A program made the translations under genes and the position numbers. The notes under the pieces were generated by a model that saw only the letters and a list, made by a program, of their open reading frames with translations, was not told the origin of the DNA and did no database searches. Positions 1-64,000 of a stretch of 64,000 nucleotides of DNA are shown here, in pieces. Positions within the stretch are counted from its first letter, which is position 1. Each line of letters opens with the position of its first letter. Origin of the DNA: Patescibacteria group bacterium (GTDB lineage: Bacteria; Patescibacteriota; Patescibacteriia; UBA10025; JAHIVO01); contig JBAZKE010000006.1 of the NCBI GenBank assembly GCA_041650915.1, forward strand, positions 8,961 through 72,960, written 5' to 3'.

Positions 1-334
1 TCAAGAATTACAAAGAGTTGGGGCTAAAAAGAAGTACGTTGAACGGTTTGACCGCTACGACCGCGCTTCCATTGCCAAATGGCTCGCGAGTGTAGTGGAT
101 AAAGCGGCGCAGGATCAAGAAGACGCGCAAGACCTAATTGATGAAATCGCGGACAGCGACGACCCGCGCGCCGGCCAGAATTTCTCCAAGCTGCTCAAAG
201 ACCATATCGCAAATCAGAACCACATCATGACCTGGGCTTTGGATAAATTAGAGCGCATCGACGAGCTTGCCAAGAAACCAACGCCGGAGTCAAAATCTGA
301 AACTGCAGCTACTCCAGTAGCTCCTGCAATTTAA
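1..334 (+). CDS. Hypothetical acidic protein, 5'-truncated at window edge
   Basis: Frame of the 95..334 ORF stays open back to position 2, so the gene starts upstream of the window. No recognisable motif. Confidence 0.45.
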   Translation, partial: QELQRVGAKKKYVERFDRYDRASIAKWLASVVDKAAQDQEDAQDLIDEIADSDDPRAGQNFSKLLKDHIANQNHIMTWALDKLERIDELAKKPTPESKSETAATPVAPAI

Positions 335-355
335 TTTCAGCCGTAGAGGTTTTAT

Positions 356-1075
356 ATGACAAAACTAGCTGATCGCGTTGCTCAGTTTACCAAGCGACTT
401 GCAGATTTGGATGTAGATCTACAGGCTCAAGTTGCAGATTCAGTCGCCGACCCCATTGAAACCATGCCGGACCCGGAACCCGTGGAATCCGTGCAGCTCG
501 GTGCAGTGTCGCCAGCGCTCCGTGGACAAATGGGAAATGCTCTGGCCGACGTGTTCGATAATTTCGGGCCCGAGATTTACAATGGCGTCGTGCTTGCGAT
601 CAAGGAAGCGCTCAAGTCTGCTTTCGAGGAAGGCTCGAACCAAATCGAGTCGGCCGTCGAAGAGGAGCTTGGTGCCCGGGGCATCAAAGCCGCGCAGAAG
701 CATTTCCGCAATTGGATGACCGAACTCACAGCAGTCATTACCCAGCAAGGTCTATCCGACGCTGCTATCTCGGCTGCTGATGAAGCTTCGACGTTGGCGG
801 CGGAATTCGCGAGCGAGAAGTCCGTGTCCGAGGCGCCAGATCTCCCCGGGCTCGAAGACATCGAAAACGTTCCCCTTGAGGACGTCGAAGTCGTGGAAGA
901 GCAGCCTGCAGAGACTGAAGAAGCCGCTGCTCCGGCATTCGAGAACACTGAGGCGGAAGGCGAAGCCGGTGGGGAAGCTGGTGGAGAAGTACCGCTCGAA
1001 GCTATTCCGGCCGTCGGTGCTGGTTTCCCGCAACCCCACATTACGCGCCGGACGCCCAAGACGTTCAAACGCTAA
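356..1075 (+). CDS. Hypothetical acidic protein with GEAGGEAGGE repeat
   Basis: 239-aa ORF with an AGAGG RBS about 8 nt upstream. Strongly acidic (E/D-rich) C-terminal half with a short tandem repeat. Confidence 0.55.
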   Translation: MTKLADRVAQFTKRLADLDVDLQAQVADSVADPIETMPDPEPVESVQLGAVSPALRGQMGNALADVFDNFGPEIYNGVVLAIKEALKSAFEEGSNQIESAVEEELGARGIKAAQKHFRNWMTELTAVITQQGLSDAAISAADEASTLAAEFASEKSVSEAPDLPGLEDIENVPLEDVEVVEEQPAETEEAAAPAFENTEAEGEAGGEAGGEVPLEAIPAVGAGFPQPHITRRTPKTFKR

Positions 1076-1085
1076 GGAAAGCACC

Positions 1086-1358
1086 ATGACACCTAAATTT
1101 ATTCGCGTTGCTGGGAAATTATACCGCAAGGCCGAGGGCCTCGAAGATATCGAAGCCGCACTCAATGCCGTCGTGAAGGCCAAGAGCGTGCTCCAGGGCC
1201 TCGGAATTGATTTCTCCGACCTCGTGCAGGCAGAGAAAACTCTCAAAGCAGAAGCTCCGAAACCCAGCACGCAAAAGATTGATGCCGCGGTAAAGCCGGC
1301 GCCAGAATTAATTCGCGTCGCCGGCAAACTCTATCGCAAAGTACCAACCCCAGCCTAA
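1086..1358 (+). CDS. Small protein (90 aa) carrying the hairpin tag at both ends (N: KFIRVAGKLYRK; C: ELIRVAGKLYRK)
   Basis: AAGGAAAG RBS 6 nt before the ATG. Identical 10-aa peptide at both termini, encoded by diverged DNA. Confidence 0.65.
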   Translation: MTPKFIRVAGKLYRKAEGLEDIEAALNAVVKAKSVLQGLGIDFSDLVQAEKTLKAEAPKPSTQKIDAAVKPAPELIRVAGKLYRKVPTPA

Positions 1359-1630
1359 TGTCACTATTTGCCAACAATTTCCTGGTAAAGCAAATCGAAG
1401 CGGAAGTCTTGCGAGATCATCTCGCAGACTTCGAATTAATTTCTGGCGTGGCCAGGCGGCACTTCGATTTGATTCCAGGCATTGAATTGGCAAAACTAAT
1501 TTCCGAACTCACGCAGGACCAGTACAAGTTATTTGACCGCTGGTTCTCTGAGCAGCCGCGCTATAATTTTGCCGTCGCCGTGCGAACCGCTCTGGCACTT
1601 TGCGTGGCGATCAAGTTGATCGAGAAATAA
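1358..1630 (+). CDS. Hypothetical protein (90 aa)
   Basis: ATG overlaps the upstream stop (TAATG), suggesting translational coupling. No motif. Confidence 0.45.
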   Translation: MSLFANNFLVKQIEAEVLRDHLADFELISGVARRHFDLIPGIELAKLISELTQDQYKLFDRWFSEQPRYNFAVAVRTALALCVAIKLIEK

Positions 1631-1631
1631 A

Positions 1632-2117
1632 TTGGATTTGCTAACCCTAGCCCACGCCTTAGCCGTCTGGCCTGAACGCGGCCCAGTCAGTCCAGGTGTA
1701 GCGCAGGAGTTTCCAGAAATTAATCCCTGGGCTTCCCGTGCAGTGCTCTACGGAGCAGAAATGCACGTTGCTTACCCGTTGGCACCTTCTATATATCCCA
1801 GATATTTCGATAAGCCGGTTGTCAAGCAGCACAAGCCTACAGGACCATCTCGATCTTCTGCTCTGGTAATTCGTCCCGGTTCTACTTTGCCTGTAACTCT
1901 AAATGGGCATCAGGCCACGGCAAACGTTGACTCCGCGCGCCGTATTCAGTATTCGGGCAAATACACGCATTTGAAATTGACCCTAATCGTCAACACTGAA
2001 AAATTACCCCTGACACTGCAAAACGAAACCAAATGTGCGTGCCTGTACTGTGGTACAGAGCCCCGGGGAAATGATTTCACGTGCCGTTCATGCGGCTCTC
2101 CGTTACCGGATTGCTAA
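1632..2117 (+). CDS. Hypothetical protein with C-terminal zinc-ribbon (CxxC-x14-CxxC)
   Basis: ORF with TTG start as given in the track. C-terminal 'CACLYCG...CRSCG' motif. Start codon uncertain. Confidence 0.4.
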   Translation: MDLLTLAHALAVWPERGPVSPGVAQEFPEINPWASRAVLYGAEMHVAYPLAPSIYPRYFDKPVVKQHKPTGPSRSSALVIRPGSTLPVTLNGHQATANVDSARRIQYSGKYTHLKLTLIVNTEKLPLTLQNETKCACLYCGTEPRGNDFTCRSCGSPLPDC

Positions 2118-2123
2118 TTATTC

Positions 2124-2396
2124 ATGCGTAACACGATTAAATATCTTGGTGTCGAATATGTGAGAGTCGCCGAAGCGCAAGACGCTTTGAGCACCGCACT
2201 GCAGCAGCTTAAAAATGCTAGAGAACAACTCAAGCACGCTACCGGTGATTATGGCAATAAGGCAACGTTGGCCAAAGCAATCGCTAGTGCTGATTCTTGG
2301 ATCGAGGCGGCGAGAAATAAAATTAAACAGCACGTCAAACAAATGCAAGAACCGCACATCGCCTCGGCAGAACTAGATAATATAGCCGACGAGTAA
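2124..2396 (+). CDS. Hypothetical small helical/coiled-coil protein
   Basis: 90-aa ORF, Q/K/A-rich heptad-like composition. Confidence 0.45.
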   Translation: MRNTIKYLGVEYVRVAEAQDALSTALQQLKNAREQLKHATGDYGNKATLAKAIASADSWIEAARNKIKQHVKQMQEPHIASAELDNIADE

Positions 2397-2497
2397 ATCT
2401 CAGGTACTCGACCCGCGGCAATGAATTAAATAGTTTCGATTCCACCTTAATTTTTGGTTAGAGTCAGTTTTGATACCAAGAAACTGGTTTGTGGTAT

Positions 2498-2556
2498 TTC
2501 CGGAGTACCGGAATTCATTAGCGCAAACTGCATTTTCAGCATTCGGCTGAAAATGC
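2498..2556. promoter_or_regulatory. Two palindromes in the leader of a strongly expressed structural gene
   Basis: TTCCGG-AGTA-CCGGAA at 2498-2513, and an 11-bp inverted repeat GCATTTTCAGC/GCTGAAAATGC at 2530-2556, 25 nt before the strong RBS GCAGGAGGATAAA of the 2581 gene. Confidence 0.3.
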
Positions 2557-2580
2557 GTAAAAATTCCGCAGGAGGATAAA

Positions 2581-3384
2581 ATGGCCCTACAGCCCACTAT
2601 GTCTCGTCAATCCAAGCTCGATATGACCCGTTCTTATTTCCAGCGTCGTGAGGAATTCGCTCTCACGGCCGCGACCAACCTCGTCGAGGAAGGCCAGCTC
2701 GCCGCTATGGGCGGGACTGTGGGGCGCGAAGTCACGACCACTGGCGGTCTCGCGGTGACTGAGGTTCCCGCAGGCGTAATGCTTCTCGGTTACATCGATG
2801 CCAATACTTTCTCTTACTGCGAAAGCGGCACCGTACCGGCTTCTCTGTCCTACACCTTGAAGTTCAACAATCTCGTAGTCAATCCCTACACTACGCCGCT
2901 TGTTGACGCCTTCGTGGCGATCAATTCCACCGGGCTCGAGATTCCAGTGGTTGCCCCGGCTCCCGCAAACGGCCAAGTTAGCATCGCGGGCGCCACAGGC
3001 GTCATGACGTTTGCCGCACTTCAGGCCGGTGGCGCGCTTTCGATGGTCGGCGTAGTATTCACCGTGCGGTATCGCTGGACACTTACGACTGTACAGGCGC
3101 GAGAGATCGTGCGTCAGTCAGCGATCGGTCGTGGCTCTGAAGGTACTTACCGCAAAGCCATCGTAGGTCGCGGCGACGGTTGCCGTTGCTTCACTACGAC
3201 TTATGATGCTGATGGTGTGTGGGAGCTAAATCGTCAGGACGGCGCTGCTGGTTCTCCGGTGCTCGGGGCTGGTGGTGTATGGACGACCTTCACGAATAAC
3301 AACAACGGAACTCCGTTCGGGCGCGTTGTATCTCTCCCGAGTGTGAACGATCCATACCTCGGTATGGAATTCACGACTCCCTAA
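2581..3384 (+). CDS. Virion structural-like protein, tandem paralog A (267 aa)
   Basis: Strong RBS AGGAGGA, an intrinsic terminator immediately downstream, and a paralog next door (shared N-terminus MxxQPxxSxQSKxDxTRSYFQRREExALTAAT and C-terminus SLNDPYLGxEYTTP). Confidence 0.7.
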   Translation: MALQPTMSRQSKLDMTRSYFQRREEFALTAATNLVEEGQLAAMGGTVGREVTTTGGLAVTEVPAGVMLLGYIDANTFSYCESGTVPASLSYTLKFNNLVVNPYTTPLVDAFVAINSTGLEIPVVAPAPANGQVSIAGATGVMTFAALQAGGALSMVGVVFTVRYRWTLTTVQAREIVRQSAIGRGSEGTYRKAIVGRGDGCRCFTTTYDADGVWELNRQDGAAGSPVLGAGGVWTTFTNNNNGTPFGRVVSLPSVNDPYLGMEFTTP

Positions 3385-3401
3385 CGGCAATTAGTTAATT
3401 G

Positions 3402-3436
3402 CAGCCCGCTGGAAATAATTTCCAGCGGGCTTTTTA
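3402..3436 (+). terminator. Rho-independent terminator
   Basis: Perfect GC-rich stem CCCGCTGGAAA / TTTCCAGCGGG followed by CTTTTTATTT. Confidence 0.75.
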
Positions 3437-3477
3437 TTTGCCGGAAGCACAAATTTAATTACTGGTTATCTATTTTT

Positions 3478-3497
3478 CACGTTACACTTTATTAGAC
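3478..3497 (+). promoter_or_regulatory. Conserved CACGTTA-N-TTTATTAG promoter-like element (copy 1)
   Basis: CACGTTACACTTTATTAGAC. Related sequences precede three other genes (25843, 32105, 46145). Confidence 0.35.
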
Positions 3498-3610
3498 CAC
3501 CATAGAATCACAACATTAATCGTCTTAATCGAATTACACGGTACCATTAGGTACTGAATAAATTTCTGGCGAAAGTCAGGAAAAATTAAACATCGTTTTA
3601 GGAGGCCAAA

Positions 3611-4405
3611 ATGGCTATTCAGCCGGGCGCAAGCCTGCAAAGCAAGTATGATCAGACCCGCAGTTATTTCCAGCGGCGAGAGGAATACGCTCTCACTGCT
3701 GCCACCGTCCTCGTGGAGGAAGGCCAGCTAGCGGTTCGTGCTGGGACTTCTCTCACGACCGTAACGACTTCAACCGGTGCTGCGCTTGAGATGCCGGTCG
3801 GCGTAATGCTTCTTGGGGAAATTGACGCCAATACTTTTACTTGGGTCGAGACTTTCACGATCCCTAACGCGGCAATTCCGACCTTCACACTCAAGTACAA
3901 CAACCTCGCGCCGTCGAACTACACGCTCGGTCTCGCTGATAACAGCGACATCTATGTGTACGACAACACCGCTGCCGGTCAGATGGCGCAGGCCAACCCG
4001 GCTCCCGCGGACAATCAGTTCTCTTGCACGGCCGCAACTGGCGTGCTGCGTTTCCACATCAACGACATTGGTCACTCTGTGACCGCGCGTTACCGGTGGA
4101 CCCTCACGACTCCGCAGTCACGCGAGATCGTACGCCAGTCGGCTGTGGGCCGCGGGTCAGAAAATACTTATCGCAAGGTAATTATCGGCCGCGGTAACAA
4201 CTGCCGAATTTACACTACGATGTACAGCCCGCAGGCACTCTGGACTCTGAATCTTCAGAGTGGTCTCCTGAACTCCCCGGCGCTGGGCGCGGGTGGCATT
4301 TGGTCGACCGTGACCCAGTCGACCACCGGCGTGCCATTTGGCCGTGTAATTCAGCTACCGAGTCTCAATGATCCCTACCTGGGCATTGAGTACACGACTC
4401 CTTAA
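3611..4405 (+). CDS. Virion structural-like protein, tandem paralog B (264 aa)
   Basis: RBS TAGGAGG. Homologous to the 2581..3384 product over its full length. Confidence 0.7.
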   Translation: MAIQPGASLQSKYDQTRSYFQRREEYALTAATVLVEEGQLAVRAGTSLTTVTTSTGAALEMPVGVMLLGEIDANTFTWVETFTIPNAAIPTFTLKYNNLAPSNYTLGLADNSDIYVYDNTAAGQMAQANPAPADNQFSCTAATGVLRFHINDIGHSVTARYRWTLTTPQSREIVRQSAVGRGSENTYRKVIIGRGNNCRIYTTMYSPQALWTLNLQSGLLNSPALGAGGIWSTVTQSTTGVPFGRVIQLPSLNDPYLGIEYTTP

Positions 4406-4445
4406 CTAACGGTTTAAACCGCTGATTTTTAGAAAGGATTCAATC

Positions 4446-5561
4446 ATGTCTATTTATCGCAACAAGATCGTGAACCGGCAGGGCGAGGACGTTGCTCAGC
4501 AGCCCCGACTTGCTACTCGCAGTAACGGTACCGTGGAGCGCACCGCGGCTCCGCTCGTCAACGCCAAGGGCGAGTACAACGCCTTCGATCAGAAGGATCT
4601 CAAGAACATCCTCATGACCCTGGCGAACCAGGTCGAGTCCGGCGAGATGCAGCGCGTGACTGCCGTCGACGAGGATGCGGCTTCCCGCCTCGTGACTGCT
4701 GCTCTGACCGAGCGCAACGCTGACCTCCGCGGCGGTGCCTTCGAGCGCGTCGGCCAGGTCGTCACGGACATGATTTCTGAAACGATGGGCCGCCAGTCGT
4801 TCTCAGATAAGATCTTCGCCCGCATGGACGCCAAAGAGGGCGTGGGCTTTGTGCCGCCCGTGAAGGTCGATCAGATGGACGTTGTTGCTTGGCACTTGAC
4901 CGCCAACGGCCAGGTTGCCGAGTCTCTCGTCAATCCCAAGTTCATCTACCCCGAGGGTTATTGGCTCCAGACTCTAGTGTACGTTGAAGAGCAGGATCTG
5001 TATTTCGCAGGTTCCAGCTTCCTCGAGCAGAAGCACCAGCGTGGTCTCGAGGCCATGCTCGTCCGCCAGGACAACGTGGCCAAGTTCCTCCTCGACGCCG
5101 CTGCCCCCGTGGCCAACGACGTCGTGACGTTCGGTACCTTCACCCCGACCGTCGCGGGTATTCTCCGTGATCAGGTGTGGCGTTGGAGTCTGACCCCCAC
5201 CACGATGCTCCTCGCTGTCGACCTCCAGCGGGACATTCTGTCTGATGACGACTGGCACAACGTTTATTCGCCAATTCAGAAGCACGTCCTCTTTGAAGAG
5301 GGGAAATTCGGCGAGATCTACGGGATGGAAGTGTTCACCGACGGTTTCCGTTACCCGACCCTGCGCGTCCTAGACCCAGGCGAAGTGTACTTCCTGTCGG
5401 CCCCCACGACCCTCGGCGTGCACATTCCTCTCATTCCTCTGTACAGCGAGCCCGTAAATCGGCACTTCGAAGGCATCCCCAAGAAGGGCTGGTTCGTCGC
5501 TTCCTACCAGGCTACCGTCGTGGCCAACAGCAAGGGCGTGTCCAAGGGCATCAAGGTCTAA
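4446..5561 (+). CDS. Putative major capsid-like structural protein (371 aa)
   Basis: RBS AAAGGA. Size and position next to abundant structural paralogs. Product assignment is tentative, with no diagnostic motif. Confidence 0.55.
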   Translation: MSIYRNKIVNRQGEDVAQQPRLATRSNGTVERTAAPLVNAKGEYNAFDQKDLKNILMTLANQVESGEMQRVTAVDEDAASRLVTAALTERNADLRGGAFERVGQVVTDMISETMGRQSFSDKIFARMDAKEGVGFVPPVKVDQMDVVAWHLTANGQVAESLVNPKFIYPEGYWLQTLVYVEEQDLYFAGSSFLEQKHQRGLEAMLVRQDNVAKFLLDAAAPVANDVVTFGTFTPTVAGILRDQVWRWSLTPTTMLLAVDLQRDILSDDDWHNVYSPIQKHVLFEEGKFGEIYGMEVFTDGFRYPTLRVLDPGEVYFLSAPTTLGVHIPLIPLYSEPVNRHFEGIPKKGWFVASYQATVVANSKGVSKGIKV

Positions 5562-5634
5562 CTTCTCCTAACTCTCCTTCCTAATTTCTTCTGATTACCA
5601 GGAAGCCCGATTTTGCGATCGGGCTTCCGCATAA

Positions 5635-8600
5635 TTGGGCGAAATTCTTCAGGTTATTATGAAAAATTTAGACTGGACTCCTGATACCGCGGAACAAGCC
5701 GGCGAGGCCATCGGCATCGCTTGGGATACAGCGGAATTTACACCGGAAGATTTGCTTCAGGGTATGAATGTCGAGCTTGAGCACTGTTCAGACCCAGATA
5801 CCGAAGTAATTACTTGTAATTCTGAAGATACTGCTCGAATCGCTTGGGCACACCTTAAAGAATCGTCCGCATATTATCGCAATCTAGCTAAAATGGAACA
5901 AAGCTTTAAAGAAGCCTCCGCCAGAACGGCCGCCGAGCTTGAACCCGAGGACTTGGCTAAAGCGCGCGGTCTAGAAAAAACTCGTCCTGTAGTTGACCCC
6001 TATGAAATTCGTGCGCGCGAAATTCTTAAAGAGCAAGGCAACGAGCAGCCGACAAAAAAAGAACTCGATGCAGCCTACGATTTAGCCTCACGTGAAGGGC
6101 GAAAGCCCGGCGCGGCACCGGCCCCAGAAGCCGCGTCCGAGCCAGTTAAAATCAAGCGCGGAAAAAAGGTCTATAAGGCGCCCAAGCAAAAAGCTGAAGA
6201 GCCCAAGCCCGACAAGCAAGAGTTCATCGCGGCTTTCCTGGCCGATTATGACCATAGGCGCAAGTCTTTTATCATTGATAGTCTGAATGCGCTACGCGCT
6301 GATAAATCTATTTCTAAAGAGCAGCGCGTTCAAGTAGGTAAAACTATCGCGGCCATGCAGCCCGAAGCTCTGGCGGCGTTTGCTTATTCTAAAGCACTTG
6401 CTGATTTTGAGACCAAAGCAAAAACTAAGGCACAAGAATCGGCTTTTCACACCAAAGTAAAACAATACCTCAAAGCGCAGGGTATCGAAGACTATACGCA
6501 AGAGCAATGGAGCGCGGCAGTTTCTGCGATCATCGCCCAAGAGCGCAAAGAAGCCAAAGAACTAGAGAACACCAATATAGAAAAAGGCACCAAGCATCTG
6601 CAAGAGAAGAAGGAAACTGTAGACCCAGAAGACGAACAAAATGATCAACAGGTTGCGGAGTTCACGCAGCCGCTAGTCACGTCTGCGGTCAGTCAAATCA
6701 AGTCTTTTGTCAAAAATCCAAAGGCGGAAGTCTGGACACAGTATCCTGGTGCAGATAAAACCCGGTGCTTCGTTTTAGATGTGTTGGTTCCTCGCGGTGA
6801 GCGCTACGCTGCACGCGTAGGTAATTATCTCAATATACCGGCTGATGTTGTGCTCGGTGCAATAGAATCATCCGGCGCAGCGTATAAAGAATACATTACA
6901 TACATCTCAGAGTTTAATACAGAACTCACCCAGGCTTTAACTGCAGCGTTTGAGGCTGAATTACCAAAGCTAGCACCGTACATAGATTTGGGTTTAGACA
7001 AAAAAGACACAGCGGATGCCGCCGACGATAAAAAAGCTAAACCGAAGATTAAATCCGATGTCCCCACACTTGACACCAAGCTCATAGGCTGGGAGCTGGA
7101 GATATTTGATACTGTAGCGTTTGGGGAATCTATTTCTGACGCACCCGAAGGTTTGCTTTTGGTTGCTACAATCGAAGAATCGTATATCGCCCATTGGTCC
7201 GCTGTGGACAAAGCGGCAATCAAAATTCTGCATACAGACATTCCTAAAACAGTTAAAAATCCAGGTAAGTGGCCTGATTGGGCAAAAACTGACAAATGGT
7301 TCGACGTCAGCACCGAGATGGCAGAACCCAGCGAAGCCGTGGTCGTGGCACAGCTTGCGAAGTACGCTGGCGGAAATGATTCCTACAGTCTAAGCGCTAG
7401 TTCGGCGCTCAAGCTCAAGCGTGATTCTGGTTCACCAGCGTACACTAAATATTTTGCTAAAAAGTTCGAAAATTTAAAGACTAAACCAGAAAAGACCGAT
7501 ACTCCGGTCATTGCGACAGAGATTTTCCGTGATTATTTAGAATTACCCGAATCAGATCCGCTACAGTCGCTAGCCGAAGCCATCGTTATGGAAAAAATGG
7601 GAGATATAGCGGAGCATCAGACAGCCAGAATACAAGATCAAGGATATACAGATTGGATGGTCCTGGTATACGATTCAGTCAAGCAGACTGTGATTCCTGA
7701 CGCGCCCAAAGGTCTATTGCTTTTAGGTATTATTTCCAAAAAAGATAAAGAACAGCACACTCAGGCGTTGGCACGACGCAAAGCCATTATCAATAGTGCG
7801 CAGGCTACAGGGGCACAGCAGCTTGAACTTTTTGGGCCCAATGCGGGGCGCGGTGAAGGCCAAGGTGTGGCTGAGTTTACCAAAAAGGCCGAGGCTGAAC
7901 TAGGACTTTCCGAGGATGAAGCCGATCTATGGCGCCAGTATTTCATTGTATCGTTGAAGCAAACTCAGCACACTCACGTGAAACCTATGCCGCGCAAACC
8001 AAAAAAATTCAAAACTGAAACAGGCAAGCAAGTGACTATGAAGCCCGACGAATCTGAATTCGCTGAAGATATTTCACAAATTGGTAAATCGGACGTCGAA
8101 ACCTACGACCAGCGTTACAGCAGCGTGAAGACGGCGGTGGTTAAGGACTGCAAAGAAAAAGACCTGGATGATCGCCCCAAGGCCGAGCAAAAAGTTTGCC
8201 TCTACAGCGAAGAGGGCAAGCTGCTCGGCCGGCATCCCACGGAAGAATCGGCGGAAAAGCAACGCCGCAAGGTCGAGATGGAAAAGCACTCGGCCTACTT
8301 CAAAGTCAATCCTCTGGCTTTCGTTTCGGCAGACGAAATTTCTGATTACTACGAAGAGCAACATCTCCGGATGGCCTATGGGTTCTATGACGCAGACCAA
8401 GCGCAAAGGGCCCAAGCCAAAGTAACGGCAATCTGGAAAATGCGCAAAGCTCGAGTTGGCGCAGAGTTGACCTATACCAAGCAAAACGGCAACGAAGTAG
8501 AATTCATCGGTACGGTGGACAGCGCGCGAACGTACCGAGGTACGGCTGGGCTGGATCCGGTAGCCATCACTTCCATCAATCCCTTTGAAGAATACGCCCA

Positions 8601-9384
8601 AGGCAAAATTGGCAACGACACGGCTGCACTGACCGCCGCACTGCAGTCTTGGCACGGAACGCAAACTAAAGTCGCTTCGAAAGGCAAAACCATGCTTAAA
8701 GTTAAAGCTTCAGCTCTTCTTCGCATTGCGGAACTCATTGAGGTCGATGCCCCGAGTAAAGAACAGATTCGTGCCGCTGGGCTCAAGTGGCTCGCCGAGG
8801 CAGTAAAACCACGACAGCGCACTGCGGCAGATCTAACTCCTCGCGTTGAGATGATGGACGCGCTGGAAGATCTAGGTATTGTGGTGAAGAACTTCCAGGA
8901 CGAAGGCAAATTTGTCGGCATGGTTAAAGATATCGGTAATGCCTTTGCCGCACAAAAAGACGCCATGGGTCTAAAACTGTGGAACGCGCTCAAGGCGGAG
9001 CTTTCGGCGCAGCTACGCGGAATGGCTGAAGATATTGGTTCAGGTGCTTCCGAGCAAGAAGGCTTCGCTGAGGCGCTAGGTGAAGCCATTAAAACCGCAG
9101 AAGGCAAAGTTCAGGCTTTCTTAGGCAAAGCCCAAGCCCAGCCCAGCGGAGTTGCAACAGCAGAAGTCAAGACCGCACTGAACGCTCCAGTATTCGCGCC
9201 ACCGCAGGACCCCACCACAGAACTGCAGAGTAAGCTAGCATATATCCTCAATACCATCGAAGACTACATTGCGCAATATGCAGGCGATGCCGCCAAACTC
9301 ATGGAAGTAAAAGGCGCGCTGGTTCGCGCTTGTGCTTCAGCCTATATTGATTTGAATTCACCGCGCGCCGCAGCCAAGAAATAA
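5635..9384 (+). CDS. Large hypothetical protein (1249 aa), K/E-rich with internal repeats
   Basis: Uninterrupted 3.75-kb ORF. Repeated DAP[EK]GLLL[VL] segments. AT-richer 5' end. Confidence 0.7.
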   Translation: MGEILQVIMKNLDWTPDTAEQAGEAIGIAWDTAEFTPEDLLQGMNVELEHCSDPDTEVITCNSEDTARIAWAHLKESSAYYRNLAKMEQSFKEASARTAAELEPEDLAKARGLEKTRPVVDPYEIRAREILKEQGNEQPTKKELDAAYDLASREGRKPGAAPAPEAASEPVKIKRGKKVYKAPKQKAEEPKPDKQEFIAAFLADYDHRRKSFIIDSLNALRADKSISKEQRVQVGKTIAAMQPEALAAFAYSKALADFETKAKTKAQESAFHTKVKQYLKAQGIEDYTQEQWSAAVSAIIAQERKEAKELENTNIEKGTKHLQEKKETVDPEDEQNDQQVAEFTQPLVTSAVSQIKSFVKNPKAEVWTQYPGADKTRCFVLDVLVPRGERYAARVGNYLNIPADVVLGAIESSGAAYKEYITYISEFNTELTQALTAAFEAELPKLAPYIDLGLDKKDTADAADDKKAKPKIKSDVPTLDTKLIGWELEIFDTVAFGESISDAPEGLLLVATIEESYIAHWSAVDKAAIKILHTDIPKTVKNPGKWPDWAKTDKWFDVSTEMAEPSEAVVVAQLAKYAGGNDSYSLSASSALKLKRDSGSPAYTKYFAKKFENLKTKPEKTDTPVIATEIFRDYLELPESDPLQSLAEAIVMEKMGDIAEHQTARIQDQGYTDWMVLVYDSVKQTVIPDAPKGLLLLGIISKKDKEQHTQALARRKAIINSAQATGAQQLELFGPNAGRGEGQGVAEFTKKAEAELGLSEDEADLWRQYFIVSLKQTQHTHVKPMPRKPKKFKTETGKQVTMKPDESEFAEDISQIGKSDVETYDQRYSSVKTAVVKDCKEKDLDDRPKAEQKVCLYSEEGKLLGRHPTEESAEKQRRKVEMEKHSAYFKVNPLAFVSADEISDYYEEQHLRMAYGFYDADQAQRAQAKVTAIWKMRKARVGAELTYTKQNGNEVEFIGTVDSARTYRGTAGLDPVAITSINPFEEYAQGKIGNDTAALTAALQSWHGTQTKVASKGKTMLKVKASALLRIAELIEVDAPSKEQIRAAGLKWLAEAVKPRQRTAADLTPRVEMMDALEDLGIVVKNFQDEGKFVGMVKDIGNAFAAQKDAMGLKLWNALKAELSAQLRGMAEDIGSGASEQEGFAEALGEAIKTAEGKVQAFLGKAQAQPSGVATAEVKTALNAPVFAPPQDPTTELQSKLAYILNTIEDYIAQYAGDAAKLMEVKGALVRACASAYIDLNSPRAAAKK

Positions 9385-9395
9385 TAGAGGTTTCC

Positions 9396-9821
9396 ATGAC
9401 ACGCCAAGCTGGACTAGAAGCAGTTATCGATCTCTCGGATGAGATCTCCGACCTCGCCGATCTCGTCGCCGACGTAGCTTCAGCGATTAATTACAATTCG
9501 GCCAAGGCTGAGCTATTTGCCGTCATGCTCCTCGACGCCATCGCGGAGTCCGCGCAGGACAGCCAAGTCGACACTTTCATGGGTGTACCGAATGGTGTTC
9601 CTGGTGTGCCGCCGGCTCCCGGGGCACCTGCCGATATGATGCTCGAGGCGCCCGCGCCCATGACGGATATGCCCGGGGCACCGCCCGTGGACATGGGTCT
9701 GGGTTTGGGCGGTCCTGCGGAAGCTGAATTGGGAGGAGCGCCTGTACCAGCTGAATTGGGAGATACGCCCGGCCCAGACGACGAAATCGTCGATGTCGAT
9801 GAAGCCGACGTCGAGTTCTAG
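9396..9821 (+). CDS. Hypothetical low-complexity P/A/G-rich acidic protein
   Basis: 141-aa ORF with RBS AGAGG. PGAP/APAP-type repeats and an acidic tail DDEIVDVDEADVEF. Confidence 0.5.
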   Translation: MTRQAGLEAVIDLSDEISDLADLVADVASAINYNSAKAELFAVMLLDAIAESAQDSQVDTFMGVPNGVPGVPPAPGAPADMMLEAPAPMTDMPGAPPVDMGLGLGGPAEAELGGAPVPAELGDTPGPDDEIVDVDEADVEF

Positions 9822-10024
9822 TGCCGCTCGCGAGATTCATTGTAGCGTGGTGCTGTGCGGCGGAGCTGCCCGACCGCAATGCAGTCATGAAATACTGTAC
9901 TTCCACCTTGGCTACGCTGCGTGACGTTCGGCATCATGGCCTCGCTGTAGAAGTCAGAGAAGCGATCAAGAAAGGTCGCGAGCGCTACATAAAAGATTTC
10001 ATTAAGGACCTGTCGTGCCGGTAG
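9821..10024 (+). CDS. Hypothetical small protein
   Basis: 67-aa ORF with GTG start overlapping the upstream stop. Weak support. Confidence 0.3.
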   Translation: MPLARFIVAWCCAAELPDRNAVMKYCTSTLATLRDVRHHGLAVEVREAIKKGRERYIKDFIKDLSCR

Positions 10025-10611
10025 ACCTGGATTCAGCAACGTTCCTGCAAATCGGCGAGCCCGTTGGCACTCCTGAGGGGCCCGGCGTCGTCGTGGACAT
10101 CGCGCTGAATCTAGCGAACTATGGCGGCGAATTGCAGATCGATCCGCCTGCCATTTCAGTAAAACTCGATTCAGGCAAAACCATACAGGCATGTCTCTGC
10201 AGCTTGGACTTCGGAGATCCAGACATCAATGCTGAAATTAGTCGAGAATTTGACCGTCTGTGGCCGCCCGTTGAATCCGTTCCAGAAGCTGGACTAGAGA
10301 GAACTGCCATCTCGCCTCGATACGATACAACGGTGTTGCTCGGCGAAACTCTAGAAGAGTTCGCGCCGGACGTTGCAGCCAAGGCAGCGGGTTTGGGTCT
10401 CGTGGACGCGATCAAAATCTACGATAAAGTCTATGCACCGCTAACGCGCGATCGACGTCCCGGTGAAGAGGTCATGCGCCTCGTTGAGCTGGAAAAGTAT
10501 TTGGTTATTGAAATGAATTCGATTCCCACCCACTATCGCGACACCATCGACACCTGGCTGATGCGGCAGTTTGAATTAAATGTCCGCTGGGTCGCTGTGC
10601 TACCCGCCTGA
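10015..10611 (+). CDS. Hypothetical protein (198 aa)
   Basis: ORF with GTG start overlapping the upstream gene end. Confidence 0.45.
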   Translation: MPVDLDSATFLQIGEPVGTPEGPGVVVDIALNLANYGGELQIDPPAISVKLDSGKTIQACLCSLDFGDPDINAEISREFDRLWPPVESVPEAGLERTAISPRYDTTVLLGETLEEFAPDVAAKAAGLGLVDAIKIYDKVYAPLTRDRRPGEEVMRLVELEKYLVIEMNSIPTHYRDTIDTWLMRQFELNVRWVAVLPA

Positions 10612-10670
10612 TTCTTTTCTTCCACGTTAATTTATAGTAGTCCAAAACTCCTGCGAGTTGAGTTATCCCT

Positions 10671-11429
10671 ATGCCCAAACCCGGCGCGGTTATTACAAGC
10701 ATTCCCGGCTATGACGTCGGTTCCGGCGCCATTGTGTTGTCGTGGCGCAATAGTATTGCAAAACTATGGCTTCAAGATAAACAAAAAGTCGTAAGACTCA
10801 AGATTCCCGAGTCTATCGTCCCGAAAATCGAAGACTTTTCGCTCAGGGCGGCGCCGTCCATAATCGATCAATCCGTTGAACAGCGACCAGATCAAATCAC
10901 AGGGCTACCGAGTTTCTGGGGACCCCGAGACCCCAACTACCCATCGAGCCTCACGGATGTGTCATATAGACCACAACAATGGTGGAACCGCATGGTGGGG
11001 AGATGGGCCAAATTATTGAATAATTCCGCTGAGTTGCAGCGCCGAATCGCTTCTCTGAAAGGTGCAGAAATGCTAAATCCACAGTCAAAACCGCAGCGTA
11101 TCATGCACCTGGAACTCTGGACACCGGAGATGGAAAAGGACGCTGAGCTGGATAAAGAGACTTTGGTCAAGCTCACCCAGGAATGTTGGGATGAGTACGA
11201 GCACCTCCGAACCCGAAGTCACCCCAGATTCGGCCGAGGCTGGAATACCCGGATTGCGGAATTCCTGGTATTTTTCATCGCCGAGAATGAGCTTACCCGA
11301 GAAGAGCGCTGCTGCTTCCTAGAATTCATGAAGACCATCGGGCTGATTCAGGAAAATGATTGCATTGAGGTCAAGACGCTGATGTCGCAGTACCTGCCCG
11401 AGGCTATGCGGATCGAAATTCAGAAGTAA
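10671..11429 (+). CDS. Hypothetical protein (252 aa)
   Basis: ORF sitting between two + strand genes. No recognisable motif. Confidence 0.5.
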   Translation: MPKPGAVITSIPGYDVGSGAIVLSWRNSIAKLWLQDKQKVVRLKIPESIVPKIEDFSLRAAPSIIDQSVEQRPDQITGLPSFWGPRDPNYPSSLTDVSYRPQQWWNRMVGRWAKLLNNSAELQRRIASLKGAEMLNPQSKPQRIMHLELWTPEMEKDAELDKETLVKLTQECWDEYEHLRTRSHPRFGRGWNTRIAEFLVFFIAENELTREERCCFLEFMKTIGLIQENDCIEVKTLMSQYLPEAMRIEIQK

Positions 11430-12847
11430 TGTTGTACCGCGGCCATCTATATCGTCTGGCTGGGTTAAGCGCCGCACCACGCAGCGCTGCGCCCAAGCTA
11501 GACCCCAAAGATAAGAAACTCACAGACGAGGATAAGAAACCTGTACTCGAAGCATGGCAGCCCCTGACGGACAAGCTCCTGGCACAGTATGAAATTAGAC
11601 CCAACGGGCCCATAGTGGTTACGCAGGAAGCCGATGGGTACGATTTAATCTATAGTATTGACCAGGTGTTCAATTCTCCAGCGTTCATTCGATTCGACGT
11701 CTCGACGGCCAAGAAAGCCATTCAAGAAATCCAGGTCCGGCTCATGTGCTCGCCGCCGCATTCATTCGTCGCGGCGCAACCGGCTCATGTCAAAGACCTC
11801 ATGATGGCATTGAAGACAATTTCAAAGTGCCAGAAGCGATCTGGTACATTCACGCCTCTCGACGAGAACGCCGCACAAAAGGAAGCCGAGGATTACGTCG
11901 AGAACACCATTATGTTCCTGGTGAACGCAGGCGTGGAAATAGATTTCACCAAGCAAGATGATGTCGTCGCGGCACTGGAAAAAGCCGACCTCGATGAAGG
12001 CGAAAAAGCCGCCGCGCAAGCCGCTGTTAAACAATGGGACCGCGACGAATATACAGCTTTTGTGAAGTTACTCCAGCAGCAAGCCGGGGAAATCATCAGT
12101 GTCCGGGAATCCATTTACAAGAAAGTCGCTGAGCTGACTCGGCACGAAGCCTTCGCCGTTAGCCCAGAAACCGTCAGAATCGAAGGCTACCATAACGGCG
12201 CCGCGGTCATTGGATTAGACGTACCTTGGCCCACCGTTCTGGAACTCACGGGACGCGGCGAAAACCTCAAACTCGTGAACTTCGCCACGACTATCTGCAG
12301 TGTGATTGTGAATTCCGGGCCCAATGAAAACTTAGCCAAAGCGCTTCTCACTGCGCAAGTGGATTTGATTCTCGCGGGCGACCGTGCGGCCAACCCGAGT
12401 CTCAGCAAGCCCACGACCGATAAGCTCAATTGGACCGACGAGCAAGTCCAGGAGTTCTTGAAGACGGGCGTTGGCTTGTTGGCACACAGGGTGGATTTGA
12501 AACAGCCACGCAACAACGACCTCACGAGCGTCGTCGTGGACAATAAAGTAATTGAATCGTATGAAAAGGGACCGGAGAATCAAATCGAAAGAAACGCAAA
12601 AGAATATCGTGCTAGCGTTCAGCGGCAGCTAAATAGTAGAAAGCCGGCCTACTGGTTTACATATTATGAAAACGATAATAAAGTAGAAGTTCACGCTACT
12701 GGAAACGGTAAAATCGTCAAAACTTTCCAAAATATTCCGCATCGATTCGACTATGATCTGGATAAACTCCCCATGGAGACAGCGCAACGACCAGATCAAG
12801 AGAAGCCGCAAAAGAAAAGAAGCGTGAGAACTCGCGCCAGACAGTAA
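11429..12847 (+). CDS. Hypothetical protein (472 aa) with N-terminal hairpin tag MLYRGHLYRL
   Basis: ATG overlaps the upstream stop. Tag variant at residues 2-10. Confidence 0.6.
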   Translation: MLYRGHLYRLAGLSAAPRSAAPKLDPKDKKLTDEDKKPVLEAWQPLTDKLLAQYEIRPNGPIVVTQEADGYDLIYSIDQVFNSPAFIRFDVSTAKKAIQEIQVRLMCSPPHSFVAAQPAHVKDLMMALKTISKCQKRSGTFTPLDENAAQKEAEDYVENTIMFLVNAGVEIDFTKQDDVVAALEKADLDEGEKAAAQAAVKQWDRDEYTAFVKLLQQQAGEIISVRESIYKKVAELTRHEAFAVSPETVRIEGYHNGAAVIGLDVPWPTVLELTGRGENLKLVNFATTICSVIVNSGPNENLAKALLTAQVDLILAGDRAANPSLSKPTTDKLNWTDEQVQEFLKTGVGLLAHRVDLKQPRNNDLTSVVVDNKVIESYEKGPENQIERNAKEYRASVQRQLNSRKPAYWFTYYENDNKVEVHATGNGKIVKTFQNIPHRFDYDLDKLPMETAQRPDQEKPQKKRSVRTRARQ

Positions 12848-12856
12848 AACATCTGC

Positions 12857-14059
12857 ATGAAAATTACACCGGAAATCATGGCGGAGTGCAAGCATTACCC
12901 AGATGGTACTATAGGTGTACGAAATCGTAGCGGCAGAATGATAAAGTATGAATGCTGCGCGTCCTGTGCTGGGTGCGGCGAACCATTTTTATCTGAACAT
13001 TTCTACAAAAACGGACAGCGCGTTTTTAACACGTATTGCTCTGTTTCTTGTAGAAGTAAAAATATGGTTCTTTCCGACGAAACACACCACAAAATGGTGG
13101 TGTCGCATCTCGGTAAACCTGTTTCACCAGAAACGCGTAGGAAGTTAAGCGCAGCGTCTCGTGGTAGACCAATGCCCCTGCACGTGTCGGCTGTATTGCA
13201 CTCACCAGAGGCCAAACTAAAAGCCAGAGCAGGGCGAGACGCCCACGTGGCACTGCATGGTGGAAATTTAAAACCAGCACAGCATGCTGCTAAACACAAC
13301 CACTACCGACACTATATAAATAAAGCGGCAAACCGCGGTTTGATTTTTGAACTGACTAAAGATGAATTCTTAGACATAACATCTAAGCCTTGTCATTACT
13401 GCGGTGTAGCATCCAGCATCACAGTTAAAAATCATGCTTGCTGCACCACAGATGGTTTTTATGTCTGCAATGGCGTAGATCGCGTGGATTCAAGCAAAGG
13501 ATATACGCTGGATAACGTGGTTCCGTGCTGCACCCAGTGTAACATAGCAAAGTTAAATAAAAATATCGCTGAGTTTTTAATTTGGGTACTGAAAACGGAT
13601 TTGTTTTTACGTAATAAACCCACTAGTTTAACTTATTTCGGAGACATCATTGAGGCACAGCAGAGCGTTATGCGCGTTGTATTTGGTGAGCATAAGCGTA
13701 GGCGTAAGCACGGCAGTAAAGATTATATAGTCAGCACGCTGAGCATAATTGATTTTGCACGCCTAATAAGAACGCAATGCTTCTACTGCGGTGGAGGGTT
13801 ATCTAACGCGCGTGCACGCACTTACGGGCGTAACAGAAAACGTCCGGCTGATGGTGTAGTGCTGGAATACAATGGTTTGGACAGAATAGACCCCGATGGT
13901 GGCTATACCCTGGAAAATGTGGTTCCGTGTTGTGCAACGTGCAATAGAGCTAAATTAGATTACTCACAGGACGAATTCTATACCTGGGTAACACGCGTAG
14001 CCAACCACATTAGAAATACGCCAGAACTGTTTGATTTGGTCTCGTCCCATCTTTGTTAG
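12857..14059 (+). CDS. HNH homing endonuclease (tandem HNH_3-type motifs)
   Basis: Two copies of NGxDRxDxxxGYTLxNVVPCCxxCNxAKL. N-terminal Cys-rich segment. Markedly AT-rich compared with neighbours. Confidence 0.75.
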   Translation: MKITPEIMAECKHYPDGTIGVRNRSGRMIKYECCASCAGCGEPFLSEHFYKNGQRVFNTYCSVSCRSKNMVLSDETHHKMVVSHLGKPVSPETRRKLSAASRGRPMPLHVSAVLHSPEAKLKARAGRDAHVALHGGNLKPAQHAAKHNHYRHYINKAANRGLIFELTKDEFLDITSKPCHYCGVASSITVKNHACCTTDGFYVCNGVDRVDSSKGYTLDNVVPCCTQCNIAKLNKNIAEFLIWVLKTDLFLRNKPTSLTYFGDIIEAQQSVMRVVFGEHKRRRKHGSKDYIVSTLSIIDFARLIRTQCFYCGGGLSNARARTYGRNRKRPADGVVLEYNGLDRIDPDGGYTLENVVPCCATCNRAKLDYSQDEFYTWVTRVANHIRNTPELFDLVSSHLC

Positions 14060-14083
14060 TTTGCCGAACTTCAGGAGCCCAGA

Positions 14084-15586
14084 ATGCTCAAAGAGACAAT
14101 CATTTCGAGAAATTCGCTGGGTGCAACTCAGCTCACGCATAACATTGTAGCCAATACTTATGGCAGCGCTCCGACACTTGCAACGGATGGTTTCTACATC
14201 CGCTGCGCGGCGTCTCGCAACTACGATGCCTATGAGGCATTGTTCAGTTTCGACGGTACCGCTACCATCCTGACCAAGGCCGTCGTGAGGCCGTGGTTTT
14301 GGGTGCCGGACCACGATCCCGGCGCGGCTGGCGGCACCTGGCTGGCCGGCAAGTTCATGGAGAACATTTCAACGGGCGCTGGTAGCACTGATGTATTTGC
14401 TGCGGTCAGGAGAATCAATAGCGTCCCGGTAGCGGCTACCCGCTGCTATCTCCAGGTCGTCAGTGTTGTGGGGTTCATTCCCGTTGACCTATACATGACG
14501 GTCATGGGGATTGAAGGTATTGTTGCCGAAGTCGACATGACGGATGTCTCGGTTGAATTGGACGTCGGGGACGTCTCGGTTATGGCACCGTTCACTCAGG
14601 CAACCCATACTACGCCCGTATCGTTCACGGCGGCATTCGCGACTGCAAACACGATTCTCTGTGCTTCGGCGCCGTTCGTGATCGATGAGGCTAACTGCCG
14701 GGTAGTATTTGTGTTGTACCGACACGTCGGTGACCTGTGGTCGGCCCCGTTGGTCAATGGCATTGGCGGCGTATCACTGACAGCCGCCGCCAACGTCATC
14801 ACGCTGGCCGGTACTGCTGGGGCCCCGCTGCTCGCAGGTGATGAACTGTGGGTTGGGGTGCAGCAGCGCCCAGTGTCGGGTGGTGGGGGCGGCGCAGCCG
14901 GTGGCGGCGACGCTATTTACACTTCCCCAAACGATTTCTCGGTTACGTTTTTGGCGCCTACGCAGTTGACCCTCACGGGACTGTCGTACACCCCGACGTT
15001 GGGACAATTCGTTTCGGTGTACTATGTTGACGTGGCCGGTATGGCCAAGACTCTAACGCCCGACACCAACGCGTTCGCCTGGAATTCAGGGACCGGAATT
15101 CTGACCGTCACGTCCGCTACTTTTGCGGCAACTGATTCATACCGCGTTATGGTATTCGGCCCCGACAAATCTCTGGACCTCGCCAGTAACTCAAAACGAA
15201 CAGCAGAAATTAGCCCCGCAAATCTCTACGCCACTACCGAACCCCTGGTGGACGCCACTAACGTTGGAGCCGGAACCGTATATTACCCGAGCGACACGGG
15301 TGGTGATATGTTAGGTTACGGTGGATTGTGCCTACAGATGGTTACAAGTGGAGGTGTTACGACGACCGTAGAAGTGACGAACGACACGGCCGCGGTCCCT
15401 GACTGGCTGGACATCACGTTGGCGGGCGACGATCTGTGTCTGCGGTCATGGGCTGCCAGCTATGTAGATCGATCCACCATGGTGGACTTCGACAATCTGA
15501 ACGTCCGGGCATTTCGCATCAAGTCAATAACGGCCGATGCGTCCAACGCTGTCCAGTACAACATCCGTCGCAAGGCCGTCAGCTAA
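14084..15586 (+). CDS. Hypothetical structural (tail fibre/baseplate-like) protein, Gly-rich
   Basis: 500-aa ORF with RBS GGAG. T/S/G/A-rich composition and a GGGGGAAGGG stretch. Confidence 0.55.
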   Translation: MLKETIISRNSLGATQLTHNIVANTYGSAPTLATDGFYIRCAASRNYDAYEALFSFDGTATILTKAVVRPWFWVPDHDPGAAGGTWLAGKFMENISTGAGSTDVFAAVRRINSVPVAATRCYLQVVSVVGFIPVDLYMTVMGIEGIVAEVDMTDVSVELDVGDVSVMAPFTQATHTTPVSFTAAFATANTILCASAPFVIDEANCRVVFVLYRHVGDLWSAPLVNGIGGVSLTAAANVITLAGTAGAPLLAGDELWVGVQQRPVSGGGGGAAGGGDAIYTSPNDFSVTFLAPTQLTLTGLSYTPTLGQFVSVYYVDVAGMAKTLTPDTNAFAWNSGTGILTVTSATFAATDSYRVMVFGPDKSLDLASNSKRTAEISPANLYATTEPLVDATNVGAGTVYYPSDTGGDMLGYGGLCLQMVTSGGVTTTVEVTNDTAAVPDWLDITLAGDDLCLRSWAASYVDRSTMVDFDNLNVRAFRIKSITADASNAVQYNIRRKAVS

Positions 15587-15596
15587 TAGGTGCAGC

Positions 15597-15878
15597 ATGA
15601 TTCTTTACCCGAAAAACTACGTTGAGAAGCCGTCGACCGAGAAGCCAGCGCAGGACAGCAAACCGGCTATTCTGCTCATCAAGGCCTTGGCAGATAAAGA
15701 TGCCGTGACTTACGAGGAAGCCGTCAAGGCCGTGATGGTGGCGGAGAAACAGGCAGGCCGTTATTGGACCAACGATGAGGTCTGCGAGATGGTCAAGGCC
15801 GTGGATAATGAGTGGCACGGCGACGGGAAACCAGCGGCCGTGGAAATGCTGGTCGAAGACAAAGGAAAAGTGAAATAA
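15597..15878 (+). CDS. Hypothetical protein (93 aa)
   Basis: In-frame ATG with AGGTG RBS just after the upstream stop. The track ORF 15537..15878 is trimmed to this start. Confidence 0.45.
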   Translation: MILYPKNYVEKPSTEKPAQDSKPAILLIKALADKDAVTYEEAVKAVMVAEKQAGRYWTNDEVCEMVKAVDNEWHGDGKPAAVEMLVEDKGKVK

Positions 15879-16279
15879 TGCGCCCCTGCACGTCTTTGCT
15901 ACGTAATAAAGAAGTCACGCTGGATCTCACGCAGGCCGCTGCCCCCACAACCTATGATGCCCTGACGGCCACCGGCGACGTCATGATCATGGGCATAAAC
16001 GCGTACGTCCAAACTGCTGGTGGCGGCGATCTGACGTCTGTCTCGATCCAGACTAATCAAACCACACCATTGGTACTGCTGACCGCCGGCCAAGGCGCGG
16101 TGGCCAATCTACTGGCCCAGAGCCACCCGACCTCCACCATGCAGACTTTGGTGGCGCCTTGGACGTTGCGGTCGGGCCAGAAGGTGCAGTACACCTTGAC
16201 GGCCGCAGGTGGGGCCCACACGGGCTCCATGCGACTATTCTGCTCCTATATGCCAATTAGTCCCGGAGCTACTTTGTAG
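15878..16279 (+). CDS. Hypothetical protein (133 aa)
   Basis: ATG with AAAGGAAAAG RBS. The track ORF 15812..16279 is trimmed to this start. Confidence 0.45.
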   Translation: MRPCTSLLRNKEVTLDLTQAAAPTTYDALTATGDVMIMGINAYVQTAGGGDLTSVSIQTNQTTPLVLLTAGQGAVANLLAQSHPTSTMQTLVAPWTLRSGQKVQYTLTAAGGAHTGSMRLFCSYMPISPGATL

Positions 16280-16293
16280 AGTAGAGGTGCGGC

Positions 16294-16890
16294 ATGATTG
16301 GTGCAATGTTCCCGGGTTGGGAAGATCTTCGAATCACAGCTTTTGAACCAAATAGCGGGGCCGATGCTCCGCAGTTGATTCAGTTTCCTGCTGCCACGAC
16401 CTACGCGCCTCAGGTTTGGAGATTCCAGAACGTGGGGTCGGTGAATTTCTTGAACGCCGTGTCCCAGATGAGCCATGGTGTTGACCTGACGCAACCGGCT
16501 TACCTGCATCTACATCTCAGCAACGACGCCATCATGGTGGAAGGCGCCATCATTGGGCTGTTTGTCGCGTTGAATGTTTGCACCATTGGTGGGGTCTGGG
16601 GAACCGAAGAGATCTACTGGTGCAGCTATACGGTGCCGGCCGGCGGCATCGCGGCCAAGACGCACATCAAAACACCAGATGTTCCAATTTCGGCCGCACT
16701 ACAGGCCAAGATGGGCAATAGTTCGGCCATTTTGATCAGTGTGTTTCGGGACAAAGATACTGTGGTCGCGACCCAGAACGCCGGGGCCGTGACCGAGACC
16801 CTGAATGACGAAGTCTGGTTCTTGGAATGCGACTTCCACTTCTTCAAGTACCGAGGCGGTAGCCAGAATCATGCGGCTCCGTTTGCTTAG
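16294..16890 (+). CDS. Hypothetical protein (198 aa)
   Basis: RBS AGAGGTG. Confidence 0.5.
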   Translation: MIGAMFPGWEDLRITAFEPNSGADAPQLIQFPAATTYAPQVWRFQNVGSVNFLNAVSQMSHGVDLTQPAYLHLHLSNDAIMVEGAIIGLFVALNVCTIGGVWGTEEIYWCSYTVPAGGIAAKTHIKTPDVPISAALQAKMGNSSAILISVFRDKDTVVATQNAGAVTETLNDEVWFLECDFHFFKYRGGSQNHAAPFA

Positions 16891-16948
16891 TAGTTTGTCC
16901 GCAGTGCAAATTAGACTAAATGATCAGTAGACAATATAAAGGTGACGC

Positions 16949-18181
16949 ATGTTGATAACACCTACATCGGAAAAAATGAGGGGCTTGGTCGACCTTATTG
17001 ATCTGACCGACCCCGTCGCGATAGCGCAAAGGGGCGGCACCGTCACGGGAGCGCTGCAATTTGATGCTGTGAAAGGGGCCTACCTGGATGGCGTCAACGA
17101 CTACGTCCGATATCCTGTCGGTACCCAGGTGTTCGGGGCTCCGGGTGTCTGGTCAGTAGTAATTGAGTGTACTCCGGGGTTTGAAGCCAATGACGCCGGC
17201 ATACATTATTTTATATATGGATCAGCTACATCGCGTTTGTACCACTCGGCAGGCAATCTGCTCTTCCGCATGGGGACTACATTTTATATAACTGCTGCGT
17301 ATGCGGCATATGCGGCATATTGGAAAACAAACCAACGCAACGTAATCGTGTATACGGCAATAAACGGAAGTCCAAAGCTTTACCTAAACGGCAATCTTGT
17401 TGTTACGACAAACATACAGGTAACCGCAGAAAATTTATCTTCATTGTATGTTGGATCTGACAATAGCGGATCCGGCAAGTTCCTCGGACATATCCATAGT
17501 ATCAAATTCTTCAAGGGCACCGTTGCGGCCGATCTCCTGACCGCCGGGGAGGCGGCCTCATTTTACGACCGGTCGACTTACACGTTTCGCAGTCGCGCAA
17601 TCTGCTGCCTGCCCATGGGCGCAGAACAGCACGATCCGGTCAATAATCTCGTTCGTGACACCAGTGGACGGGGCAACCACTTCACCTTGGGCGACGGCAC
17701 CGCGGCAACCAAACCGACCAAGTTGGCGACCCGGGGCTATAGTTTTGACGGTGGGGATTATCTAAAAGCAAACTACAACATCATAAATGGAACCCCGTGG
17801 ACAGCCTGTATGTTGGTGTCTATCACAGGTTCTAACTATTTGTTTGGTGCATATACTGGCGCGGCAGAAGTAAGGGTGAATAAGGCAATAGGAACGCCTG
17901 CTGTGCTTTTCACCACATTGGGTGCTGGCGACGTTTACACATACGACAACAAAATATCTACTAACGCAACCACAATAGTTAATGACCGGGCTTTGTCATT
18001 TATTACATTTAGTGACACCGACTGTGCATACTCGTCTGTAGTGAACATCATGAGTCGGTATAACAATTCGGGTCCAGCAACAGGGAACGTATATTATTTT
18101 TCACTATACCCGTTTGTTCTGACCTATCTACAACGATTCGACGAATATCAATATGCCTTGCAAAACCTGGGGAAAATCTAA
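16949..18181 (+). CDS. Hypothetical structural protein (410 aa)
   Basis: RBS AAAGGTGA. Beta-rich T/S/N/G composition. Internal AT-rich segments. Confidence 0.55.
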   Translation: MLITPTSEKMRGLVDLIDLTDPVAIAQRGGTVTGALQFDAVKGAYLDGVNDYVRYPVGTQVFGAPGVWSVVIECTPGFEANDAGIHYFIYGSATSRLYHSAGNLLFRMGTTFYITAAYAAYAAYWKTNQRNVIVYTAINGSPKLYLNGNLVVTTNIQVTAENLSSLYVGSDNSGSGKFLGHIHSIKFFKGTVAADLLTAGEAASFYDRSTYTFRSRAICCLPMGAEQHDPVNNLVRDTSGRGNHFTLGDGTAATKPTKLATRGYSFDGGDYLKANYNIINGTPWTACMLVSITGSNYLFGAYTGAAEVRVNKAIGTPAVLFTTLGAGDVYTYDNKISTNATTIVNDRALSFITFSDTDCAYSSVVNIMSRYNNSGPATGNVYYFSLYPFVLTYLQRFDEYQYALQNLGKI

Positions 18182-20137
18182 ATGTCTAACGTGATCACCT
18201 TGCTCCGGGCCGAGGGTTCCCTGGTAGGGTATTTCGACTTTAGGTCCGGCACCATTCAGGATTGGTCGGGCCGGGGAAATCACGGGACGTTTACCTCAAC
18301 ACCCTACTTCACTCGTGACGGTTTGGATTTTGGGACCGGAAACTCCCGGTACGTTAATGTTCCTGACAGTGACAACCTGCGATTGACGACCGGGTGTCTC
18401 GTGGGATTCGCGGCCGGGGGTGGTATTAGGCAAGTAGCCAATGCGGCGTTTGTGTTCAAACGAGCCGCAACAATTGAATATAGCCTTAATTTAACTGCAT
18501 TGGCTATCGTCACCGACGGCACGGTTGGAACGAATATCACCTATACGCTTCCTTCCAATACCAAATACGTTGCGGCCAACATCACCAACGGCGCTAAATC
18601 AAACTTCTATGTCAATGGTCTTTACATTGGTGACAGTTCCAGCAACCTGACGCTGACCCCCTCGAATCAGGCCGTGAGGCTGGGAAATTTCGTCGATACC
18701 GTGACCAAGGTATCGGCTGTCCTGATTATCAACCGACCCTTGACCGCCACAGAACATTCCGCGCTGTTCAGTGAGCTTTCGGCCGCCACTTGGCCTGCCC
18801 TGACCCGTTGCATCAGCTATGTCGACACAAAGCCCCGGGTTCCGGATACTGGATTAGTGGCGGCATGGGATTTCGGGGCCCTGCAGAACGGCAAGGTTGT
18901 GGATCTGACGGGTCATGGTTATGACGCCACGGCCTTTGGTGTCGTGACGGAGCAGACCCCCTGGGGCCGCGGTGTCCGGGGCAACGGGACCAGCTCCTAC
19001 CTGCAGACCGGAAACGTCGACCTCAGCACCACCGATAAGGTCACGGTCGTGATGGTCGCGAAACCCCGAGATCTTGCTGTGTCGGCTGCAATGGTTGAGT
19101 TGTCGACCGGTTTTCCATCAGCCACTGATGGTCTTGCCCTGTACGGTGGGTCCAGCAACGTGAACGCCGGTTTGCGTGGCAATACCGGAACTTGCCTTGC
19201 TTCTACTGCCGCCATGACCTCCGGTGTGCCGTTGATGATCGTGGGTGTATTTGATAAATCGCTGGCCACTAACGAGTGCACCGTTTACCTCAATGGATTT
19301 GATGCCACGGCTACCCGGACCGACCTCAACAATACCAATTTGTTTGGAAACAAACCATTCTATTTCTTGGCCCGTGGAGGAGCCTCGCTGTTCTCGAATG
19401 CCTGGTTGAAAAGCTGTGCTGTCTACAACCGTGCCTTTACGGCCGCAGAAGTCCGGGCCACCTGGGATGCCAGCGGCCTGAAGTCTGCCGGCTGGTCCAC
19501 AGACTTTGGGGTTCCCGTGAGTGTTGCGGCGCGGGGCGGAACCGCGGGCCAGCAACTCGAAACCACAGATTTCAAGTTCCTGACCTCGACACCTCGGTAT
19601 AGTGTCGCGACATCGACTATTTCCGGCACGGTCGTCAAAACGATCTCGTGTTCGACCGCTGGTCCTTTGTTCCTGGGTTCTCCGTCCCTGGGCCAGACCC
19701 CCACAGAAGCAGCCTATGGTCAGTGGAGTTGTTGGTTCAATAAGTCGGCCGGTGGGGTAATCGATTGGATGCCGGTCGCCAGTGACAAGATTGCGCCGGC
19801 AACCGCCGGGAACAACGGCTACCTGCTCCGCATTGATGCCAGTGAAAAAGTTTGGTTCTATAAGAACAATGGCGTGACCTTGACGCAACTATTTGCCACG
19901 GGCAATGACTACATCGTAGCATCGACTTGGTACGGCTTGAGATTGGCCCGCAGTTATGCTGGCGCCTGGACCTTGCAGATCATCGGCGGGGCTTTCACGG
20001 GCTGGACCACTGTCGGAGGCGCCACCAACAACGACTATGTTGTGTCGGGTTACCAAATCTGGGATGTAGATTCGAGTGATTTGCTGAGTATCGGAAGTTG
20101 TTGCGGGAAATATCAGTACAGGAAATCAATAGCGTGA
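18182..20137 (+). CDS. Hypothetical structural protein (651 aa)
   Basis: ATG overlaps the upstream stop (TAAATG). T/S/G-rich, typical of tail fibre or baseplate proteins. Confidence 0.6.
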   Translation: MSNVITLLRAEGSLVGYFDFRSGTIQDWSGRGNHGTFTSTPYFTRDGLDFGTGNSRYVNVPDSDNLRLTTGCLVGFAAGGGIRQVANAAFVFKRAATIEYSLNLTALAIVTDGTVGTNITYTLPSNTKYVAANITNGAKSNFYVNGLYIGDSSSNLTLTPSNQAVRLGNFVDTVTKVSAVLIINRPLTATEHSALFSELSAATWPALTRCISYVDTKPRVPDTGLVAAWDFGALQNGKVVDLTGHGYDATAFGVVTEQTPWGRGVRGNGTSSYLQTGNVDLSTTDKVTVVMVAKPRDLAVSAAMVELSTGFPSATDGLALYGGSSNVNAGLRGNTGTCLASTAAMTSGVPLMIVGVFDKSLATNECTVYLNGFDATATRTDLNNTNLFGNKPFYFLARGGASLFSNAWLKSCAVYNRAFTAAEVRATWDASGLKSAGWSTDFGVPVSVAARGGTAGQQLETTDFKFLTSTPRYSVATSTISGTVVKTISCSTAGPLFLGSPSLGQTPTEAAYGQWSCWFNKSAGGVIDWMPVASDKIAPATAGNNGYLLRIDASEKVWFYKNNGVTLTQLFATGNDYIVASTWYGLRLARSYAGAWTLQIIGGAFTGWTTVGGATNNDYVVSGYQIWDVDSSDLLSIGSCCGKYQYRKSIA

Positions 20138-20173
20138 TGTCGAAACATCAATACTGGACCGCGAGGAACCAAC

Positions 20174-20614
20174 ATGGCGTTCACATATAATTCCGGCCTG
20201 TTCCTCTTGGCCGACGAAACCACGGGCGTACGATGGAATGACCCGGCTGCTGTATTCCACATGGCGCTCGTGACGGCCGCGTATGTATTTGACCCCACCC
20301 ATACTGTTTACGGGGACCTAAGTGCGGAGATTACAAACATATCTTATGTCGCGGGTGGTAATGCCATCACTACTCGCACATGTATAAAAGACAATATAAA
20401 TGATCGCATAATCTTTGATGGTGATGACGTAACCTACGTCGCGTTGGCCGCTGGTGACCTTCCGGCAGCCGGCGTGATCTATTTAAATTCCGTCGGACAG
20501 CCCAAAACCCTCGTCAGTTATAATGCCATCACGGTGCCGATCATGCCGAGCGGTGGAGCGTTCACCATCATGGCAAATGCCACTACAGGGTATTTTATTA
20601 TCTCAAATCTGTAG
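20174..20614 (+). CDS. Hypothetical protein (146 aa)
   Basis: RBS GAGGAA. Confidence 0.5.
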   Translation: MAFTYNSGLFLLADETTGVRWNDPAAVFHMALVTAAYVFDPTHTVYGDLSAEITNISYVAGGNAITTRTCIKDNINDRIIFDGDDVTYVALAAGDLPAAGVIYLNSVGQPKTLVSYNAITVPIMPSGGAFTIMANATTGYFIISNL

Positions 20615-20620
20615 TGCAGT

Positions 20621-21169
20621 ATGGCCGATTATGCCCTGACGGATCTCAGTTGGTACCGCTATCTGCAGGACGTCCAGGCTCCGGTTTCTTCTGCTTCGGC
20701 CAACGCCGAGGCTCAAGATGTTACCGTTCAGGTCGACCTGTCGGTTCTGGTTTCTTCTGCTTCGGCCAATGCCGAGGCCCAGAACGTCACGGTCACAGGT
20801 GGGGCACCGCCGGTTGTCAATCGTCGTGTCTTGGTCGCGACGGCCTCGGCCAATTGGTCGGCGCAGAGCGTCACGGCAGTCGAGCAGGGCTACTGGGTCA
20901 CGACCTTCTGGGCTGCGGTCCAGACCACCACGGACCTGGCCAGCATCGAGAACATCGCGTCCACGTCTCTACAGGGCGCAGGAGTTTTCAGCACCGACTT
21001 GGCGTCGTGGAGCAGCAGTACTGACCTTATGTCTGCCGCGGGCGACGACATCACGTTGACCTTGGGATTGCCGGCCAGAACTGATTTTTGGTCGTCAGCC
21101 CTGCACGAAACTGAGTTCCTCGGTTTGGCCATCAGGACCGACTTCTTCTCCACCCCAACCCCGCTGTAA
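20621..21169 (+). CDS. Hypothetical repeat-containing protein (182 aa)
   Basis: Contains an in-frame 66-bp tandem repeat (22-aa VSSASANAEAQxVTV unit) and TDLAS/TDF repeats. Confidence 0.5.
   Translation: MADYALTDLSWYRYLQDVQAPVSSASANAEAQDVTVQVDLSVLVSSASANAEAQNVTVTGGAPPVVNRRVLVATASANWSAQSVTAVEQGYWVTTFWAAVQTTTDLASIENIASTSLQGAGVFSTDLASWSSSTDLMSAAGDDITLTLGLPARTDFWSSALHETEFLGLAIRTDFFSTPTPL
20683..20806 (+). repeat. 66-bp tandem direct repeat (about 1.9 copies), in-frame within a CDS
   Basis: GGTTTCTTCTGCTTCGGCCAA[CT]GCCGAGGC... recurs at 20683 and 20749. Confidence 0.7.
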
Positions 21170-21179
21170 AATGTGAAAC

Positions 21180-21533
21180 ATGGCCTATGCAACGTCCATC
21201 ACGATGTATCGAAATCGCAACCACACCGTCAGGGTAACGGTGGACCTCACGACCTTGGTGTCGATCCAGAACGCCACCGTGCGGTTTTCAGTTCGGCGCG
21301 GGGCCGTGACGGAAAACGGCGCCATCGTGATCAACAAAACAAATCTTCCCAGTATTGTGCTGGGTGCTGAAGTCATCTTGCCCGACACCGTCGAGTTCTA
21401 CCTGCAGCCCAGCGATACCTCAGGGTTGACAGCAGGAAATTACACGGCTGACGCGACCATCACGACGACGCTCGGTACCTTCCAACTCTTGGCGCCCTTG
21501 GCCCTGACGCTCATGGAGCCCGTGACACCGTAA
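21180..21533 (+). CDS. Hypothetical protein (117 aa)
   Basis: ORF in the structural gene run. Confidence 0.45.
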   Translation: MAYATSITMYRNRNHTVRVTVDLTTLVSIQNATVRFSVRRGAVTENGAIVINKTNLPSIVLGAEVILPDTVEFYLQPSDTSGLTAGNYTADATITTTLGTFQLLAPLALTLMEPVTP

Positions 21534-22639
21534 TGGCCGATTTCAACGATCTCGACCTGACGCAATACACCCCGGCAGAATCGGATGACATCCGCGAAGC
21601 CGATTTGGATTTGGTACTGCTCATGATGTCGAGTGACGCCGACGCGCCTGGGCAGATTAATATGGACAACATCACGACCGGAACCGATCTGGGGTCTGAC
21701 ATGGCTGTTTGGGCTACTCTGCGTAATCGAGTTTTGACCGATGCCGTCAGCACGACCAACCGCGCCTGTCAATTCCTGGCGTTTGTTGATGAGCATTTGG
21801 TCACGACGGCCGGCTGGACTCGTGTCGGTAGTGGTGGCGGAACTGCCAGTGGTCTCTACGGATGGGGCGCCGCAAAGGTCCTGCCGGCCTTTGCGGCTTC
21901 CCCTGGGTTAATGAAAACCCTGGCCTGGGGCCTCTATCAGAACGCCAGTGGTGCTCAGGTACTGTTCAGCCTGTCAACCGCCTACTGTAAGATCCAACTG
22001 GCCCCTCAAGGCGGGTTTGCCGCCGGGGCGTCCGATGAAGACACACTGCCAACGGCACCGGCCGAAAATCTCGTCCTGACTACCACCACGACTTACACGA
22101 ATGTGGGCGCTAATCTCAATCAAGTGTTCACGTTTGCCTATACTGCGGACCATAATTCATTTATATTTTTCGGCAAATTTGGCGCCGTCGACAACCTTGC
22201 GTATGCGATCGTGAAACTTGAGGATTACAAAACCGGCGATACCCGACCTTACTGGGCCTATTGCAATGCCAGGTCTGACGCCGATAATTGGTCATTACTG
22301 TTGATGTCATCCACGCCCATAACCGACAGCATGATCGGCTGGCACCCCACGACCGGCAAACAGGTCTACTCGATCTTGAACCCCGTGACCAACTCAGCCG
22401 ATGTGTTTCTGAACATGCCGGTTGACCCAGTCAGCGGATACCACCAAAAACTAGAATGTTTGCTGGGCTGTACGACCGCGGGCTCAATTCACTTGCGTGG
22501 CAAGATACCCGGAGTCTACCGAGTGTCCAGCGCCTTGGCAACCGGCGACAAGCTCAGCCTGTCCGGCGGCGTGTATGAGCAGGTGGTGATCGGTGATTAT
22601 GCGGTTCCGTGGATGAGTTCCGACGCGATGACGTGGTAA
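21533..22639 (+). CDS. Hypothetical structural protein (368 aa)
   Basis: ATG overlaps the upstream stop (TAATG). Confidence 0.55.
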   Translation: MADFNDLDLTQYTPAESDDIREADLDLVLLMMSSDADAPGQINMDNITTGTDLGSDMAVWATLRNRVLTDAVSTTNRACQFLAFVDEHLVTTAGWTRVGSGGGTASGLYGWGAAKVLPAFAASPGLMKTLAWGLYQNASGAQVLFSLSTAYCKIQLAPQGGFAAGASDEDTLPTAPAENLVLTTTTTYTNVGANLNQVFTFAYTADHNSFIFFGKFGAVDNLAYAIVKLEDYKTGDTRPYWAYCNARSDADNWSLLLMSSTPITDSMIGWHPTTGKQVYSILNPVTNSADVFLNMPVDPVSGYHQKLECLLGCTTAGSIHLRGKIPGVYRVSSALATGDKLSLSGGVYEQVVIGDYAVPWMSSDAMTW

Positions 22640-22643
22640 TATC

Positions 22644-23387
22644 ATGACCAGATATTTAGTCTACCGAAATGCTGTTTATCGCATCGCTTCCATGCCGTTG
22701 CAAGTTTTGCAGTTGGGCCCTGGCCAGAAATTCGATCCTGATTTCAAGACTTCCTGCACGCCTCCTTGGCAGGTTAACCCCTTCAATTACAAGCCGCTGT
22801 GCAGCAGCGGTAATCAACAACCGCTCTGGACCTCATCATACGACTACGAGGCAAAAAGTACTGAATGGCTAAGGTACTGCGCTCGCGGCTATGAAGACGA
22901 CATTGGGGAACAGGCCGTCATTTTTGAAGTGTCACCGTCTGCACGTGTGATGCATATTTTGAACGAAGACGACTTTGAAACAGCTTTAGGTCTATATCCT
23001 GGTGAGCCTTCCAACGACATGAAACGCATGGGAATGGGCCGACCTTTAGATTGGAACGCTGTCGCGCAGGAGTACGATGGATTTCATGTAGGGCGCGAAG
23101 CAATTTCTACTTCAGAACTTCGGGAGTGGAGCGTCGAATCGACCGTATGGTTTAACCCGAAAGTCTTGACGGTAAAGCAAATAGTTGACATCCAACATTA
23201 CTGTGACGCCGCTGGACACGGTCGTAGTTTGTCCCCACAAGAGCGTAAAGACATCAAGCAACAAAAAGAACAAACAGAAGAGTCTTTCGGGGAAAAACTT
23301 GACCAGTGGCTCGAGCACAGGACTGGGCCACAACCACAGCCGCCCCATGACCAGTACAGGTTCCGTTACGAAATACCCCGGCCATAG
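22644..23387 (+). CDS. Hypothetical protein (247 aa) with N-terminal hairpin tag MTRYLVYRNAVYRI
   Basis: Tag variant at residues 3-13. Confidence 0.55.
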   Translation: MTRYLVYRNAVYRIASMPLQVLQLGPGQKFDPDFKTSCTPPWQVNPFNYKPLCSSGNQQPLWTSSYDYEAKSTEWLRYCARGYEDDIGEQAVIFEVSPSARVMHILNEDDFETALGLYPGEPSNDMKRMGMGRPLDWNAVAQEYDGFHVGREAISTSELREWSVESTVWFNPKVLTVKQIVDIQHYCDAAGHGRSLSPQERKDIKQQKEQTEESFGEKLDQWLEHRTGPQPQPPHDQYRFRYEIPRP

Positions 23388-23402
23388 CAGCAAGGAAAAT
23401 TC

Positions 23403-23457
23403 AATGCCGACAAAACTGCAATACCGTGGTCATGTTTACCGGCAAGCCAACCCCTGA
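23403..23457 (+). CDS. Tag-only mini-ORF (MPTKLQYRGHVYRQANP), possibly a frameshifted N-terminus of the 23426..24460 gene
   Basis: AAGGAAAA RBS 7 nt upstream. Encodes only the hairpin tag, then stops. Overlaps the next ORF in the -1 frame. Confidence 0.3.
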
Positions 23458-24460
23458 ATGGTGGGGACAGGACCAAGATCATCACTACACGCAGCCCGCA
23501 GATCCCGAGACTGAAATCCCGGTGGCAGATCTGCTGCGGGAATTCGACGAGATGATCGAGATCGCGTGCCGAGACGGCACCTGGAATGTTGATCCATATC
23601 TCTTCGGCATGGCCAATGGCATGATTTTCATGCGGTCAATAGTCAGCGGCGAAGAACCTCAGTATTTGGAGGCGCCGGCCGAGTGGTCGGGCGAGTCCAG
23701 TGGGGTAGAGGCAGAATCGGATAAGCGTTCACTTGCGCGGGGTGAAACTACACGTTACGTTACCCGTGACTATCTTCGCCAATATGTAGAGTCTACCGGT
23801 GTCGATTTGGACGACATAAAGCGTCATTATGGCCTCGGACAACATTCGGCCAGTGCCCAGTACCGACGGGGTTTTGTCGACGGGCAGGATTTCGGGCATG
23901 CTATTTTAGACGACGCGGCCCAACTTGAGCATGGTACCACAGCACTACAACGTGATGTCGACCGATTAGGCTGGGACGGGGCCGTTGAGCACCAGCAAGA
24001 TTTAGGCGACGCGGCCCAGCAACGTCTGGACCCCAATGCCATCAGCAAAACCATGTGGCAAATGGGCGTGCGGGATGCCAAACTGCTCGGCCCAGGGCTT
24101 ATAACAGTCGAAGAGGCGAAAGCTAGGGCGGCCAGAAGTGTCGCCAGCACTAAACAAGAAATATTGGCAACCCTGACCTCCAAGTTTAATTTCGGCGAAC
24201 CCAACGAATTTGACACACAAATCAGCACCGAAGCGGCCTACGCGCAGGAGCAGGACGCCATGGTGGCGTGGACAGCAGTCCGGCAGTACATCGATTCCGT
24301 GCTGCGGCAGCTCCTTCCCGTCACCACGACCGAAACAGATTTCGGCATGGCCCAAACCATCCTTGGTCTCATTGAGGTGGCGTCACATGTCGGTCGTGTG
24401 CGTTGCCGATGCTCAGATCCTTGGCGACTGCATGTCGGCATCACGACGCTCGCCAAATAG
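23426..24460 (+). CDS. Hypothetical protein (344 aa)
   Basis: Long ORF. Its own ATG lacks an RBS, whereas the out-of-frame 23403 ATG has a good one. Confidence 0.5.
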   Translation: MVMFTGKPTPEWWGQDQDHHYTQPADPETEIPVADLLREFDEMIEIACRDGTWNVDPYLFGMANGMIFMRSIVSGEEPQYLEAPAEWSGESSGVEAESDKRSLARGETTRYVTRDYLRQYVESTGVDLDDIKRHYGLGQHSASAQYRRGFVDGQDFGHAILDDAAQLEHGTTALQRDVDRLGWDGAVEHQQDLGDAAQQRLDPNAISKTMWQMGVRDAKLLGPGLITVEEAKARAARSVASTKQEILATLTSKFNFGEPNEFDTQISTEAAYAQEQDAMVAWTAVRQYIDSVLRQLLPVTTTETDFGMAQTILGLIEVASHVGRVRCRCSDPWRLHVGITTLAK

Positions 24461-24717
24461 TCTGCCACACACCTGCTTTGCCATGTCGTACTCCTCAGAT
24501 CCAAACGATCGACTGAGAAATATTTTAGCAATAATTTTATTGCTTTACCTAGTTTATTGGTTCTGGAGTTACTTCCCGAAGCACCAATCACGTTAATTTT
24601 GGGTATACGACGAGTACACGAAACAATTCGGGCAAGCAGATCCCACGGCTCCGCTGGTCAAATACCTTCAGACTCTCAAATCGTTCGAGAAGTAACAACT
24701 GCAGCACACTTTTCCGC

Positions 24718-24752
24718 TTGACATTCCCACCGTTCCCTGCTATGTTGCTAGT
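24718..24752 (+). promoter_or_regulatory. Sigma70-like promoter P1 (TTGACA-17-TATGTT) driving a leaderless ATG
   Basis: -35 at 24718-24723 and -10 at 24741-24746. The ATG at 24753 lies 7 nt after the -10. Upstream TTTTCCGC extension. Confidence 0.55.
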
Positions 24753-25226
24753 ATGCCAGCCAAATCCTACTACGCATTTGCCTTTGGCAAAGCCGATTTC
24801 GAAAACAATATTTTAGTTCCTCTGAGTGCTGCGTTCCGTCATTTCTGCATGGCAGAATGGTGTAAAGCGCTCGGCACTACACACAAGTTTTTCGATCACT
24901 GGTCGGCAGAAGTCGACAATCTCACCGACACTTACCTGGAAGCTGTCGTGCAGCCAACGACGCTGCAGCCGGCTGGCAGAATTAAAGTTTATCTCCGCGT
25001 AGTTGCCCGGCTGCGCGATCAAGACGAGCACTTGCAGAACCTGGCGTTCCAGCACTATTGCAAGTCATTTCCAGAACAGCATCCGAAAACTACACGGCTG
25101 CCCAAAGTCGTGATCGACGCATTCTGGCACGACATCCATCTCCGCACCAAAGCTGCACTCGTCGACACCCGGCAGACAGGGCGCATTTGGCTATTCGAGT
25201 CTGTTTTCAGCCCGATTTCCGCTTGA
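24753..25226 (+). CDS. Hypothetical early protein, tandem paralog 1 (157 aa)
   Basis: Leaderless start. About 45% identical to the 25258..25737 product (both contain VPLxAAFRHxCxxxWCxxxGTT). Confidence 0.6.
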   Translation: MPAKSYYAFAFGKADFENNILVPLSAAFRHFCMAEWCKALGTTHKFFDHWSAEVDNLTDTYLEAVVQPTTLQPAGRIKVYLRVVARLRDQDEHLQNLAFQHYCKSFPEQHPKTTRLPKVVIDAFWHDIHLRTKAALVDTRQTGRIWLFESVFSPISA

Positions 25227-25257
25227 CATTCCCACCGTTCTCTGCTACTCTGGCTAT
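25223..25257 (+). promoter_or_regulatory. Sigma70-like promoter P2 (TTGACA-17-TACTCT) driving a leaderless ATG
   Basis: Near-identical copy of P1 (TTTCCGCTTGACATTCCCACCGTTCyCTGCTA). ATG at 25258. Confidence 0.55.
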
Positions 25258-25737
25258 ATGACTACTGTATGCCGTATTGGCTTCGCATTCTCAAAAACTG
25301 AACTCGAGAACCAGATGTTGGTCCCGCTGCGCGCCGCATTCCGCCACTATTGTTTGGTCGCGTGGTGTCGGCTACAGGGCACCACATATCAGTACTACGA
25401 CCACTGGCAGGCGGAGGTTGTGAATCTTACTGCAGCGTTTTTCGATGCGCTGACGACGCCTTCAACACTTAAACCTGCCGGTAGAATTAGAGCATACGAG
25501 CACGTCGTCGCAGGAATCCGAGATAATACGATTGTGTTCGAGGAAGCAGCACGCGACCACTATTTGGACGCCTTTCCCGAGCAAGAAGACAAGATTAAGA
25601 ACAAGCGTTTGGACAAAGCTACATTGGATAAATTCTGGATTTTATTGAACGCGCGTGCGAAAAAGAACCTCGTCGCGAACAAACTCGTGGGCAAACGCTG
25701 GCAGTTCGAATCAGTTTTTGGTCCTATCGACGCTTAG
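25258..25737 (+). CDS. Hypothetical early protein, tandem paralog 2 (159 aa)
   Basis: Leaderless start. Paralog of the 24753..25226 gene. Confidence 0.6.
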   Translation: MTTVCRIGFAFSKTELENQMLVPLRAAFRHYCLVAWCRLQGTTYQYYDHWQAEVVNLTAAFFDALTTPSTLKPAGRIRAYEHVVAGIRDNTIVFEEAARDHYLDAFPEQEDKIKNKRLDKATLDKFWILLNARAKKNLVANKLVGKRWQFESVFGPIDA

Positions 25738-25842
25738 TTTCTTGCTAGCCGATTTTTCCTACCCTACAACCACGCCACTTTCCCACGTCTCCTGCATAAA
25801 AATGGCTCCGGCTGCCCTTTTCCCGTGACACAGCAGTAAAAG

Positions 25843-25860
25843 CACGTTATACTTTAGTAA
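25843..25860 (+). promoter_or_regulatory. Conserved CACGTTA...TTTAGTA promoter-like element (copy 2)
   Basis: CACGTTATACTTTAGTAA followed by an 8-bp palindrome GTAACCAC/GTGGTTAC, upstream of the 25879 gene. Confidence 0.35.
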
Positions 25861-25878
25861 CCACCGCGGTGATTCCCC

Positions 25879-27468
25879 GTGGTTACTACCAAAGGACGCC
25901 TCATGCTGTGGAATAAAGCCAAGTTTGATTTCGCCGTCACGACGCTTAAATCCCATACTTCCATTGAAAGCGTCTGCGCCATTCTTTCCAAGAGGTGGAG
26001 AGAAACCATCTCACCAAACGCACTGCGCCGCGCGTTTCGCCGCGAAAAGCTCAAGCAGCCCCAGAGCTACTTGAAAAACGAAAAGTCCTTGGGACCTGAA
26101 TGCCAGGGCAAGGTTGCGAAAAAGAATTTTGTTGTCTGGGATGCCGGCGTAATCAAAACTACAATCGAAGTGTTGAAGCGCCACGGCACATTGGCACCGG
26201 CTTGTGCGGAATTAGCCGAATTGTTCAAGCTACCGGTGAACAAATACTCCATGGCGCGGGGCTTCCAGCGCCTGGGGCTAAAGCCTCCAGCGAGTTTCTT
26301 AGATCCGCACAAAAACATTGAAGCTCGGCACGAACAAGCCCGCCGAGCCGGAAATGCGTTCGCCCGAAACGTCGAGGCGAAGAAACTGGGGACCAGAGCG
26401 GGGATCGGGAAGATTGAGATGCCGGAGTGGACCCTTGGTGAAGACGAAGAAGGCCGAGCGGTTAAGCCGCCAAAAATTGGCTTAAACCTAGACGAAGGGC
26501 AACGCCGATTATTCCTAAGCACAGTACAACGAGGGCCTAGAACGATCAATGAACTAGCAGACCAGTTTGACGTTTCGCCCAAAACCATTAGAAGTATTTT
26601 TGAATCACTACAAGGTCAAGGGTATACACTAGCCCTAGAGCACGATCAGGTTATAAGTTTTAACTCTAACGCAGAAAACAGCATAGAAAACGCGAAAGAA
26701 ATTCCAGACTACGCCGGAGAGGACGGAGTTTTCTGTTTCGGCGCTGTGGCTGATACACATTTTGGCTCCAAATATTGTGACGAGCAAGCGTTTAAAGATT
26801 ACGTTGATTACGCCTACTCACTAGGTGTTAGAACTATACTGCACGCAGGCGACTTGATGACTGGTTTGCTTAACCACCACGGTATGTCATACGAGGTAAA
26901 ATTATTAGGTTTTGACGAGCAGGTAGAGCATACCCTCAACTCTCTACCGCAGAGAGAAAGTCTATCTTATTGGTATATTATCGGGAACCACGAGCAAAAT
27001 TCCTGGGCAAAATCAATAGGTTACTCGCCTGGACGCGCCTTAGAGCGCCGCGCCCGCGAGCTAGGACGCACCGATATACACTATATAGGTGATATACAAG
27101 GCAGAGTGGTATTCGGACAAGAAGAACAAGCTATTAAGGTCGAGCTGGCGCACCCCAAAGTCAGCGGAAGCACATATGCAATTTCATATCCGGTACAAAA
27201 ATGGGTAGAACGCATGCCTGGAGGGGCAAAGCCGCATATACTTTTGTCAGGCCATCTTCACAACTACTCTATCATAAATACACGAAATGTAGTTTGTATC
27301 CAGCCAGGGTGCTTTGAGCATTCCACTCCATACACTAAAGAAATGGGCTTGCACCCCGCCGTTGGAGGAGTTATTGTTTGGGCTAAGCGAGACGGCGTAA
27401 ACTTATGGCTTCGTAGTGAGTGGGTAGCAACCCGCACCAAACCTGTAGACTGGACCCAGATCGAATGA
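25879..27468 (+). CDS. Calcineurin-like metallophosphoesterase domain protein (529 aa) with an N-terminal half of unknown function
   Basis: C-terminal motifs GAVADTHFG (D-x-H), HAGDLM (GD), IIGNHEQ (GNHE) and SGHLHN. RBS AAAGGACG. Confidence 0.7.
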   Translation: MVTTKGRLMLWNKAKFDFAVTTLKSHTSIESVCAILSKRWRETISPNALRRAFRREKLKQPQSYLKNEKSLGPECQGKVAKKNFVVWDAGVIKTTIEVLKRHGTLAPACAELAELFKLPVNKYSMARGFQRLGLKPPASFLDPHKNIEARHEQARRAGNAFARNVEAKKLGTRAGIGKIEMPEWTLGEDEEGRAVKPPKIGLNLDEGQRRLFLSTVQRGPRTINELADQFDVSPKTIRSIFESLQGQGYTLALEHDQVISFNSNAENSIENAKEIPDYAGEDGVFCFGAVADTHFGSKYCDEQAFKDYVDYAYSLGVRTILHAGDLMTGLLNHHGMSYEVKLLGFDEQVEHTLNSLPQRESLSYWYIIGNHEQNSWAKSIGYSPGRALERRARELGRTDIHYIGDIQGRVVFGQEEQAIKVELAHPKVSGSTYAISYPVQKWVERMPGGAKPHILLSGHLHNYSIINTRNVVCIQPGCFEHSTPYTKEMGLHPAVGGVIVWAKRDGVNLWLRSEWVATRTKPVDWTQIE

Positions 27469-27482
27469 CTCGCGGGTGACTT

Positions 27483-28241
27483 ATGTTGCTTTCGGGCGTG
27501 TACAAGATTCAAAATACAGTTAATGGCAAACAGTACATAGGTAGTTCTGTGAATATACGAGAACGCTGGCAAGACCACGAAAGAAACCTGCGTGCCGGTA
27601 CGCACGCTAACGCCAGGCTGCAACACGCCTGGAATAAATATGGGGCAGACGCGTTTATATTTTCTATCATAGAGCTAGTCTCTCCAACCAAAGATGCTTT
27701 AATTGCACGCGAGCAAGCGTGGATAGATTTGCACAATACTGCTCATCGGGATGTTGGGTACAATATAAGTCCGACGGCAGGATCTTCTCTGGGCACCAAA
27801 TTTTCTGCGGAAACTTGTGCGCGCATGAGTAAAGCACAAAAGGGCAAAGTGCTCACGGAAGAGCACAAAAGAAAGATAGGCGCAGCGGCAAAAGGCAGAA
27901 AAGCGTCGGACGAAACTAAAATAAAGATTGGAAACGGTAGTCGAGGCAGAAAGCACACAGAGGAATGTAAAGCTAGAATCGGAGCTGCGTCCGCTGCTTG
28001 GACACGTGGGCCTGTATCGGACGAGACGCGCGCCAAACAAAGTGTAACGCGAAGAGCGAAACGATTGGGACATGGCGCCTCTAATGGCAGGGCAAAATTA
28101 ACAGAAGAACAAGTGATTGAGATCCGCAGACTTTACGCCACACGCGAATACACCAACGTTCAAATAGCGCAGCTTTTTGGCGTGTGCAAATCCACCATAG
28201 GCAGGATAGTACAGGGTAAACACTGGATTTTTGTAGCTTAA
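27483..28241 (+). CDS. GIY-YIG homing endonuclease with NUMOD3-type repeats
   Basis: GVYKIQNTVNGKQYIGSS...R...H. Repeated HKxKIG/ETKxKIG modules. AT-rich island. Confidence 0.85.
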   Translation: MLLSGVYKIQNTVNGKQYIGSSVNIRERWQDHERNLRAGTHANARLQHAWNKYGADAFIFSIIELVSPTKDALIAREQAWIDLHNTAHRDVGYNISPTAGSSLGTKFSAETCARMSKAQKGKVLTEEHKRKIGAAAKGRKASDETKIKIGNGSRGRKHTEECKARIGAASAAWTRGPVSDETRAKQSVTRRAKRLGHGASNGRAKLTEEQVIEIRRLYATREYTNVQIAQLFGVCKSTIGRIVQGKHWIFVA

Positions 28242-28391
28242 AATTGTGCGGTATTAATTAATGCACGCTGGCAAGATAAAGTATCGAATTCTTTCATTCA
28301 TAATTTAAACTTTTATGCCTTCCTTTTGTGCTCCATGCCAGTAAATTTTGTAAAACAATAGGGAAGAATTTACCTGCTTCCACGGTAGACT

Positions 28392-28745
28392 ATGCTCGTC
28401 GACCTCCTCCACGACTTATTCCTAGATCTTGACGATATGGAATTTTTCCTTGACGCCTATTCCAATGACTACGAAGAGACGCTAGCTAAAATAGAACTAT
28501 GTGAAACTACACGCGAATTAATTTATTTACTTCAGCGCTATCCTGTTTTGGTCGTAGCGTGCATTGCACACCTCGAAGTAATTCTAGCGCGACCCTACGA
28601 TGAAACCGCGCAAGATCTTCCTTGTCTTGTGCTCCTCCATGTGCTATATAAAGTGCAGAGCGCAGCGCTGGAGCCTGCAGTAAAACTGTTTGTAGGAAAA
28701 CAACACCGCCACGCTGACCGCTTTATCGCCGATCTCGGCTATTGA
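28392..28745 (+). CDS. Hypothetical protein (117 aa)
   Basis: ORF only. Confidence 0.4.
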   Translation: MLVDLLHDLFLDLDDMEFFLDAYSNDYEETLAKIELCETTRELIYLLQRYPVLVVACIAHLEVILARPYDETAQDLPCLVLLHVLYKVQSAALEPAVKLFVGKQHRHADRFIADLGY

Positions 28746-28752
28746 GGTAAAC

Positions 28753-29103
28753 TTGGATTTCATCAAGCTGGCAAACGAGATCGGCGAACTCGTACAAGAG
28801 AAGAACCAAGTCTACGGCGATTCGTTCGCGCGTGCTGGTGAAATTCTGAAAATTCTATACCCCAGGGGTATTGAACCTTCGCAGTACAGAGATGTCCTGG
28901 CTATCACGCGCATCCTGGACAAGTTGTTTCGCATCGCTACAGCTCGTGATGCCCTGGGCGAATCCCCGTACCGAGATCTCATGGGCTACGCCCTCTTGGG
29001 TCTCGCGAACGCCGAAGCAAAACAAGAGACAACCACACCTGCGGAACAATTTAAACGCGACCTTGCCGACGTAAGACAGCAACGTAAAAAGCCCGCCATT
29101 TAG
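28753..29103 (+). CDS. Hypothetical protein (116 aa), loosely MazG/NTP-pyrophosphohydrolase-like helical (tentative)
   Basis: TTG start with GAGGT RBS. EIGELVQEK...YGDSF pattern. Product assignment is weak. Confidence 0.45.
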   Translation: MDFIKLANEIGELVQEKNQVYGDSFARAGEILKILYPRGIEPSQYRDVLAITRILDKLFRIATARDALGESPYRDLMGYALLGLANAEAKQETTTPAEQFKRDLADVRQQRKKPAI

Positions 29104-29161
29104 CTGTTTTGACCACTTTTATACCTACCTGAAAAAATCGACATTCCCGATTAATTTTTTC

Positions 29162-29190
29162 TTGACTTCATAAATAATCTGTTCTATAGT
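29162..29190 (+). promoter_or_regulatory. Sigma70-like promoter P3 (TTGACT-17-TATAGT)
   Basis: -35 at 29162-29167, -10 at 29185-29190. A degenerate GACATTCCC copy lies upstream at about 29139. Confidence 0.5.
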
Positions 29191-29233
29191 GACGTCATAC
29201 ACAATTCGCGCGCTTTTCTGCGCTTGGAGCATC

Positions 29234-30121
29234 ATGCCGTTATCCGACGTCACCAAACAGGACTTTCTACAACGCAACATAATTGATAATCCCGGACTCA
29301 AACGCTATATTGGTTCGTTGGCCAAGCAGCGCTTGCGTTTCGTCTGGGGCAACGACCGGGCTATCGAGCGCGAGGACATCGAAGCCGAACTCATGCTCAA
29401 GGCTGTGGAGGCCGCGAGGAAATGCGAGGCCAAAGGGATCGATGGCCGACACTGTACCAATACTCTGAGAGTCGCGGTAACGAATCACAGCTTGAATCTA
29501 GCGACACGCTTCGGGTCAAAGGCACGCAACCCCCTGACGCGTGTCAGTAAGGCCGACAAATTCCGAACTGCCTGGTGGACAGATTTGGAAGCGAATTCAG
29601 TAATTCAGGTCATGGTCTCGACTCACCCCCGCCACCGCAAAAATAAATACATCCTGACGTGCAATACTAATTCTGGCCTACAGCAGTATTGCCACGTGAA
29701 CCGCCTTTTCGATACTGAAGAAGATGCACGCAAAAGTCTAAAACGCTATCGCGTCTTAGGCGATGGCAAGCGCAAAGCCGTCGTAGATCTCACTGTCGAT
29801 ATGGACGATTTCCAGCCCACAACCAAATCATTTGATCTCCCGACCTCGCAGGATGGCGAAACTACTTTGTACAATTTCGTCGGCGGCAAAAAAGACAAAA
29901 GCACCGAAATAGAATTAAACAAAATACGCAATCCGAAAACCCGTGCTTGTTGCGCTCTGGCGCTGGGTTGTGGGGACTACGAGACCTTCCGGGTTTGGGC
30001 ACAGCAGCACGGCTGCGATATCGGAACTACCACGTATCGTGAATTCCTACGGCTCGCCATGGAGTTCTGCGGGGTGGAAAAAGAAGATCTAGAGCGTGCC
30101 TTGACCAAATTCCGCCAGTAG
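29234..30121 (+). CDS. Hypothetical protein (295 aa), possible regulator
   Basis: ATG with a GGAG RBS about 37 nt downstream of P3. The track's GTG start at 29189 overlaps the -10 and was rejected. Confidence 0.5.
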   Translation: MPLSDVTKQDFLQRNIIDNPGLKRYIGSLAKQRLRFVWGNDRAIEREDIEAELMLKAVEAARKCEAKGIDGRHCTNTLRVAVTNHSLNLATRFGSKARNPLTRVSKADKFRTAWWTDLEANSVIQVMVSTHPRHRKNKYILTCNTNSGLQQYCHVNRLFDTEEDARKSLKRYRVLGDGKRKAVVDLTVDMDDFQPTTKSFDLPTSQDGETTLYNFVGGKKDKSTEIELNKIRNPKTRACCALALGCGDYETFRVWAQQHGCDIGTTTYREFLRLAMEFCGVEKEDLERALTKFRQ

Positions 30122-30124
30122 CGC

Positions 30125-30153
30125 TTGACTTTCACCCGTCTGTACAGTAAACT
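30125..30153 (+). promoter_or_regulatory. Possible promoter (GCGCTTGACT-17-TAAACT)
   Basis: Matches the extended -35 family GCTTGAC. Weaker -10. Confidence 0.3.
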
Positions 30154-30177
30154 CCTACTATTGCAGTAGGAGCAGTG

Positions 30178-30762
30178 ATGCCAAATAATTCTTTCTGGTC
30201 TAACGAACTAGTACAAACCGGCCCAGACACCTGGGAGGTCCGCTACGGCAAACACCAAGGCCAGCGGCAAAAGGTCTCCGCAGCCAGAAACAGGGAGGCC
30301 GGCGTCAAACCCGCGCAGCACAACCGCGTCAGGGTATACAAGTATTTCCTGGACCGTAGACACAAAACCATTACAGACGCCCAGGGTAATGTAGTAGCAC
30401 GGCGCGTTACTATTACTCAAGGCAAAAAACTCATGGGGCACAAGCAAACGCTCGTACGCTTCATGATGGATGGATTGGAATGGGCCGGGCGTACGGTGCT
30501 GGGCGGTAAGAACGCGTTGGTGCTTCGCCCAGGCCGACGGAAAATTGCCAAGTGCCCATGCGGTAAAACGTTGAAATCGGATAATGCCACAGGGCTCTGC
30601 CGTGAGTGCAGGAAAAAAGAAACTCAGAGCAAAAATAAAACCTGCACAGAATGCGGCAAGGCCATCAGAGACCAAAATGTGACAGGTCTGTGTGCAAAAC
30701 ATTACCGAGAGTCGAAGCACGCAGCAGAGCAAAAGCGTAATTTCAACCCCTTTGCACCGTAA
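30178..30762 (+). CDS. Hypothetical protein with tandem C-terminal zinc ribbons (195 aa)
   Basis: RBS AGGAG held in an 8-bp hairpin CTCCTACT/AGTAGGAG. Two CxCG...TGLCxxC modules. Confidence 0.55.
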   Translation: MPNNSFWSNELVQTGPDTWEVRYGKHQGQRQKVSAARNREAGVKPAQHNRVRVYKYFLDRRHKTITDAQGNVVARRVTITQGKKLMGHKQTLVRFMMDGLEWAGRTVLGGKNALVLRPGRRKIAKCPCGKTLKSDNATGLCRECRKKETQSKNKTCTECGKAIRDQNVTGLCAKHYRESKHAAEQKRNFNPFAP

Positions 30763-30821
30763 CGAATTTTCACCTTAAATTGTAATAGCGGCTTTCCGCC
30801 CACCAGGGCGAAGCCCTGCTT

Positions 30822-31805
30822 ATGATCCAAACTCGACCCTCCCCACAATTTATTCGTATCGACCCCATGAGCGAAACTGCGCTCTCAGGGCTCGCGGAGC
30901 GCGACATCACGCGCTACCTCGAGGTCGTGAAGCTCACGTTGCAGCGCTTCATGGAAGAGTGTCTGGGCAAGGAAGGTCAGTTCCGGGAATTCTTCGACCG
31001 CTTCGCCAGTTTCACCACGGGTTTCATCGTAAATGAAACTCTGGACCGAGACCCCAATAAGCGGCATCTACAAATAGCCAGATATTTCGACGACATTCAA
31101 GAGCGCCCGCCACAGATTTTCATCCAGGACAATGGGTATAATTACCAGCCGTCCGGCTTAGGCGGAATTGACGATGGCTGGAATATGCGGAATGAACGCG
31201 GGCAACAAGTAATTCGTGTTGCAGACGTAGTGACGATCCCCTGCCAGATTACCTGCGCCGCGTTGTCTGAGCAGGACATCAACAACATGGCGGCATTTAT
31301 TTCTGCGGCTTTCGGACAGTTTCAGCAGGAGATCTGCAAATATATCCTGAAGCCCAAGCCAAATCCGGACCGTCCTGCACACTGGGAAGTACGCCTACCC
31401 TTCACGTTCAAAGTCAGTCCCAAGAAACATGAATCTCTGCACGAGGACACTCGGCAACAACTCTGGTCCGTGACGGCCGACATGGACGTAGTGTTTGAAA
31501 ACTCCGTCTACATGATCTACGCGAACCAACCCAAACTCGAGTTCACGGAAGGCACTCTGGGCGTTTCCGTGCCGTCAACTATCCGGTTGGGCCAGAACGT
31601 TCCCATTAACCTGACGAAACATCCCCCACGCTTCACCGTTTATACTGATGATCCGCGCGTAGCTGTGGTGCACAAAACCAATTTGACTTTCTCGCTGCAG
31701 CCCAGACGCCCCGGCACCTGCACGTTGTTCGTCACCGCAGAAGATGGTGGGTCCAAAGGTCCCAGGATATTTTTCCAGCAGACCATTACGGTGGTTTCCA
31801 GATAA
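30822..31805 (+). CDS. Hypothetical protein (327 aa)
   Basis: ORF. N-terminus PQFIRID is a degenerate, partial tag. Confidence 0.5.
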   Translation: MIQTRPSPQFIRIDPMSETALSGLAERDITRYLEVVKLTLQRFMEECLGKEGQFREFFDRFASFTTGFIVNETLDRDPNKRHLQIARYFDDIQERPPQIFIQDNGYNYQPSGLGGIDDGWNMRNERGQQVIRVADVVTIPCQITCAALSEQDINNMAAFISAAFGQFQQEICKYILKPKPNPDRPAHWEVRLPFTFKVSPKKHESLHEDTRQQLWSVTADMDVVFENSVYMIYANQPKLEFTEGTLGVSVPSTIRLGQNVPINLTKHPPRFTVYTDDPRVAVVHKTNLTFSLQPRRPGTCTLFVTAEDGGSKGPRIFFQQTITVVSR

Positions 31806-31807
31806 TC

Positions 31808-32098
31808 ATGGATACAGATTTACAGAAAGAATATGGAGTTCTGTACACCAAAGTACTAGATATTTTGTACACAGCGGATTTAGCACAAACCCACAGTCCA
31901 GATCCAAATGAATACTGGCCAGAAGTCGGTGAAATAATTCCTCGACTGCACCTGTGCGGATCTCCGGAAGAAGTCCATAGTCTAGTCTATCGAGTTTTTT
32001 GCCAATTATTTAGCGATAAAATAGCTGGAGATTTTGATCGTTATCGTGCCCCGGCAGAACGAATTTTTGAAGCGTACATTTTATATCAGCCTGTCTAG
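31808..32098 (+). CDS. Hypothetical protein (96 aa)
   Basis: ORF abutting the upstream gene. Confidence 0.4.
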   Translation: MDTDLQKEYGVLYTKVLDILYTADLAQTHSPDPNEYWPEVGEIIPRLHLCGSPEEVHSLVYRVFCQLFSDKIAGDFDRYRAPAERIFEAYILYQPV

Positions 32099-32104
32099 TA
32101 AATT

Positions 32105-32125
32105 CACGTTAATATCTATTAGCAA
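32105..32125 (+). promoter_or_regulatory. Conserved CACGTTA...ATTAGCAA promoter-like element (copy 3)
   Basis: CACGTTAATATCTATTAGCAA, 60 nt upstream of the 1176-aa gene. Confidence 0.35.
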
Positions 32126-32188
32126 TTAGCTTCCTTTTGGGTGCAGTCAATAATTGCGCCCGATTTCTTGTAGTTTAAGGAGTTCAAC

Positions 32189-35100
32189 ATGGCAATCGGC
32201 GATATCCGGCTTACCAATTCGCGTTATGTGCGTCCCGGCGCTTACATTGGATTTGTGCCGCAGCCGTCCCCAGTTTCCCCGACGGGAAACCCACGCTATC
32301 CCTGCATCGTGGGCCGTGGGTCGCGCCTCGCACGGGTTAACGCCGAGCAGCACGTGCGTGCTCGCGTGTACGGTGAGCAGCTCACATTCACGTCTACGGC
32401 GCCGTACATCGCGTACCTGGACAATAACGCCAATCCCGACAAGGGTTTGACGCAGGTTTACGACTCCTCGGGGCGTCCTGTGCCTTCCGACAAGTGGGCG
32501 TTCCTGGTGAATCTCTCGGCCTCGGGTTACTACAACCGCGTGCAGATTGATTCCACGACGTTCAACAAAAACGTCACGTATTACGTGGAATACCAGTCGG
32601 TAGACCGCGGCGTGCTCGACGAGATGATGTTCGACGGTGTTCGCGAGATGCTGCTCGTCGGCGATGCCGAGGGGCAGAATAAGTACGTAGAGTTCACGGA
32701 CTATCGTGTGGTCACGTCGCTCGTGGGCTCCACCGTGGACCCGGACGCCTGCACGGCGGACACAGATAATACGTTCTACGCTAGCACCATCGTGCCGGCT
32801 GCACTAGTACCCGCTCCTGCTCCTGGCGCGGGTTCTGTCGCGCTAAACGCGGCCACCAATTACATTGGTGGGTATAACCGCAAATATGTGCTAGAGTGTG
32901 TGGCCGTCAACGGTGGTGTTTCAGCAGACTTTAGTCTAACTGTAACCAACTACTCCGGCGGTAACGCGCAGACGCCAAACGTGCCGTACGTCCCGGCAGC
33001 TACTACTTCTATTTTCCGGCGTATTTTCGCAGACCCGGCCACAGCGTTCTCGTTGTCCAACCCCGCGAGTGTTGGTGTGCTGTCTGGTTATCTGACCACC
33101 AACCCGCTTCCCAATTTCTTTGGGTCCGACGGAATCGTACTGGACATCGACGCGGCATTTATTGGCGGTGACGTAGGCATTACTTGGACTTGGATGGCGT
33201 ATGGACCGGGCAAAGTTGAATTTGCTTCGGCACATGACAATACTAACCAATACTCGACTGTTCTAGACCCGGTGGAGCTTGGTGATATTGACCCTGCACT
33301 AGCGGCCACCGCACAAACGTCGGGGGGTAAAATCACTGTTCATGCCGACACCGATTTTTCTGATACTTTGGACCGTAGCTATTTCCTGCACTGCAGCGCA
33401 TCCGGCGGTGCGGTGCCTAATCGTACGGCCACCATCACTTGGGCAGGGTACAAGGAACTTCCGTACACCACCGGCTCCATCGGTCTCGTAGAGGGTACTC
33501 CGGCTTCGTACCAGCGGGTGCTGCTGGAAAACGGAATCTATCTGACGTTTGCATTCGGAACGTCACACAACCTGGTGGACACTACCAACGTGCTAGCTTC
33601 GCCGGCCGCGTCTACACTTTCTAGTGCTATCACGCTGGCCAATGAAATCCGTACTGAATACGGCGAGCACGACAATAACACCGGTGGTGCTTGGCATGTC
33701 GCGGGCTCTGGAGCGCACCAAATCGTGGCTGCGGCTTCAGCAGACCTCGCGACTCTGCGGACACTTGCGCTGGATATCCAGACCAAGTACTCGGCGCACC
33801 TCGCTGACACAACTGAGCACGTCGTCGTTGATGCCATCTGGACTCTCGATACTGATCTGACCATCACGGCAGCGTCGGACCTGGCTGCGCTGGTCAATTT
33901 CCTGAACGATGTGCGTACCAAGTATACTCGGCACGGCGTAGCCAACGGATTTGACCTGGCAGACACCTGGCGCGTTGATGCCAAGGCAGCGCGGCGTGAG
34001 TTTACGGGTAAAGACGACCGTACCGTTACCCTGACGTTCAGCGCTCCTGTGGCCGCGACGTCCGTGACCGCAACGTACACGTCGTCCACTCTCGAGGGCG
34101 GTTGGGCCACCGAAACCATTTCGGATTACAGCGACCCCTGGTTTGATCTCCCGGACAACATCCGGCTCATGGTCCGAAACCTTCAGGGTTTCACTTCGAA
34201 CCCTGGCCCACCGCTGATTCCTAACACGCACGAGCGCTATGCGGCCAATGACGTCTTCACGTTCGCGACGCTCAACCACGATGAGATTGACTGGTCACTG
34301 GTAAATCGTGCGTCCGAGACCACGGATTCCTCAGATATTCGACAGGATACTCTCGGGACCATTACCGGTACTCCGCTGTATTTCTACCTCGTACTGCAGG
34401 AGACCCCAGAAACCGTGCTCAGGGTGAAGGACGCCGCTACCCTGCTGCCCATTTCTTACACCTGGATTTCTGATACTCCGTACATCGCATTTGCCTCCGA
34501 TCCTACAGTCGATGTCATCGTGGATTACGAGTACCGCGGCAACGAGCCGGACCCCGGTAATGCTTACTACATTACGGCGAACCGTATCCGTATCGACTCG
34601 GGCTCTGAGAATGAGTACGAGATCCCGCGGCGCTTCCTGAATCATGATGCTTCTCGTCTGGGTCTGTACCCCGCGGAGACCAATAACCATCTCTGGCTCG
34701 GCAGCGAGACCATGTGGGATGCCCGTCCGTTCGGGATTTACTGTGTGCAGGTCAAGAGCGCAGCTGGCGACGATACCTTCACGACCACGGACTATCGACG
34801 GGGTATCGATGCGACCGAGACCTCCAATGCCATCACGGACGTAATTCCGCTGTCTCACTTCGCGGTTATTCCGTATGCCAAAACCTCGATCGAGAATATG
34901 AACAACCCCTTCGAGGCGAAAGAGCGCCTCCTGTGGGTCGGTGCGCAGGTTGGAACTCAGGTGGGTGACGAATCGACAGCCAATACCCTGGTGTATTACG
35001 CGCGTCGCACTCTTCAGTGTAGCCCAAGCTCTCCCGGCAAGGGCAACATCATTCTGATTGGTAACAACGAAGCTACCCGGACCTACGCCCTGGAAGACGG

Positions 35101-35719
35101 TTCAGCGACTACCGTGACGCTCGACGGTTCGTACATCGCGGCGTACACCGCGGCTTTGGTAGCGTCGTTCCTGAACCCCAGCGACACCATCGGACGCAAA
35201 TCGGTGTCTTCATTCGACACCATCACAACGTTCAACGAGAAGGAATTGGTCCTTCTGGGTCAGGCTTCCATCACGTCGCTGGATTCTATCGGTACTGGTA
35301 TTTATCAGTACGTGGAGTCTGTGACCGTCGATACCACGGAACTCGCGCTGAACGAGATTTCGGCTCGTACTCAGGCACACTACGTCGTGAAGTACGTGCG
35401 GCAGAAGATGGACGAGACCCTGACGTATCTCGTTCCTCCTTCTCCTCTGGCCGGTGTTGCGATCATCACGAACCAGCTGGTGCTCTGCCTCAGCGGGCTC
35501 GTAGCGAGCGGCGTGATTGCGCCGTACGGCAGCGACACGAATCCTCCGACGATCCGGCAGATTAATCCGGACCAGGATGTGTACGTGTTCGCGGATGAGA
35601 TCGAGAAGACGAAGTATCACTTCTGGTATTACTTTAATGCCAGGTACCCGATCAAGCGCCTCTTCGGTCTCTACAGTGTTGATACCAAGTTCTGGCAGAC
35701 CCAGTCTGCTGGTCAGTAA
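32189..35719 (+). CDS. Giant structural-like protein (1176 aa) with internal A-x-x-I-R-T-x-Y-x-x-H repeats
   Basis: Strong RBS TAAGGAG. Three IRTEY/IQTKY/VRTKY repeat units. A terminator follows. Confidence 0.7.
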   Translation: MAIGDIRLTNSRYVRPGAYIGFVPQPSPVSPTGNPRYPCIVGRGSRLARVNAEQHVRARVYGEQLTFTSTAPYIAYLDNNANPDKGLTQVYDSSGRPVPSDKWAFLVNLSASGYYNRVQIDSTTFNKNVTYYVEYQSVDRGVLDEMMFDGVREMLLVGDAEGQNKYVEFTDYRVVTSLVGSTVDPDACTADTDNTFYASTIVPAALVPAPAPGAGSVALNAATNYIGGYNRKYVLECVAVNGGVSADFSLTVTNYSGGNAQTPNVPYVPAATTSIFRRIFADPATAFSLSNPASVGVLSGYLTTNPLPNFFGSDGIVLDIDAAFIGGDVGITWTWMAYGPGKVEFASAHDNTNQYSTVLDPVELGDIDPALAATAQTSGGKITVHADTDFSDTLDRSYFLHCSASGGAVPNRTATITWAGYKELPYTTGSIGLVEGTPASYQRVLLENGIYLTFAFGTSHNLVDTTNVLASPAASTLSSAITLANEIRTEYGEHDNNTGGAWHVAGSGAHQIVAAASADLATLRTLALDIQTKYSAHLADTTEHVVVDAIWTLDTDLTITAASDLAALVNFLNDVRTKYTRHGVANGFDLADTWRVDAKAARREFTGKDDRTVTLTFSAPVAATSVTATYTSSTLEGGWATETISDYSDPWFDLPDNIRLMVRNLQGFTSNPGPPLIPNTHERYAANDVFTFATLNHDEIDWSLVNRASETTDSSDIRQDTLGTITGTPLYFYLVLQETPETVLRVKDAATLLPISYTWISDTPYIAFASDPTVDVIVDYEYRGNEPDPGNAYYITANRIRIDSGSENEYEIPRRFLNHDASRLGLYPAETNNHLWLGSETMWDARPFGIYCVQVKSAAGDDTFTTTDYRRGIDATETSNAITDVIPLSHFAVIPYAKTSIENMNNPFEAKERLLWVGAQVGTQVGDESTANTLVYYARRTLQCSPSSPGKGNIILIGNNEATRTYALEDGSATTVTLDGSYIAAYTAALVASFLNPSDTIGRKSVSSFDTITTFNEKELVLLGQASITSLDSIGTGIYQYVESVTVDTTELALNEISARTQAHYVVKYVRQKMDETLTYLVPPSPLAGVAIITNQLVLCLSGLVASGVIAPYGSDTNPPTIRQINPDQDVYVFADEIEKTKYHFWYYFNARYPIKRLFGLYSVDTKFWQTQSAGQ

Positions 35720-35725
35720 CTAAGG

Positions 35726-35770
35726 GCGCCGGGTCCACGCTTAACTATATGTGGACCCGGCGCAATTTTT
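35726..35770 (+). terminator. Rho-independent terminator
   Basis: 13-bp stem GCGCCGGGTCCAC / GTGGACCCGGCGC followed by AATTTTT. Confidence 0.6.
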
Positions 35771-35771
35771 C

Positions 35772-36185
35772 ATGATTCTAGAAGTCAGTGCCGAGTATGA
35801 TGCCGCCACGGACGTCGCGCAAGTCGCAACGATTGTGCAAACTGACGCCGGAGTATCAGCAGCAGACCAGGTCGAATCCGGAGTAGTGGAATTACTTCAA
35901 GGTTCAGCTGCACAGTACAGCGCGGCGTTTAATTATCGTGACGTCGTGTTGATCGAAAACGACGGGCAGTATTCTGACGTTGGGCGTTTTTATACTTTTG
36001 TGCTCCATCCTAATATGCAAAAGCATATGACAGCTCGGTGCACAGTGACGCTAAATAATGGAGATACGGCGACCCGAGTCGTTCCTGTAAATTATCGTTA
36101 TGTGGGATCGACAATGCCGACATTGAATCCTCTGTTCGGCGGTGTTGAGAATTACGATTTCGAACAAACCCCAGACAAGCCGTAG
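35772..36185 (+). CDS. Hypothetical protein (137 aa)
   Basis: ATG downstream of the terminator. The track's GTG start at 35751 lies inside the terminator stem. Confidence 0.4.
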   Translation: MILEVSAEYDAATDVAQVATIVQTDAGVSAADQVESGVVELLQGSAAQYSAAFNYRDVVLIENDGQYSDVGRFYTFVLHPNMQKHMTARCTVTLNNGDTATRVVPVNYRYVGSTMPTLNPLFGGVENYDFEQTPDKP

Positions 36186-36191
36186 GTCCAT

Positions 36192-36623
36192 ATGTTATAC
36201 CCATGCAGAATTGATTGGCCAGCCAATATCACAGCGGGCGATGAGTACACGTTTGTCGTTGAAGACACGGCGCTGGCAAACGCCAATGCGATTTACGAGC
36301 CGGTGCTCAGAGTTTATAATTTCGGGACTGAAACGTTAGATCTCACGATTACCCACAAGCTAGACCTGGGTACTGGCGATGACCCACTACACAACGGTAT
36401 CTTTGAAATGGATGTCGTCGTGACGATCATTCCAACCGGTACTTACGTGGACTTCACTTTCGGCGGTCTGCATCTCGCTACTGATACCGTTTTGGCCGTT
36501 ACCCACACCGTTGAAGTCGCGAATGCCTCGGGGTCCACGCAGCTCATGCATGCCGTACTTTACGGCAAAGCCGAACTCGAAGCTCAGCTTCCAGCGTCTG
36601 CGGCGATTATTCGCAACGCTTAA
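36192..36623 (+). CDS. Hypothetical protein (143 aa)
   Basis: ORF. Confidence 0.45.
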   Translation: MLYPCRIDWPANITAGDEYTFVVEDTALANANAIYEPVLRVYNFGTETLDLTITHKLDLGTGDDPLHNGIFEMDVVVTIIPTGTYVDFTFGGLHLATDTVLAVTHTVEVANASGSTQLMHAVLYGKAELEAQLPASAAIIRNA

Positions 36624-36632
36624 AGGCACGAC

Positions 36633-37310
36633 ATGATCCGCATTAGAAACATTTCACGAACTCCCACGGCACCCGGAAACCGCATAGGTTTCAAGATTAA
36701 AGGCATCGGGACTTCCGGCATGCACGCGGGTTATCTCGATCTGGAGCCGCAGCAGCAAGTGGAACTCCCGCGTCTTGCCATGAAGGACTGGCCGTTTTCT
36801 GCCAAGCAAGCCCTGGCGGAATACGTGGCCCATGGTCTCGTGGAAGTCGCGGAAGTCGATTCCGTGCATCTATATAAAGACAAGGGACACGACCTCGCCT
36901 ATTCCCCCGATTACATTCTGGCCGAAGCTGGTGCCAATATGCTCACGGCGTCCATCACAGCAGCCATAGATTTCACTGCACAATTCAATCAGCATGCCGC
37001 GAGCACGGCGATACACACTGCAGCAGCGGTCCAAATTACGCATGCAGTGCCTACGACCACTCTAGCGAGTCTTCAGAATTGGCTAGTTAACGCGGGTGGC
37101 GCGCAGCTAGTATTCGTTGCGCACCTAGCCGATGCTGCCGCGCATTCTACTTTGGATAATTCCAACGCCATCGCTTCGATCGCGCCGGTGTCTATCCCCG
37201 CAGCGGCAGCTGCGGTCGTAGAACTCATGCGTGCGTACACCGCGCACAAAGAATGGTTTTTAGAATCTACCGCGGCCGTGCTCAACGTTCCCGGCATCCT
37301 GACTTACTAA
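36633..37310 (+). CDS. Hypothetical protein (225 aa)
   Basis: RBS AAAGGCAC. Confidence 0.5.
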   Translation: MIRIRNISRTPTAPGNRIGFKIKGIGTSGMHAGYLDLEPQQQVELPRLAMKDWPFSAKQALAEYVAHGLVEVAEVDSVHLYKDKGHDLAYSPDYILAEAGANMLTASITAAIDFTAQFNQHAASTAIHTAAAVQITHAVPTTTLASLQNWLVNAGGAQLVFVAHLADAAAHSTLDNSNAIASIAPVSIPAAAAAVVELMRAYTAHKEWFLESTAAVLNVPGILTY

Positions 37311-37347
37311 CGTTGTCGGGCGCGGCCTGACAAAGAAAAGGTGATCC

Positions 37348-37881
37348 ATGGCACTAGATTACGCAAAATATGCATCTAACTCCGTCGGCGTCGTGACCGA
37401 GCCGCTCAATTATACTCACCCGCAAGCCCCGACTGAGAAAACCTACCACGGCATCGCAATTTCGATCAACGGTGCCGTTGTGGGCCGCGTCCAGTCATGG
37501 AACAATAAGGGCGGTAAAACTCGTGAGGCTTCTCACGTTTACGAACTAAACAACCGTACCTTCGGGCGCCCCGTCGATGTTGTGCCTGGCGTGGCCAAAG
37601 GGTACACTATTGCGGCTTCTGCGCTTGAATTATGGGGCAAGGAGATCGAATTTATCCTTGGATCTTCAACACGTTACATCGATCTCGTGAGCCAAACGGC
37701 TCCGTTCACCGCCGAGGAATTCTGGCACCGCGGCTCTAACCCTTATGAAACGTGGACGTACCTTGGCTGCTGGATGACTGATATGGATCAATCCGAATTC
37801 AAATCGGACGGTGATGCTAAAGTTACGACCAACGTGAACTTTACGTATACCGCTAGAATGCACATTCAGCATTCTATCTAG
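37348..37881 (+). CDS. Hypothetical protein (177 aa), candidate tail component
   Basis: RBS AAAGGTGA. Lies upstream of the tape-measure module. Confidence 0.5.
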   Translation: MALDYAKYASNSVGVVTEPLNYTHPQAPTEKTYHGIAISINGAVVGRVQSWNNKGGKTREASHVYELNNRTFGRPVDVVPGVAKGYTIAASALELWGKEIEFILGSSTRYIDLVSQTAPFTAEEFWHRGSNPYETWTYLGCWMTDMDQSEFKSDGDAKVTTNVNFTYTARMHIQHSI

Positions 37882-37937
37882 ATTTTGGTAAATACCTAAA
37901 TTCTTTGTTGTAAAACGTCCTCCGTCAGGAGGATACG

Positions 37938-38741
37938 ATGCCGACATTTGCACGCATTGATGCCAAGAGTGCTACTGTTTCCCACCACCTCCGGGCCGCG
38001 CGCCAAGTAATTCTCAATTCCCTTCCTCGTCCGTCCGATCGTGCAGTAAACAAAGTATTGGAAAGGCTCACGCAGGCATATCAAACTTTGCCGCTGCACA
38101 GGCTTACCCTTTTGATGCAGGTTATTGAAACAGCCCCGAGGATTAAACGCGCGGAATCGATGCGAAATGTTTATCAGCAACTGGACAACATTTTGCTGGA
38201 TTTGGGACACTGTACAAAAACACCAGATCAAGACGACGCCATTTTAGCGTTCATGAAAGCAGTTTCTACCAAGGGGTGGAAAACTCAGGAATTGAATGAA
38301 CGCGAGACGCAACAAGATGGATTCAAACAGTCACAAGACTACATCGATACTATTGCCGTCGACGCAGACGAACTCCTGCAAACTGAATTCGGCGTAATCT
38401 CGGTTCCCATTGTGCTATTGCAAGGATATTCTATTCCCAAGCAGGCACTGAACGATTGGTCGCAAGAACCTTATAATTTAGACATCGCGGTCGTGTTTGG
38501 CCGCTACATCACGCTTTCACCGGTTCCATGTATTGGAATTGCTAAAAAATTAGTCGAAATTCATCGGGATAAAGAAACTATCGTCGACATGACAAAATTC
38601 TTCCGGATGGCTCGGGAGCTTAAAGCTGAAATGCCAATTCCATTTCCGCGTCTGGTTGGTGGACATTATTACTGTCCGGTGTGGACAGAACGAGACGAAG
38701 CTCGACGATTTTTGAGACAGTGGGATTTGTTATTGAGATAA
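37938..38741 (+). CDS. Hypothetical protein (267 aa)
   Basis: Strong RBS AGGAGGA held in the hairpin TCCTCC-GTCA-GGAGGA. Confidence 0.55.
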   Translation: MPTFARIDAKSATVSHHLRAARQVILNSLPRPSDRAVNKVLERLTQAYQTLPLHRLTLLMQVIETAPRIKRAESMRNVYQQLDNILLDLGHCTKTPDQDDAILAFMKAVSTKGWKTQELNERETQQDGFKQSQDYIDTIAVDADELLQTEFGVISVPIVLLQGYSIPKQALNDWSQEPYNLDIAVVFGRYITLSPVPCIGIAKKLVEIHRDKETIVDMTKFFRMARELKAEMPIPFPRLVGGHYYCPVWTERDEARRFLRQWDLLLR

Positions 38742-38772
38742 CTGTAAAACCCAACCTCACTTTGAGGTCCCA

Positions 38773-39867
38773 ATGCCCACACAAAAAACCGGAATGACTC
38801 CTCCCCAAAATCCTGCTGCGCCGACGACCCCTGTGCCAACCCAGGAAGTGTCGCAGCAAGCGCCCACGCTGCAGCCTGGACAGTCGATGACTATCGGTGG
38901 GCGCGAGATGACGAGGATGTCGGTGCTCGGCGCAGTGAACGAGCACATGCAGACAACGGGCAAAGATCTATTCGGCAACCCCGCTGGAGGAGGCGTTAGT
39001 CCAGACGCCGCACAATTCGCGGCAGACGCAGCGCAACTGGGACTGAACGTTACGGCTGAGCCACAGCGCAGACCAGATCTGCCAGTACGTCAGGTGCCAC
39101 GACAAGAGGACGCTGATGTCGTTCGTCCGCCGGAAAAAGATGAAAACCCGAACGAATTGGTCAATATTATTTCCGACCAGATCAACATGGCGCATCGGTC
39201 AGGAAATGAAGATCTGGCTAATGAATTACGGGAAACTTTGAATAAACTCCTGGGCACGCAACAGTCACTCAAAAAAGTGCACAGGGCCAAAAAAGAGAAC
39301 GCTATTCTGTCCAGGTTGAAGGCCGACCTAGGTATTCAGAAAATCAAACCCGTGTCAGTGGATTGGGGCGGGTACAAATGGCACTTTGCTCCAGCCCCCG
39401 CAGCCATGGACCGTTGGCTCGTCGCGATGGCAGCGACTGATGGTGCCAACATGTATTCCGTCCTCAAGGTCGCGATTTCCCTGGTAGGGATTGATGGCGA
39501 ACCCGTATGGAAGGTCCTGGGCATCGAGCTAGAAGCAGATTACCGCCAGGATGGCAGTGACAAAACTGTGCGTGTGCCGCTGTACACGCGTCTTTGCCCG
39601 TCGTGTGGCAATAATGTCGGCTTTGAGACTGATACGTGTCAGCAGTGCGGAACACTGCTCGACGTATTTTCCATGCCGCTGCCTCTACGGCTCCGGTGTG
39701 CGGATGCGGTGAACCAGTTTTTCCAGAATGATTTCGGTCCGTACGAGCAACTGGTCGATTTGTACGATTTGCTCAATAAAGCAATGCCAGACCGAATTAA
39801 AAACCACAACGATATCTACCCTTTTCTGAAAGTATCCCAGCCGCAGCCGCAGCCGACCCTTACTTAG
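38773..39867 (+). CDS. Hypothetical protein (364 aa) with zinc ribbon
   Basis: RBS TGAGGT. CPSCG...CQQCG motif. Lies just upstream of the tape-measure gene. Confidence 0.55.
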   Translation: MPTQKTGMTPPQNPAAPTTPVPTQEVSQQAPTLQPGQSMTIGGREMTRMSVLGAVNEHMQTTGKDLFGNPAGGGVSPDAAQFAADAAQLGLNVTAEPQRRPDLPVRQVPRQEDADVVRPPEKDENPNELVNIISDQINMAHRSGNEDLANELRETLNKLLGTQQSLKKVHRAKKENAILSRLKADLGIQKIKPVSVDWGGYKWHFAPAPAAMDRWLVAMAATDGANMYSVLKVAISLVGIDGEPVWKVLGIELEADYRQDGSDKTVRVPLYTRLCPSCGNNVGFETDTCQQCGTLLDVFSMPLPLRLRCADAVNQFFQNDFGPYEQLVDLYDLLNKAMPDRIKNHNDIYPFLKVSQPQPQPTLT

Positions 39868-39893
39868 CAATTTGGGGTCGTGTTTGTGCTAGG

Positions 39894-40307
39894 TTGAGGC
39901 TTTCGCCGCTGGAAGAGCGCGCGAAGCAGTTGTACTACAATCCCACGGCTTTGCTGTGGACCGATTGGAATTGTGGGCAGGAAAACGATGCAACGTTTGA
40001 TCGCCTAGGTGATATGCTGGGCGTGCGCTGGACCCGGGAACAAGTCGAACAGGTTTTCAACAGTCGTACGGACCCCCGGCAAAAGCTGGAAACTATTTCG
40101 ATCCCACTGACATTTGTAATTCAGCCTGAGTTCCAAGAGGCTGTCAAAAGTATGTTTGGTTCTAAGTTCGGTATTGACCCGCCTGAATGGGCCAAGACTG
40201 CAACGGTGGTTGAAGGTTGGGATATCCCTCGCGATCAATTCATGCATTTGGCTCGCGGTGCTTCCGTGGCGATCCCTGTGGAGCAAATGCGACAGCGTAA
40301 GCACTAG
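39894..40307 (+). CDS. Hypothetical protein (137 aa), position of a tail-assembly chaperone
   Basis: ORF immediately before the tape-measure gene. Start codon uncertain. Confidence 0.4.
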   Translation: MRLSPLEERAKQLYYNPTALLWTDWNCGQENDATFDRLGDMLGVRWTREQVEQVFNSRTDPRQKLETISIPLTFVIQPEFQEAVKSMFGSKFGIDPPEWAKTATVVEGWDIPRDQFMHLARGASVAIPVEQMRQRKH

Positions 40308-40315
40308 GTGAAGTC

Positions 40316-43018
40316 ATGACGGTATTGGGCGGCACTCCTCCAGGCGGAACTGGCAGCGGTAAAGGCGGAAACCCGCCTGCAACCCCGTCTAACATCAATC
40401 TTGCTAGCAGCACGGCGTCGATTAATGCCGAAACCGAAGCCTTGCTGCCCAATACCAAAGCACTAGATCAAAACGAGGGTGCACGTGAACGCTTAGGGCG
40501 ACTACAGAAACAAAAGATACCCGAAACGTTCCTGGAATATTTAAAACGCGAAACAGAAGAACTTCAAAAAGCCACCGTGGCCATGGGGCAGTATCGTCAA
40601 TATGTCGGTCAAAGCTTTGAAGCGGTCAAAGGCTTCATGACCGAAATGCAGAACATGAATTCGTTGACTGCAATTTACACGAGAACCTTGAACCAGCTCG
40701 AGCACAGCACACAAACCTATACGTCGTCCATGCAGGCCAATACGGACAACATGGGGCAGGCAACAGAACAAGCCGATAGATTCTTTGAGGGTACCAGGGC
40801 AGCAGCAGCAGAAGCAGAAAATCTAGCTGCTACGTATAAAATGTCCTCGGAGGAAATCAACGCAGCGAGTCGCACGGCGCAGAAAATGTTCGCAACCCAA
40901 CTCGGGGCCATGGACGACGTGGGCCAGGGCATGAAAGACCTGCAGAAGAATTCAATAGTACTGGGTCGCTATCTTGGCGTTGATCAAAAAGAAGTCATGG
41001 AATCTTGGCGCGAACGTATGGAAGCGTCGAACATGACTTTGGAAGACGCGCAGCAAGAAACCGCGATGCTCACGAAGGTCACGGACCAGTACACCAAGGA
41101 ATTGACCTCGCTGAGCGGCGAGATGCTCAAGACGGCTAAAATCGGCAAAAAAGAGATGTTCGAGGCGACCAAGGCCATCAACAATGAGTTTAAAATCGGG
41201 GTGCCGAATGTCGTCGCGTATACTAACGCCATGGCCAAAATGGCCGTGCAGGCAGCTAAATTCGGTGGAACAAAAAATGAGCAAAAAGATGCCATGGAAG
41301 GCGTGCTTCGACTAGGCAAGTCGCTCACAACGGTGAAGGGCGAATTCGGGCTCATGGGTATGCTGGCGTCTGAAAAACTATACGCCCAGTTTAAGACGGC
41401 ACCAGAAACTTTGTCCAAAGGTCTACGTGAGCGCTTCAGTGCACGCGCCAGCATGATGGAGGGGGCACCCGACATCATGAAACGCCAGTACGCGATGGAA
41501 ACTGCTGGAGGGAGTAAAGAATTTACGCGCTTGGCTTTCGCTGAGTTAGCTGCAAAAGGTAGCGGAAATGTAGATCAATTAGCTGCACAAATACAAGAAG
41601 TTGCTGGTGGTTCGGCCATAACAGCGCGTATGCTCGCCAGTGCAACTTTGTCTAAGGATGAAAAGTCTTTCGACAAAGCATTCAGCGAGCTAGAAGAATC
41701 TAACAAAACTGAAGCACAAAAACAGCTCGATAAAGTGGAAGAGACCGTTAAAAACGGAGCGAAAACCAATACACTGCTGGGTAATGTCGTAAGTGAACTA
41801 CAAAAAATTCAAAAATACATGATGTATATGGCCGTAGGAAGCCCCATATTGTCTGCACTTGCCGGACCATTGGCTGGTAAGCTGCTCGGGGGTGTACTAG
41901 GTTTAGGCACTAAAGTCCTTGCAGGCGGCGCAGTGACCAGCGCAACTTCAACGACAGCAGCCGGAACCATTGTAACGGGCGGCAGTACTGCTGCGGCTAC
42001 GGGTGCCGGCGCGCTCGCAGCGATCAAGGCGGCTGCCGCGGCTGCGGCGGTCCCTGCTGCGCTGGCCGCAGGTGCTGCAGCTGTGGGCTATGTTGGGTAT
42101 AAAGCGTTCAAGGCTCACGAAGGCGATAAGGAAGACGAAGCGTCGGGCAGAAGAGCGCGTGGCGGGGCTAAATTCTCGAAATGGTTGACAGGGCAGGATT
42201 CCGTAGATCTAAACAATGTCGTTATGAATATGTCGTGGGAGGAATTAGCCAACAGGAAAAAAATGATCGTTGAGCTTAAAAAGGACGTAACTAGGCTAAA
42301 AAGTCTGGGCGACAAGATGACGGAAGTAGACAAAAAAGAGCTAGAACTACGTGAGGAAAAGCTCGCTAAAATACAGAAATCTATCAAAGCCATTACCGAC
42401 GCCGAGGCGAAAGAAAAAGCGTTCACCGACCAAGAGCTTAATGCACGCCATGAAGCCACTGTGGCAGAAACCGTGAAGCGCGGTTTTGCCAATCTGGACG
42501 TTAGAGGCGGCACTCAAGGTATGGTGGCATCTTTCCTTTCTGGTCAAGGCCAAGATGTCATGCGCGGCGACTTTGCAGGTAATATCGCTGCGGCACTCGA
42601 GGGAAGCGAAGGCAAAGCGCTCAAGGAAAAGCTCGGTGAGGTTGGATTTAAAGAGTTTACAACGGCGTTAAACAAAGAAACTATGATTAAACAGATGGGT
42701 ATAGCGACATACGCCGAAGAGGCAAGAGTGCGTCGAGGCAGTAATACGCAAATAGCAGAAGAATGGGGCAAACGCGGGCGTGGTGCGGCGTCCACCATCA
42801 TAGGGTTCACAGACGAAGAGCGTAAAGCCGTAAACAAGGGAACCAAATTGAGCATTTCGGCTGCCGCGGGAGATGACGGCAGCATTGCAATTCCCACAGT
42901 CGACGCCAACGGCACCATGACGATAGCTATGCCGTCGCAGTTCTTGAGAATAAACGGTAATGCGATGTCGACACAAATGTCAGATCTGCAGAACACCAAC
43001 AGCAAGCCCGGTCTGTAA
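40316..43018 (+). CDS. Putative tail tape-measure protein (900 aa)
   Basis: Long alpha-helical, coiled-coil-rich protein. A central G/A-rich hydrophobic segment AAGTIVTGGSTAAATGAGALAAIKAAAAAAA. RBS AGGTGAAG. Confidence 0.6.
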   Translation: MTVLGGTPPGGTGSGKGGNPPATPSNINLASSTASINAETEALLPNTKALDQNEGARERLGRLQKQKIPETFLEYLKRETEELQKATVAMGQYRQYVGQSFEAVKGFMTEMQNMNSLTAIYTRTLNQLEHSTQTYTSSMQANTDNMGQATEQADRFFEGTRAAAAEAENLAATYKMSSEEINAASRTAQKMFATQLGAMDDVGQGMKDLQKNSIVLGRYLGVDQKEVMESWRERMEASNMTLEDAQQETAMLTKVTDQYTKELTSLSGEMLKTAKIGKKEMFEATKAINNEFKIGVPNVVAYTNAMAKMAVQAAKFGGTKNEQKDAMEGVLRLGKSLTTVKGEFGLMGMLASEKLYAQFKTAPETLSKGLRERFSARASMMEGAPDIMKRQYAMETAGGSKEFTRLAFAELAAKGSGNVDQLAAQIQEVAGGSAITARMLASATLSKDEKSFDKAFSELEESNKTEAQKQLDKVEETVKNGAKTNTLLGNVVSELQKIQKYMMYMAVGSPILSALAGPLAGKLLGGVLGLGTKVLAGGAVTSATSTTAAGTIVTGGSTAAATGAGALAAIKAAAAAAAVPAALAAGAAAVGYVGYKAFKAHEGDKEDEASGRRARGGAKFSKWLTGQDSVDLNNVVMNMSWEELANRKKMIVELKKDVTRLKSLGDKMTEVDKKELELREEKLAKIQKSIKAITDAEAKEKAFTDQELNARHEATVAETVKRGFANLDVRGGTQGMVASFLSGQGQDVMRGDFAGNIAAALEGSEGKALKEKLGEVGFKEFTTALNKETMIKQMGIATYAEEARVRRGSNTQIAEEWGKRGRGAASTIIGFTDEERKAVNKGTKLSISAAAGDDGSIAIPTVDANGTMTIAMPSQFLRINGNAMSTQMSDLQNTNSKPGL

Positions 43019-43041
43019 AACCGTTTCAGAAAGGATTTCAC

Positions 43042-43269
43042 ATGTCACAAAAACTTCGTAAGTGCATTCAACTCGGTAAAGTGGTGGTTCGTAATCGGAC
43101 TTCCGGCGAAGTCATTGTGTATTACCCACTGCCAGACGGCTCGCCAGCGACTGCCACCATTTCCCCCGGTGGAAGTATGGAACTAGCGCCCAAGTTCACC
43201 ACGCCGGCCATGTTGATGAAATCCAACCTGGAAGAGCTGGCCCGCAAAGGCCACGTGACTTTCATATAA
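43042..43269 (+). CDS. Hypothetical small protein (75 aa)
   Basis: RBS AAAGGA. Confidence 0.45.
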   Translation: MSQKLRKCIQLGKVVVRNRTSGEVIVYYPLPDGSPATATISPGGSMELAPKFTTPAMLMKSNLEELARKGHVTFI

Positions 43270-44150
43270 TGCAATGTCACATCCATGACAATGTTCCCGC
43301 CAGTGCAGATTTATTAGTCATTCACCACATTAAACCGCAAGCATTCGGCGGGCAAGACATACCTGAAAACCGTGTGATGCTGTGCGCATCATGTCACGAC
43401 GTTCTGCATAAAGCAGAACATAAATTATCCAAAGGAAAGACCGGAGAAGCACTAGATATTATCGATCGCTTTTTACCGAATCAGACTGCCAGGCAACAGC
43501 GTCTCCGTGCACTGATGAATTCTGTGGCCTCGGCGCGTAAGGCTTGGAAGACCAAGTCGAATGTTGTTCCGGAGGCTCAGGGTAAAGTTGACGACACTGT
43601 AATCGTACAGCTAAATCTTCCGATTTGGTTACACCATAGGCTAAAAACAACCGCGCAAGATCAACAGGTTGGGTTGTACAAGCTCTGCCTCCGGGTGCTG
43701 GAGCAATATGTCGTCAAGCAAGACATGCCAACCTTGGACCCGGCTATACCCGCGGCTCCGGCACCAGAAGTAAAGTTCATCGCACCGAAGCCAAATAAAA
43801 TAATCCAGATCTGGAATGTTTTGGATAAAGCCGACGCCATGGAACTCGAAACACGAATGTTGTCCGCGGGATCGAAAGAGCGCTATTGCGAGATCATGCA
43901 AAAGGCACTCAAGCTATCCCCGTTGCCCCGCCACTTAGAAGATAAAGATTTTAGTCTGGACGACGCGTTCGGGCTGCTGACATGTGTGTTCGACAAACTT
44001 AAAAAAGCGCAAATGCGCGGAGTCGACGAACTATACTGCGGTGTACTTTTGCTGGCGCTCAAGGGTTACCCCGTTACTTTACAAATCCAGGCAGAAGCTC
44101 AGCACTATAAAACAACAAAATGGTTATTGCATTTATTTCCTGCTGCGTAA
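43269..44150 (+). CDS. HNH nuclease domain protein (293 aa)
   Basis: N-terminal HHIKPQAFGGQDIPENRVMLCASCHDVLH (HNH motif). Confidence 0.6.
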   Translation: MQCHIHDNVPASADLLVIHHIKPQAFGGQDIPENRVMLCASCHDVLHKAEHKLSKGKTGEALDIIDRFLPNQTARQQRLRALMNSVASARKAWKTKSNVVPEAQGKVDDTVIVQLNLPIWLHHRLKTTAQDQQVGLYKLCLRVLEQYVVKQDMPTLDPAIPAAPAPEVKFIAPKPNKIIQIWNVLDKADAMELETRMLSAGSKERYCEIMQKALKLSPLPRHLEDKDFSLDDAFGLLTCVFDKLKKAQMRGVDELYCGVLLLALKGYPVTLQIQAEAQHYKTTKWLLHLFPAA

Positions 44151-44183
44151 ATCACCTTAAAGTTTAGTAGTTTGGAGGTCTCG

Positions 44184-44555
44184 ATGGATACTTTTGTCTT
44201 TCGCGATGCTGTATATCGGCGTGTAATAGTTTCCCGTACGGCGGCTAGTGCCATGCAGGAGCTGCAGAGCGTTCCTCGAGATCTCACCGAGGAACAATTC
44301 GATGGCCTGTTGTGGCCGCTCGCAGAGAAGATGGTGCAGCAGTGTAGCACCAAAGATAAAGGGCCGACTACACGCGAGTGGTGCGTGTACTCTGGCGACA
44401 ACCAGCAGGGCCTACAAAGCATGCATCTTGACCGGCAAGACGCCGTAGATCATGCTTTTATGTGGTTGCAACGCTATTTCTTGACTGGCCTTCGTGGTAA
44501 CCCAAAAATCAAGAATTTCGATACTTTCCTGCAAGAATACGTGAAAAATCACTAG
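44184..44555 (+). CDS. Hypothetical protein with N-terminal hairpin tag MDTFVFRDAVYRRV
   Basis: ATG at 44184 inside the track ORF 44172..44555 (TTG start). Tag at residues 3-12. Confidence 0.5.
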   Translation: MDTFVFRDAVYRRVIVSRTAASAMQELQSVPRDLTEEQFDGLLWPLAEKMVQQCSTKDKGPTTREWCVYSGDNQQGLQSMHLDRQDAVDHAFMWLQRYFLTGLRGNPKIKNFDTFLQEYVKNH

Positions 44556-44581
44556 CTTCGATCTTTCCCGCCCCTTTCTGC

Positions 44582-44610
44582 TTGACTTCCTCCGAATAAC
44601 TGAATATAGT
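44582..44610 (+). promoter_or_regulatory. Sigma70-like promoter P4 (TTTCTGCTTGACT-17-TATAGT)
   Basis: -35 at 44582-44587 and -10 at 44605-44610. Followed by a 14-bp inverted repeat in the leader. Confidence 0.5.
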
Positions 44611-44675
44611 GGGTGCTGTTGCGCTGCCGGCGGATCCATTAATTTTGCCGCTGAATACCGGCCGCCGGCAGCGCA

Positions 44676-45029
44676 ATGCCTACAACCGAAAGGAAACCAA
44701 TGTCCCTAATCATCGATCCAACTGCACAAAATGACACACCTTCTCCTGCTTCGGAACCAGAACAAACCCCAAACGCTGATGGAATGATGACCCCAGTCAT
44801 CATGCTGTTCTGTCCCAGATGCCATGCACAGGCCGCCATGGAAGTCAGGCCTATGATGCTACTGCTTAGGTCCGATGGTGTCTTGGTAGTGGAGGAGAAG
44901 GAAGGTGAGGAGATCATCGGCCAGGCATTTGTCGTCGGGATGTCGCAGCCGCAGGCCAAGTGCCCGCAGTGTTCTTCGGGTGGAATCATCGTGCCGAACG
45001 GCGGCATGCCGCCGAATCTGAAGTTATAA
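44676..45029 (+). CDS. Small zinc-ribbon protein (CPRCH...CPQCS)
   Basis: Track ORF. An internal ATG about 24 nt downstream has a better RBS (AAAGGAAACCA). Confidence 0.5.
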   Translation: MPTTERKPMSLIIDPTAQNDTPSPASEPEQTPNADGMMTPVIMLFCPRCHAQAAMEVRPMMLLLRSDGVLVVEEKEGEEIIGQAFVVGMSQPQAKCPQCSSGGIIVPNGGMPPNLKL

Positions 45030-45166
45030 CCTCTCGGATTGGTTGGTGTAGTCCTAATAATTACAGACACTTACATTTATTGTAAAAACACCTTATCTGT
45101 ATTGACTGGCACGGTAACATTTACCGTGACCATAAACCACGGACAGGTGTCCGCGAGAGGTTTGTA

Positions 45167-45928
45167 ATGTATTTGATTTTTTCTTTGCTCCTGCTCATTC
45201 AGCAGGACACGCCAGTGACGGTTTCGGCAGGAGCCCGCGGGTTTGTTCCAAGCCTGGTGGCTTCCTCGCGTCCTCCCAGTAAGGCCGACATCGTCAAATC
45301 CATTGAAGCTCTCAAAGCGAAAGGGGTTCCAGTTTCTCCCGAAAAAGTAAGCAAATATGCGGACGCAATTCTAACCGCGTCGCGCCAGCACAGCATCGAT
45401 CCATATTTGCTCGTGGCCATCGCCCGCGTAGAAAGTAATTTTACGGCAGCAGTGCGTAAAGATATCCGCTGCTCTTTGCCTCGTCAAGGTTTCTGTTCCC
45501 AAGACTGTGGCGTTACCCAGCAAAACTTTTCCGGTGCACCGAAGTGGGTTAAATTTCGGTGTGCTCAAGTGCAGAAAGATTATAAAGAATCGTTCATGCT
45601 TGCGGCCGAGGAACTCGCCAAGCACACGGAATGGTGTCGAGAGAAAATTCACCTCGACAGAGTGCCCGAACGCTGCATACTTAATCGGTACAACGGCGGG
45701 CCTATGTACCGAAAGGAAGAACAGTGCAAGCGTCTGTACAGCCAATGCTCGGCATTGCCCGAGGACCGAAAGCAAAAGTGCCTGTTTGGTCGGCGGCGCT
45801 GCATGATTATCGCAACGTACTGGACACGAGTTCTGTGCTTCCACCAAGCAGCGCGCACCGCAACTACACCTACGCGCGACTGCCGGTGGTGCTGGAGCGT
45901 CGACTCCATCGATAAACATTTTGAGTAA
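45167..45928 (+). CDS. Lytic transglycosylase (SLT domain) with N-terminal membrane or signal segment
   Basis: SIDPYLLVAIARVESNF (SLT catalytic region, E in ESN). Hydrophobic N-terminus MYLIFSLLLLIQQ. RBS GAGAGG. Confidence 0.7.
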   Translation: MYLIFSLLLLIQQDTPVTVSAGARGFVPSLVASSRPPSKADIVKSIEALKAKGVPVSPEKVSKYADAILTASRQHSIDPYLLVAIARVESNFTAAVRKDIRCSLPRQGFCSQDCGVTQQNFSGAPKWVKFRCAQVQKDYKESFMLAAEELAKHTEWCREKIHLDRVPERCILNRYNGGPMYRKEEQCKRLYSQCSALPEDRKQKCLFGRRRCMIIATYWTRVLCFHQAARTATTPTRDCRWCWSVDSIDKHFE

Positions 45929-45970
45929 GGTGAAGAGTTTTATCTTAGCCTAATTTCTTACGTAAAGGTA

Positions 45971-46132
45971 TGATTTCCATGGAAAATTCACCAGAAAATA
46001 AGCAGCAGACAGCAGACTCTGCACCACCGCTGCCGGTCAAAACGGCTGGCCCGGTGTGTCAGCTTGGCTTGCTACCTCCGCCTCCCCCATCACCCTGCAT
46101 AGAGCATCTCTATTTCGACTGCGATTTCTAGC
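45971..46132 (+). CDS. Possible small Pro-rich protein (53 aa)
   Basis: Short ORF with AAAGGTATGA upstream similar to the next gene's leader. Below the ORF-track cutoff. Weak. Confidence 0.25.
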
Positions 46133-46144
46133 AAAACTTAATAG

Positions 46145-46162
46145 CACGTTATCTTTTAGTAG
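46145..46162 (+). promoter_or_regulatory. Conserved CACGTTA...TTTAGTAG promoter-like element (copy 4)
   Basis: CACGTTATCTTTTAGTAG upstream of the 46183 gene. A partial copy lies at about 45943. Confidence 0.35.
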
Positions 46163-46182
46163 TTCTTACGAAAGGTATAATC

Positions 46183-46737
46183 ATGTCCGTACCTAAATTT
46201 ATCCGCGTCGCCGGTCAATTATATCGTTTGGCTGAGCCACCGCCGCAGTTCACACAGGACAAAGACGAGCTTGGGAAGCTCGAGGCAGATCTCGAGATGG
46301 CAGAATCTATTGGCGCTACCGAAAACGCCAAGCAGATTAGGCAAAAAATTGAACAGCTAAAAACAGCTTTCGCACCCAGAGATAAATATTATGCTGACAT
46401 GCCCGGCGCGAAGTACGTAATTGCACTTTCTCCCGAAGAAGAAGAGATTCTATTCCAGATCCATGAGGGACAGGGCGACGCCGTCTATGCAGTCGCGAGC
46501 CGCAGTCATAGCGCTGGGTTAACTTGGGTCACTGAGGACGAACTCTCGACCGTAGTGTCTCGTCTTGCCTGGCTGCTCAGTGACGCGACCATCACAGCGG
46601 AGATGTCGGAACAAGAGCAAGAGACTGCCGCCTCGCTTCTCTATGAACTAGAAAACCTATCGTCCGGCAGCACTGGAATTGAGTATCCTCCTGGTGTCAT
46701 CCGGGAATTTGATTTGCAGACCCCACCCAGCGCTTAG
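46183..46737 (+). CDS. Hypothetical protein (184 aa) with N-terminal hairpin tag MSVPKFIRVAGQLYRL
   Basis: RBS AAAGGT. Tag at residues 5-15. Confidence 0.6.
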   Translation: MSVPKFIRVAGQLYRLAEPPPQFTQDKDELGKLEADLEMAESIGATENAKQIRQKIEQLKTAFAPRDKYYADMPGAKYVIALSPEEEEILFQIHEGQGDAVYAVASRSHSAGLTWVTEDELSTVVSRLAWLLSDATITAEMSEQEQETAASLLYELENLSSGSTGIEYPPGVIREFDLQTPPSA

Positions 46738-46800
46738 TTTCATCTGTTTCCTGCTTTCTACCTTATATCTAGGTAGATTTGCGTCTACCGGAGAACCTCC

Positions 46801-48519
46801 ATGCCTGAAATTATTTATCGCGGCCAGCGCTATGTACTCCACACGGCAGCCGAAACCTATGCCCCGCCTGCCCCGCCGGCCAATTGGGAAACAAATAAGC
46901 AAGAATATATCACCAAAGTCATAGCCGATTTGGAGGCTTTGGGCGAACGCGTTTATACTTTGGGTATTGAAAGCGACGTTATCGCGGAGCAACCCGGAGA
47001 TGTCGACGCAGAAGTAACGCAAACCAAAGTAAAACAAGTCCGGCACGAGCTTAAACTCCAAGAAGCCGCCGGTAATGCCGAAGCTGTGGCTGCTCTCAAG
47101 GCGCAACTCGACGCACTGGGAATTAAGAAATCTACCACGGGTTTGGCATTGGATAACTTGGCCAAGGTAATTGACAATACAATCGCGGCAGTTGAACTCG
47201 GAGAGTATCTAATCAAAAACCCCACGGTGCCTGCAAAACGTGCGGTAAAAATTCCTATTACTGAAGTCGTACCAGAGCTTACTCGTATCGTTGATCAGTG
47301 GGAAAAGTTTGCGCTATCGAGTCGGCCGGCGTCCGATGTGCCCGATCAGCAGCGCAAAAAAGAAGAAGTCCTGGGCTTCCCTAAATTCGTGAAGGTACAG
47401 CTTGACTTCATCAATAAACACATTGTAGAAGCTACTGAATTAGTCAACCGTGCTGCAGTGACCGAAGGCCAGGATCCCGAGGAAAGCGCACGTATCCAAG
47501 CTGCGCAAGCCGCACTTCCTAGTTTTATGTACCGGCTCAAGGTTGTGAATGAATCCATCGCCAAAGGCAAATATGTAATTTCCAACCGTGTCGACCTGCT
47601 GGCTGAGATGGAAGATGCGCGGAAAGCCGCAGAAACTGCTGGCGACGCAGCACAGGCTGAAGAACTGCAGAAGCGTATCGATTGGGTGCAAGGTACTCAA
47701 ACAACCGATAAGGACCTGAAAGATCGATACATTAAAGACATTGTGAAAGAGTTGTTTACAGAGTTTAAAGCGCACTGGCTGGTGGCCAAGGCGCAAAAGG
47801 CTAAAGAAAAAGCCGAAGCTGACGCGAAGGCTAAGGCAGATAAGCCCGAAAAAGAAAAGAAACCGAAGGAACCCAAACCCGACAATCTCATGGAGGTAGT
47901 AAAAGAACTCCTGGCTACGCTGGAGGATATCAAAAATAAACAGCCTATGTTCTTGCAAACCGCAAAAGCGCGCGAGGGTTTCGATAAACTCGTGCAGGAC
48001 ACCATCGCGGTTGGAAAGGCTGTAGACGCTGGCGCCGCTTCTGTGACGCTGTCGTCTGGGGAATACCCAATCAAAGAGGCCGTGAAGCTGGTGCAAGACG
48101 GTATGCGACAGTACCGCAGCATGATGAAGCGAGAGTTTGAGCCCGGGGCCAGAGCGCAAGAGAAGCAAGTCGGTATGGGCAAGAGTCTGGAAGATCTAGA
48201 TAAAAAGATTGCGGAGATTGATCAGGCCATTTCTGCGGTTCGCAGCCAGCAGAGTCGTGCGTCTGCAGGTAGCCTGGAGTTGCTAGAACAAATCAAGCGA
48301 AAACCGGATCGTGCAAGCAAACTGCCTTTGATGGCCCGGCGAGATAAAATAGAGCACGAAGTAGCAGAGCTTACTAAGCAAATCGACACCCTGCGCAAAG
48401 AGCGTAGTTCTGTGAGTCTAGCGCGTGACAATCTGCTTAAAAGCGTACGGCCAGGCCCACAGGCCACACCCGAAGTTACCAAACCAACGGGTCCCATTTA
48501 CCAGACACCGGAGTTCTAA
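46801..48519 (+). CDS. Coiled-coil K/E-rich protein (572 aa) with N-terminal hairpin tag MPEIIYRGQRYVL
   Basis: RBS GGAGAA. Long heptad-rich stretches and a KAKEKAEADAKAKADKPEKEKKPKEPKP segment. Confidence 0.65.
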   Translation: MPEIIYRGQRYVLHTAAETYAPPAPPANWETNKQEYITKVIADLEALGERVYTLGIESDVIAEQPGDVDAEVTQTKVKQVRHELKLQEAAGNAEAVAALKAQLDALGIKKSTTGLALDNLAKVIDNTIAAVELGEYLIKNPTVPAKRAVKIPITEVVPELTRIVDQWEKFALSSRPASDVPDQQRKKEEVLGFPKFVKVQLDFINKHIVEATELVNRAAVTEGQDPEESARIQAAQAALPSFMYRLKVVNESIAKGKYVISNRVDLLAEMEDARKAAETAGDAAQAEELQKRIDWVQGTQTTDKDLKDRYIKDIVKELFTEFKAHWLVAKAQKAKEKAEADAKAKADKPEKEKKPKEPKPDNLMEVVKELLATLEDIKNKQPMFLQTAKAREGFDKLVQDTIAVGKAVDAGAASVTLSSGEYPIKEAVKLVQDGMRQYRSMMKREFEPGARAQEKQVGMGKSLEDLDKKIAEIDQAISAVRSQQSRASAGSLELLEQIKRKPDRASKLPLMARRDKIEHEVAELTKQIDTLRKERSSVSLARDNLLKSVRPGPQATPEVTKPTGPIYQTPEF

Positions 48520-48522
48520 ACT

Positions 48523-49233
48523 ATGGCCAACGCAGTTAAATTCAACGGTGCGCTTTATGTAATTGCAGGCAAACCTGCGGCCGGAACTCCACGTAACACC
48601 ACTTGGACGAAAAAACAGTTCAAGCACTACACATCACCAGTTAAAATGCCGGGTGTGCGCACCGACGTCATCCAAGGAGACGAAGCTGCTGTACAAACAG
48701 AAATTAATCAGCTTAGGCGGGACATCGCAAAAGCTAAAGCTAGTTATGACAGCTTACTAGATCAGCGCAATCAGCAGTACGATAAACGAACTATTTCTCT
48801 CGAGGCGACGCGCTCGCCGGAGCGTAATCGGCTGATCCGGGAATCAGAGCAAAAGATACTCGAACTAGATGCAAAACTAGACCGAATGGAAAAAGGCATC
48901 GAGCGCCTGATTGAAACACTAAACGAAAAACTAAATGCTCAGGTTTCCGAGACACCAAGCCCAGCAGATCCAGGAGGTCTCGTGGTCGAATATGACCCCA
49001 TCAAGGTGCGCAAGCAGCAAGAGCTGCAGCGTGATTTGGCACAACTGCAGTCACACAAAGAAAAGCTATTAGCTGTGCAGCAAAAGTTCCTGCGGGATAA
49101 GTCTCAGCCGATGAGCGAAACTGCGGATAAACTCATCAAAAAAGATCTGCTCGACACCGACGACATGATCGCACAAAAGCAGCACATGCTCAGGGCTCTG
49201 TCGGCGCCTGCAGACCCAATGCTCAAGGATTAA
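48523..49233 (+). CDS. Coiled-coil protein (236 aa) with degenerate N-terminal tag MANAVKFNGALYVI
   Basis: RBS GGAG. Tag is weaker (no R after the Y). Confidence 0.55.
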   Translation: MANAVKFNGALYVIAGKPAAGTPRNTTWTKKQFKHYTSPVKMPGVRTDVIQGDEAAVQTEINQLRRDIAKAKASYDSLLDQRNQQYDKRTISLEATRSPERNRLIRESEQKILELDAKLDRMEKGIERLIETLNEKLNAQVSETPSPADPGGLVVEYDPIKVRKQQELQRDLAQLQSHKEKLLAVQQKFLRDKSQPMSETADKLIKKDLLDTDDMIAQKQHMLRALSAPADPMLKD

Positions 49234-49235
49234 TC

Positions 49236-49973
49236 ATGACGCCTAAATATATTCGTGTAGCTGGTAAACTATATCGTGCCTGCCCCTGTACTGAAGTTCC
49301 TGCTGCGGAGCATGCAGATGTAGTGCGCGAAGAACTCGAGATGCAGGGCTTTTCCGCGGTGCCATGCCAGGAACCCAAGAAAGTGTGTGTAGAGACTCCG
49401 CCAGCCCAGCCACAGATTTCGGCTCCACAACGCATTGAAACTACACAACGCTCAGCGCCGCAGTTCATTCGAGTACAAGGGCAAGTTTATAAAAAGGCGG
49501 CGGCAAATCTTCCTGCTGTTGCTGCTGGAACGCTCAAAGCGCTGAATCGCGTCAGAATGCAAATTACTGCAATTCTGGGCGAAGCCGATCGCGGGGACGA
49601 AGACCGCGCGTCGGACACCGTCTGTATTTCCAATGTTCCAGGTGAGTTTCAGGTGCTGTCGGCCGATGCGCTGGGTGAGCGCGCACGTGAGGCGCTGGAA
49701 CTACTGTACAATTCTATCGCGCTGTGGGAGCGCAGCGCTACCGTCGCGTTGGCGGAGAATGAGATCATGCAGCACGCGTACGTGCTGCTCAATGACGTGC
49801 ACGGCGCAGTGTCTGAGGCCGTTGAATCCGGCATTAATGCGCAGCCTGGATTTTTCTGTGTAGAGCGCGAAAAGTTCTTCGGTCTGGTATCGGATATCTC
49901 TGCGTGCATGCAAGCCTTCACGAAGCTAGAGCGGATGTTGACCCAGAAATACAGCGTAGCCTCCGTCTCTTAG
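49236..49973 (+). CDS. Hypothetical protein (245 aa) with two hairpin tags (N-terminal KYIRVAGKLYR; internal QFIRVQGQVYKK at 49461-49496)
   Basis: RBS AAGGAT. Two tag copies. Confidence 0.6.
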   Translation: MTPKYIRVAGKLYRACPCTEVPAAEHADVVREELEMQGFSAVPCQEPKKVCVETPPAQPQISAPQRIETTQRSAPQFIRVQGQVYKKAAANLPAVAAGTLKALNRVRMQITAILGEADRGDEDRASDTVCISNVPGEFQVLSADALGERAREALELLYNSIALWERSATVALAENEIMQHAYVLLNDVHGAVSEAVESGINAQPGFFCVEREKFFGLVSDISACMQAFTKLERMLTQKYSVASVS

Positions 49974-49974
49974 C

Positions 49975-50002
49975 TTGCATTCCTGCCAGTTTCTGCTATA
50001 GT
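49975..50002 (+). promoter_or_regulatory. Sigma70-like promoter P6 (TTGCAT-16-TATAGT) driving a leaderless ATG
   Basis: The ATG at 50009 lies 6 nt after the -10. Confidence 0.45.
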
Positions 50003-50008
50003 GTTGAC

Positions 50009-50593
50009 ATGTCACAGCGCCTCCAATTCCGTGGGCACAACTACCGCCTGTACACTCCGAAAAGCCAACGCCGTGAATTTCGCATGGCGGTTGCGGGTCT
50101 ATGGCGCGACGTCACGACAGTAATTCGGTATCTCGCAGAAAAAGGAATTGATCCAGTAGTTGTCGGCGGCCTCGCCGTGCAACACCACGGCGTAGAGCGT
50201 CTGACCGAAGATATCGATATCTTGATCTCCAGAGCTGCATACACGAAGCTCGTTGAGGAAGGCAAGATTAAGTTCGGGCAGCTGAAAATCATCCCCGGCA
50301 CGGAAATCGATGTGCTGACCGAGGGAAAGGACAACAACCCCGATCCTGAATTCATTCGAGCCGGAGATTCTAATTTCCCGACGTTTGCCGGTTTGATCTA
50401 CCTGAAGCTGAAAGCGAACCGACTTAAAGACCGAGGCGATGTCGCGGAGCTACTTAAAGCCCACGAGTTCAATATCGAGGAACAGCAGGAAATCCTAACG
50501 TTCCTGCCAGAAGAGCTAAAAATTAGATTTTTAGCCATTTGGGACGAAGCCGGGCAAGAGCACGACAAACGCAAGCAAATGGTGGAAGAATAA
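50009..50593 (+). CDS. Nucleotidyltransferase-fold (AbiEii-like) protein (194 aa) with N-terminal tag MSQRLQFRGHNYRLY
   Basis: Leaderless ATG. VVGGLAVQHHGVERLTEDIDILI matches the GG...G..R.T.DiD minimal NTase signature. Confidence 0.6.
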   Translation: MSQRLQFRGHNYRLYTPKSQRREFRMAVAGLWRDVTTVIRYLAEKGIDPVVVGGLAVQHHGVERLTEDIDILISRAAYTKLVEEGKIKFGQLKIIPGTEIDVLTEGKDNNPDPEFIRAGDSNFPTFAGLIYLKLKANRLKDRGDVAELLKAHEFNIEEQQEILTFLPEELKIRFLAIWDEAGQEHDKRKQMVEE

Positions 50594-51252
50594 TGCAACG
50601 TGTGTTTTCAACGCTGAACGATCTCATCGCGCAAGGCGTTATTACCGATTATGCTCTTGGTGGCTCCGTTGCGTTCATGTTTTACTGCCAGCCGTTCCTG
50701 ACCAACGACACCGATTTCTTTGTACAAATGCCGGGAAGCGGACTGCTAGTCTCGCTCTCGCCAATCTACGCTTACGCGGCAGAACATAATTTTCCTCTGG
50801 ACCATGAGCACATCGTTGTCGATGACGAGCCGGTGCAAATCATTCCAGCGCCCTCACCACTCTACGACGAAGCAATCGCTACAGCGCAGCAGCGGACAAT
50901 CGAAGGACAGAATGTAAAGGTCATGCTGCCGGAATATCTCGTCTGCACGGCACTGAATGCCGGCCGAATGAAAGATTTCGCAAAAATCGAAAAACTGCTC
51001 GAGGAAGCAGAAGTCGATCTGAGTAAACTAAAGGAACTCATTACCCGGTTTCAGCTATCTGCGCAGTGGAAGCGCTACCTTGTCGCCATTGGAGTTACTG
51101 ATCCAGCTTTTCTGCATTTGGCGGAAACAAAAGCAACCTGGCGCCGTGCACAAGCCGATAAACGGATGGAAGACAAACTACAAGAAATAAAAAAGCTGCG
51201 CACCAGAGTCAGCGCAATCCGCTATAGAAACGCACTGTACAGACCTGTTTAA
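50593..51252 (+). CDS. Second nucleotidyltransferase-fold-like protein (219 aa) with C-terminal tag IRYRNALYRPV
   Basis: ATG overlaps the upstream stop, with GGAAGA RBS. ALGGSVAFMFYCQPFLTNDTDFFV. The track's overlapping start at 50539 was rejected. Confidence 0.55.
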   Translation: MQRVFSTLNDLIAQGVITDYALGGSVAFMFYCQPFLTNDTDFFVQMPGSGLLVSLSPIYAYAAEHNFPLDHEHIVVDDEPVQIIPAPSPLYDEAIATAQQRTIEGQNVKVMLPEYLVCTALNAGRMKDFAKIEKLLEEAEVDLSKLKELITRFQLSAQWKRYLVAIGVTDPAFLHLAETKATWRRAQADKRMEDKLQEIKKLRTRVSAIRYRNALYRPV

Positions 51253-51335
51253 TTTTTGTCTTGTGAAATTCTACCTTCACGTCCGCTAAACTTGATATTA
51301 CTGCCCACAAATAAACGAGGCGTAGGCGAAAATTT

Positions 51336-52079
51336 GTGCGTTTATTGTGCGGAGGCACGAAGCAGCCGCAGTACTGCTGTAAAACGGCAGCACGCCGCCA
51401 GTGCGCGGTGCGGAGAACACCGGTGCTTACCAGCGATAAAACTGTAGATGGACGTTTGATTACTAGTTTGTCCCCTTGTAGTGAACGCAGAGTTTCTGTC
51501 AAATGCGACACGTGTGGCGTGATCAACACCACTAGTTATGCCAACTACAACCGGGCGCAAAAGACGACGCACAATGGATCCGGGCGAACAACGTGTAGAA
51601 AATGTGCAGTAACAAAATCGGCGCTAGCACGCAAAGGCAAACCACGCGCACCTAAACCAAAACTGCCGCCAGAACAATTAGGGGCAAACCACAAAAGTTG
51701 GCGTGGCGGCAGGTACATCGACGCAAACAATTATGTAATGGTACACCAGCCAGACAGAAGTAAAGCCAGAACAACCGGCTGGGCGCACTATCGTAAAGAA
51801 CATATCGTCGTTATGGAACAGCACATAGGCCGACGCCTGTTGCCCAATGAAACTGTACACCATATAGACGGAAACAAACAAAATAATGTGCTGTCCAATC
51901 TGTATTTAGTACACTCGCACGCAGAACACCGCAACGCGCACACGTCCCTGCAGCAAATAGGTTATGCGCTCATTAGAACCGGTATGCTTACGTTTGACCT
52001 ACAAAATGGGCAGTACATCGTGGGCGAAGCGCTTCAGCACCTGTTAGACCTTGCTAAAACAACTGAAGGGAACACCTGA
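51336..52079 (+). CDS. HNH homing endonuclease (247 aa)
   Basis: VHHIDGNKQNNVLSNLYLVHSHAEHRNAH (HNH motif). N-terminal CxxC...CxxC. AT-rich. Start codon uncertain. Confidence 0.65.
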   Translation: MRLLCGGTKQPQYCCKTAARRQCAVRRTPVLTSDKTVDGRLITSLSPCSERRVSVKCDTCGVINTTSYANYNRAQKTTHNGSGRTTCRKCAVTKSALARKGKPRAPKPKLPPEQLGANHKSWRGGRYIDANNYVMVHQPDRSKARTTGWAHYRKEHIVVMEQHIGRRLLPNETVHHIDGNKQNNVLSNLYLVHSHAEHRNAHTSLQQIGYALIRTGMLTFDLQNGQYIVGEALQHLLDLAKTTEGNT

Positions 52080-52682
52080 AGCGCAGACAGTATCGAAAAT
52101 AAATTCGTCGAACACTGGGGAGACTATTGGTCTTAATTGTTCGACCAGACGCACCAGTGCTTGTCTTATCTCCCAATGTGCTGCTCTTGCGGTTCGCTGC
52201 GCTATGATGTGGCGCCACGCGCGGAAGTTTGCCGTAACTACGATTTGGTTTTCCATACCAATAGGTAGAAATTGACGTGCGTCTTCCTTCGTTACACCCA
52301 AGGCACGAAGCTCTCTGTACGCGCCTAAAGCTTGTGTCATTAGCTCTCTGGCACGCGGACTATTTTCAAGGCGAGGTGGGAGTGCGAACTGCGCTGCTTG
52401 CTCGTCAACATACCGCGTCGATTCTTGCGAATAAGCCACGCCTACGCGGTGTCTTACAAGCTCGTGTGTCATACCCCGGCTCACACCGCCGAACAACACG
52501 GTAATGCTTCCGTGCTCTAGCACAGACTCATGGCCACGCTTGATAAGCATAGCGATGAATTTCCGCGCCGTGTAGATTGTAACGGGTTCCTTGTACGATT
52601 GGTAGCAAACTCTTCCGGCGCGCTCTACGATTTGCATTTGGCTTTCAATTTCGGGCGTTGACGTGAGAATTTCTACGCGCAT
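52044..52682 (-). CDS. thyX: Flavin-dependent thymidylate synthase ThyX
   Basis: ThyX signature RHRxxxxxQxSxRY (ELVRHRVGVAYSQESTRYV). N-terminus MRVEILTSTPE...AGRVCYQS. RBS AAAGGAAAA. Confidence 0.85.
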   Translation of the reverse strand: MRVEILTSTPEIESQMQIVERAGRVCYQSYKEPVTIYTARKFIAMLIKRGHESVLEHGSITVLFGGVSRGMTHELVRHRVGVAYSQESTRYVDEQAAQFALPPRLENSPRARELMTQALGAYRELRALGVTKEDARQFLPIGMENQIVVTANFRAWRHIIAQRTARAAHWEIRQALVRLVEQLRPIVSPVFDEFIFDTVCASGVPFSCFSKV

Positions 52683-52980
52683 AGTTTTCCTTTTGTTTAG
52701 CGGCGTCCCTTCATTTTAGACACATAGCGTTACAGACATAGCGCCTTTGAAACAAGCAACAGCCTTAATAGATTACGAGTAGATCATGATTTTAATGTTT
52801 CCTTCTTGCGGTCTTGCGGTATCCCCTTTTGTATCATAAACTATAGTAGGTGTCAAGAACAAAAACAGTACGAGGAACGCGCGGTGTTCAGCACGGCACA
52901 AATAAAAATTGTGTCTGTGGAGTCTATAAACACCAGAACCGTCAAAACGCGCAAAACCGTTAAACTTCTTAGGAGGTACC

Positions 52981-53649
52981 ATGTACTCAGCACAAGCTTC
53001 TCGCTTCATAGGTTTTGATACATCGACGTACTGCTCACCCCAGTATGCCAGAATTCTCTGGGATGCCGGGTACAGGCTGGCGATTCGGTATATTCGGCGG
53101 GATAAACACGTCAACGCCGTGCCAGACCTCAATGGCCTGGTTTCGCTGTCGCTTCAGGAGCGTGACGAACTCCTGAGCATTGGGTTCAAGATTACATGCG
53201 TGCAGTTCGCCAAACTCTCGCTCGTGCCATCAACCGCCGAAGGCACTGCGGCAGCCGAAGCTGGAGTTTACAACGCCAAAGCTTTGGGATTCAAGGCCGG
53301 CGACACTATTTGGTACGATTTTGAGTGGTCTACCTCGCAAAATGCTTCTGCAGTAATGAGTTACATCGACGCCATTGGTAAATACACCGTGGCGAATGGC
53401 TTCAAAATGGGGTCCTACGTCGGTCCCAATTGTAGTCTTTCTGGTGATCAGTGGTATGCGCGGCCCTACTGCACGGCGTACTGGAAATCCGGCGCGATTG
53501 TGCCTTGGGTTACGCAACGTGCGTTCCAGCTGATCCAGGGAGTTCCCATCACTGTCGGCAAGACGAGCACACGGGCCGGCATCAACATTGATCAGGATAT
53601 CGTGTGTTATGACAACAAAAATGAAATTTTCTCTTGTCTCGCGGCCTAA
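52981..53649 (+). CDS. Putative glycoside hydrolase / lysin-like protein (GH25- or Rv2525c-like)
   Basis: Very strong RBS TAGGAGGT. GFDTSTY...AIRYIRR pattern reminiscent of GH25/DUF1906-type lysin domains. Tentative. Confidence 0.5.
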   Translation: MYSAQASRFIGFDTSTYCSPQYARILWDAGYRLAIRYIRRDKHVNAVPDLNGLVSLSLQERDELLSIGFKITCVQFAKLSLVPSTAEGTAAAEAGVYNAKALGFKAGDTIWYDFEWSTSQNASAVMSYIDAIGKYTVANGFKMGSYVGPNCSLSGDQWYARPYCTAYWKSGAIVPWVTQRAFQLIQGVPITVGKTSTRAGINIDQDIVCYDNKNEIFSCLAA

Positions 53650-53652
53650 CGA

Positions 53653-54288
53653 CTATAGATCCATCACGACGGGCTTCCCGACGACGTTGCCGAACCGATC
53701 CATCTGCGTGACGTTCAGCGCTTTGGTCCTGGCATAGTGCTGCTTCCCATTGCCGTGACTGAAAACATGGAGTCGCGGAGCGCGCTGCCGCACGATTTCC
53801 GCCAGGCCGCCGAATTCCGGCGGGCAGTGAGTAATCAAAATATCGAGGCCCTCGGGAATGTGGCACCAGCGATGGATCATGTAGTCGTCATGATCGCAAA
53901 ATGCACCCGCCAGGCTAAACTCTCGACTGAATGACCACGGAGACCACGGCGTACCGAAAATTTTGAAGCCTTCAACTTCCACGGTTTCGTCGACCAAAAC
54001 CTTAGCGTTGTAAAGGCGCGAAATTGCCTCGGTCTCGTTGGCATCGCACCATTCGTCTCGGTCACCGAATACGACGAATTTGTACTTGTGCGGTAGGCGC
54101 CCGAGCAACGCGTTGAAACGGTCGACGTCGTAGCGTGTACCGAACGTGGAGCTGAAGTCCCCGGTGCAAATCAGTACATCACCATCGGGAACCGACAGCA
54201 GGTAGTCTTCGTGGTGGGTGCATCCAATAAAAACGAAGCGCATGGGGACCTCCTGACTACAGTGTAGCAGAAGTGGACAACGCGTCAA
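53653..54288 (-). CDS. Calcineurin-like metallophosphoesterase (211 aa)
   Basis: FIGCTHH, LICTGDF and GNG/HxH motifs. Strong RBS AGGAGGT on the - strand. Confidence 0.7.
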   Translation of the reverse strand: MTRCPLLLHCSQEVPMRFVFIGCTHHEDYLLSVPDGDVLICTGDFSSTFGTRYDVDRFNALLGRLPHKYKFVVFGDRDEWCDANETEAISRLYNAKVLVDETVEVEGFKIFGTPWSPWSFSREFSLAGAFCDHDDYMIHRWCHIPEGLDILITHCPPEFGGLAEIVRQRAPRLHVFSHGNGKQHYARTKALNVTQMDRFGNVVGKPVVMDL

Positions 54289-54325
54289 GATGCAACTTCA
54301 CCTTAGTTTATAGACAGGAGACAGC

Positions 54326-55225
54326 ATGACTACACCAAATAAAATCCGAGTTCGCGGTGACGTGTACGAACTCGTGAAAAACGTAGCGCCGCTGGCGCAA
54401 ATGGACCTCGCCGACGAGATGTCCCAAGATATGCGGTTGGCCCAAAATGAGTTCGTGACGACGGTAGAGAACGTCATCGATGCCGTGGATGAAATCGATC
54501 CGCGCGGCCTTGCATCTCCCATCGCCGGAATGGCCGCGCCAATCGGCAAGATATTCACCAAAGCGCAAGGAATCCTCAAACTATTTCAACACGACAAAAT
54601 CAGCGTGGAACTCTACAAATTGGAGTACGGTCGTTGGTACTTGGTACACGAGCTGGTGCGTGTGGCCTATCACTTTGCGCGCCAAGATTACTACAAGCGA
54701 GACAACAAACTAGATATTGACACCGTGGTCAGCGCACTTGACTACGACAAAACACTAAAAGAACTGCGGCAAGACCACGAGCGCTATTACGCGGCAGCCG
54801 CATCTAAAATACTGCTGCGCTTCATTAAGGCCGGCAGTGAGGATGACACCCCTGTCGTACAGGATTCGAAAACAAGGCGTGAGCTAGACCTCAGTGCCGT
54901 GACGATACAGCGAATTAAGGACACCATTAAGCACGTGCTGCAGGCTGCACTTGACCTCGGAACCGCCACGGCCGAAACCCTGGACAAATACGACAGCGCT
55001 GCTCGGCATCTCGCGGCAGCTACAAATCTGGCTAAAGAAATCGCCAAGGCGCCGCAGATGTTGATGAAACCTGAACCCCTGACTCCGCCAGAGCACAAAG
55101 AGCGCATCGATACAGACGCTACAATAAGTAAATCCGTTGAGGACGAGCCCACCGCCATTGATCCGCGCGTAAAGCACGGCACCTACCTTCACTACGCCGG
55201 AAAAACCTACCGTCCACTCACGTAG
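54326..55225 (+). CDS. Hypothetical protein (299 aa) with hairpin tag at both termini (N: NKIRVRGDVYEL; C: YLHYAGKTYRPLT)
   Basis: RBS CAGGAGA. Tag-like peptide at residues 6-16 and in the last 13 residues. Confidence 0.6.
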   Translation: MTTPNKIRVRGDVYELVKNVAPLAQMDLADEMSQDMRLAQNEFVTTVENVIDAVDEIDPRGLASPIAGMAAPIGKIFTKAQGILKLFQHDKISVELYKLEYGRWYLVHELVRVAYHFARQDYYKRDNKLDIDTVVSALDYDKTLKELRQDHERYYAAAASKILLRFIKAGSEDDTPVVQDSKTRRELDLSAVTIQRIKDTIKHVLQAALDLGTATAETLDKYDSAARHLAAATNLAKEIAKAPQMLMKPEPLTPPEHKERIDTDATISKSVEDEPTAIDPRVKHGTYLHYAGKTYRPLT

Positions 55226-55270
55226 TTCCCTCCCTTTTCGCATAAAACCCGGTTCCGACGCGTTTTCTGC

Positions 55271-55299
55271 TTGACGGCCGCGTTGCCGTGCAGTACAGT
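55271..55299 (+). promoter_or_regulatory. Sigma70-like promoter P5 (TTTTCTGCTTGACG-17-TACAGT) driving a leaderless ATG
   Basis: The ATG at 55306 lies 6 nt after the -10. Confidence 0.5.
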
Positions 55300-55305
55300 C
55301 GTGCC

Positions 55306-55539
55306 ATGCGTCGACTACTGCACCACCACGCCGAGCGCCGCCGTGTCCACGAGCACCGGCTGCGCCGCCTGCATCAGCACTACTACACAAGGCCATTTTT
55401 CTTAGATGGCGGTTGGTCGCTACACGATGACCGAATCCCAGTAATTCGGCTAACGCCAGCGGCGTGGGAAAAGCTGCTCGAGATGCTAGAACGTCCACCT
55501 GCACCCACGGAAGTGTTACGCAGACTTATGAAAGGCTAA
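55306..55539 (+). CDS. Hypothetical small basic His/Arg-rich protein (77 aa)
   Basis: Leaderless ATG. The track ORF starts at GTG 55288, inside the promoter. Confidence 0.4.
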   Translation: MRRLLHHHAERRRVHEHRLRRLHQHYYTRPFFLDGGWSLHDDRIPVIRLTPAAWEKLLEMLERPPAPTEVLRRLMKG

Positions 55540-55542
55540 TAA

Positions 55543-56138
55543 TGCATAAAGTCAAGAATTCCACAGCGTGGAACGCAATCAAACAGCTTCCCATCGGCAC
55601 GAAAGTCATGGTTTCGGCGGAGTTGGTACAAGCAGACGACGTGGCTGGACGAGTTGACTATAAAACGGACCCACCGGCAGAATACCCACATGTGGTGTCG
55701 ATGCCCAGAATTTGGCGCGCCAGAGCTTGCAAACCGTTCGTTGCGTGGATTTCGGGCGCCCGATGGTGCTGCGAGGGTGCACTGAAAACCACGTATTTCT
55801 ACGACTATTCGGCGCCTACGCACGGAAGTAGGTTTGTAACGAATAACAAGATTCCGGCGTTGCTCGTGCGCAAAGCACAGTTCAGCAAGGAAATTATTGT
55901 CCCCGTCGACGCCGTTGAGGAAATCGTGCTTAGCGTTACGGCGCCCAGACTTATGCTCGCCGAAGCAGCACCATTGATGCAAACGACGCCCTGCTCCGAC
56001 GCCGCTCGCGAATATCTGCGAGAACGAAGCAAAGCGGCTGCGCGCGGGCAAGGAGGCAAATTTTTGCCATCCGCGCCAACACCAACAGCGGAAACTCCTG
56101 CTCCAGCCACCACATGGTCGTGGGCGCGACCAATTTGA
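55543..56138 (+). CDS. Hypothetical protein (198 aa)
   Basis: ATG with AAAGG RBS. The track ORF 55464..56138 is trimmed to this start. Confidence 0.45.
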
Positions 56139-56148
56139 TTGGTGAAAT

Positions 56149-56403
56149 ATGTCTAAAGAAGCGCTTGCAAAACTACTTAGAAAACGGCTGATCAAAGCCG
56201 GTCTGGTTCCTACGGAACTCGTCAATCGTGTGTCCGATGACGCTATTATTGACAGCTACATAACGTGCAGCGGGTGCCACACAAAAATTGTGACTTCTGA
56301 GGAGCTCGTGGCAGCGGTTGCACAGGCGCGCTCGACAGAACATTTTTTCGAGTTGTGTGACTTCGATGCACGGATGAAAAACCATTCCGCCGGACATAAC
56401 TGA
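56149..56403 (+). CDS. Hypothetical small protein (84 aa)
   Basis: RBS GGTGAAAT. Confidence 0.45.
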   Translation: MSKEALAKLLRKRLIKAGLVPTELVNRVSDDAIIDSYITCSGCHTKIVTSEELVAAVAQARSTEHFFELCDFDARMKNHSAGHN

Positions 56404-56413
56404 TAGGAAAGCA

Positions 56414-57979
56414 ATGCAAAATCAAGAAAATGATCTCCTCGCTGCGCTTCAAACGCTAGATCTCGTTGAGCAGACTCAGGGGCGCAACGCCAAAAGCGAT
56501 TTACTCAAGCAACAAGTCGACAATCTTTATATCCAGGATATCATGCGGTACGCCCTAGGCTCCTATCGCTATTTCGTTACTCCGCCTGATGACGTTGTAT
56601 CGCATCCTAGTTTGTCTCTGGAGAAATCCTGGGTCGAATTCAGAACACTGCTCAAGCGCCTGCGCACCCGCGAGGTAACGGGGAACGCGGCGCTGGCGGA
56701 GGTCAGCGCGCTGCTTTCACAGTGTCCTGCCTCAGCCTTGAAGTGGTACACGAGAATTCTGAACCATGACCTCCGTATCGGCATCGGGCACGATGTCGCT
56801 AAAGCTCTTTGGGGAGATGAGTTCCTTCTGGGCAAAGAAGCCAAGACCGAGGATTGGAAGTTCACGGGATGCGCCCTGGCCAAGCCCTGGGCCGACGTCT
56901 GGTCCAAGGGTGCCCCGTACCCCTTGGGCGTAGAGCGCAAGCTCGATGGAGAGCGTGCTCTGGTGTTCATCTGGCCCGCGACGGGCAAGATGGTCGTGAC
57001 GACACGAAACGCCAAGCGGCGTGAAGCCATCGAGGGCGTTGAGGCGTTTGGGCAGCAACTCATTGATTTGGCCCACGCGATGAACCCCGACGATCCCGAT
57101 ATGCCGATGTTCTTCGACGGGGAGTTTCTGGCCAAGACGTGGAATGATACGTCGAGCCTAATTCGTAAAACCAAGAACTTCGACGCCGAGGCATTCATTC
57201 GCGATATCCGGATGCTCATTTTCGATTGGGCCCCAACAGCGGACTACTGCGCTGGGCGTTTCGATATGCCCTGGCTGGAGCGTAAGATTCGGCTTCTATC
57301 CGCCGTGGGCTGCACCAGGGCGACTCCCGAGCCTGTAGAGTTCTCTGCCAACCTCACAGTTCTGGGACATGTCATCGCACACAACGACGAGGAGCTTCAG
57401 GCCGAGTACAATGCGTGTCTTGACGCCGGGTTCGAGGGCATTGTTGCAAAGGTCATGACGGCGCCAGAGTTGTTCAAGCGTACGGCAAATAACGTCAAGC
57501 TCAAACCCACGGACACGCAGACCGTAACGATCACGGGCGCAGTGGCGGGGCAAGGCAAGCACGCTGCCGCATCGAGCGCGTTTATTTCTGCGGTATCTGG
57601 GGTGCTGAATCGGTACGGCAAAGCCCAGGGCACGGTACCGTACATGCGCTGGACCGTTGACGATGTCGATGCCGCCATGGCCGCGGTCAGGAAGGTCGTG
57701 GCCGACGATACGGAACGCCGGCTTGAAGCCGAGGGCAATGTCATTACGCTGCGGACGGGAGCCCGGCTGGGGTATTTCACAGCTGTAACCCCGAATGGCG
57801 ACGAAATCCATGTTGGCGGCGGGTATACACATAAAACCGGACGCGATCAGCGCATGGATTTCTGGCTCCGGCGGGACGAACTCTTGGGCAAGAAAATCGA
57901 TATCAAAGTCCAGCAGGACAAGGAGCAGGTTGGTGTAGGGCGTTTCAACCGGTTTAGCCGAATCAGGGACGATTTGTAA
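56414..57979 (+). CDS. ATP-dependent DNA ligase
   Basis: Motif I KLDGERAL, motif III FFDGEFL, motif IV EGIVAK, motif V LKPTD. RBS TAGGAAAG. Confidence 0.85.
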   Translation: MQNQENDLLAALQTLDLVEQTQGRNAKSDLLKQQVDNLYIQDIMRYALGSYRYFVTPPDDVVSHPSLSLEKSWVEFRTLLKRLRTREVTGNAALAEVSALLSQCPASALKWYTRILNHDLRIGIGHDVAKALWGDEFLLGKEAKTEDWKFTGCALAKPWADVWSKGAPYPLGVERKLDGERALVFIWPATGKMVVTTRNAKRREAIEGVEAFGQQLIDLAHAMNPDDPDMPMFFDGEFLAKTWNDTSSLIRKTKNFDAEAFIRDIRMLIFDWAPTADYCAGRFDMPWLERKIRLLSAVGCTRATPEPVEFSANLTVLGHVIAHNDEELQAEYNACLDAGFEGIVAKVMTAPELFKRTANNVKLKPTDTQTVTITGAVAGQGKHAAASSAFISAVSGVLNRYGKAQGTVPYMRWTVDDVDAAMAAVRKVVADDTERRLEAEGNVITLRTGARLGYFTAVTPNGDEIHVGGGYTHKTGRDQRMDFWLRRDELLGKKIDIKVQQDKEQVGVGRFNRFSRIRDDL

Positions 57980-58222
57980 AATTAGTTGAAGCAGTACTTT
58001 GCAGAGCTAGAGGTGGCACATGTGGCGCTAGAACAAAAATTAAAGACGTGGCTTGTGAGAGCAAACTACGAGGATTGAAACGATTGCGCGCATTGCGACG
58101 ACAATAATTTCAGATGGACAGACCAGCGTACTTGGACAGAGACACTGAAATTTGCAGACCAACTGGCCGATTTCGCCGAGAAATACAAACCGACTCTGTA
58201 ACAGTAGCAGAAAGGCAAAACA

Positions 58223-58498
58223 ATGTCAAAATACGATCGACGCCAGAAAACTGAATCTATTTCTCTGTTTGACATTCTTTCCGCGGTTGACGCCAGCGTT
58301 GACACGGCGAAAACGGTCGCGGAGCTTAACTCGGATCTTAATTCAGATAAATATAAATTCACATCAGCAGAGCGTGCGGTACTAGCTACACTGCAGCACA
58401 AATGCGTTCTGATCGCAGAGCAGCACGGTGCATTTTTGGATATGGTTCTGCGGTCTATGGACGACGTAGAAGCCGAGGTCGAGAAAAGCGAGGACTAA
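58223..58498 (+). CDS. Hypothetical small protein (91 aa)
   Basis: RBS AAAGGCAAAAC. Confidence 0.45.
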   Translation: MSKYDRRQKTESISLFDILSAVDASVDTAKTVAELNSDLNSDKYKFTSAERAVLATLQHKCVLIAEQHGAFLDMVLRSMDDVEAEVEKSED

Positions 58499-58893
58499 TG
58501 CGGCGCAAAAAGGAAAAGCAGGAACTCCCGAAACGTACTGCCCGGGGTAATGAACGCCGCGAGTTGGAGGGCTATGTTGGCGTCGACGAATACTTTGATG
58601 ACGACCCGCGTTCTATCGACGAGTACTGCGCCAGGATCCACTTAGCCTGCGAAGACGCACAGGCCTGCTGGCTCGCTCGGCATCCAGGCTGTGAAATCGA
58701 GCCAGGTACATTTTGGCTTAGACTCATGGAACAAGGCGTCTATGACCAAACCCGCCTGTACGGCGTTTTCTATTACTGGGAGGCAGAAGAAGACGCCGAC
58801 GAGTACGCAGAGACCCTGGCAGCCGCCCAGGCGACCAAAGCCGCACAAGAGCGCGAGCTGTACTTGCAGCTAAAAGCAAAGTTTGAACCATGA
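58498..58893 (+). CDS. Hypothetical protein (131 aa)
   Basis: ATG with GAGGA RBS overlapping the upstream stop. The track ORF 58402..58893 is trimmed to this start. Confidence 0.45.
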   Translation: MRRKKEKQELPKRTARGNERRELEGYVGVDEYFDDDPRSIDEYCARIHLACEDAQACWLARHPGCEIEPGTFWLRLMEQGVYDQTRLYGVFYYWEAEEDADEYAETLAAAQATKAAQERELYLQLKAKFEP

Positions 58894-59148
58894 CCAAAGT
58901 TCAATTTGAGTCAACCACCCCTCCTACATGGAGAGACGCGAAAAGGTCTCTGGTTGACTAGGGAACATCGAAAGGTGTAGCAGTTGGTCGAGAGAAATAC
59001 ATACACACCCGTGGACGCTCCTCAAATCTACGGCTCTGTGGATCTGTCGTTAAAAAGCTCAAGGGGTAGAGCTGGTGCGCAGATCTTAAAAACCTCTTCC
59101 AACAATCCCGATGAGGCTCTCACTTCCCTTTCGAGGGAAGGGCAGGAC
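58894..59148 (+). ncRNA. Candidate IscB-associated omega RNA scaffold and left-end structured region
   Basis: About 250-nt non-coding stretch immediately 5' of the IscB PLMP start. Dense nested hairpins (58909-58959 AGTCAACCA...TGGTTGACT with an inner GAGAC/GTCTC stem; GCTC...GAGC about 59080; CTTCCC-TTTCGA-GGGAAG 59120-59137). The reading frame is formally open through it. Confidence 0.3.
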
Positions 59149-60906
59149 TTGAGAGTACCTGCCGTTTATGTTCTTAATCAACGCGGCGAGCCATTAATGC
59201 CCACAACGCCAAGGAAAGCACGAATGCTTCTCCGGGAAGGAAAGGCCAAGGTAAAGACTAGAACTCCGTTTGTAATTCAATTGCTTGTTCCAACCGGAGA
59301 AACCAAACGGCCCATCGTTTTGGGAGTAGACGCTGGATACCTCCACGTTGGCCTGTCGGCCGTAACGGAAAATAAAGAAGTATACGCCGCGGAAATCACG
59401 CTTAGGTCTGATATTGTAGCCTTAATTTCGACTCGTAAAATGTATCGACAAACACGAAGAAGTAGAAAAACCTGGTACAGACAGCCGAGATGGTTGAATC
59501 GAGTAAAAAGCAAACCCAAAGGCTGGCTAGCTCCGTCAATTCAGCACAAGCTCAATAGCCATGTAAAACTGGTCGAGCGCGTTAAACGAATTCTTCCCAT
59601 TACCTCAGTAATAGTGGAAATAGCTGCTTTTGACATTCAGAAAATCAAAAATCCAGATATACAGGGAGTAGAGTACCAAGAAGGTGTGCAAAAAGGTTTT
59701 ACAAACGTGCGAGAATATGTGCTGTACAGAGATGGACATAAATGCCAAGCGTGCAAAGGAAAATCCAAAGACAAAATTTTGAAAGTAGTGTTGAACGCCC
59801 ACCACATAGAGTCTAGAAAAACAGGCGGAAATCGACCTGATAATCTCGTTACACTCTGTGCTGAGTGTCATAAGCTTTACCATAACGGTACCGTAAACAT
59901 TAAAACTAAACCCAGCAAAAGTTTCAAAGCCGAAGCATTCATGACGATGGTGTGGCGACGATTGGTTGAACTATTAGGTGCCGCAATCCGATATGGCTAC
60001 GAAACCAAACAAGCTAGAGCAGACGCTGGACTTAACAAAAGTCATGTTAATGACGCTTTTGTCGTCGCGGGCGGATGCTACCAGAACAGAACAGTTCCAT
60101 TTTTAGTAAAACAAGTTAGGAAACAGAACCGAAAACTTTACAATGGACCACACTCCGGTCGGCGCAGCACCGCTGCTCGATTTGTTCGTGGGTTCCAACG
60201 ATACGATAAAGTCCTGTACAAAGGAGTGGAATGTTTTGTGTTTGGAAGAAGAACCAACGGTTATTTCGACGTCCGAGATCTATACGGTGCTAGAATACAT
60301 GACGGCGCAAAAGCCAAGGACTGTGTTTTGCTGGAAACAGCAAGCACTTTATTAACCTGTACCCTAAGAGGTGGCACTCCCCTGCCTAAAGGCAGAGGTC
60401 TCCATGCCGAAGCCCAAATGAAAATCAGAACTGGTTTTGTCAGCAATTCGAGTAGTTCTAGCTTTGTCGTGCAAATCCGGCAGAGTCCGTGGGAAAAATC
60501 CGAGCCCAAATTGTTGCTTTCGCCGGAGCAACTCGCATGGCTAGAGTCTCAAGGATTTCGGTACTGTGCGCACACGTATCCCTCGCGAGTTGAGGAAACT
60601 GGGATTCTGGAAATGTACCCTGGCGCCGAAACGCCTGAAGCAGCAGAAAATATGTGGCTGTCGGTGATTTGTAACCAAGACGAAGTCATCGACGGTTTGG
60701 TCCGGCAGGGCATTCCATTTTGTGCGTCATGCCACTACGGACACGAGACTGTGGTTTGGCGCGCTGGCGATAAGCGCGTTTATGCATTGCCAAATTTAGG
60801 GCACGAATACGAAACATACCAAGAGGAGAAACTTTTCAAAGCTAAAGTCAAAGTAGCATCACAAACCGTAGCAAGCATCAAGAAAAACGGGTGTAATCTC
60901 GTTTAG
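59149..60906 (+). CDS. iscB: IscB-like RNA-guided nuclease (PLMP, RuvC-I, Arg-rich bridge, RuvC-II, HNH, RuvC-III, TID), fused in-frame to a C-terminal MKIRTGFVSNSSSSSF-family module
   Basis: VYVLNQRGEPLMPTTPRKARMLLREGKAKVKTRTPFVIQLL. LGVDAGYLHVGLS (catalytic D at about 59329). RRSRKTWYRQPRW. VIVEIAAFDIQ. HNH: CQAC...HHIESRK...N...LCAECHKLYH. SHVNDAFVVAGG. TID: FQRYDKVLYKGVECFVFGRRTNGYFDVRDLYG. TTG start at 59149 with GAGGGAAGGG RBS. The track ORF is open from 58984. Confidence 0.8.
   Translation: MRVPAVYVLNQRGEPLMPTTPRKARMLLREGKAKVKTRTPFVIQLLVPTGETKRPIVLGVDAGYLHVGLSAVTENKEVYAAEITLRSDIVALISTRKMYRQTRRSRKTWYRQPRWLNRVKSKPKGWLAPSIQHKLNSHVKLVERVKRILPITSVIVEIAAFDIQKIKNPDIQGVEYQEGVQKGFTNVREYVLYRDGHKCQACKGKSKDKILKVVLNAHHIESRKTGGNRPDNLVTLCAECHKLYHNGTVNIKTKPSKSFKAEAFMTMVWRRLVELLGAAIRYGYETKQARADAGLNKSHVNDAFVVAGGCYQNRTVPFLVKQVRKQNRKLYNGPHSGRRSTAARFVRGFQRYDKVLYKGVECFVFGRRTNGYFDVRDLYGARIHDGAKAKDCVLLETASTLLTCTLRGGTPLPKGRGLHAEAQMKIRTGFVSNSSSSSFVVQIRQSPWEKSEPKLLLSPEQLAWLESQGFRYCAHTYPSRVEETGILEMYPGAETPEAAENMWLSVICNQDEVIDGLVRQGIPFCASCHYGHETVVWRAGDKRVYALPNLGHEYETYQEEKLFKAKVKVASQTVASIKKNGCNLV
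60418..60906 (+). other. C-terminal extension of the IscB ORF, equal to paralog A of the MKIRTGFVSNSSSSSF family (163 aa), with internal ATG
   Basis: Begins MKIRTGFVSNSSSSSF, like the two genes downstream. In the IscB frame with no intervening stop. Could instead be a separate or coupled gene. Confidence 0.5.
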
Positions 60907-60914
60907 GAGGAAAC

Positions 60915-61283
60915 ATGAAGATCAGAACCGGGTTCGTAAGTAATTCCAGCAGCTCCAGCTTTTTGATCTGGGGCATCACAGTAGACACGTCGGAGTTTCA
61001 GAAAGAAATTCCCGTAAGAGATGAAGACGGGGAAGACTGCGAGGAAGAGAGCCCGTACGATGTCGCGGAGCGGCTTGAGTCCGAATACGGTGACATCGTG
61101 CGGTTTGCTTATGAAAACGACATCCTATATCTCGGTCGGTGCCCTTCAACTTGCGGCCTAGACGAGACCATGCGGAAGTTCCAGCAGCGCGTGGAAACCG
61201 AGGTGAAAGCCATGGCTGAGAAAGAAGGCGTAGCTCTGGGAGACGTGGAATTCGGGTGGCTCGAGGAAGCCTGGCACGACTGA
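60915..61283 (+). CDS. Small acidic protein, MKIRTGFVSNSSSSSF family paralog B (122 aa)
   Basis: Strong RBS TAGGAGGAAAC. The N-terminal 20 aa are conserved with A and C. Homologous to C over its full length (CxxxC.DETMxxFxxRVET...FGW...AW). Confidence 0.65.
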   Translation: MKIRTGFVSNSSSSSFLIWGITVDTSEFQKEIPVRDEDGEDCEEESPYDVAERLESEYGDIVRFAYENDILYLGRCPSTCGLDETMRKFQQRVETEVKAMAEKEGVALGDVEFGWLEEAWHD

Positions 61284-61293
61284 GGAGGACAAA

Positions 61294-61611
61294 ATGAAAA
61301 TCAGAACCGGTTTTGTAAGTAACTCGAGTAGTTCAAGCTTTTTGATTTGGGGCACCTTTGTCGAGGTAGACAAATTCGGCGAGGAATTCGATCGCGATGA
61401 AGTCGAAGGCGACATCGTGCACTCCGCCGGGCCCGACGACGACTATTACGTTTACGTCGGACGTGTGCCTAAAGAGTGTCGTGATGACGAAACCATGGGG
61501 CAATTCAAAGCCCGCGTCGAGACCGACGCCAGAGCGTTCCTGGCTGAGCAAAAAGTCGACGCGACAAATCTGAAATTTGGATGGCATTCGGCCGCGTGGT
61601 ACGACGGATAG
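61294..61611 (+). CDS. Small acidic protein, MKIRTGFVSNSSSSSF family paralog C (105 aa)
   Basis: Strong RBS TGAGGAGGACAAA. Paralog of B. Confidence 0.65.
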   Translation: MKIRTGFVSNSSSSSFLIWGTFVEVDKFGEEFDRDEVEGDIVHSAGPDDDYYVYVGRVPKECRDDETMGQFKARVETDARAFLAEQKVDATNLKFGWHSAAWYDG

Positions 61612-61710
61612 AACGACTTTGGTCGTTTTAAAAAATCAGATACCTGCCGGGCGACTGTAGTCAAATCTGCAAAACGTGAAACCATTATCATTTAGTCACT
61701 GGAGGATGAT

Positions 61711-61899
61711 GTGCAATTAATTGCTCTACGTTTTGAGATCAAAACCGACGGCATTGGGAAATGCGCGGAGGAGTGTCCGCAGTTGGCACGGGAGCACCCA
61801 GGATCAACTTATCCAGATCGCTGCAGGGCATTCAAGGCCGACATTAGAGGTCTGGAACGTTTGCTCCAGTGCATGAAACACGAAATTGAGGTGCATTAA
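61711..61899 (+). CDS. Hypothetical small Cys-containing protein (62 aa)
   Basis: GTG start with a GGAGGA RBS. Weak. Confidence 0.35.
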   Translation: MQLIALRFEIKTDGIGKCAEECPQLAREHPGSTYPDRCRAFKADIRGLERLLQCMKHEIEVH

Positions 61900-61900
61900 A

Positions 61901-62260
61901 ATGGTGACAAAGTACGTAGAAGAAGATCTGGGTGAGTTTGTTTCTCAATCCAGGCTTGATCTCGATGCAGTAATTCAGCATCTGATGGAACTGCGCAAAA
62001 ACATACTAGAAGCTGGGTTTTCAGACGTTTGGCTGGAATATGACCCAGACGATATATGTGGTGAATGTGGTAGAAGCAACTTGCACGTTAGAGCTTCGCG
62101 ACCCGAAACGCCTGCCGAGCGTGAAAAACGAGAGCAGCGCGAAGCTGCTGCACTAGCCCGCGATGCGCGCGAGAAAAAAGCCAAAGCAAAGAAGCTAATA
62201 GCTAGAGTTCGTAGTCTTGGTTTTTCGAATGAAGAAGTACTCGCCCAGTTCAAGAAGTAG
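61901..62260 (+). CDS. Hypothetical protein (119 aa) with basic K/R/E-rich C-terminus
   Basis: ATG with GAGGTG RBS. The track ORF 61886..62260 is trimmed to this start. Confidence 0.45.
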   Translation: MVTKYVEEDLGEFVSQSRLDLDAVIQHLMELRKNILEAGFSDVWLEYDPDDICGECGRSNLHVRASRPETPAEREKREQREAAALARDAREKKAKAKKLIARVRSLGFSNEEVLAQFKK

Positions 62261-63958
62261 TTAGAATCCCATCTTCTTTCCACCTCGTCCTAATTCCTCA
62301 ACGAGATATTCCCGTGTAACCTCGACGCCCAGGACCTCGGCCTTCCGGATGGCCCGGATGAAGTTCTGCGGCAGGCAGGGCGTCGAAACATTTCTAGCGC
62401 CACCGGAAAACCGATTCAAAAATCCAGCAATCTGCTGAGGTTTAAGAAAATCAAATTCCAGAGTCACGGCGAAGCAACTCAGCAAACCGCTGGGGAGTCT
62501 TTCGCTGGGACCCGAGGTACACAACACCAAGCCTGGATGACGTGAAATCAAAGTTGCCAAATTATCCGACATGATAGTGTTGTTGGCGTCAGTATCTTCT
62601 GTCTGGCAATCGAATAGCGCATCAATATCCGTGATGACTCCAACAGCGCCTTCCCGTCGAAGTTTTTCAAAGAATTTCCTCATGACCATGGCGGTATCAT
62701 GGGGCGAATCCGAAATAAAGTCAGTAGCGCTTTTCTGGGTCACAACACCTGCAGATTCCCCGAGCCAGCGCGCAGCACTTCTTCGGCCCGAGCCAAATGG
62801 TCCGGAACACAAAACAGCACAAGGGTGCTGGGCCAATTTGGGAGCCAAGCTGGCCAAGTCCAAGGAACAGTTTACAAGGGCAGGATCGAACTCCAAGCTG
62901 GGGTTAGTTCGAGGCAGAATTTCGTGTTCTGAAGAGTAAAGCTTCAAGTACTCTTCAGCCAGCAAATCCACGCAGTGGTCGGAAGTTTCGGGCGACACGG
63001 CGTGAATGACTTCCGTGACCTTGGCCATGCGGGCCAAGTCGGCGGCCGAGAGGTTGTCATTCAGCAGGTACTCAGGTACTTTCGCGATGCCAGAGAAATA
63101 ATGCTCGGCGATTTTCTTTCGAGTTTTTCGCGCTGGCACCGACATATTCAGGACCAGGTCAAACCTACGCAACACCGCCGAATCCATGTCCCGACAGGAA
63201 TTGGTAATCCAGAATGTTGGAACTGCATTGGTTTCCAGGAGGCGGTTCACAAAACCTTTGGCGCGTTGTTTAGCGGTAGTATCGGAATCCGGGGCGAATA
63301 CATCTTCGACTTCGTCAAACAATAGCAGCGCGGCAGAACCTCGACGTAGAATTTCCTGAGCCAGACGATACGCCGTGAGTCGATCGTCGCGGTCTTTGGC
63401 CGAGAGATCGGAGTTCTCTTCCACGACGCCAAAAAGAGGAACGCCCAGACTCTGAGCCAAAACTCTCGCGACCTCGCTTTTGCCTACACCTGGACGACCG
63501 TACAACAGCACATTGACGCCAGTTTTCTTTTTCGCGATGGCAGCATCGAGGTATTGACGGAACACCGTGAGTTTATCGTGATAATATTCAAAGTCATCCA
63601 GTGTCAGGCTGGTTGGGCTTGTGGGCAAAAAGAAAGTATTGAACACTTCATGGGGTTGCGCCGTGTAGATTTGTCGAGCCAAATCTTCCGAAAGTTCGAA
63701 AAACCTATCGTTGTTTTCAGGGCGTAGGCGCAAGATACCTGAACGAACCAGCGTGCTGCCGGGCTGTAGACACGTCTCGATGACTTTTTCGTCGTGGCCC
63801 AAAACAGCGTAAATATTACTATATAATCCTTTCAGAGTACCGATATCAGTTTTACAAACCAACGGTTCGAAAAAAGTGCAATCATACACCGCGGCAAGAA
63901 ATAGCAGAACATCGCGTTCGACTGGAGTCAAAGCCAGAACACGAGTAATCGCCGCCAC
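62261..63958 (-). CDS. Two-domain AAA+ ATPase (565 aa)
   Basis: Walker A LLYGRPGVGKS and Walker B LLLFDEVED in domain 1. A degenerate second module CSGPFGSGRRS / VITDID. GTG start. Confidence 0.7.
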   Translation of the reverse strand: MAAITRVLALTPVERDVLLFLAAVYDCTFFEPLVCKTDIGTLKGLYSNIYAVLGHDEKVIETCLQPGSTLVRSGILRLRPENNDRFFELSEDLARQIYTAQPHEVFNTFFLPTSPTSLTLDDFEYYHDKLTVFRQYLDAAIAKKKTGVNVLLYGRPGVGKSEVARVLAQSLGVPLFGVVEENSDLSAKDRDDRLTAYRLAQEILRRGSAALLLFDEVEDVFAPDSDTTAKQRAKGFVNRLLETNAVPTFWITNSCRDMDSAVLRRFDLVLNMSVPARKTRKKIAEHYFSGIAKVPEYLLNDNLSAADLARMAKVTEVIHAVSPETSDHCVDLLAEEYLKLYSSEHEILPRTNPSLEFDPALVNCSLDLASLAPKLAQHPCAVLCSGPFGSGRRSAARWLGESAGVVTQKSATDFISDSPHDTAMVMRKFFEKLRREGAVGVITDIDALFDCQTEDTDANNTIMSDNLATLISRHPGLVLCTSGPSERLPSGLLSCFAVTLEFDFLKPQQIAGFLNRFSGGARNVSTPCLPQNFIRAIRKAEVLGVEVTREYLVEELGRGGKKMGF

Positions 63959-64000
63959 GTTACTGGTAACGTGCTGGTCAAATGGAACTATTTCATGCTG

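Follow-up and report, generated by a model that had tools for sequence, protein, structure and literature searches.

The window analysed here, a stretch of 64,000 nucleotides, contains an iscB gene preceded by roughly 250 nt that are densely packed with possible stems. The question raised by this locus is whether these nucleotides form an RNA gene, a coding extension of IscB or a transposon end acting only as DNA and, if they form an RNA, where the element that carries it begins and ends. An earlier note on this DNA had described the region as highly structured and proposed it as a candidate omega RNA, setting its upstream limit at the previous gene's stop at 58893, a position confirmed here. 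Our conclusion is that 58894-59163 very probably encodes the omega (HEARO) RNA of a 1508-bp IscB element of the IS200/IS605 type, located at 58910-60417. The features considered are the following.

58894-58909, + strand: predicted guide segment, CCAAAGUUCAAUUUGA, in the flank between the upstream stop codon (58891-58893) and the scaffold
58910-59123, + strand: core of the omega RNA scaffold, with the extent of the Rfam HEARO (RF02033) match
59123-59140, + strand: 3' hairpin 1, CUUCCCU-UUCG-AGGGAAG, located beyond the Rfam model and with an SD-like purine run as its 3' arm
59141-59163, + strand: 3' hairpin 2, GGCAGGACU-UGAG-AGUaCCUGCC, with the TTG start (59149-59151) at its apex and overlapping iscB codons 1-5
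59149-60417, + strand: IscB-homologous coding part, 423 aa, with PLMP/RRXRR, split RuvC, HNH and C-terminal TID region
60373-60408, no strand assigned: imperfect subterminal hairpin, GGCA..CCCTGCC-TAAA-GGCAGAGG..TGCC, at the TAM-proximal end
60418-60422, + strand: ATGAA, predicted to be both TAM and insertion site; it doubles as the start codon of the next gene
60418-60906, + strand: invaded gene, first of three tandem paralogs (MKIRTGFVSNSSSSSF..., phrog_7397), in frame with iscB and with no stop between them

Identity and fold of the RNA

The Rfam scan of the whole window produced a single match, HEARO (RF02033), at 58910-59123 on the + strand. The match scores 100.1 bits, above the gathering score of 83 (E = 2e-19), covers model positions 1-211 (i.e., the full model) and was reproduced in a repeat scan. 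This is the covariance-model search that the earlier note had asked for, and together with the covariation described below it bears out the proposed omega RNA. In present naming, HEARO RNAs are the omega RNAs of IscB (Meers et al. 2023, bioRxiv 10.1101/2023.03.14.532601; review PMC13565253). The score of the window RNA, 100 bits, is at the low end, given the relatives tested reach 105-163 bits.

The comparison set consisted of 80 related IscB loci from viral contigs and the contig of the closest homolog. HEARO is present in all 20 of the related loci scanned, at an equal distance upstream of the PLMP motif, and the layout of the window, with the RNA (scaffold 58910-59163) directly upstream of and co-oriented with iscB (start 59149), is kept in each of these 20 relatives.

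For the stretch 58894-59160 (267 nt) the MFE is -89.3 kcal/mol, compared with -76.2 +/- 5.2 for shuffled sequences (z = -2.5, with 1 of 200 shuffles as good), which agrees with the strong structure claimed earlier, and the MFE structure reproduces the Rfam consensus. Applied to an alignment of 19 of these RNAs, RNAalifold recovered the fold, with compensatory change in 31 of 44 pairs. When the pseudoknot (GGGA 58961-58964 with UCCC 59106-59109) is included, 35 of 48 pairs are compensatory (i.e., both sides changed), all 4 pseudoknot pairs covary, and 94.7% of the cells are paired over the 19 loci, compared with 74.6% in shuffled controls and at most 42.6% when the partners are slid.

Two of the stems drawn from the sequence beforehand lie within this fold. 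The segment 58909-58959 had been read as a long imperfect palindrome. A perfect 9-nt inverted repeat is indeed present (AGTCAACCA/TGGTTGACT, at 58909-58917 and 58951-58959), but rather than forming a single hairpin it closes a junction around two small hairpins, with scaffold positions 58910-58916 paired with 58951-58957. The GCTC-GAGC stem is real, corresponding to AGCUC-AAGGGGU-AGAGCU at about 59057-59074, which is helix 8 of the covariation count.

Hairpins at the 3' end and the start of IscB

According to Meers et al. 2023 (bioRxiv 10.1101/2023.03.14.532601), RF02033 does not include downstream structural elements. At this locus, the structured RNA extends past the start codon, with a conserved hairpin that reaches 59163, within the first iscB codons. 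Hairpin 1 corresponds to the CTTCCC-TTTCGA-GGGAAG stem previously noticed over the RBS, and is a perfect 7-nt inverted repeat, CTTCCCT/AGGGAAG, at 59123-59129 and 59134-59140. Its equivalents in relatives have other sequences, such as UUUCUCU/GGAGAAA in L001 (the contig of the closest homolog) and CUUAGC/GCUAAG in loci L013 and L018, in an unscored comparison, the alignment being out of register at this point. For hairpin 2, 90.6% of the cells are paired across 13 loci, against at most 50.4% with slid partners, and 6 of 9 pairs are compensatory; between the window and L001, GGCAGG/CCUGCC is exchanged for GGCAGA/UCUGCC. These two hairpins contain the SD-like run and the start codon, and probably limit IscB translation or couple it to RNA folding.

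The formal ORF at 58984-60906 (+) encodes 640 aa and begins with TTG, not with the ATG given earlier. Since no stop interrupts the frame along the RNA in the window and its closest relatives, gene models are extended into it: NCBI's MFA5135515.1 has 622 aa from a GTG start at 59038, and gene callers likewise extend the proteins of the relatives. The open frame upstream is found in the window's clade only.

Alternative readings of the upstream stretch

The open frame is the main argument for taking the stretch as protein-coding, with IscB translated from TTG 58984 or GTG 59038 and carrying an N-terminal extension of 37-55 aa. Ahead of TTG 59149 there are 55 codons without a stop, and ahead of the PLMP motif in the closest relatives, whose proteins are extended by the gene callers, there are 66-91; the 622-aa product is listed by NCBI; and L001 and L003, the two closest relatives, have TCG in place of the window's TTG start codon (10139-10141 in L001), with no obvious alternative start nearby. 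Against this, stop codons over 60 distinct omega regions are equally frequent in the three frames (4.8, 5.0 and 5.0), with no depletion in the IscB frame, and only 15% of the omega regions are open for at least 60 codons. Substitutions track the base pairs and alter the encoded residues, the apparent conservation of 'ERNTYTP...SNNPDEALT' is that of translated invariant RNA segments, and the active, solved OgeuIscB begins two or three residues ahead of the aligned AVYVLN motif. The frame-neutral stops, pair-following substitutions and OgeuIscB start led us to reject the coding extension, which we consider very unlikely, in line with the earlier opinion that a 55-aa addition would be atypical and the stretch is more likely RNA. 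Given the equal stops in all frames, the small share of open loci and the start position of OgeuIscB, the start of IscB is placed at TTG 59149, as had been suggested before; this codon is in frame, and residue 60 of the formal ORF is the counterpart of residues 3-4 of OgeuIscB in the alignment.

A further reading takes the first stem-loop (58909-58959) as an IS200/IS605 subterminal hairpin acting at the DNA level for TnpA only, and not as RNA. Ends of IS200/IS605 elements carry subterminal hairpins, this stem-loop is at the very end of the element, and the opposite strand also folds as single-stranded DNA (z = -2.1). However, the stem-loop is positions 1-53 of the HEARO model, and its covariation is compatible with G-U pairs and lies within a larger RNA fold that has a long-range pseudoknot. 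A purely DNA-level hairpin was rejected on account of these model positions and the RNA covariation, and we give it hardly any probability; a dual role of the first stem, as RNA and as a transposase hairpin, is possible.

The IscB protein

The protein encoded next to the omega RNA is identified as IscB. In the formal ORF, Pfam matches RRXRR at aa 61-234 (3e-62) and HNH at aa 254-301, in agreement with the PLMP domain, HNH-split RuvC and arginine-rich helix of an IscB nuclease. The search yielded 7999 homologs, the closest of which, P0002, has 80% aa identity and carries the NCBI name 'RNA-guided endonuclease IscB'. Residues D61, E157, H218, H219, N232, H241, H299 and D302 occupy invariant columns in an alignment of 11 sequences, and the RuvC and HNH catalytic residues of the window IscB are intact. 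The match to the solved IscB structures (PDB 7xht, 7utn and 8csz, OgeuIscB) is distant and in two separate stretches (E = 1e-41). A type II CRISPR-Cas9 or a CRISPR-associated IscB was also considered and rejected, given no repeat array was found in 54000-64000 and the protein matches IscB, not Cas9.

Comparing the window IscB with that of L001 over 404 codons yields a dN/dS of 0.11 at a dS of about 1.05. In the scaffold upstream of the start codon (239 nt), identity to L001 is 88.7%, with zero indels. Because both the low dN/dS and the indel-free scaffold are found, purifying selection has acted on the IscB protein and on the omega RNA alike. The pair adds to a well-known kind of system, and differs considerably in sequence from the pairs characterised so far.

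Element boundaries with the predicted guide and TAM

The closest homolog, P0002, lies on the 59-kb contig L001, which is otherwise unrelated to the window: nucleotide homology is restricted to window positions 58909-60401, and the flanks are unrelated. Upstream, the homology begins at A58909/G58910. Given the column at 58909 varies among the relatives, the alignment places the scaffold start at 58910 (i.e., model position 1) and assigns A58909 to the flank. No conservation is seen across the 19 loci in the 30 columns that precede the scaffold. As conservation begins sharply at 58910, the predicted guide position is 58894-58909, compatible with the earlier expectation of a guide at or just upstream of about 58894. 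The predicted guide has 16 nt (CCAAAGTTCAATTTGA), a length taken from OgeuIscB. The window contains no second guide site with fewer than 3 mismatches.

The downstream boundary was located with sister families from viral contigs that are 95-99% identical and have different flanks. Their homology runs from GTCAAC to ATGAA, diverging only after ATGA(A), and in related loci a subterminal hairpin is followed by ATGA some 22-24 nt on. HMMs built for both ends found ATG[AG] at the boundary in all 37 distinct related insertions, 25 of which have ATGAA. The element thus delimited is 58910-60417, 1508 bp long, with its downstream edge at 60417/60418.

The TAM of GstIscB is TTCAT (Meers et al. 2023, bioRxiv 10.1101/2023.03.14.532601), and that of OgeuIscB is quoted as NWRRNA in PMC12660989. 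The ATGAA of the window is the reverse complement of the GstIscB motif. The ATGAAA at the downstream boundary of the element fits the OgeuIscB motif too.

Hairpins are found toward both ends of the element, at 58910-58957 and 60373-60408. In nearly every related locus a hairpin is found where the second, TAM-proximal one lies, and these hairpins are longer and more regular than that of the window. The window hairpin folds, but no better than shuffled sequences do (z = -0.6 to -0.9), and its counterpart in L001 is weaker still. [quoted passage not shown] 2023, bioRxiv 10.1101/2023.03.14.532601), hence the description of the omega RNA side as a left end, made before this analysis, has to be reversed.

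Copies of the element occur in differing contexts, with 80% identity between the window and L001 and 95-99% within the sister families; no second identical copy of the window element was found. Its G+C content is 45%, compared with about 52% in the surroundings. No Y1 transposase (PF01797) is on record among the called genes in window 1429-64000. Only about 1.5% of iscB genes come with a tnpA (Meers et al. 2023, bioRxiv 10.1101/2023.03.14.532601). Given no Y1 transposase is recorded in this range, mobility of the element would need a transposase acting in trans, or homing alone.

Read-through into the invaded gene

Compact IscB proteins have about 400-500 aa and end after the TAM-interaction domain. 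In contrast, the window iscB has no stop of its own, and its ORF continues to 60906, which amounts to 585 aa from TTG 59149, 162 of which are C-terminal read-through. Among 30 related copies, the stop codon lies inside the element in 24, where it is mostly a TAA in the loop of the end hairpin, and overlaps the TAM in five; the window is the only copy that reads through. The cause is the tail of the window element, which is 2 nt shorter than that of L001 and so places the iscB frame into the next gene. The read-through sequence is identical in a second assembly. The missing stop and the read-through could be a sign of early decay.

Three tandem paralogs, of which the invaded gene is the first, lie at 60418-60906, 60915-61283 and 61294-61611; they share an identical 16-aa N-terminus (MKIRTGFVSNSSSSSF) and the assignment phrog_7397, whose function is unknown. 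All three open with ATGAA, therefore each is a potential TAM site. A strong SD (GGAGG) precedes paralogs 2 and 3, and none precedes paralog 1.

Genomic context

The window belongs to contig k141_863847 of ENA ERZ27247363 (78 kb), which NCBI places in a 'Patescibacteria group bacterium' MAG (MFA5135514.1 / MFA5135515.1). The genes of this contig lie almost without exception on one strand. Few could be assigned to a family; those that could include an ATP-dependent DNA ligase, an RNA ligase, ThyX, a lysozyme-like domain, GIY-YIG, HNH and an endonuclease VII-like protein. In our judgement, the gene content looks phage-like. Homing-endonuclease-like genes are found at 12857-14059 (endonuclease VII/HNH-like), 27483-28241 (GIY-YIG with NUMOD3), 43269-44150 (HNH) and 51336-52079 (HNH_3).

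L001 belongs to a different MAG, also labelled 'Patescibacteria group bacterium', and encodes tRNAs and a TnpB. Besides the IscB element, a stretch of 101 nt is shared by these otherwise unrelated contigs with 88% identity (window 28281-28381, L001 16648-16748). In the window it lies just downstream of the GIY-YIG/NUMOD3 gene; it has no convincing ORF, is unstructured on the + strand (z = +0.7), and an exact 22-mer taken from it is absent from IMG/VR. On a viral contig of the comparison set, L018, two full-length HEARO RNAs (2755-2969 and 5531-5750) lie about 2.8 kb apart, which indicates two neighbouring IscB elements on the same strand.

Proposed mechanism and activity of the copy

In the published view, IscB guides are made by transcription that enters from outside the element, with a corresponding orientation bias (Meers et al. 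2023, bioRxiv 10.1101/2023.03.14.532601). In the window, the upstream gene is co-oriented with the element, and no sigma-70-like promoter was found in 58000-60600, both of which fit this read-in model. By analogy, transcription would enter from the co-oriented upstream gene and yield an RNA whose 5' part, the 16-nt flank, would serve as guide, and whose scaffold of about 254 nt would bind IscB made from TTG 59149. The complex would then cut CCAAAGTTCAATTTGA when followed by the TAM ATGAA(A), i.e., the uninterrupted allele, as left by excision or carried by a sibling genome that lacks the element. The junction of this empty or excised allele is predicted as TTCAATTTGA joined to ATGAAAATC. Recombinational repair from a copy bearing the element would restore or spread it. 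The occupied locus would be spared because the guide match there is followed by GTCAAC, and not by the TAM.

The exact junction patterns of an empty site were not found in viral or metagenome contigs. One junction match in genome contigs, in a membrane-protein gene of an Allomuricauda MAG, was discarded as chance given its unrelated flanks. The upstream flanking protein has no relatives, except itself, in viral contigs, metagenome contigs or a search of 5.8 billion proteins; the downstream paralog has none in viral contigs, and megablast of the region against GenBank phages returned no match. Two Logan contigs from a separate assembly of this genome, SRR8542065_560198 and SRR8542065_840519, are 100% identical to the window and break inside the element, at about 59006 and 59940. 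These may share reads with the ENA assembly; the breaks suggest that the sample contains repeats or variants of conserved IscB/omega segments. As the breaks fall inside the element, these contigs contain no empty site.

A different account of this copy grants that the RNA gene is real and holds that the copy is a decaying relic, immobile or inactive, and retained by recent descent only. The lack of a TnpA in the contig, the fusion of the stopless iscB to the next gene (one of the 30 copies), the modest TAM-proximal hairpin, and the failure to find either an empty site or a second identical copy all speak for it. Nevertheless, the dN/dS of 0.11 over 404 codons was obtained against a copy at a dS of about 1, identity in the scaffold is 88.7% with no indel, and every catalytic residue is intact. 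Moreover, the Rfam score is above the gathering score with nearly all pairs standard, the GGCAGG/CCUGCC and GGCAGA/UCUGCC helices of the window and L001 differ by compensatory changes, and tnpA is absent from most iscB loci anyway (Meers et al. 2023, bioRxiv 10.1101/2023.03.14.532601). The relic account is unlikely in our view.

Insertion at translation starts

Many of the related elements lie exactly between an SD and a start codon. An SD-like motif is found just outside the guide-side end in 17 of the 37 insertions, compared with 5.6% of all ATGA[ATC] sites (p = 3e-12), and in 22 of the 37 the boundary ATG opens an ORF of at least 40 codons. The loci with this enrichment are among L003-L065 (IMG/VR); the window's own flank is without an SD.

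A tentative explanation, which we regard as doubtful, is that the IscB elements of the window's clade are specialised to dock at translation starts and persist in phage genomes dense with genes by homing, without a transposase of their own. In such a case, the TAM ATGAA may be a start codon plus two bases, and the guide may be the 5' UTR of the invaded gene. For the window copy, the nuclease may be translationally fused to the gene it invaded, which would tie the expression of both. The enrichment may reflect an adaptive strategy, or may reflect the survivorship of those insertions that are tolerated in compact genomes. No description of docking between SD and ATG was found in the literature searched, the scope of which does not extend to the original HEARO paper (Weinberg et al. 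2009).

Comparison with known systems

The window locus resembles OgeuIscB/HEARO (PDB 7xht, 7utn, 8csz) in the position and orientation of the RNA, its overlap with the iscB start, its helices and pseudoknot, and its variable 5' guide, as well as in the PLMP, split RuvC, HNH and C-terminal TAM-interaction region of the protein. It differs from OgeuIscB in the 162-aa C-terminal read-through and in the distant protein match, and the clade of the window is known from sequence alone.

In its transposon features, the element is like that of GstIscB (Geobacillus stearothermophilus): both are non-autonomous units of the IS605 type in which the omega RNA is bounded by one transposon end and the other end adjoins the TAM (TTCAT, or ATGAA when read on the iscB strand). 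In both, flanking DNA supplies the guide, and the upstream gene is co-oriented. GstIscB resides in a bacterial chromosome, whereas the window element is in a phage-like contig where no cognate TnpA was identified. Excision and cleavage of the donor joint were shown for GstIscB, and would apply to the window element only by analogy.

TnpB with its omega RNA or reRNA, as in ISDra2 and other IS200/IS605 elements, is likewise a transposon-encoded RNA-guided nuclease, with a guide taken from the flank and a TAM equal to the transposase target motif. In contrast, its RNA is encoded at the 3' end of the gene, is transcribed from within the element, has a 3' guide and an unrelated fold, and the protein has a single RuvC. 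The free-standing homing endonucleases of phages (GIY-YIG, HNH) are similar as selfish nucleases that sit between phage genes and cut the allele without them. These recognise their target by protein-DNA contacts, while the window IscB would use an RNA guide and a short motif.

Implications

For annotation, the result means that the approximately 250 nt upstream of the window iscB are an RNA gene. The public gene models are affected accordingly: those of 622 and 640 aa are over-extended at the N-terminus, that of 560 aa is mis-started, and all of them read through at the C-terminus into another gene. The locus provides an IscB/omega RNA pair with predicted guide, TAM and boundaries, placed beside protein-only homing endonucleases in a phage-like genome. 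If the enrichment of insertions between SD and ATG is unreported, it would bear on the persistence of such elements in compact genomes, and on which sequences selection favours as matches for their guides.

Follow-up and report, generated by a model that had tools for sequence, protein, structure and literature searches.

An IscB insertion element at the start codon of a phage gene, and the run-on reading frame that its insertion very probably left behind

The ISC transposons described by Kapitonov et al. (2016, PMC4810608) are 1,341-1,707 bp long and occupy N|ATGA target sites with no target duplication, and the consensus of one of them, ISC1-1_MA of Microcystis aeruginosa, has a 5'-GTCA terminus (PMC4810608). 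In the case of GstIscB, which is carried by ISGst5 of Geobacillus stearothermophilus, the transposon-adjacent motif (TAM) TTCAT, or ATGAA when read along iscB, abuts the left end (Meers et al. 2023, bioRxiv 10.1101/2023.03.14.532601). The omega RNA scaffold of ISGst5 comes from its right end and the guide from outside the element, which is co-oriented with the upstream gene (Meers et al. 2023).

The IscB locus analysed here lies in a stretch of 64,000 nucleotides, called the window below. Its element resembles the ISC transposons with N|ATGA sites (PMC4810608) in being short (1.3-1.7 kb) and non-autonomous, in carrying IscB only, and in its GTCA terminus, subterminal hairpins and insertion before ATGA. 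It differs from them in residing in a phage and in having an IscB frame with no stop before or in the motif, which runs into the neighbouring gene. The layout of ISGst5/GstIscB (TAM, omega RNA end, outside guide, orientation) is shared as well, although here it was read from the sequence alone and no TnpA partner was identified. With OgeuIscB (7xht, 8csz, 7utn) the protein has a homologous RuvC-bridge helix-HNH core and conserved catalytic residues in common; however, the identity is about 40% or less, sequence search gave no alignment of the C-terminal TAM-interaction region, and OgeuIscB has its own stop codon. The element and its upstream surroundings are made up as follows, L001 being the closest relative, an independent element.

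58498 to 58893, plus strand: upstream phage gene, called with 131 aa although its ORF could begin as early as 58402, from the ORF list and the gene calls.
58894 to 58909, plus strand: 16 nt of phage sequence, CCAAAGTTCAATTTGA, which separate the element from the stop of the upstream gene; the similarity to L001 starts sharply at 58909/58910.
58910 to 60417, plus strand: whole IscB insertion sequence, ISC-type, 1,508 bp, from the similarity to L001 (58909-60401), the conserved end architecture up to ATGA, the GC dip and the size.
58910 to 59123, plus strand: omega RNA scaffold, Rfam HEARO RF02033 (cmscan match to the full length of the model at 100.1 bits and E=1.7e-20; gathering score 83).
59149 to 60417, plus strand: IscB coding part, 423 codons that open with an inferred TTG and run to the very end of the element without reaching a stop (Pfam, PHROG, homologues, structure alignment).

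Judged by these features, 58910-60417 is evidently a non-autonomous IscB insertion sequence of the ISC type, belonging to the IS200/IS605 superfamily. It is called non-autonomous because there is no transposase gene inside it; no Y1 transposase was found among the genes called in ~20 kb around it either. The 80% DNA identity to L001 is confined to 58909-about 60401 and the flanks are unrelated. The phage genes on either side have a GC content of about 52-61%, which drops to 41-47% between about 59400 and 60400, the core of the element. The 5' terminus, GTCA, forms the first bases of the HEARO scaffold, and this RNA lies directly upstream of the iscB start and overlaps it on the same strand. 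HEARO is not mentioned in PMC2864571, and a dated literature search for the name gave only optical-character-recognition noise.

The protein has the RRXRR/RuvC and HNH domains of an IscB (Pfam RRXRR 3.1e-62, HNH 3.6e-07) and the catalytic motifs LGVDAG, VEIAAF, NAHHI and HVNDAF, which are preserved when it is aligned to 11hr_A, a solved IscB chain; 7xht and 8csz, chains of OgeuIscB, score alike. It matches PHROG 119, and several of the 7,999 homologues scored are named 'RNA-guided endonuclease IscB'. The TTG start at 59149 was chosen because RRXRR begins at 59164, upstream of both ATG 59191 and ATG 59224, the latter being the start taken by the gene caller. The upstream phage gene, whose stop codon TGA occupies 58891-58893, gave no match in Pfam, PHROG or NCBIfam. 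By analogy with the described elements, the 16 nt that follow it, CCAAAGTTCAATTTGA, would serve as the omega RNA guide, a segment transcribed from DNA beyond the element. With such a guide, element-free phage genomes would be cut at the empty site, where the guide match is followed by ATGAAA. A promoter and terminator scan of 58000-61800 gave nothing above shuffled expectation. Among cultured-phage records, a DNA search with the 2.9-kb locus returned just two matches of ~120 bp, about 72% identical, both inside iscB.

At the other end of the element, the preliminary description had noticed that the frame stays open from IscB into a following module, and this was confirmed: positions 58984-60906 of the plus strand are a single uninterrupted ORF of 640 aa in the ORF list, which reads ...AKDCVLLETASTLLTCTLRGGTPLPKGRGLHAEAQ-MKIRTGFVSNSSSSSF... 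with no stop at the junction. On the source contig the gene caller's 'IscB' is 560 aa long, counted from ATG 59224. The features of the junction are given below.

60379 to 60398, no strand assigned: subterminal hairpin at the left end of the element in transposase orientation, from the DNA fold, the alignment of 42 element ends and covariation.
60404 to 60421, plus strand: mini-ORF of 5 codons, ATG CCG AAG CCC AAA TGA, read from the sequence.
60418 to 60422, plus strand: ATGAA, transposon-adjacent motif or target site (TTCAT on the other strand), from sibling divergence, motif counts and the literature.
60418 to 60906, plus strand: paralog A, 162-aa phage gene of an uncharacterised family, in frame with IscB (homologues, arrays, AlphaFold2).
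60915 to 61283, plus strand: paralog B, 122 aa, with the same 16-aa N-terminus and a different C-terminal part; only the N-terminal motif matches phrog_7397.
61294 to 61611, plus strand: paralog C, 105 aa, with the same 16-aa N-terminus (ORF list, PHROG search).

The 16 residues MKIRTGFVSNSSSSSF begin all three genes, paralog A as well as the ORFs 60915..61283 and 61294..61611, in agreement with the earlier remark that the next two stand-alone genes have this N-terminus. They are 100% identical among A, B and C while the DNA over the first 48 nt is just 79-90% identical, thus it is selection on the protein that maintains the motif. The length of 163 aa first given for the module is right if the stop codon is counted, the protein itself having 162 aa. 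Two distances had to be corrected, since KDCVLLE ends at 60336 and not at about 60370, and 27 codons, not ~15, separate LLE from the ATG at 60418. LLE had also been regarded as the typical IscB C-terminus. In 78 relatives, however, the ORF goes 10-37 codons beyond it, and for this reason the natural end of IscB evidently lies within a few codons of 60418. The sole IscB product that this sequence allows would then be a 585-aa IscB-A chimera (572 aa from ATG 59191).

In the ATGAA at 60418-60422, ATG is the start codon of paralog A and AA opens its Lys codon. The same motif marks the end of the related elements: their sibling copies diverge immediately after ATGA(A), the 5-mer after the element end is ATGAA in 45 of the 57 distinct ends, and the end architecture together with ATGA(A) is conserved in most of the 78 relatives. 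These ends were located by a motif anchor, after a hairpin-based heuristic had failed for 30 loci; the anchor misses 18 loci, several of which have ATGAA by eye. No flank repeat is evident at the two ends of the window's element. The empty site as predicted is CCAAAGTTCAATTTGA joined directly to ATGAAAATCAGAAC, with the joint ...TTTGA|ATGAAA..., and an exact joint without target duplication would be expected from the relatives and from the literature. An exact-match search for AGTTCAATTTGAATGAAAATCAG in viral contigs gave 0 matches, and no relatives of the upstream gene were found in viral contigs.

Very probably, then, a non-autonomous IscB element has inserted just before paralog A at the motif ATGAA, and the read-through is an accident of this insertion. 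Elements of this clade would integrate immediately 5' (on the iscB strand) of ATGA(A), the TAM presumed to be recognised by both the Y1 transposase and IscB. The IscB element would have transposed into a phage genome, in the 16-nt gap between the upstream gene and paralog A, the first member of a tandem family. Since the motif is here the Met-Lys start of paralog A, the element adjoins the start codon to the base. The lineage carries no stop inside the element, its closest relative terminating on the TGA of ATGA; in the window the tail is 2 nt shorter and the ATG is in frame, so that translation must continue through paralog A to 60906. This is close to one alternative of the preliminary description, a mobile element placed precisely in front of a gene of a polymorphic family. 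That part is essentially right, with the target motif ATGAA accounting for the precision, while the independent initiation from AGAGG that went with it is weak, because AGAGG is a hairpin arm 19 nt upstream.

The element is ordinary in kind, and the run-on of its frame is not a new kind of fused nuclease. A natural IscB-effector fusion, and with it a new architecture, had been considered, in which the 162-aa module would have been recruited under selection as a C-terminal accessory domain. The frame is indeed open, and a correct sequence would leave the chimera as the only possible IscB product; moreover, the relative IsrB (8dmb) was solved with GFP at its C-terminus, and the ribonucleoprotein may thus tolerate an extension there. 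We nevertheless regard a selected fusion as highly improbable. The fused form occurs on the window's own contig only: there is no second case among the other 119 of the 120 best IscB homologues listed, which cover 66-72% of the query (7,999 scored), nor among the listed best 150 homologues of the module. At the junction one finds precisely the end of the transposon followed by the target motif, and the linker is the hairpin region, constrained as DNA and varying in frame among relatives. The N-terminal motif, the most conserved feature of the module, starts at residue 1 in its family.

The stand-alone nature of this family could be seen in several data sets. Paralog A has 40 close homologues of 155-197 aa, all stand-alone, and 39 of them start with MK[IVT]R.GFVSNSS at residue 1. 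A profile search gave matches at E<1e-30 in 253 cluster representatives; the 150 best among them are stand-alone proteins of 139-219 aa, and in most of these 150 the match begins at residue 1. On the related phage contigs L053-L055, A-type genes stand alone in arrays. The residues invariant in the A-type alignment are K2, R4, G6, F7, V8, S9, N10, S11, S12, S14, S15, F16, C85, N86 and Q87, and paralog A itself has the features of the type, namely the motif at residue 1, a length of ~140-220 aa and the core CNQ[DA]E...HYGHE. The chimera would be an unselected by-product of the insertion accident that we favour.

The hairpin of the element end, CCCCTGCC-TAAA-GGCAGAGG, pairs at all 8 positions on the minus strand, with one G-T wobble among them. 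It is located at the end distal to the omega RNA, within the last codons of the IscB frame, and includes the AGAGG. Across 42 elements 84.5% of the cells were paired, compared with 60.3% in shuffles and 23-48% in slid controls; 74 cells were compensatory and all eight pairs show compensatory changes. Among related elements the tail region is read in all three frames. The last ~80 nt of the IscB frame are evidently constrained as DNA, by the hairpin, and not as protein.

Comparison of homologous loci for a stop codon after the TID, a check proposed in the preliminary description, gave more than one outcome. Among 59 element ends the IscB stop lies inside the element in 39, on the TGA of the TAM in 15, overlapping the TAM in 2 and past it in 3. 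ATGA gene overlaps are a classical arrangement for translational coupling in bacteria and phages. The overlap of the IscB stop TGA with the motif ATG in 15 of the 59 related elements, as well as in the closest relative, is of the same form wherever a host gene begins at the motif; in the window, by contrast, reading passes through the overlap in frame with the ATG, and the outcome is fusion instead of coupling. In L001 (80% identical; read by eye) IscB stops on the TGA of the ATGA motif, at an LLE-to-ATG distance of 83 nt as against 81 nt in the window. As the window's tail is 2 nt shorter, ATG and not TGA is read in frame, a 2-nt difference that is taken from the contig sequence alone, the locus being known from one assembled contig. 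The three ends read past the motif are the window, L062 and L130; a gene lies behind the motif in the window only, where 162 codons are read beyond it, compared with 5 and 7 in the other two.

The suggestion that the stop had been lost by mutation or error thus holds in so far as a tail 2 nt shorter than the relative's shifts reading to the ATG frame, but the lineage has no internal stop and an error is not needed as explanation. It is quite unlikely, in our estimate, that an assembly or sequencing artefact is responsible, i.e. that the tail is truly 1 or 2 bases longer or shorter and IscB ends at TGA 60419-60421, which shares bases with the ATG of A. Such an artefact would agree with the single MEGAHIT contig (k141_863847), of which there is no independent copy, and with the TGA frame of the closest relative at a net 2-nt difference in the tail. 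On the other hand, the stretch is not a homopolymer and differs from L001 by many substitutions and not by an indel alone, while L062 and L130, which also read past the motif in frame 0, show that the configuration occurs naturally.

Translation of paralog A might also begin mostly at its own ATG, by internal initiation or by re-initiation after the mini-ORF, giving a separate protein and leaving the chimera a minor product; this is possible but rather doubtful. The ATG at 60418 is the native start of the family, and the mini-ORF has AGAGG 5 nt upstream and overlaps the start of A in an ATGA, its TGA sharing bases with that ATG and its frame being the IscB frame of the closest relative. However, there is no Shine-Dalgarno 5-10 nt before 60418. 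The AGAGG, earlier taken for a weak ribosome-binding site, occupies 60394-60398, in the 3' arm of the conserved subterminal hairpin and 19 nt upstream of the ATG, and is therefore sequestered; IscB-translating ribosomes would moreover occlude the site. The mini-ORF is not conserved in relatives, and may be a re-initiation route to paralog A or perhaps a chance occurrence. Paralogs B and C, which likewise start with ATGAA, have strong Shine-Dalgarno sequences (TAGGAGGAAACATG and GAGGAGGACAAAATG, respectively). The reconstructed pre-insertion spacer TGA-CCAAAGTTCAATTTGA-ATG contains no Shine-Dalgarno, unlike B, C and the A-type genes in L053 and L055.

Behind the element ends, ORFs of at least 60 codons start at the ATG of the TAM in 31 of 58 relatives, against a background of 19.7% (p=1e-8). 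Eight of these ORFs were tested, and all 8 proved to be real genes, their N-terminal Pfam domains beginning at residues 1-11. Provision of a Shine-Dalgarno to the displaced gene by the element end was considered separately and found not to be enriched (9 of 31 ends with a gene, 7 of 26 without). It is conceivable, although we consider it unlikely, that the clade lands systematically on start codons (ATGAA being Met plus Lys/Asn) and normally keeps the host gene translated via the TGA/ATG overlap, in which case the window would be a failure mode with the chimera as its only product, perhaps still an active nuclease. The start-codon coincidence was not found stated in the ISC/IscB literature compared, including PMC4810608, in which the terms 'start codon' and 'stop codon' have 0 occurrences each. 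Some IscB elements lack a stop codon and end their frame on the TGA that the target motif supplies. Where ATGAA coincides with a host start codon, as it often does, the element comes to lie between the gene and its ribosome-binding site, co-oriented with the gene, and this adjacency may be part of the reason for the orientation bias published for IscB elements. For annotation, both the 560-aa 'IscB' and the 640-aa ORF are to be read as a two-gene chimera, not to be mined as a nuclease-effector fusion.

The gene that received the insertion points to a very large uncharacterised tandem family of phage genes. The AlphaFold2 model of paralog A (pLDDT 87.4) gave no convincing fold match, and its phrog_7397 match covers residues 1-26 only. 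In Pfam and NCBIfam nothing was found for A and C and only sub-threshold matches for B (Fib_alpha, DUF5784, MazG); a protein search of cultured-phage records with paralog A gave no match, and a literature search with the motif strings found no paper. T4 internal proteins share an N-terminal capsid-targeting sequence, and they offer an analogy only, in their tandem, highly variable small genes with a short conserved N-terminus in common; the paralog family has no sequence similarity to them and the likeness is one of gene layout. Phage contigs hold up to 10 MK.R.GF.SNSSSSSF genes within about 8 kb, and the N-terminal motif is common to about 11,000 cluster representatives. Since the Met-Lys start is invariant, every member of the family is a potential IscB target site.

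A single uninterrupted open reading frame of 640 aa was found in the ORF list at 58984..60906 (+), in which the IscB-like sequence is followed without a stop codon by MKIRTGFVSNSSSSSF..., as the preliminary description had claimed. The 16 residues opening this module (paralog A) were also found, in agreement with that description, to begin the next two genes, paralog B (60915..61283) and paralog C (61294..61611). Since the first 48 nt of the three paralogs are 100% identical as protein and 79-90% identical as DNA, the motif is conserved as protein. Three details had to be corrected: the KDCVLLE motif ends at 60336 and not around 60370, 27 rather than about 15 codons separate its LLE from the ATG at 60418, and LLE is not the usual IscB C-terminus, the C-termini of IscB homologues lying 10-37 codons farther. 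Provided that the contig is right, IscB could be made from the window only as a 585-aa chimera with paralog A.

The 585-aa frame was used as query in an IscB homologue search, in which 7,999 proteins were scored and the best 120 listed. Among these best 120, the module is covered solely by P0041, the IscB protein called on the contig of the window; the others, 392-512 aa long, cover 66-72% of the query. With one fused contig among the best 120 of 7,999, the new IscB architecture suggested earlier, an IscB-effector fusion, was not supported. Nothing suggests that a chimera was selected: it occurs on a single contig, is joined at the transposon end, has the hairpin region as its linker and would bury a motif that is N-terminal throughout the module family. 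The other suggestion, a mobile element placed precisely before a gene of a polymorphic family, was right, the mechanism being a target motif that doubles as start codon. A canonical IscB insertion sequence has entered a phage genome at its target motif, which here coincides with the start codon opening the paralog array. With no stop codon in the element lineage and a tail in the frame of this ATG, the IscB frame runs into paralog A; as a real gene starts at the ATG, it is of necessity in frame, and 162 codons follow in the window. A lost stop codon or a sequencing error had also been put forward; a sequencing error is possible, but it is unnecessary.

A full-length HEARO RNA (RF02033, the IscB omega RNA), the sole Rfam match within the 64-kb window, scored 100.1 bits at 58910-59123 (+), above the gathering score of 83. 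In the IscB protein the Pfam domains RRXRR (3.1e-62) and HNH (3.6e-07) were identified, and the RuvC and HNH catalytic motifs are kept on alignment to solved IscB structures. Since RRXRR already begins at 59164, the TTG at 59149 is the likely IscB start, not the gene-caller ATG at 59224. P0041 (560 aa, as called on the source contig) starts at the latter codon, an internal Met inside RRXRR, and ends at the stop of paralog A, thus the deposited protein is N-terminally truncated and chimeric. The window comes from a 78,120-bp MEGAHIT contig (ENA ERZ27247363, k141_863847), where phage-like neighbour genes were found (DNA ligase, Thy1, RNA ligase, HNH, AAA ATPase). The GC content is 41-47% in the IscB element core versus about 52-61% in the flanking phage genes.

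The closest IscB, P0042 (80% identical), is located on L001, a contig binned as a Patescibacteria MAG. At the element, the DNA similarity of L001 and the window extends only from 58909 to about 60401, and the flanks are unrelated. L001 resembles phage DNA and has a TnpB gene as well (684-1901, -); far from the element, its 12634-12748 region and 28267-28381 of the window share one more translated match, a short one (33-38 aa, about 71-85%). The 5' boundary is sharp and the element begins with GTCA, as reported for the ISC1-1_MA consensus at its 5' terminus (PMC4810608). Comparison of 80 additional metagenomic IscB loci gave a common right end, which consists of GAAAGGAGG..GGCG.TTCCTCCCC, a stem-TAAAG-stem, GGT.TCC..CGCC, 8-12 AT-rich nt and then ATGA(A), directly after which sibling copies of one element diverge (groups L058/059/062/065/067/068/076/092, L106/109/132, L112/113, L124/128/131, L105/126 and L072/073). 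In L121, a sibling of L124/L128/L131, similarity is lost mid-subterminal hairpin, about 58 nt past the LLE codon (…CCCCTGTCTGA|TCTCTGGACC…), pointing to end truncation or to a secondary insertion. Of 57 distinct related ends, 45 are followed by the 5-mer ATGAA.

In the window the locus reads as flank CCAAAGTTCAATTTGA (58894-58909), GTCA...CCCAA (58910-60417) and ATGAA (60418-60422), where the flank would serve as the omega RNA guide. Empty sites showed insertion at N|ATGA, with no duplication of the target, for several ISC families (Kapitonov et al. 2016, PMC4810608), and the present element is likewise adjoined by ATGA. GstIscB and its TnpA share a recognition motif, TTCAT, directly next to the left end (ATGAA on the iscB strand), and the scaffold of the omega RNA originates at the right end, the guide being transcribed outside the element (Meers et al. 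2023, 10.1101/2023.03.14.532601); that layout matches the window base for base.

The inner stem of the right end covaries strongly: it showed compensatory changes at 8/8 pairs, and 84.5% of its cells were paired versus 60.3% in shuffles, a value reached by 0/500 shuffles (slid controls, 23-48%). The window hairpin lies at 60379-60398 and forms all 8 pairs on the minus strand; the AGAGG taken earlier for a weak ribosome-binding site is its 3' arm. A 5-codon mini-ORF (MPKPK*, 60404-60421) lies 5 nt downstream of AGAGG, in the frame that IscB uses in the closest relative, and ends in a TGA that overlaps the paralog A ATG. Re-initiation at paralog A might be possible by this route, but the mini-ORF is not conserved among the relatives.

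The end of the IscB frame was scored at 59 automatically located element ends.

Position of the IscB frame end at 59 element ends
Inside the element: 39/59
On the TGA of the ATGA motif: 15/59
On a stop codon overlapping the motif: 2/59
Past the motif, in the ATG frame: 3/59

In L001 the IscB stop, by eye, is also the motif TGA (CAA TTA TGA). Between the LLE codon and the ATG, L001 has 83 nt and the window 81 nt, thus the window reads ATG where L001 reads TGA. In the other two read-past cases, L062 and L130, a stop follows after 5 and 7 codons. The tail peptides occupy different frames of the same DNA (...PPLPEGRGILAVTGL, resembling ...PLPKGRGLHAEAQ of the window, and ...SSPGLKLGVPALKI, resembling ...PPPGLKAEIFASKQL of the closest relative), which argues that the tail is constrained as nucleic acid and not as protein. 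Judged from these sequences, IscB normally ends at the junction.

The module behaves as a gene in its own right. All 40 proteins returned by a search with 60418-60903 are 155-197 aa long. In 18 of the 19 homologues aligned with the window protein the same Met is the start (MK[IVT]R.GFVSNSS.SSF); the exception has Val in its place and a 17-residue N-terminal extension, probably a mis-called start. When 1.84 billion cluster representatives were searched exhaustively with a profile, 253 were found at E<1e-30, the best 150 of which are 139-219 aa long, with the match beginning at residue 1 in nearly all. At E<=0.001 the A-type profile matched 11,440 representatives, an excess over the roughly 250 full-length relatives presumably due to the common N-terminal motif. 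The closest A-type genes (53% identity), on three short contigs of the same study (L053-L055), are stand-alone, each with its own ribosome-binding site, in an array of at least 4 paralogs sharing the N-terminus. In phage contigs from IMG/VR, which reach 548 kb, up to 10 MK.R.GF.SNSSSSSF genes lie within about 8 kb; loci with such tandem arrays include L017, L011, L005, L021 and L022.

AlphaFold2, run on a 20-sequence alignment, predicted a confident alpha/beta fold for the module (mean pLDDT 87.4, pTM 0.82). Residues 1-10 (60418-60447, MKIRTGFVSN...) are the most conserved, yet their mean pLDDT is 49, while the rest is above 85; this points to a linear motif recognised by a partner and not to a part of the fold. 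Internal proteins of phage T4 carry a capsid-targeting sequence, and by analogy the module family may be likened to them, as tandem, otherwise variable small proteins with a conserved unstructured N-terminus. Paralog A had no match in Pfam, NCBIfam or cultured-phage records, a literature search for the motif returned no paper, and phrog_7397 (function unknown) matched residues 1-26 only. Paralog B gave sub-threshold matches to the C-terminal half of MazG (NCBIfam, E=3.4e-4, 20 bits versus a cutoff of 148) and to Pfam Fib_alpha, probably noise from an acidic helical region.

The coincidence of target motif and start codon was also counted in the relatives, where an ORF with a minimum of 60 codons, or a frame open for 40 or more codons and running off the locus end, had to start at the motif ATG. 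Such an ORF starts exactly there in 31 of 58 relatives (30/56 after removal of duplicates), versus 19.7% for all ATGA sites in the same loci (binomial p=1e-8). All 8 of these ORFs scanned with Pfam (L092, L079, L135, L067, L118, L058, L056, L098) were real genes, with the N-terminal domain matching from ORF residues 1-11 and profile positions 1-2: a metallophosphoesterase, a GalU-like nucleotidyltransferase, DnaJ, an NAD-dependent epimerase, an ATP-grasp enzyme with a ribonucleotide-synthetase pre-ATP-grasp domain, an ATP-dependent DNA ligase, a PglD-like acetyltransferase and an SMC-like ATPase. In the related ends a Shine-Dalgarno sequence is not generally supplied by the element end. An IscB stop on the motif TGA would create a classical ATGA coupling overlap. 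The IscB transposon papers compared here do not mention the coincidence of target motif and start codon; it and the stop codon borrowed from the target motif form a small and possibly unreported corollary of general scope, at a locus otherwise of a known kind, a canonical IscB insertion sequence. Paralogs B (60915-60919) and C (61294-61298) also begin with ATGAA, thus each family member offers a TAM-compatible site at its start codon.
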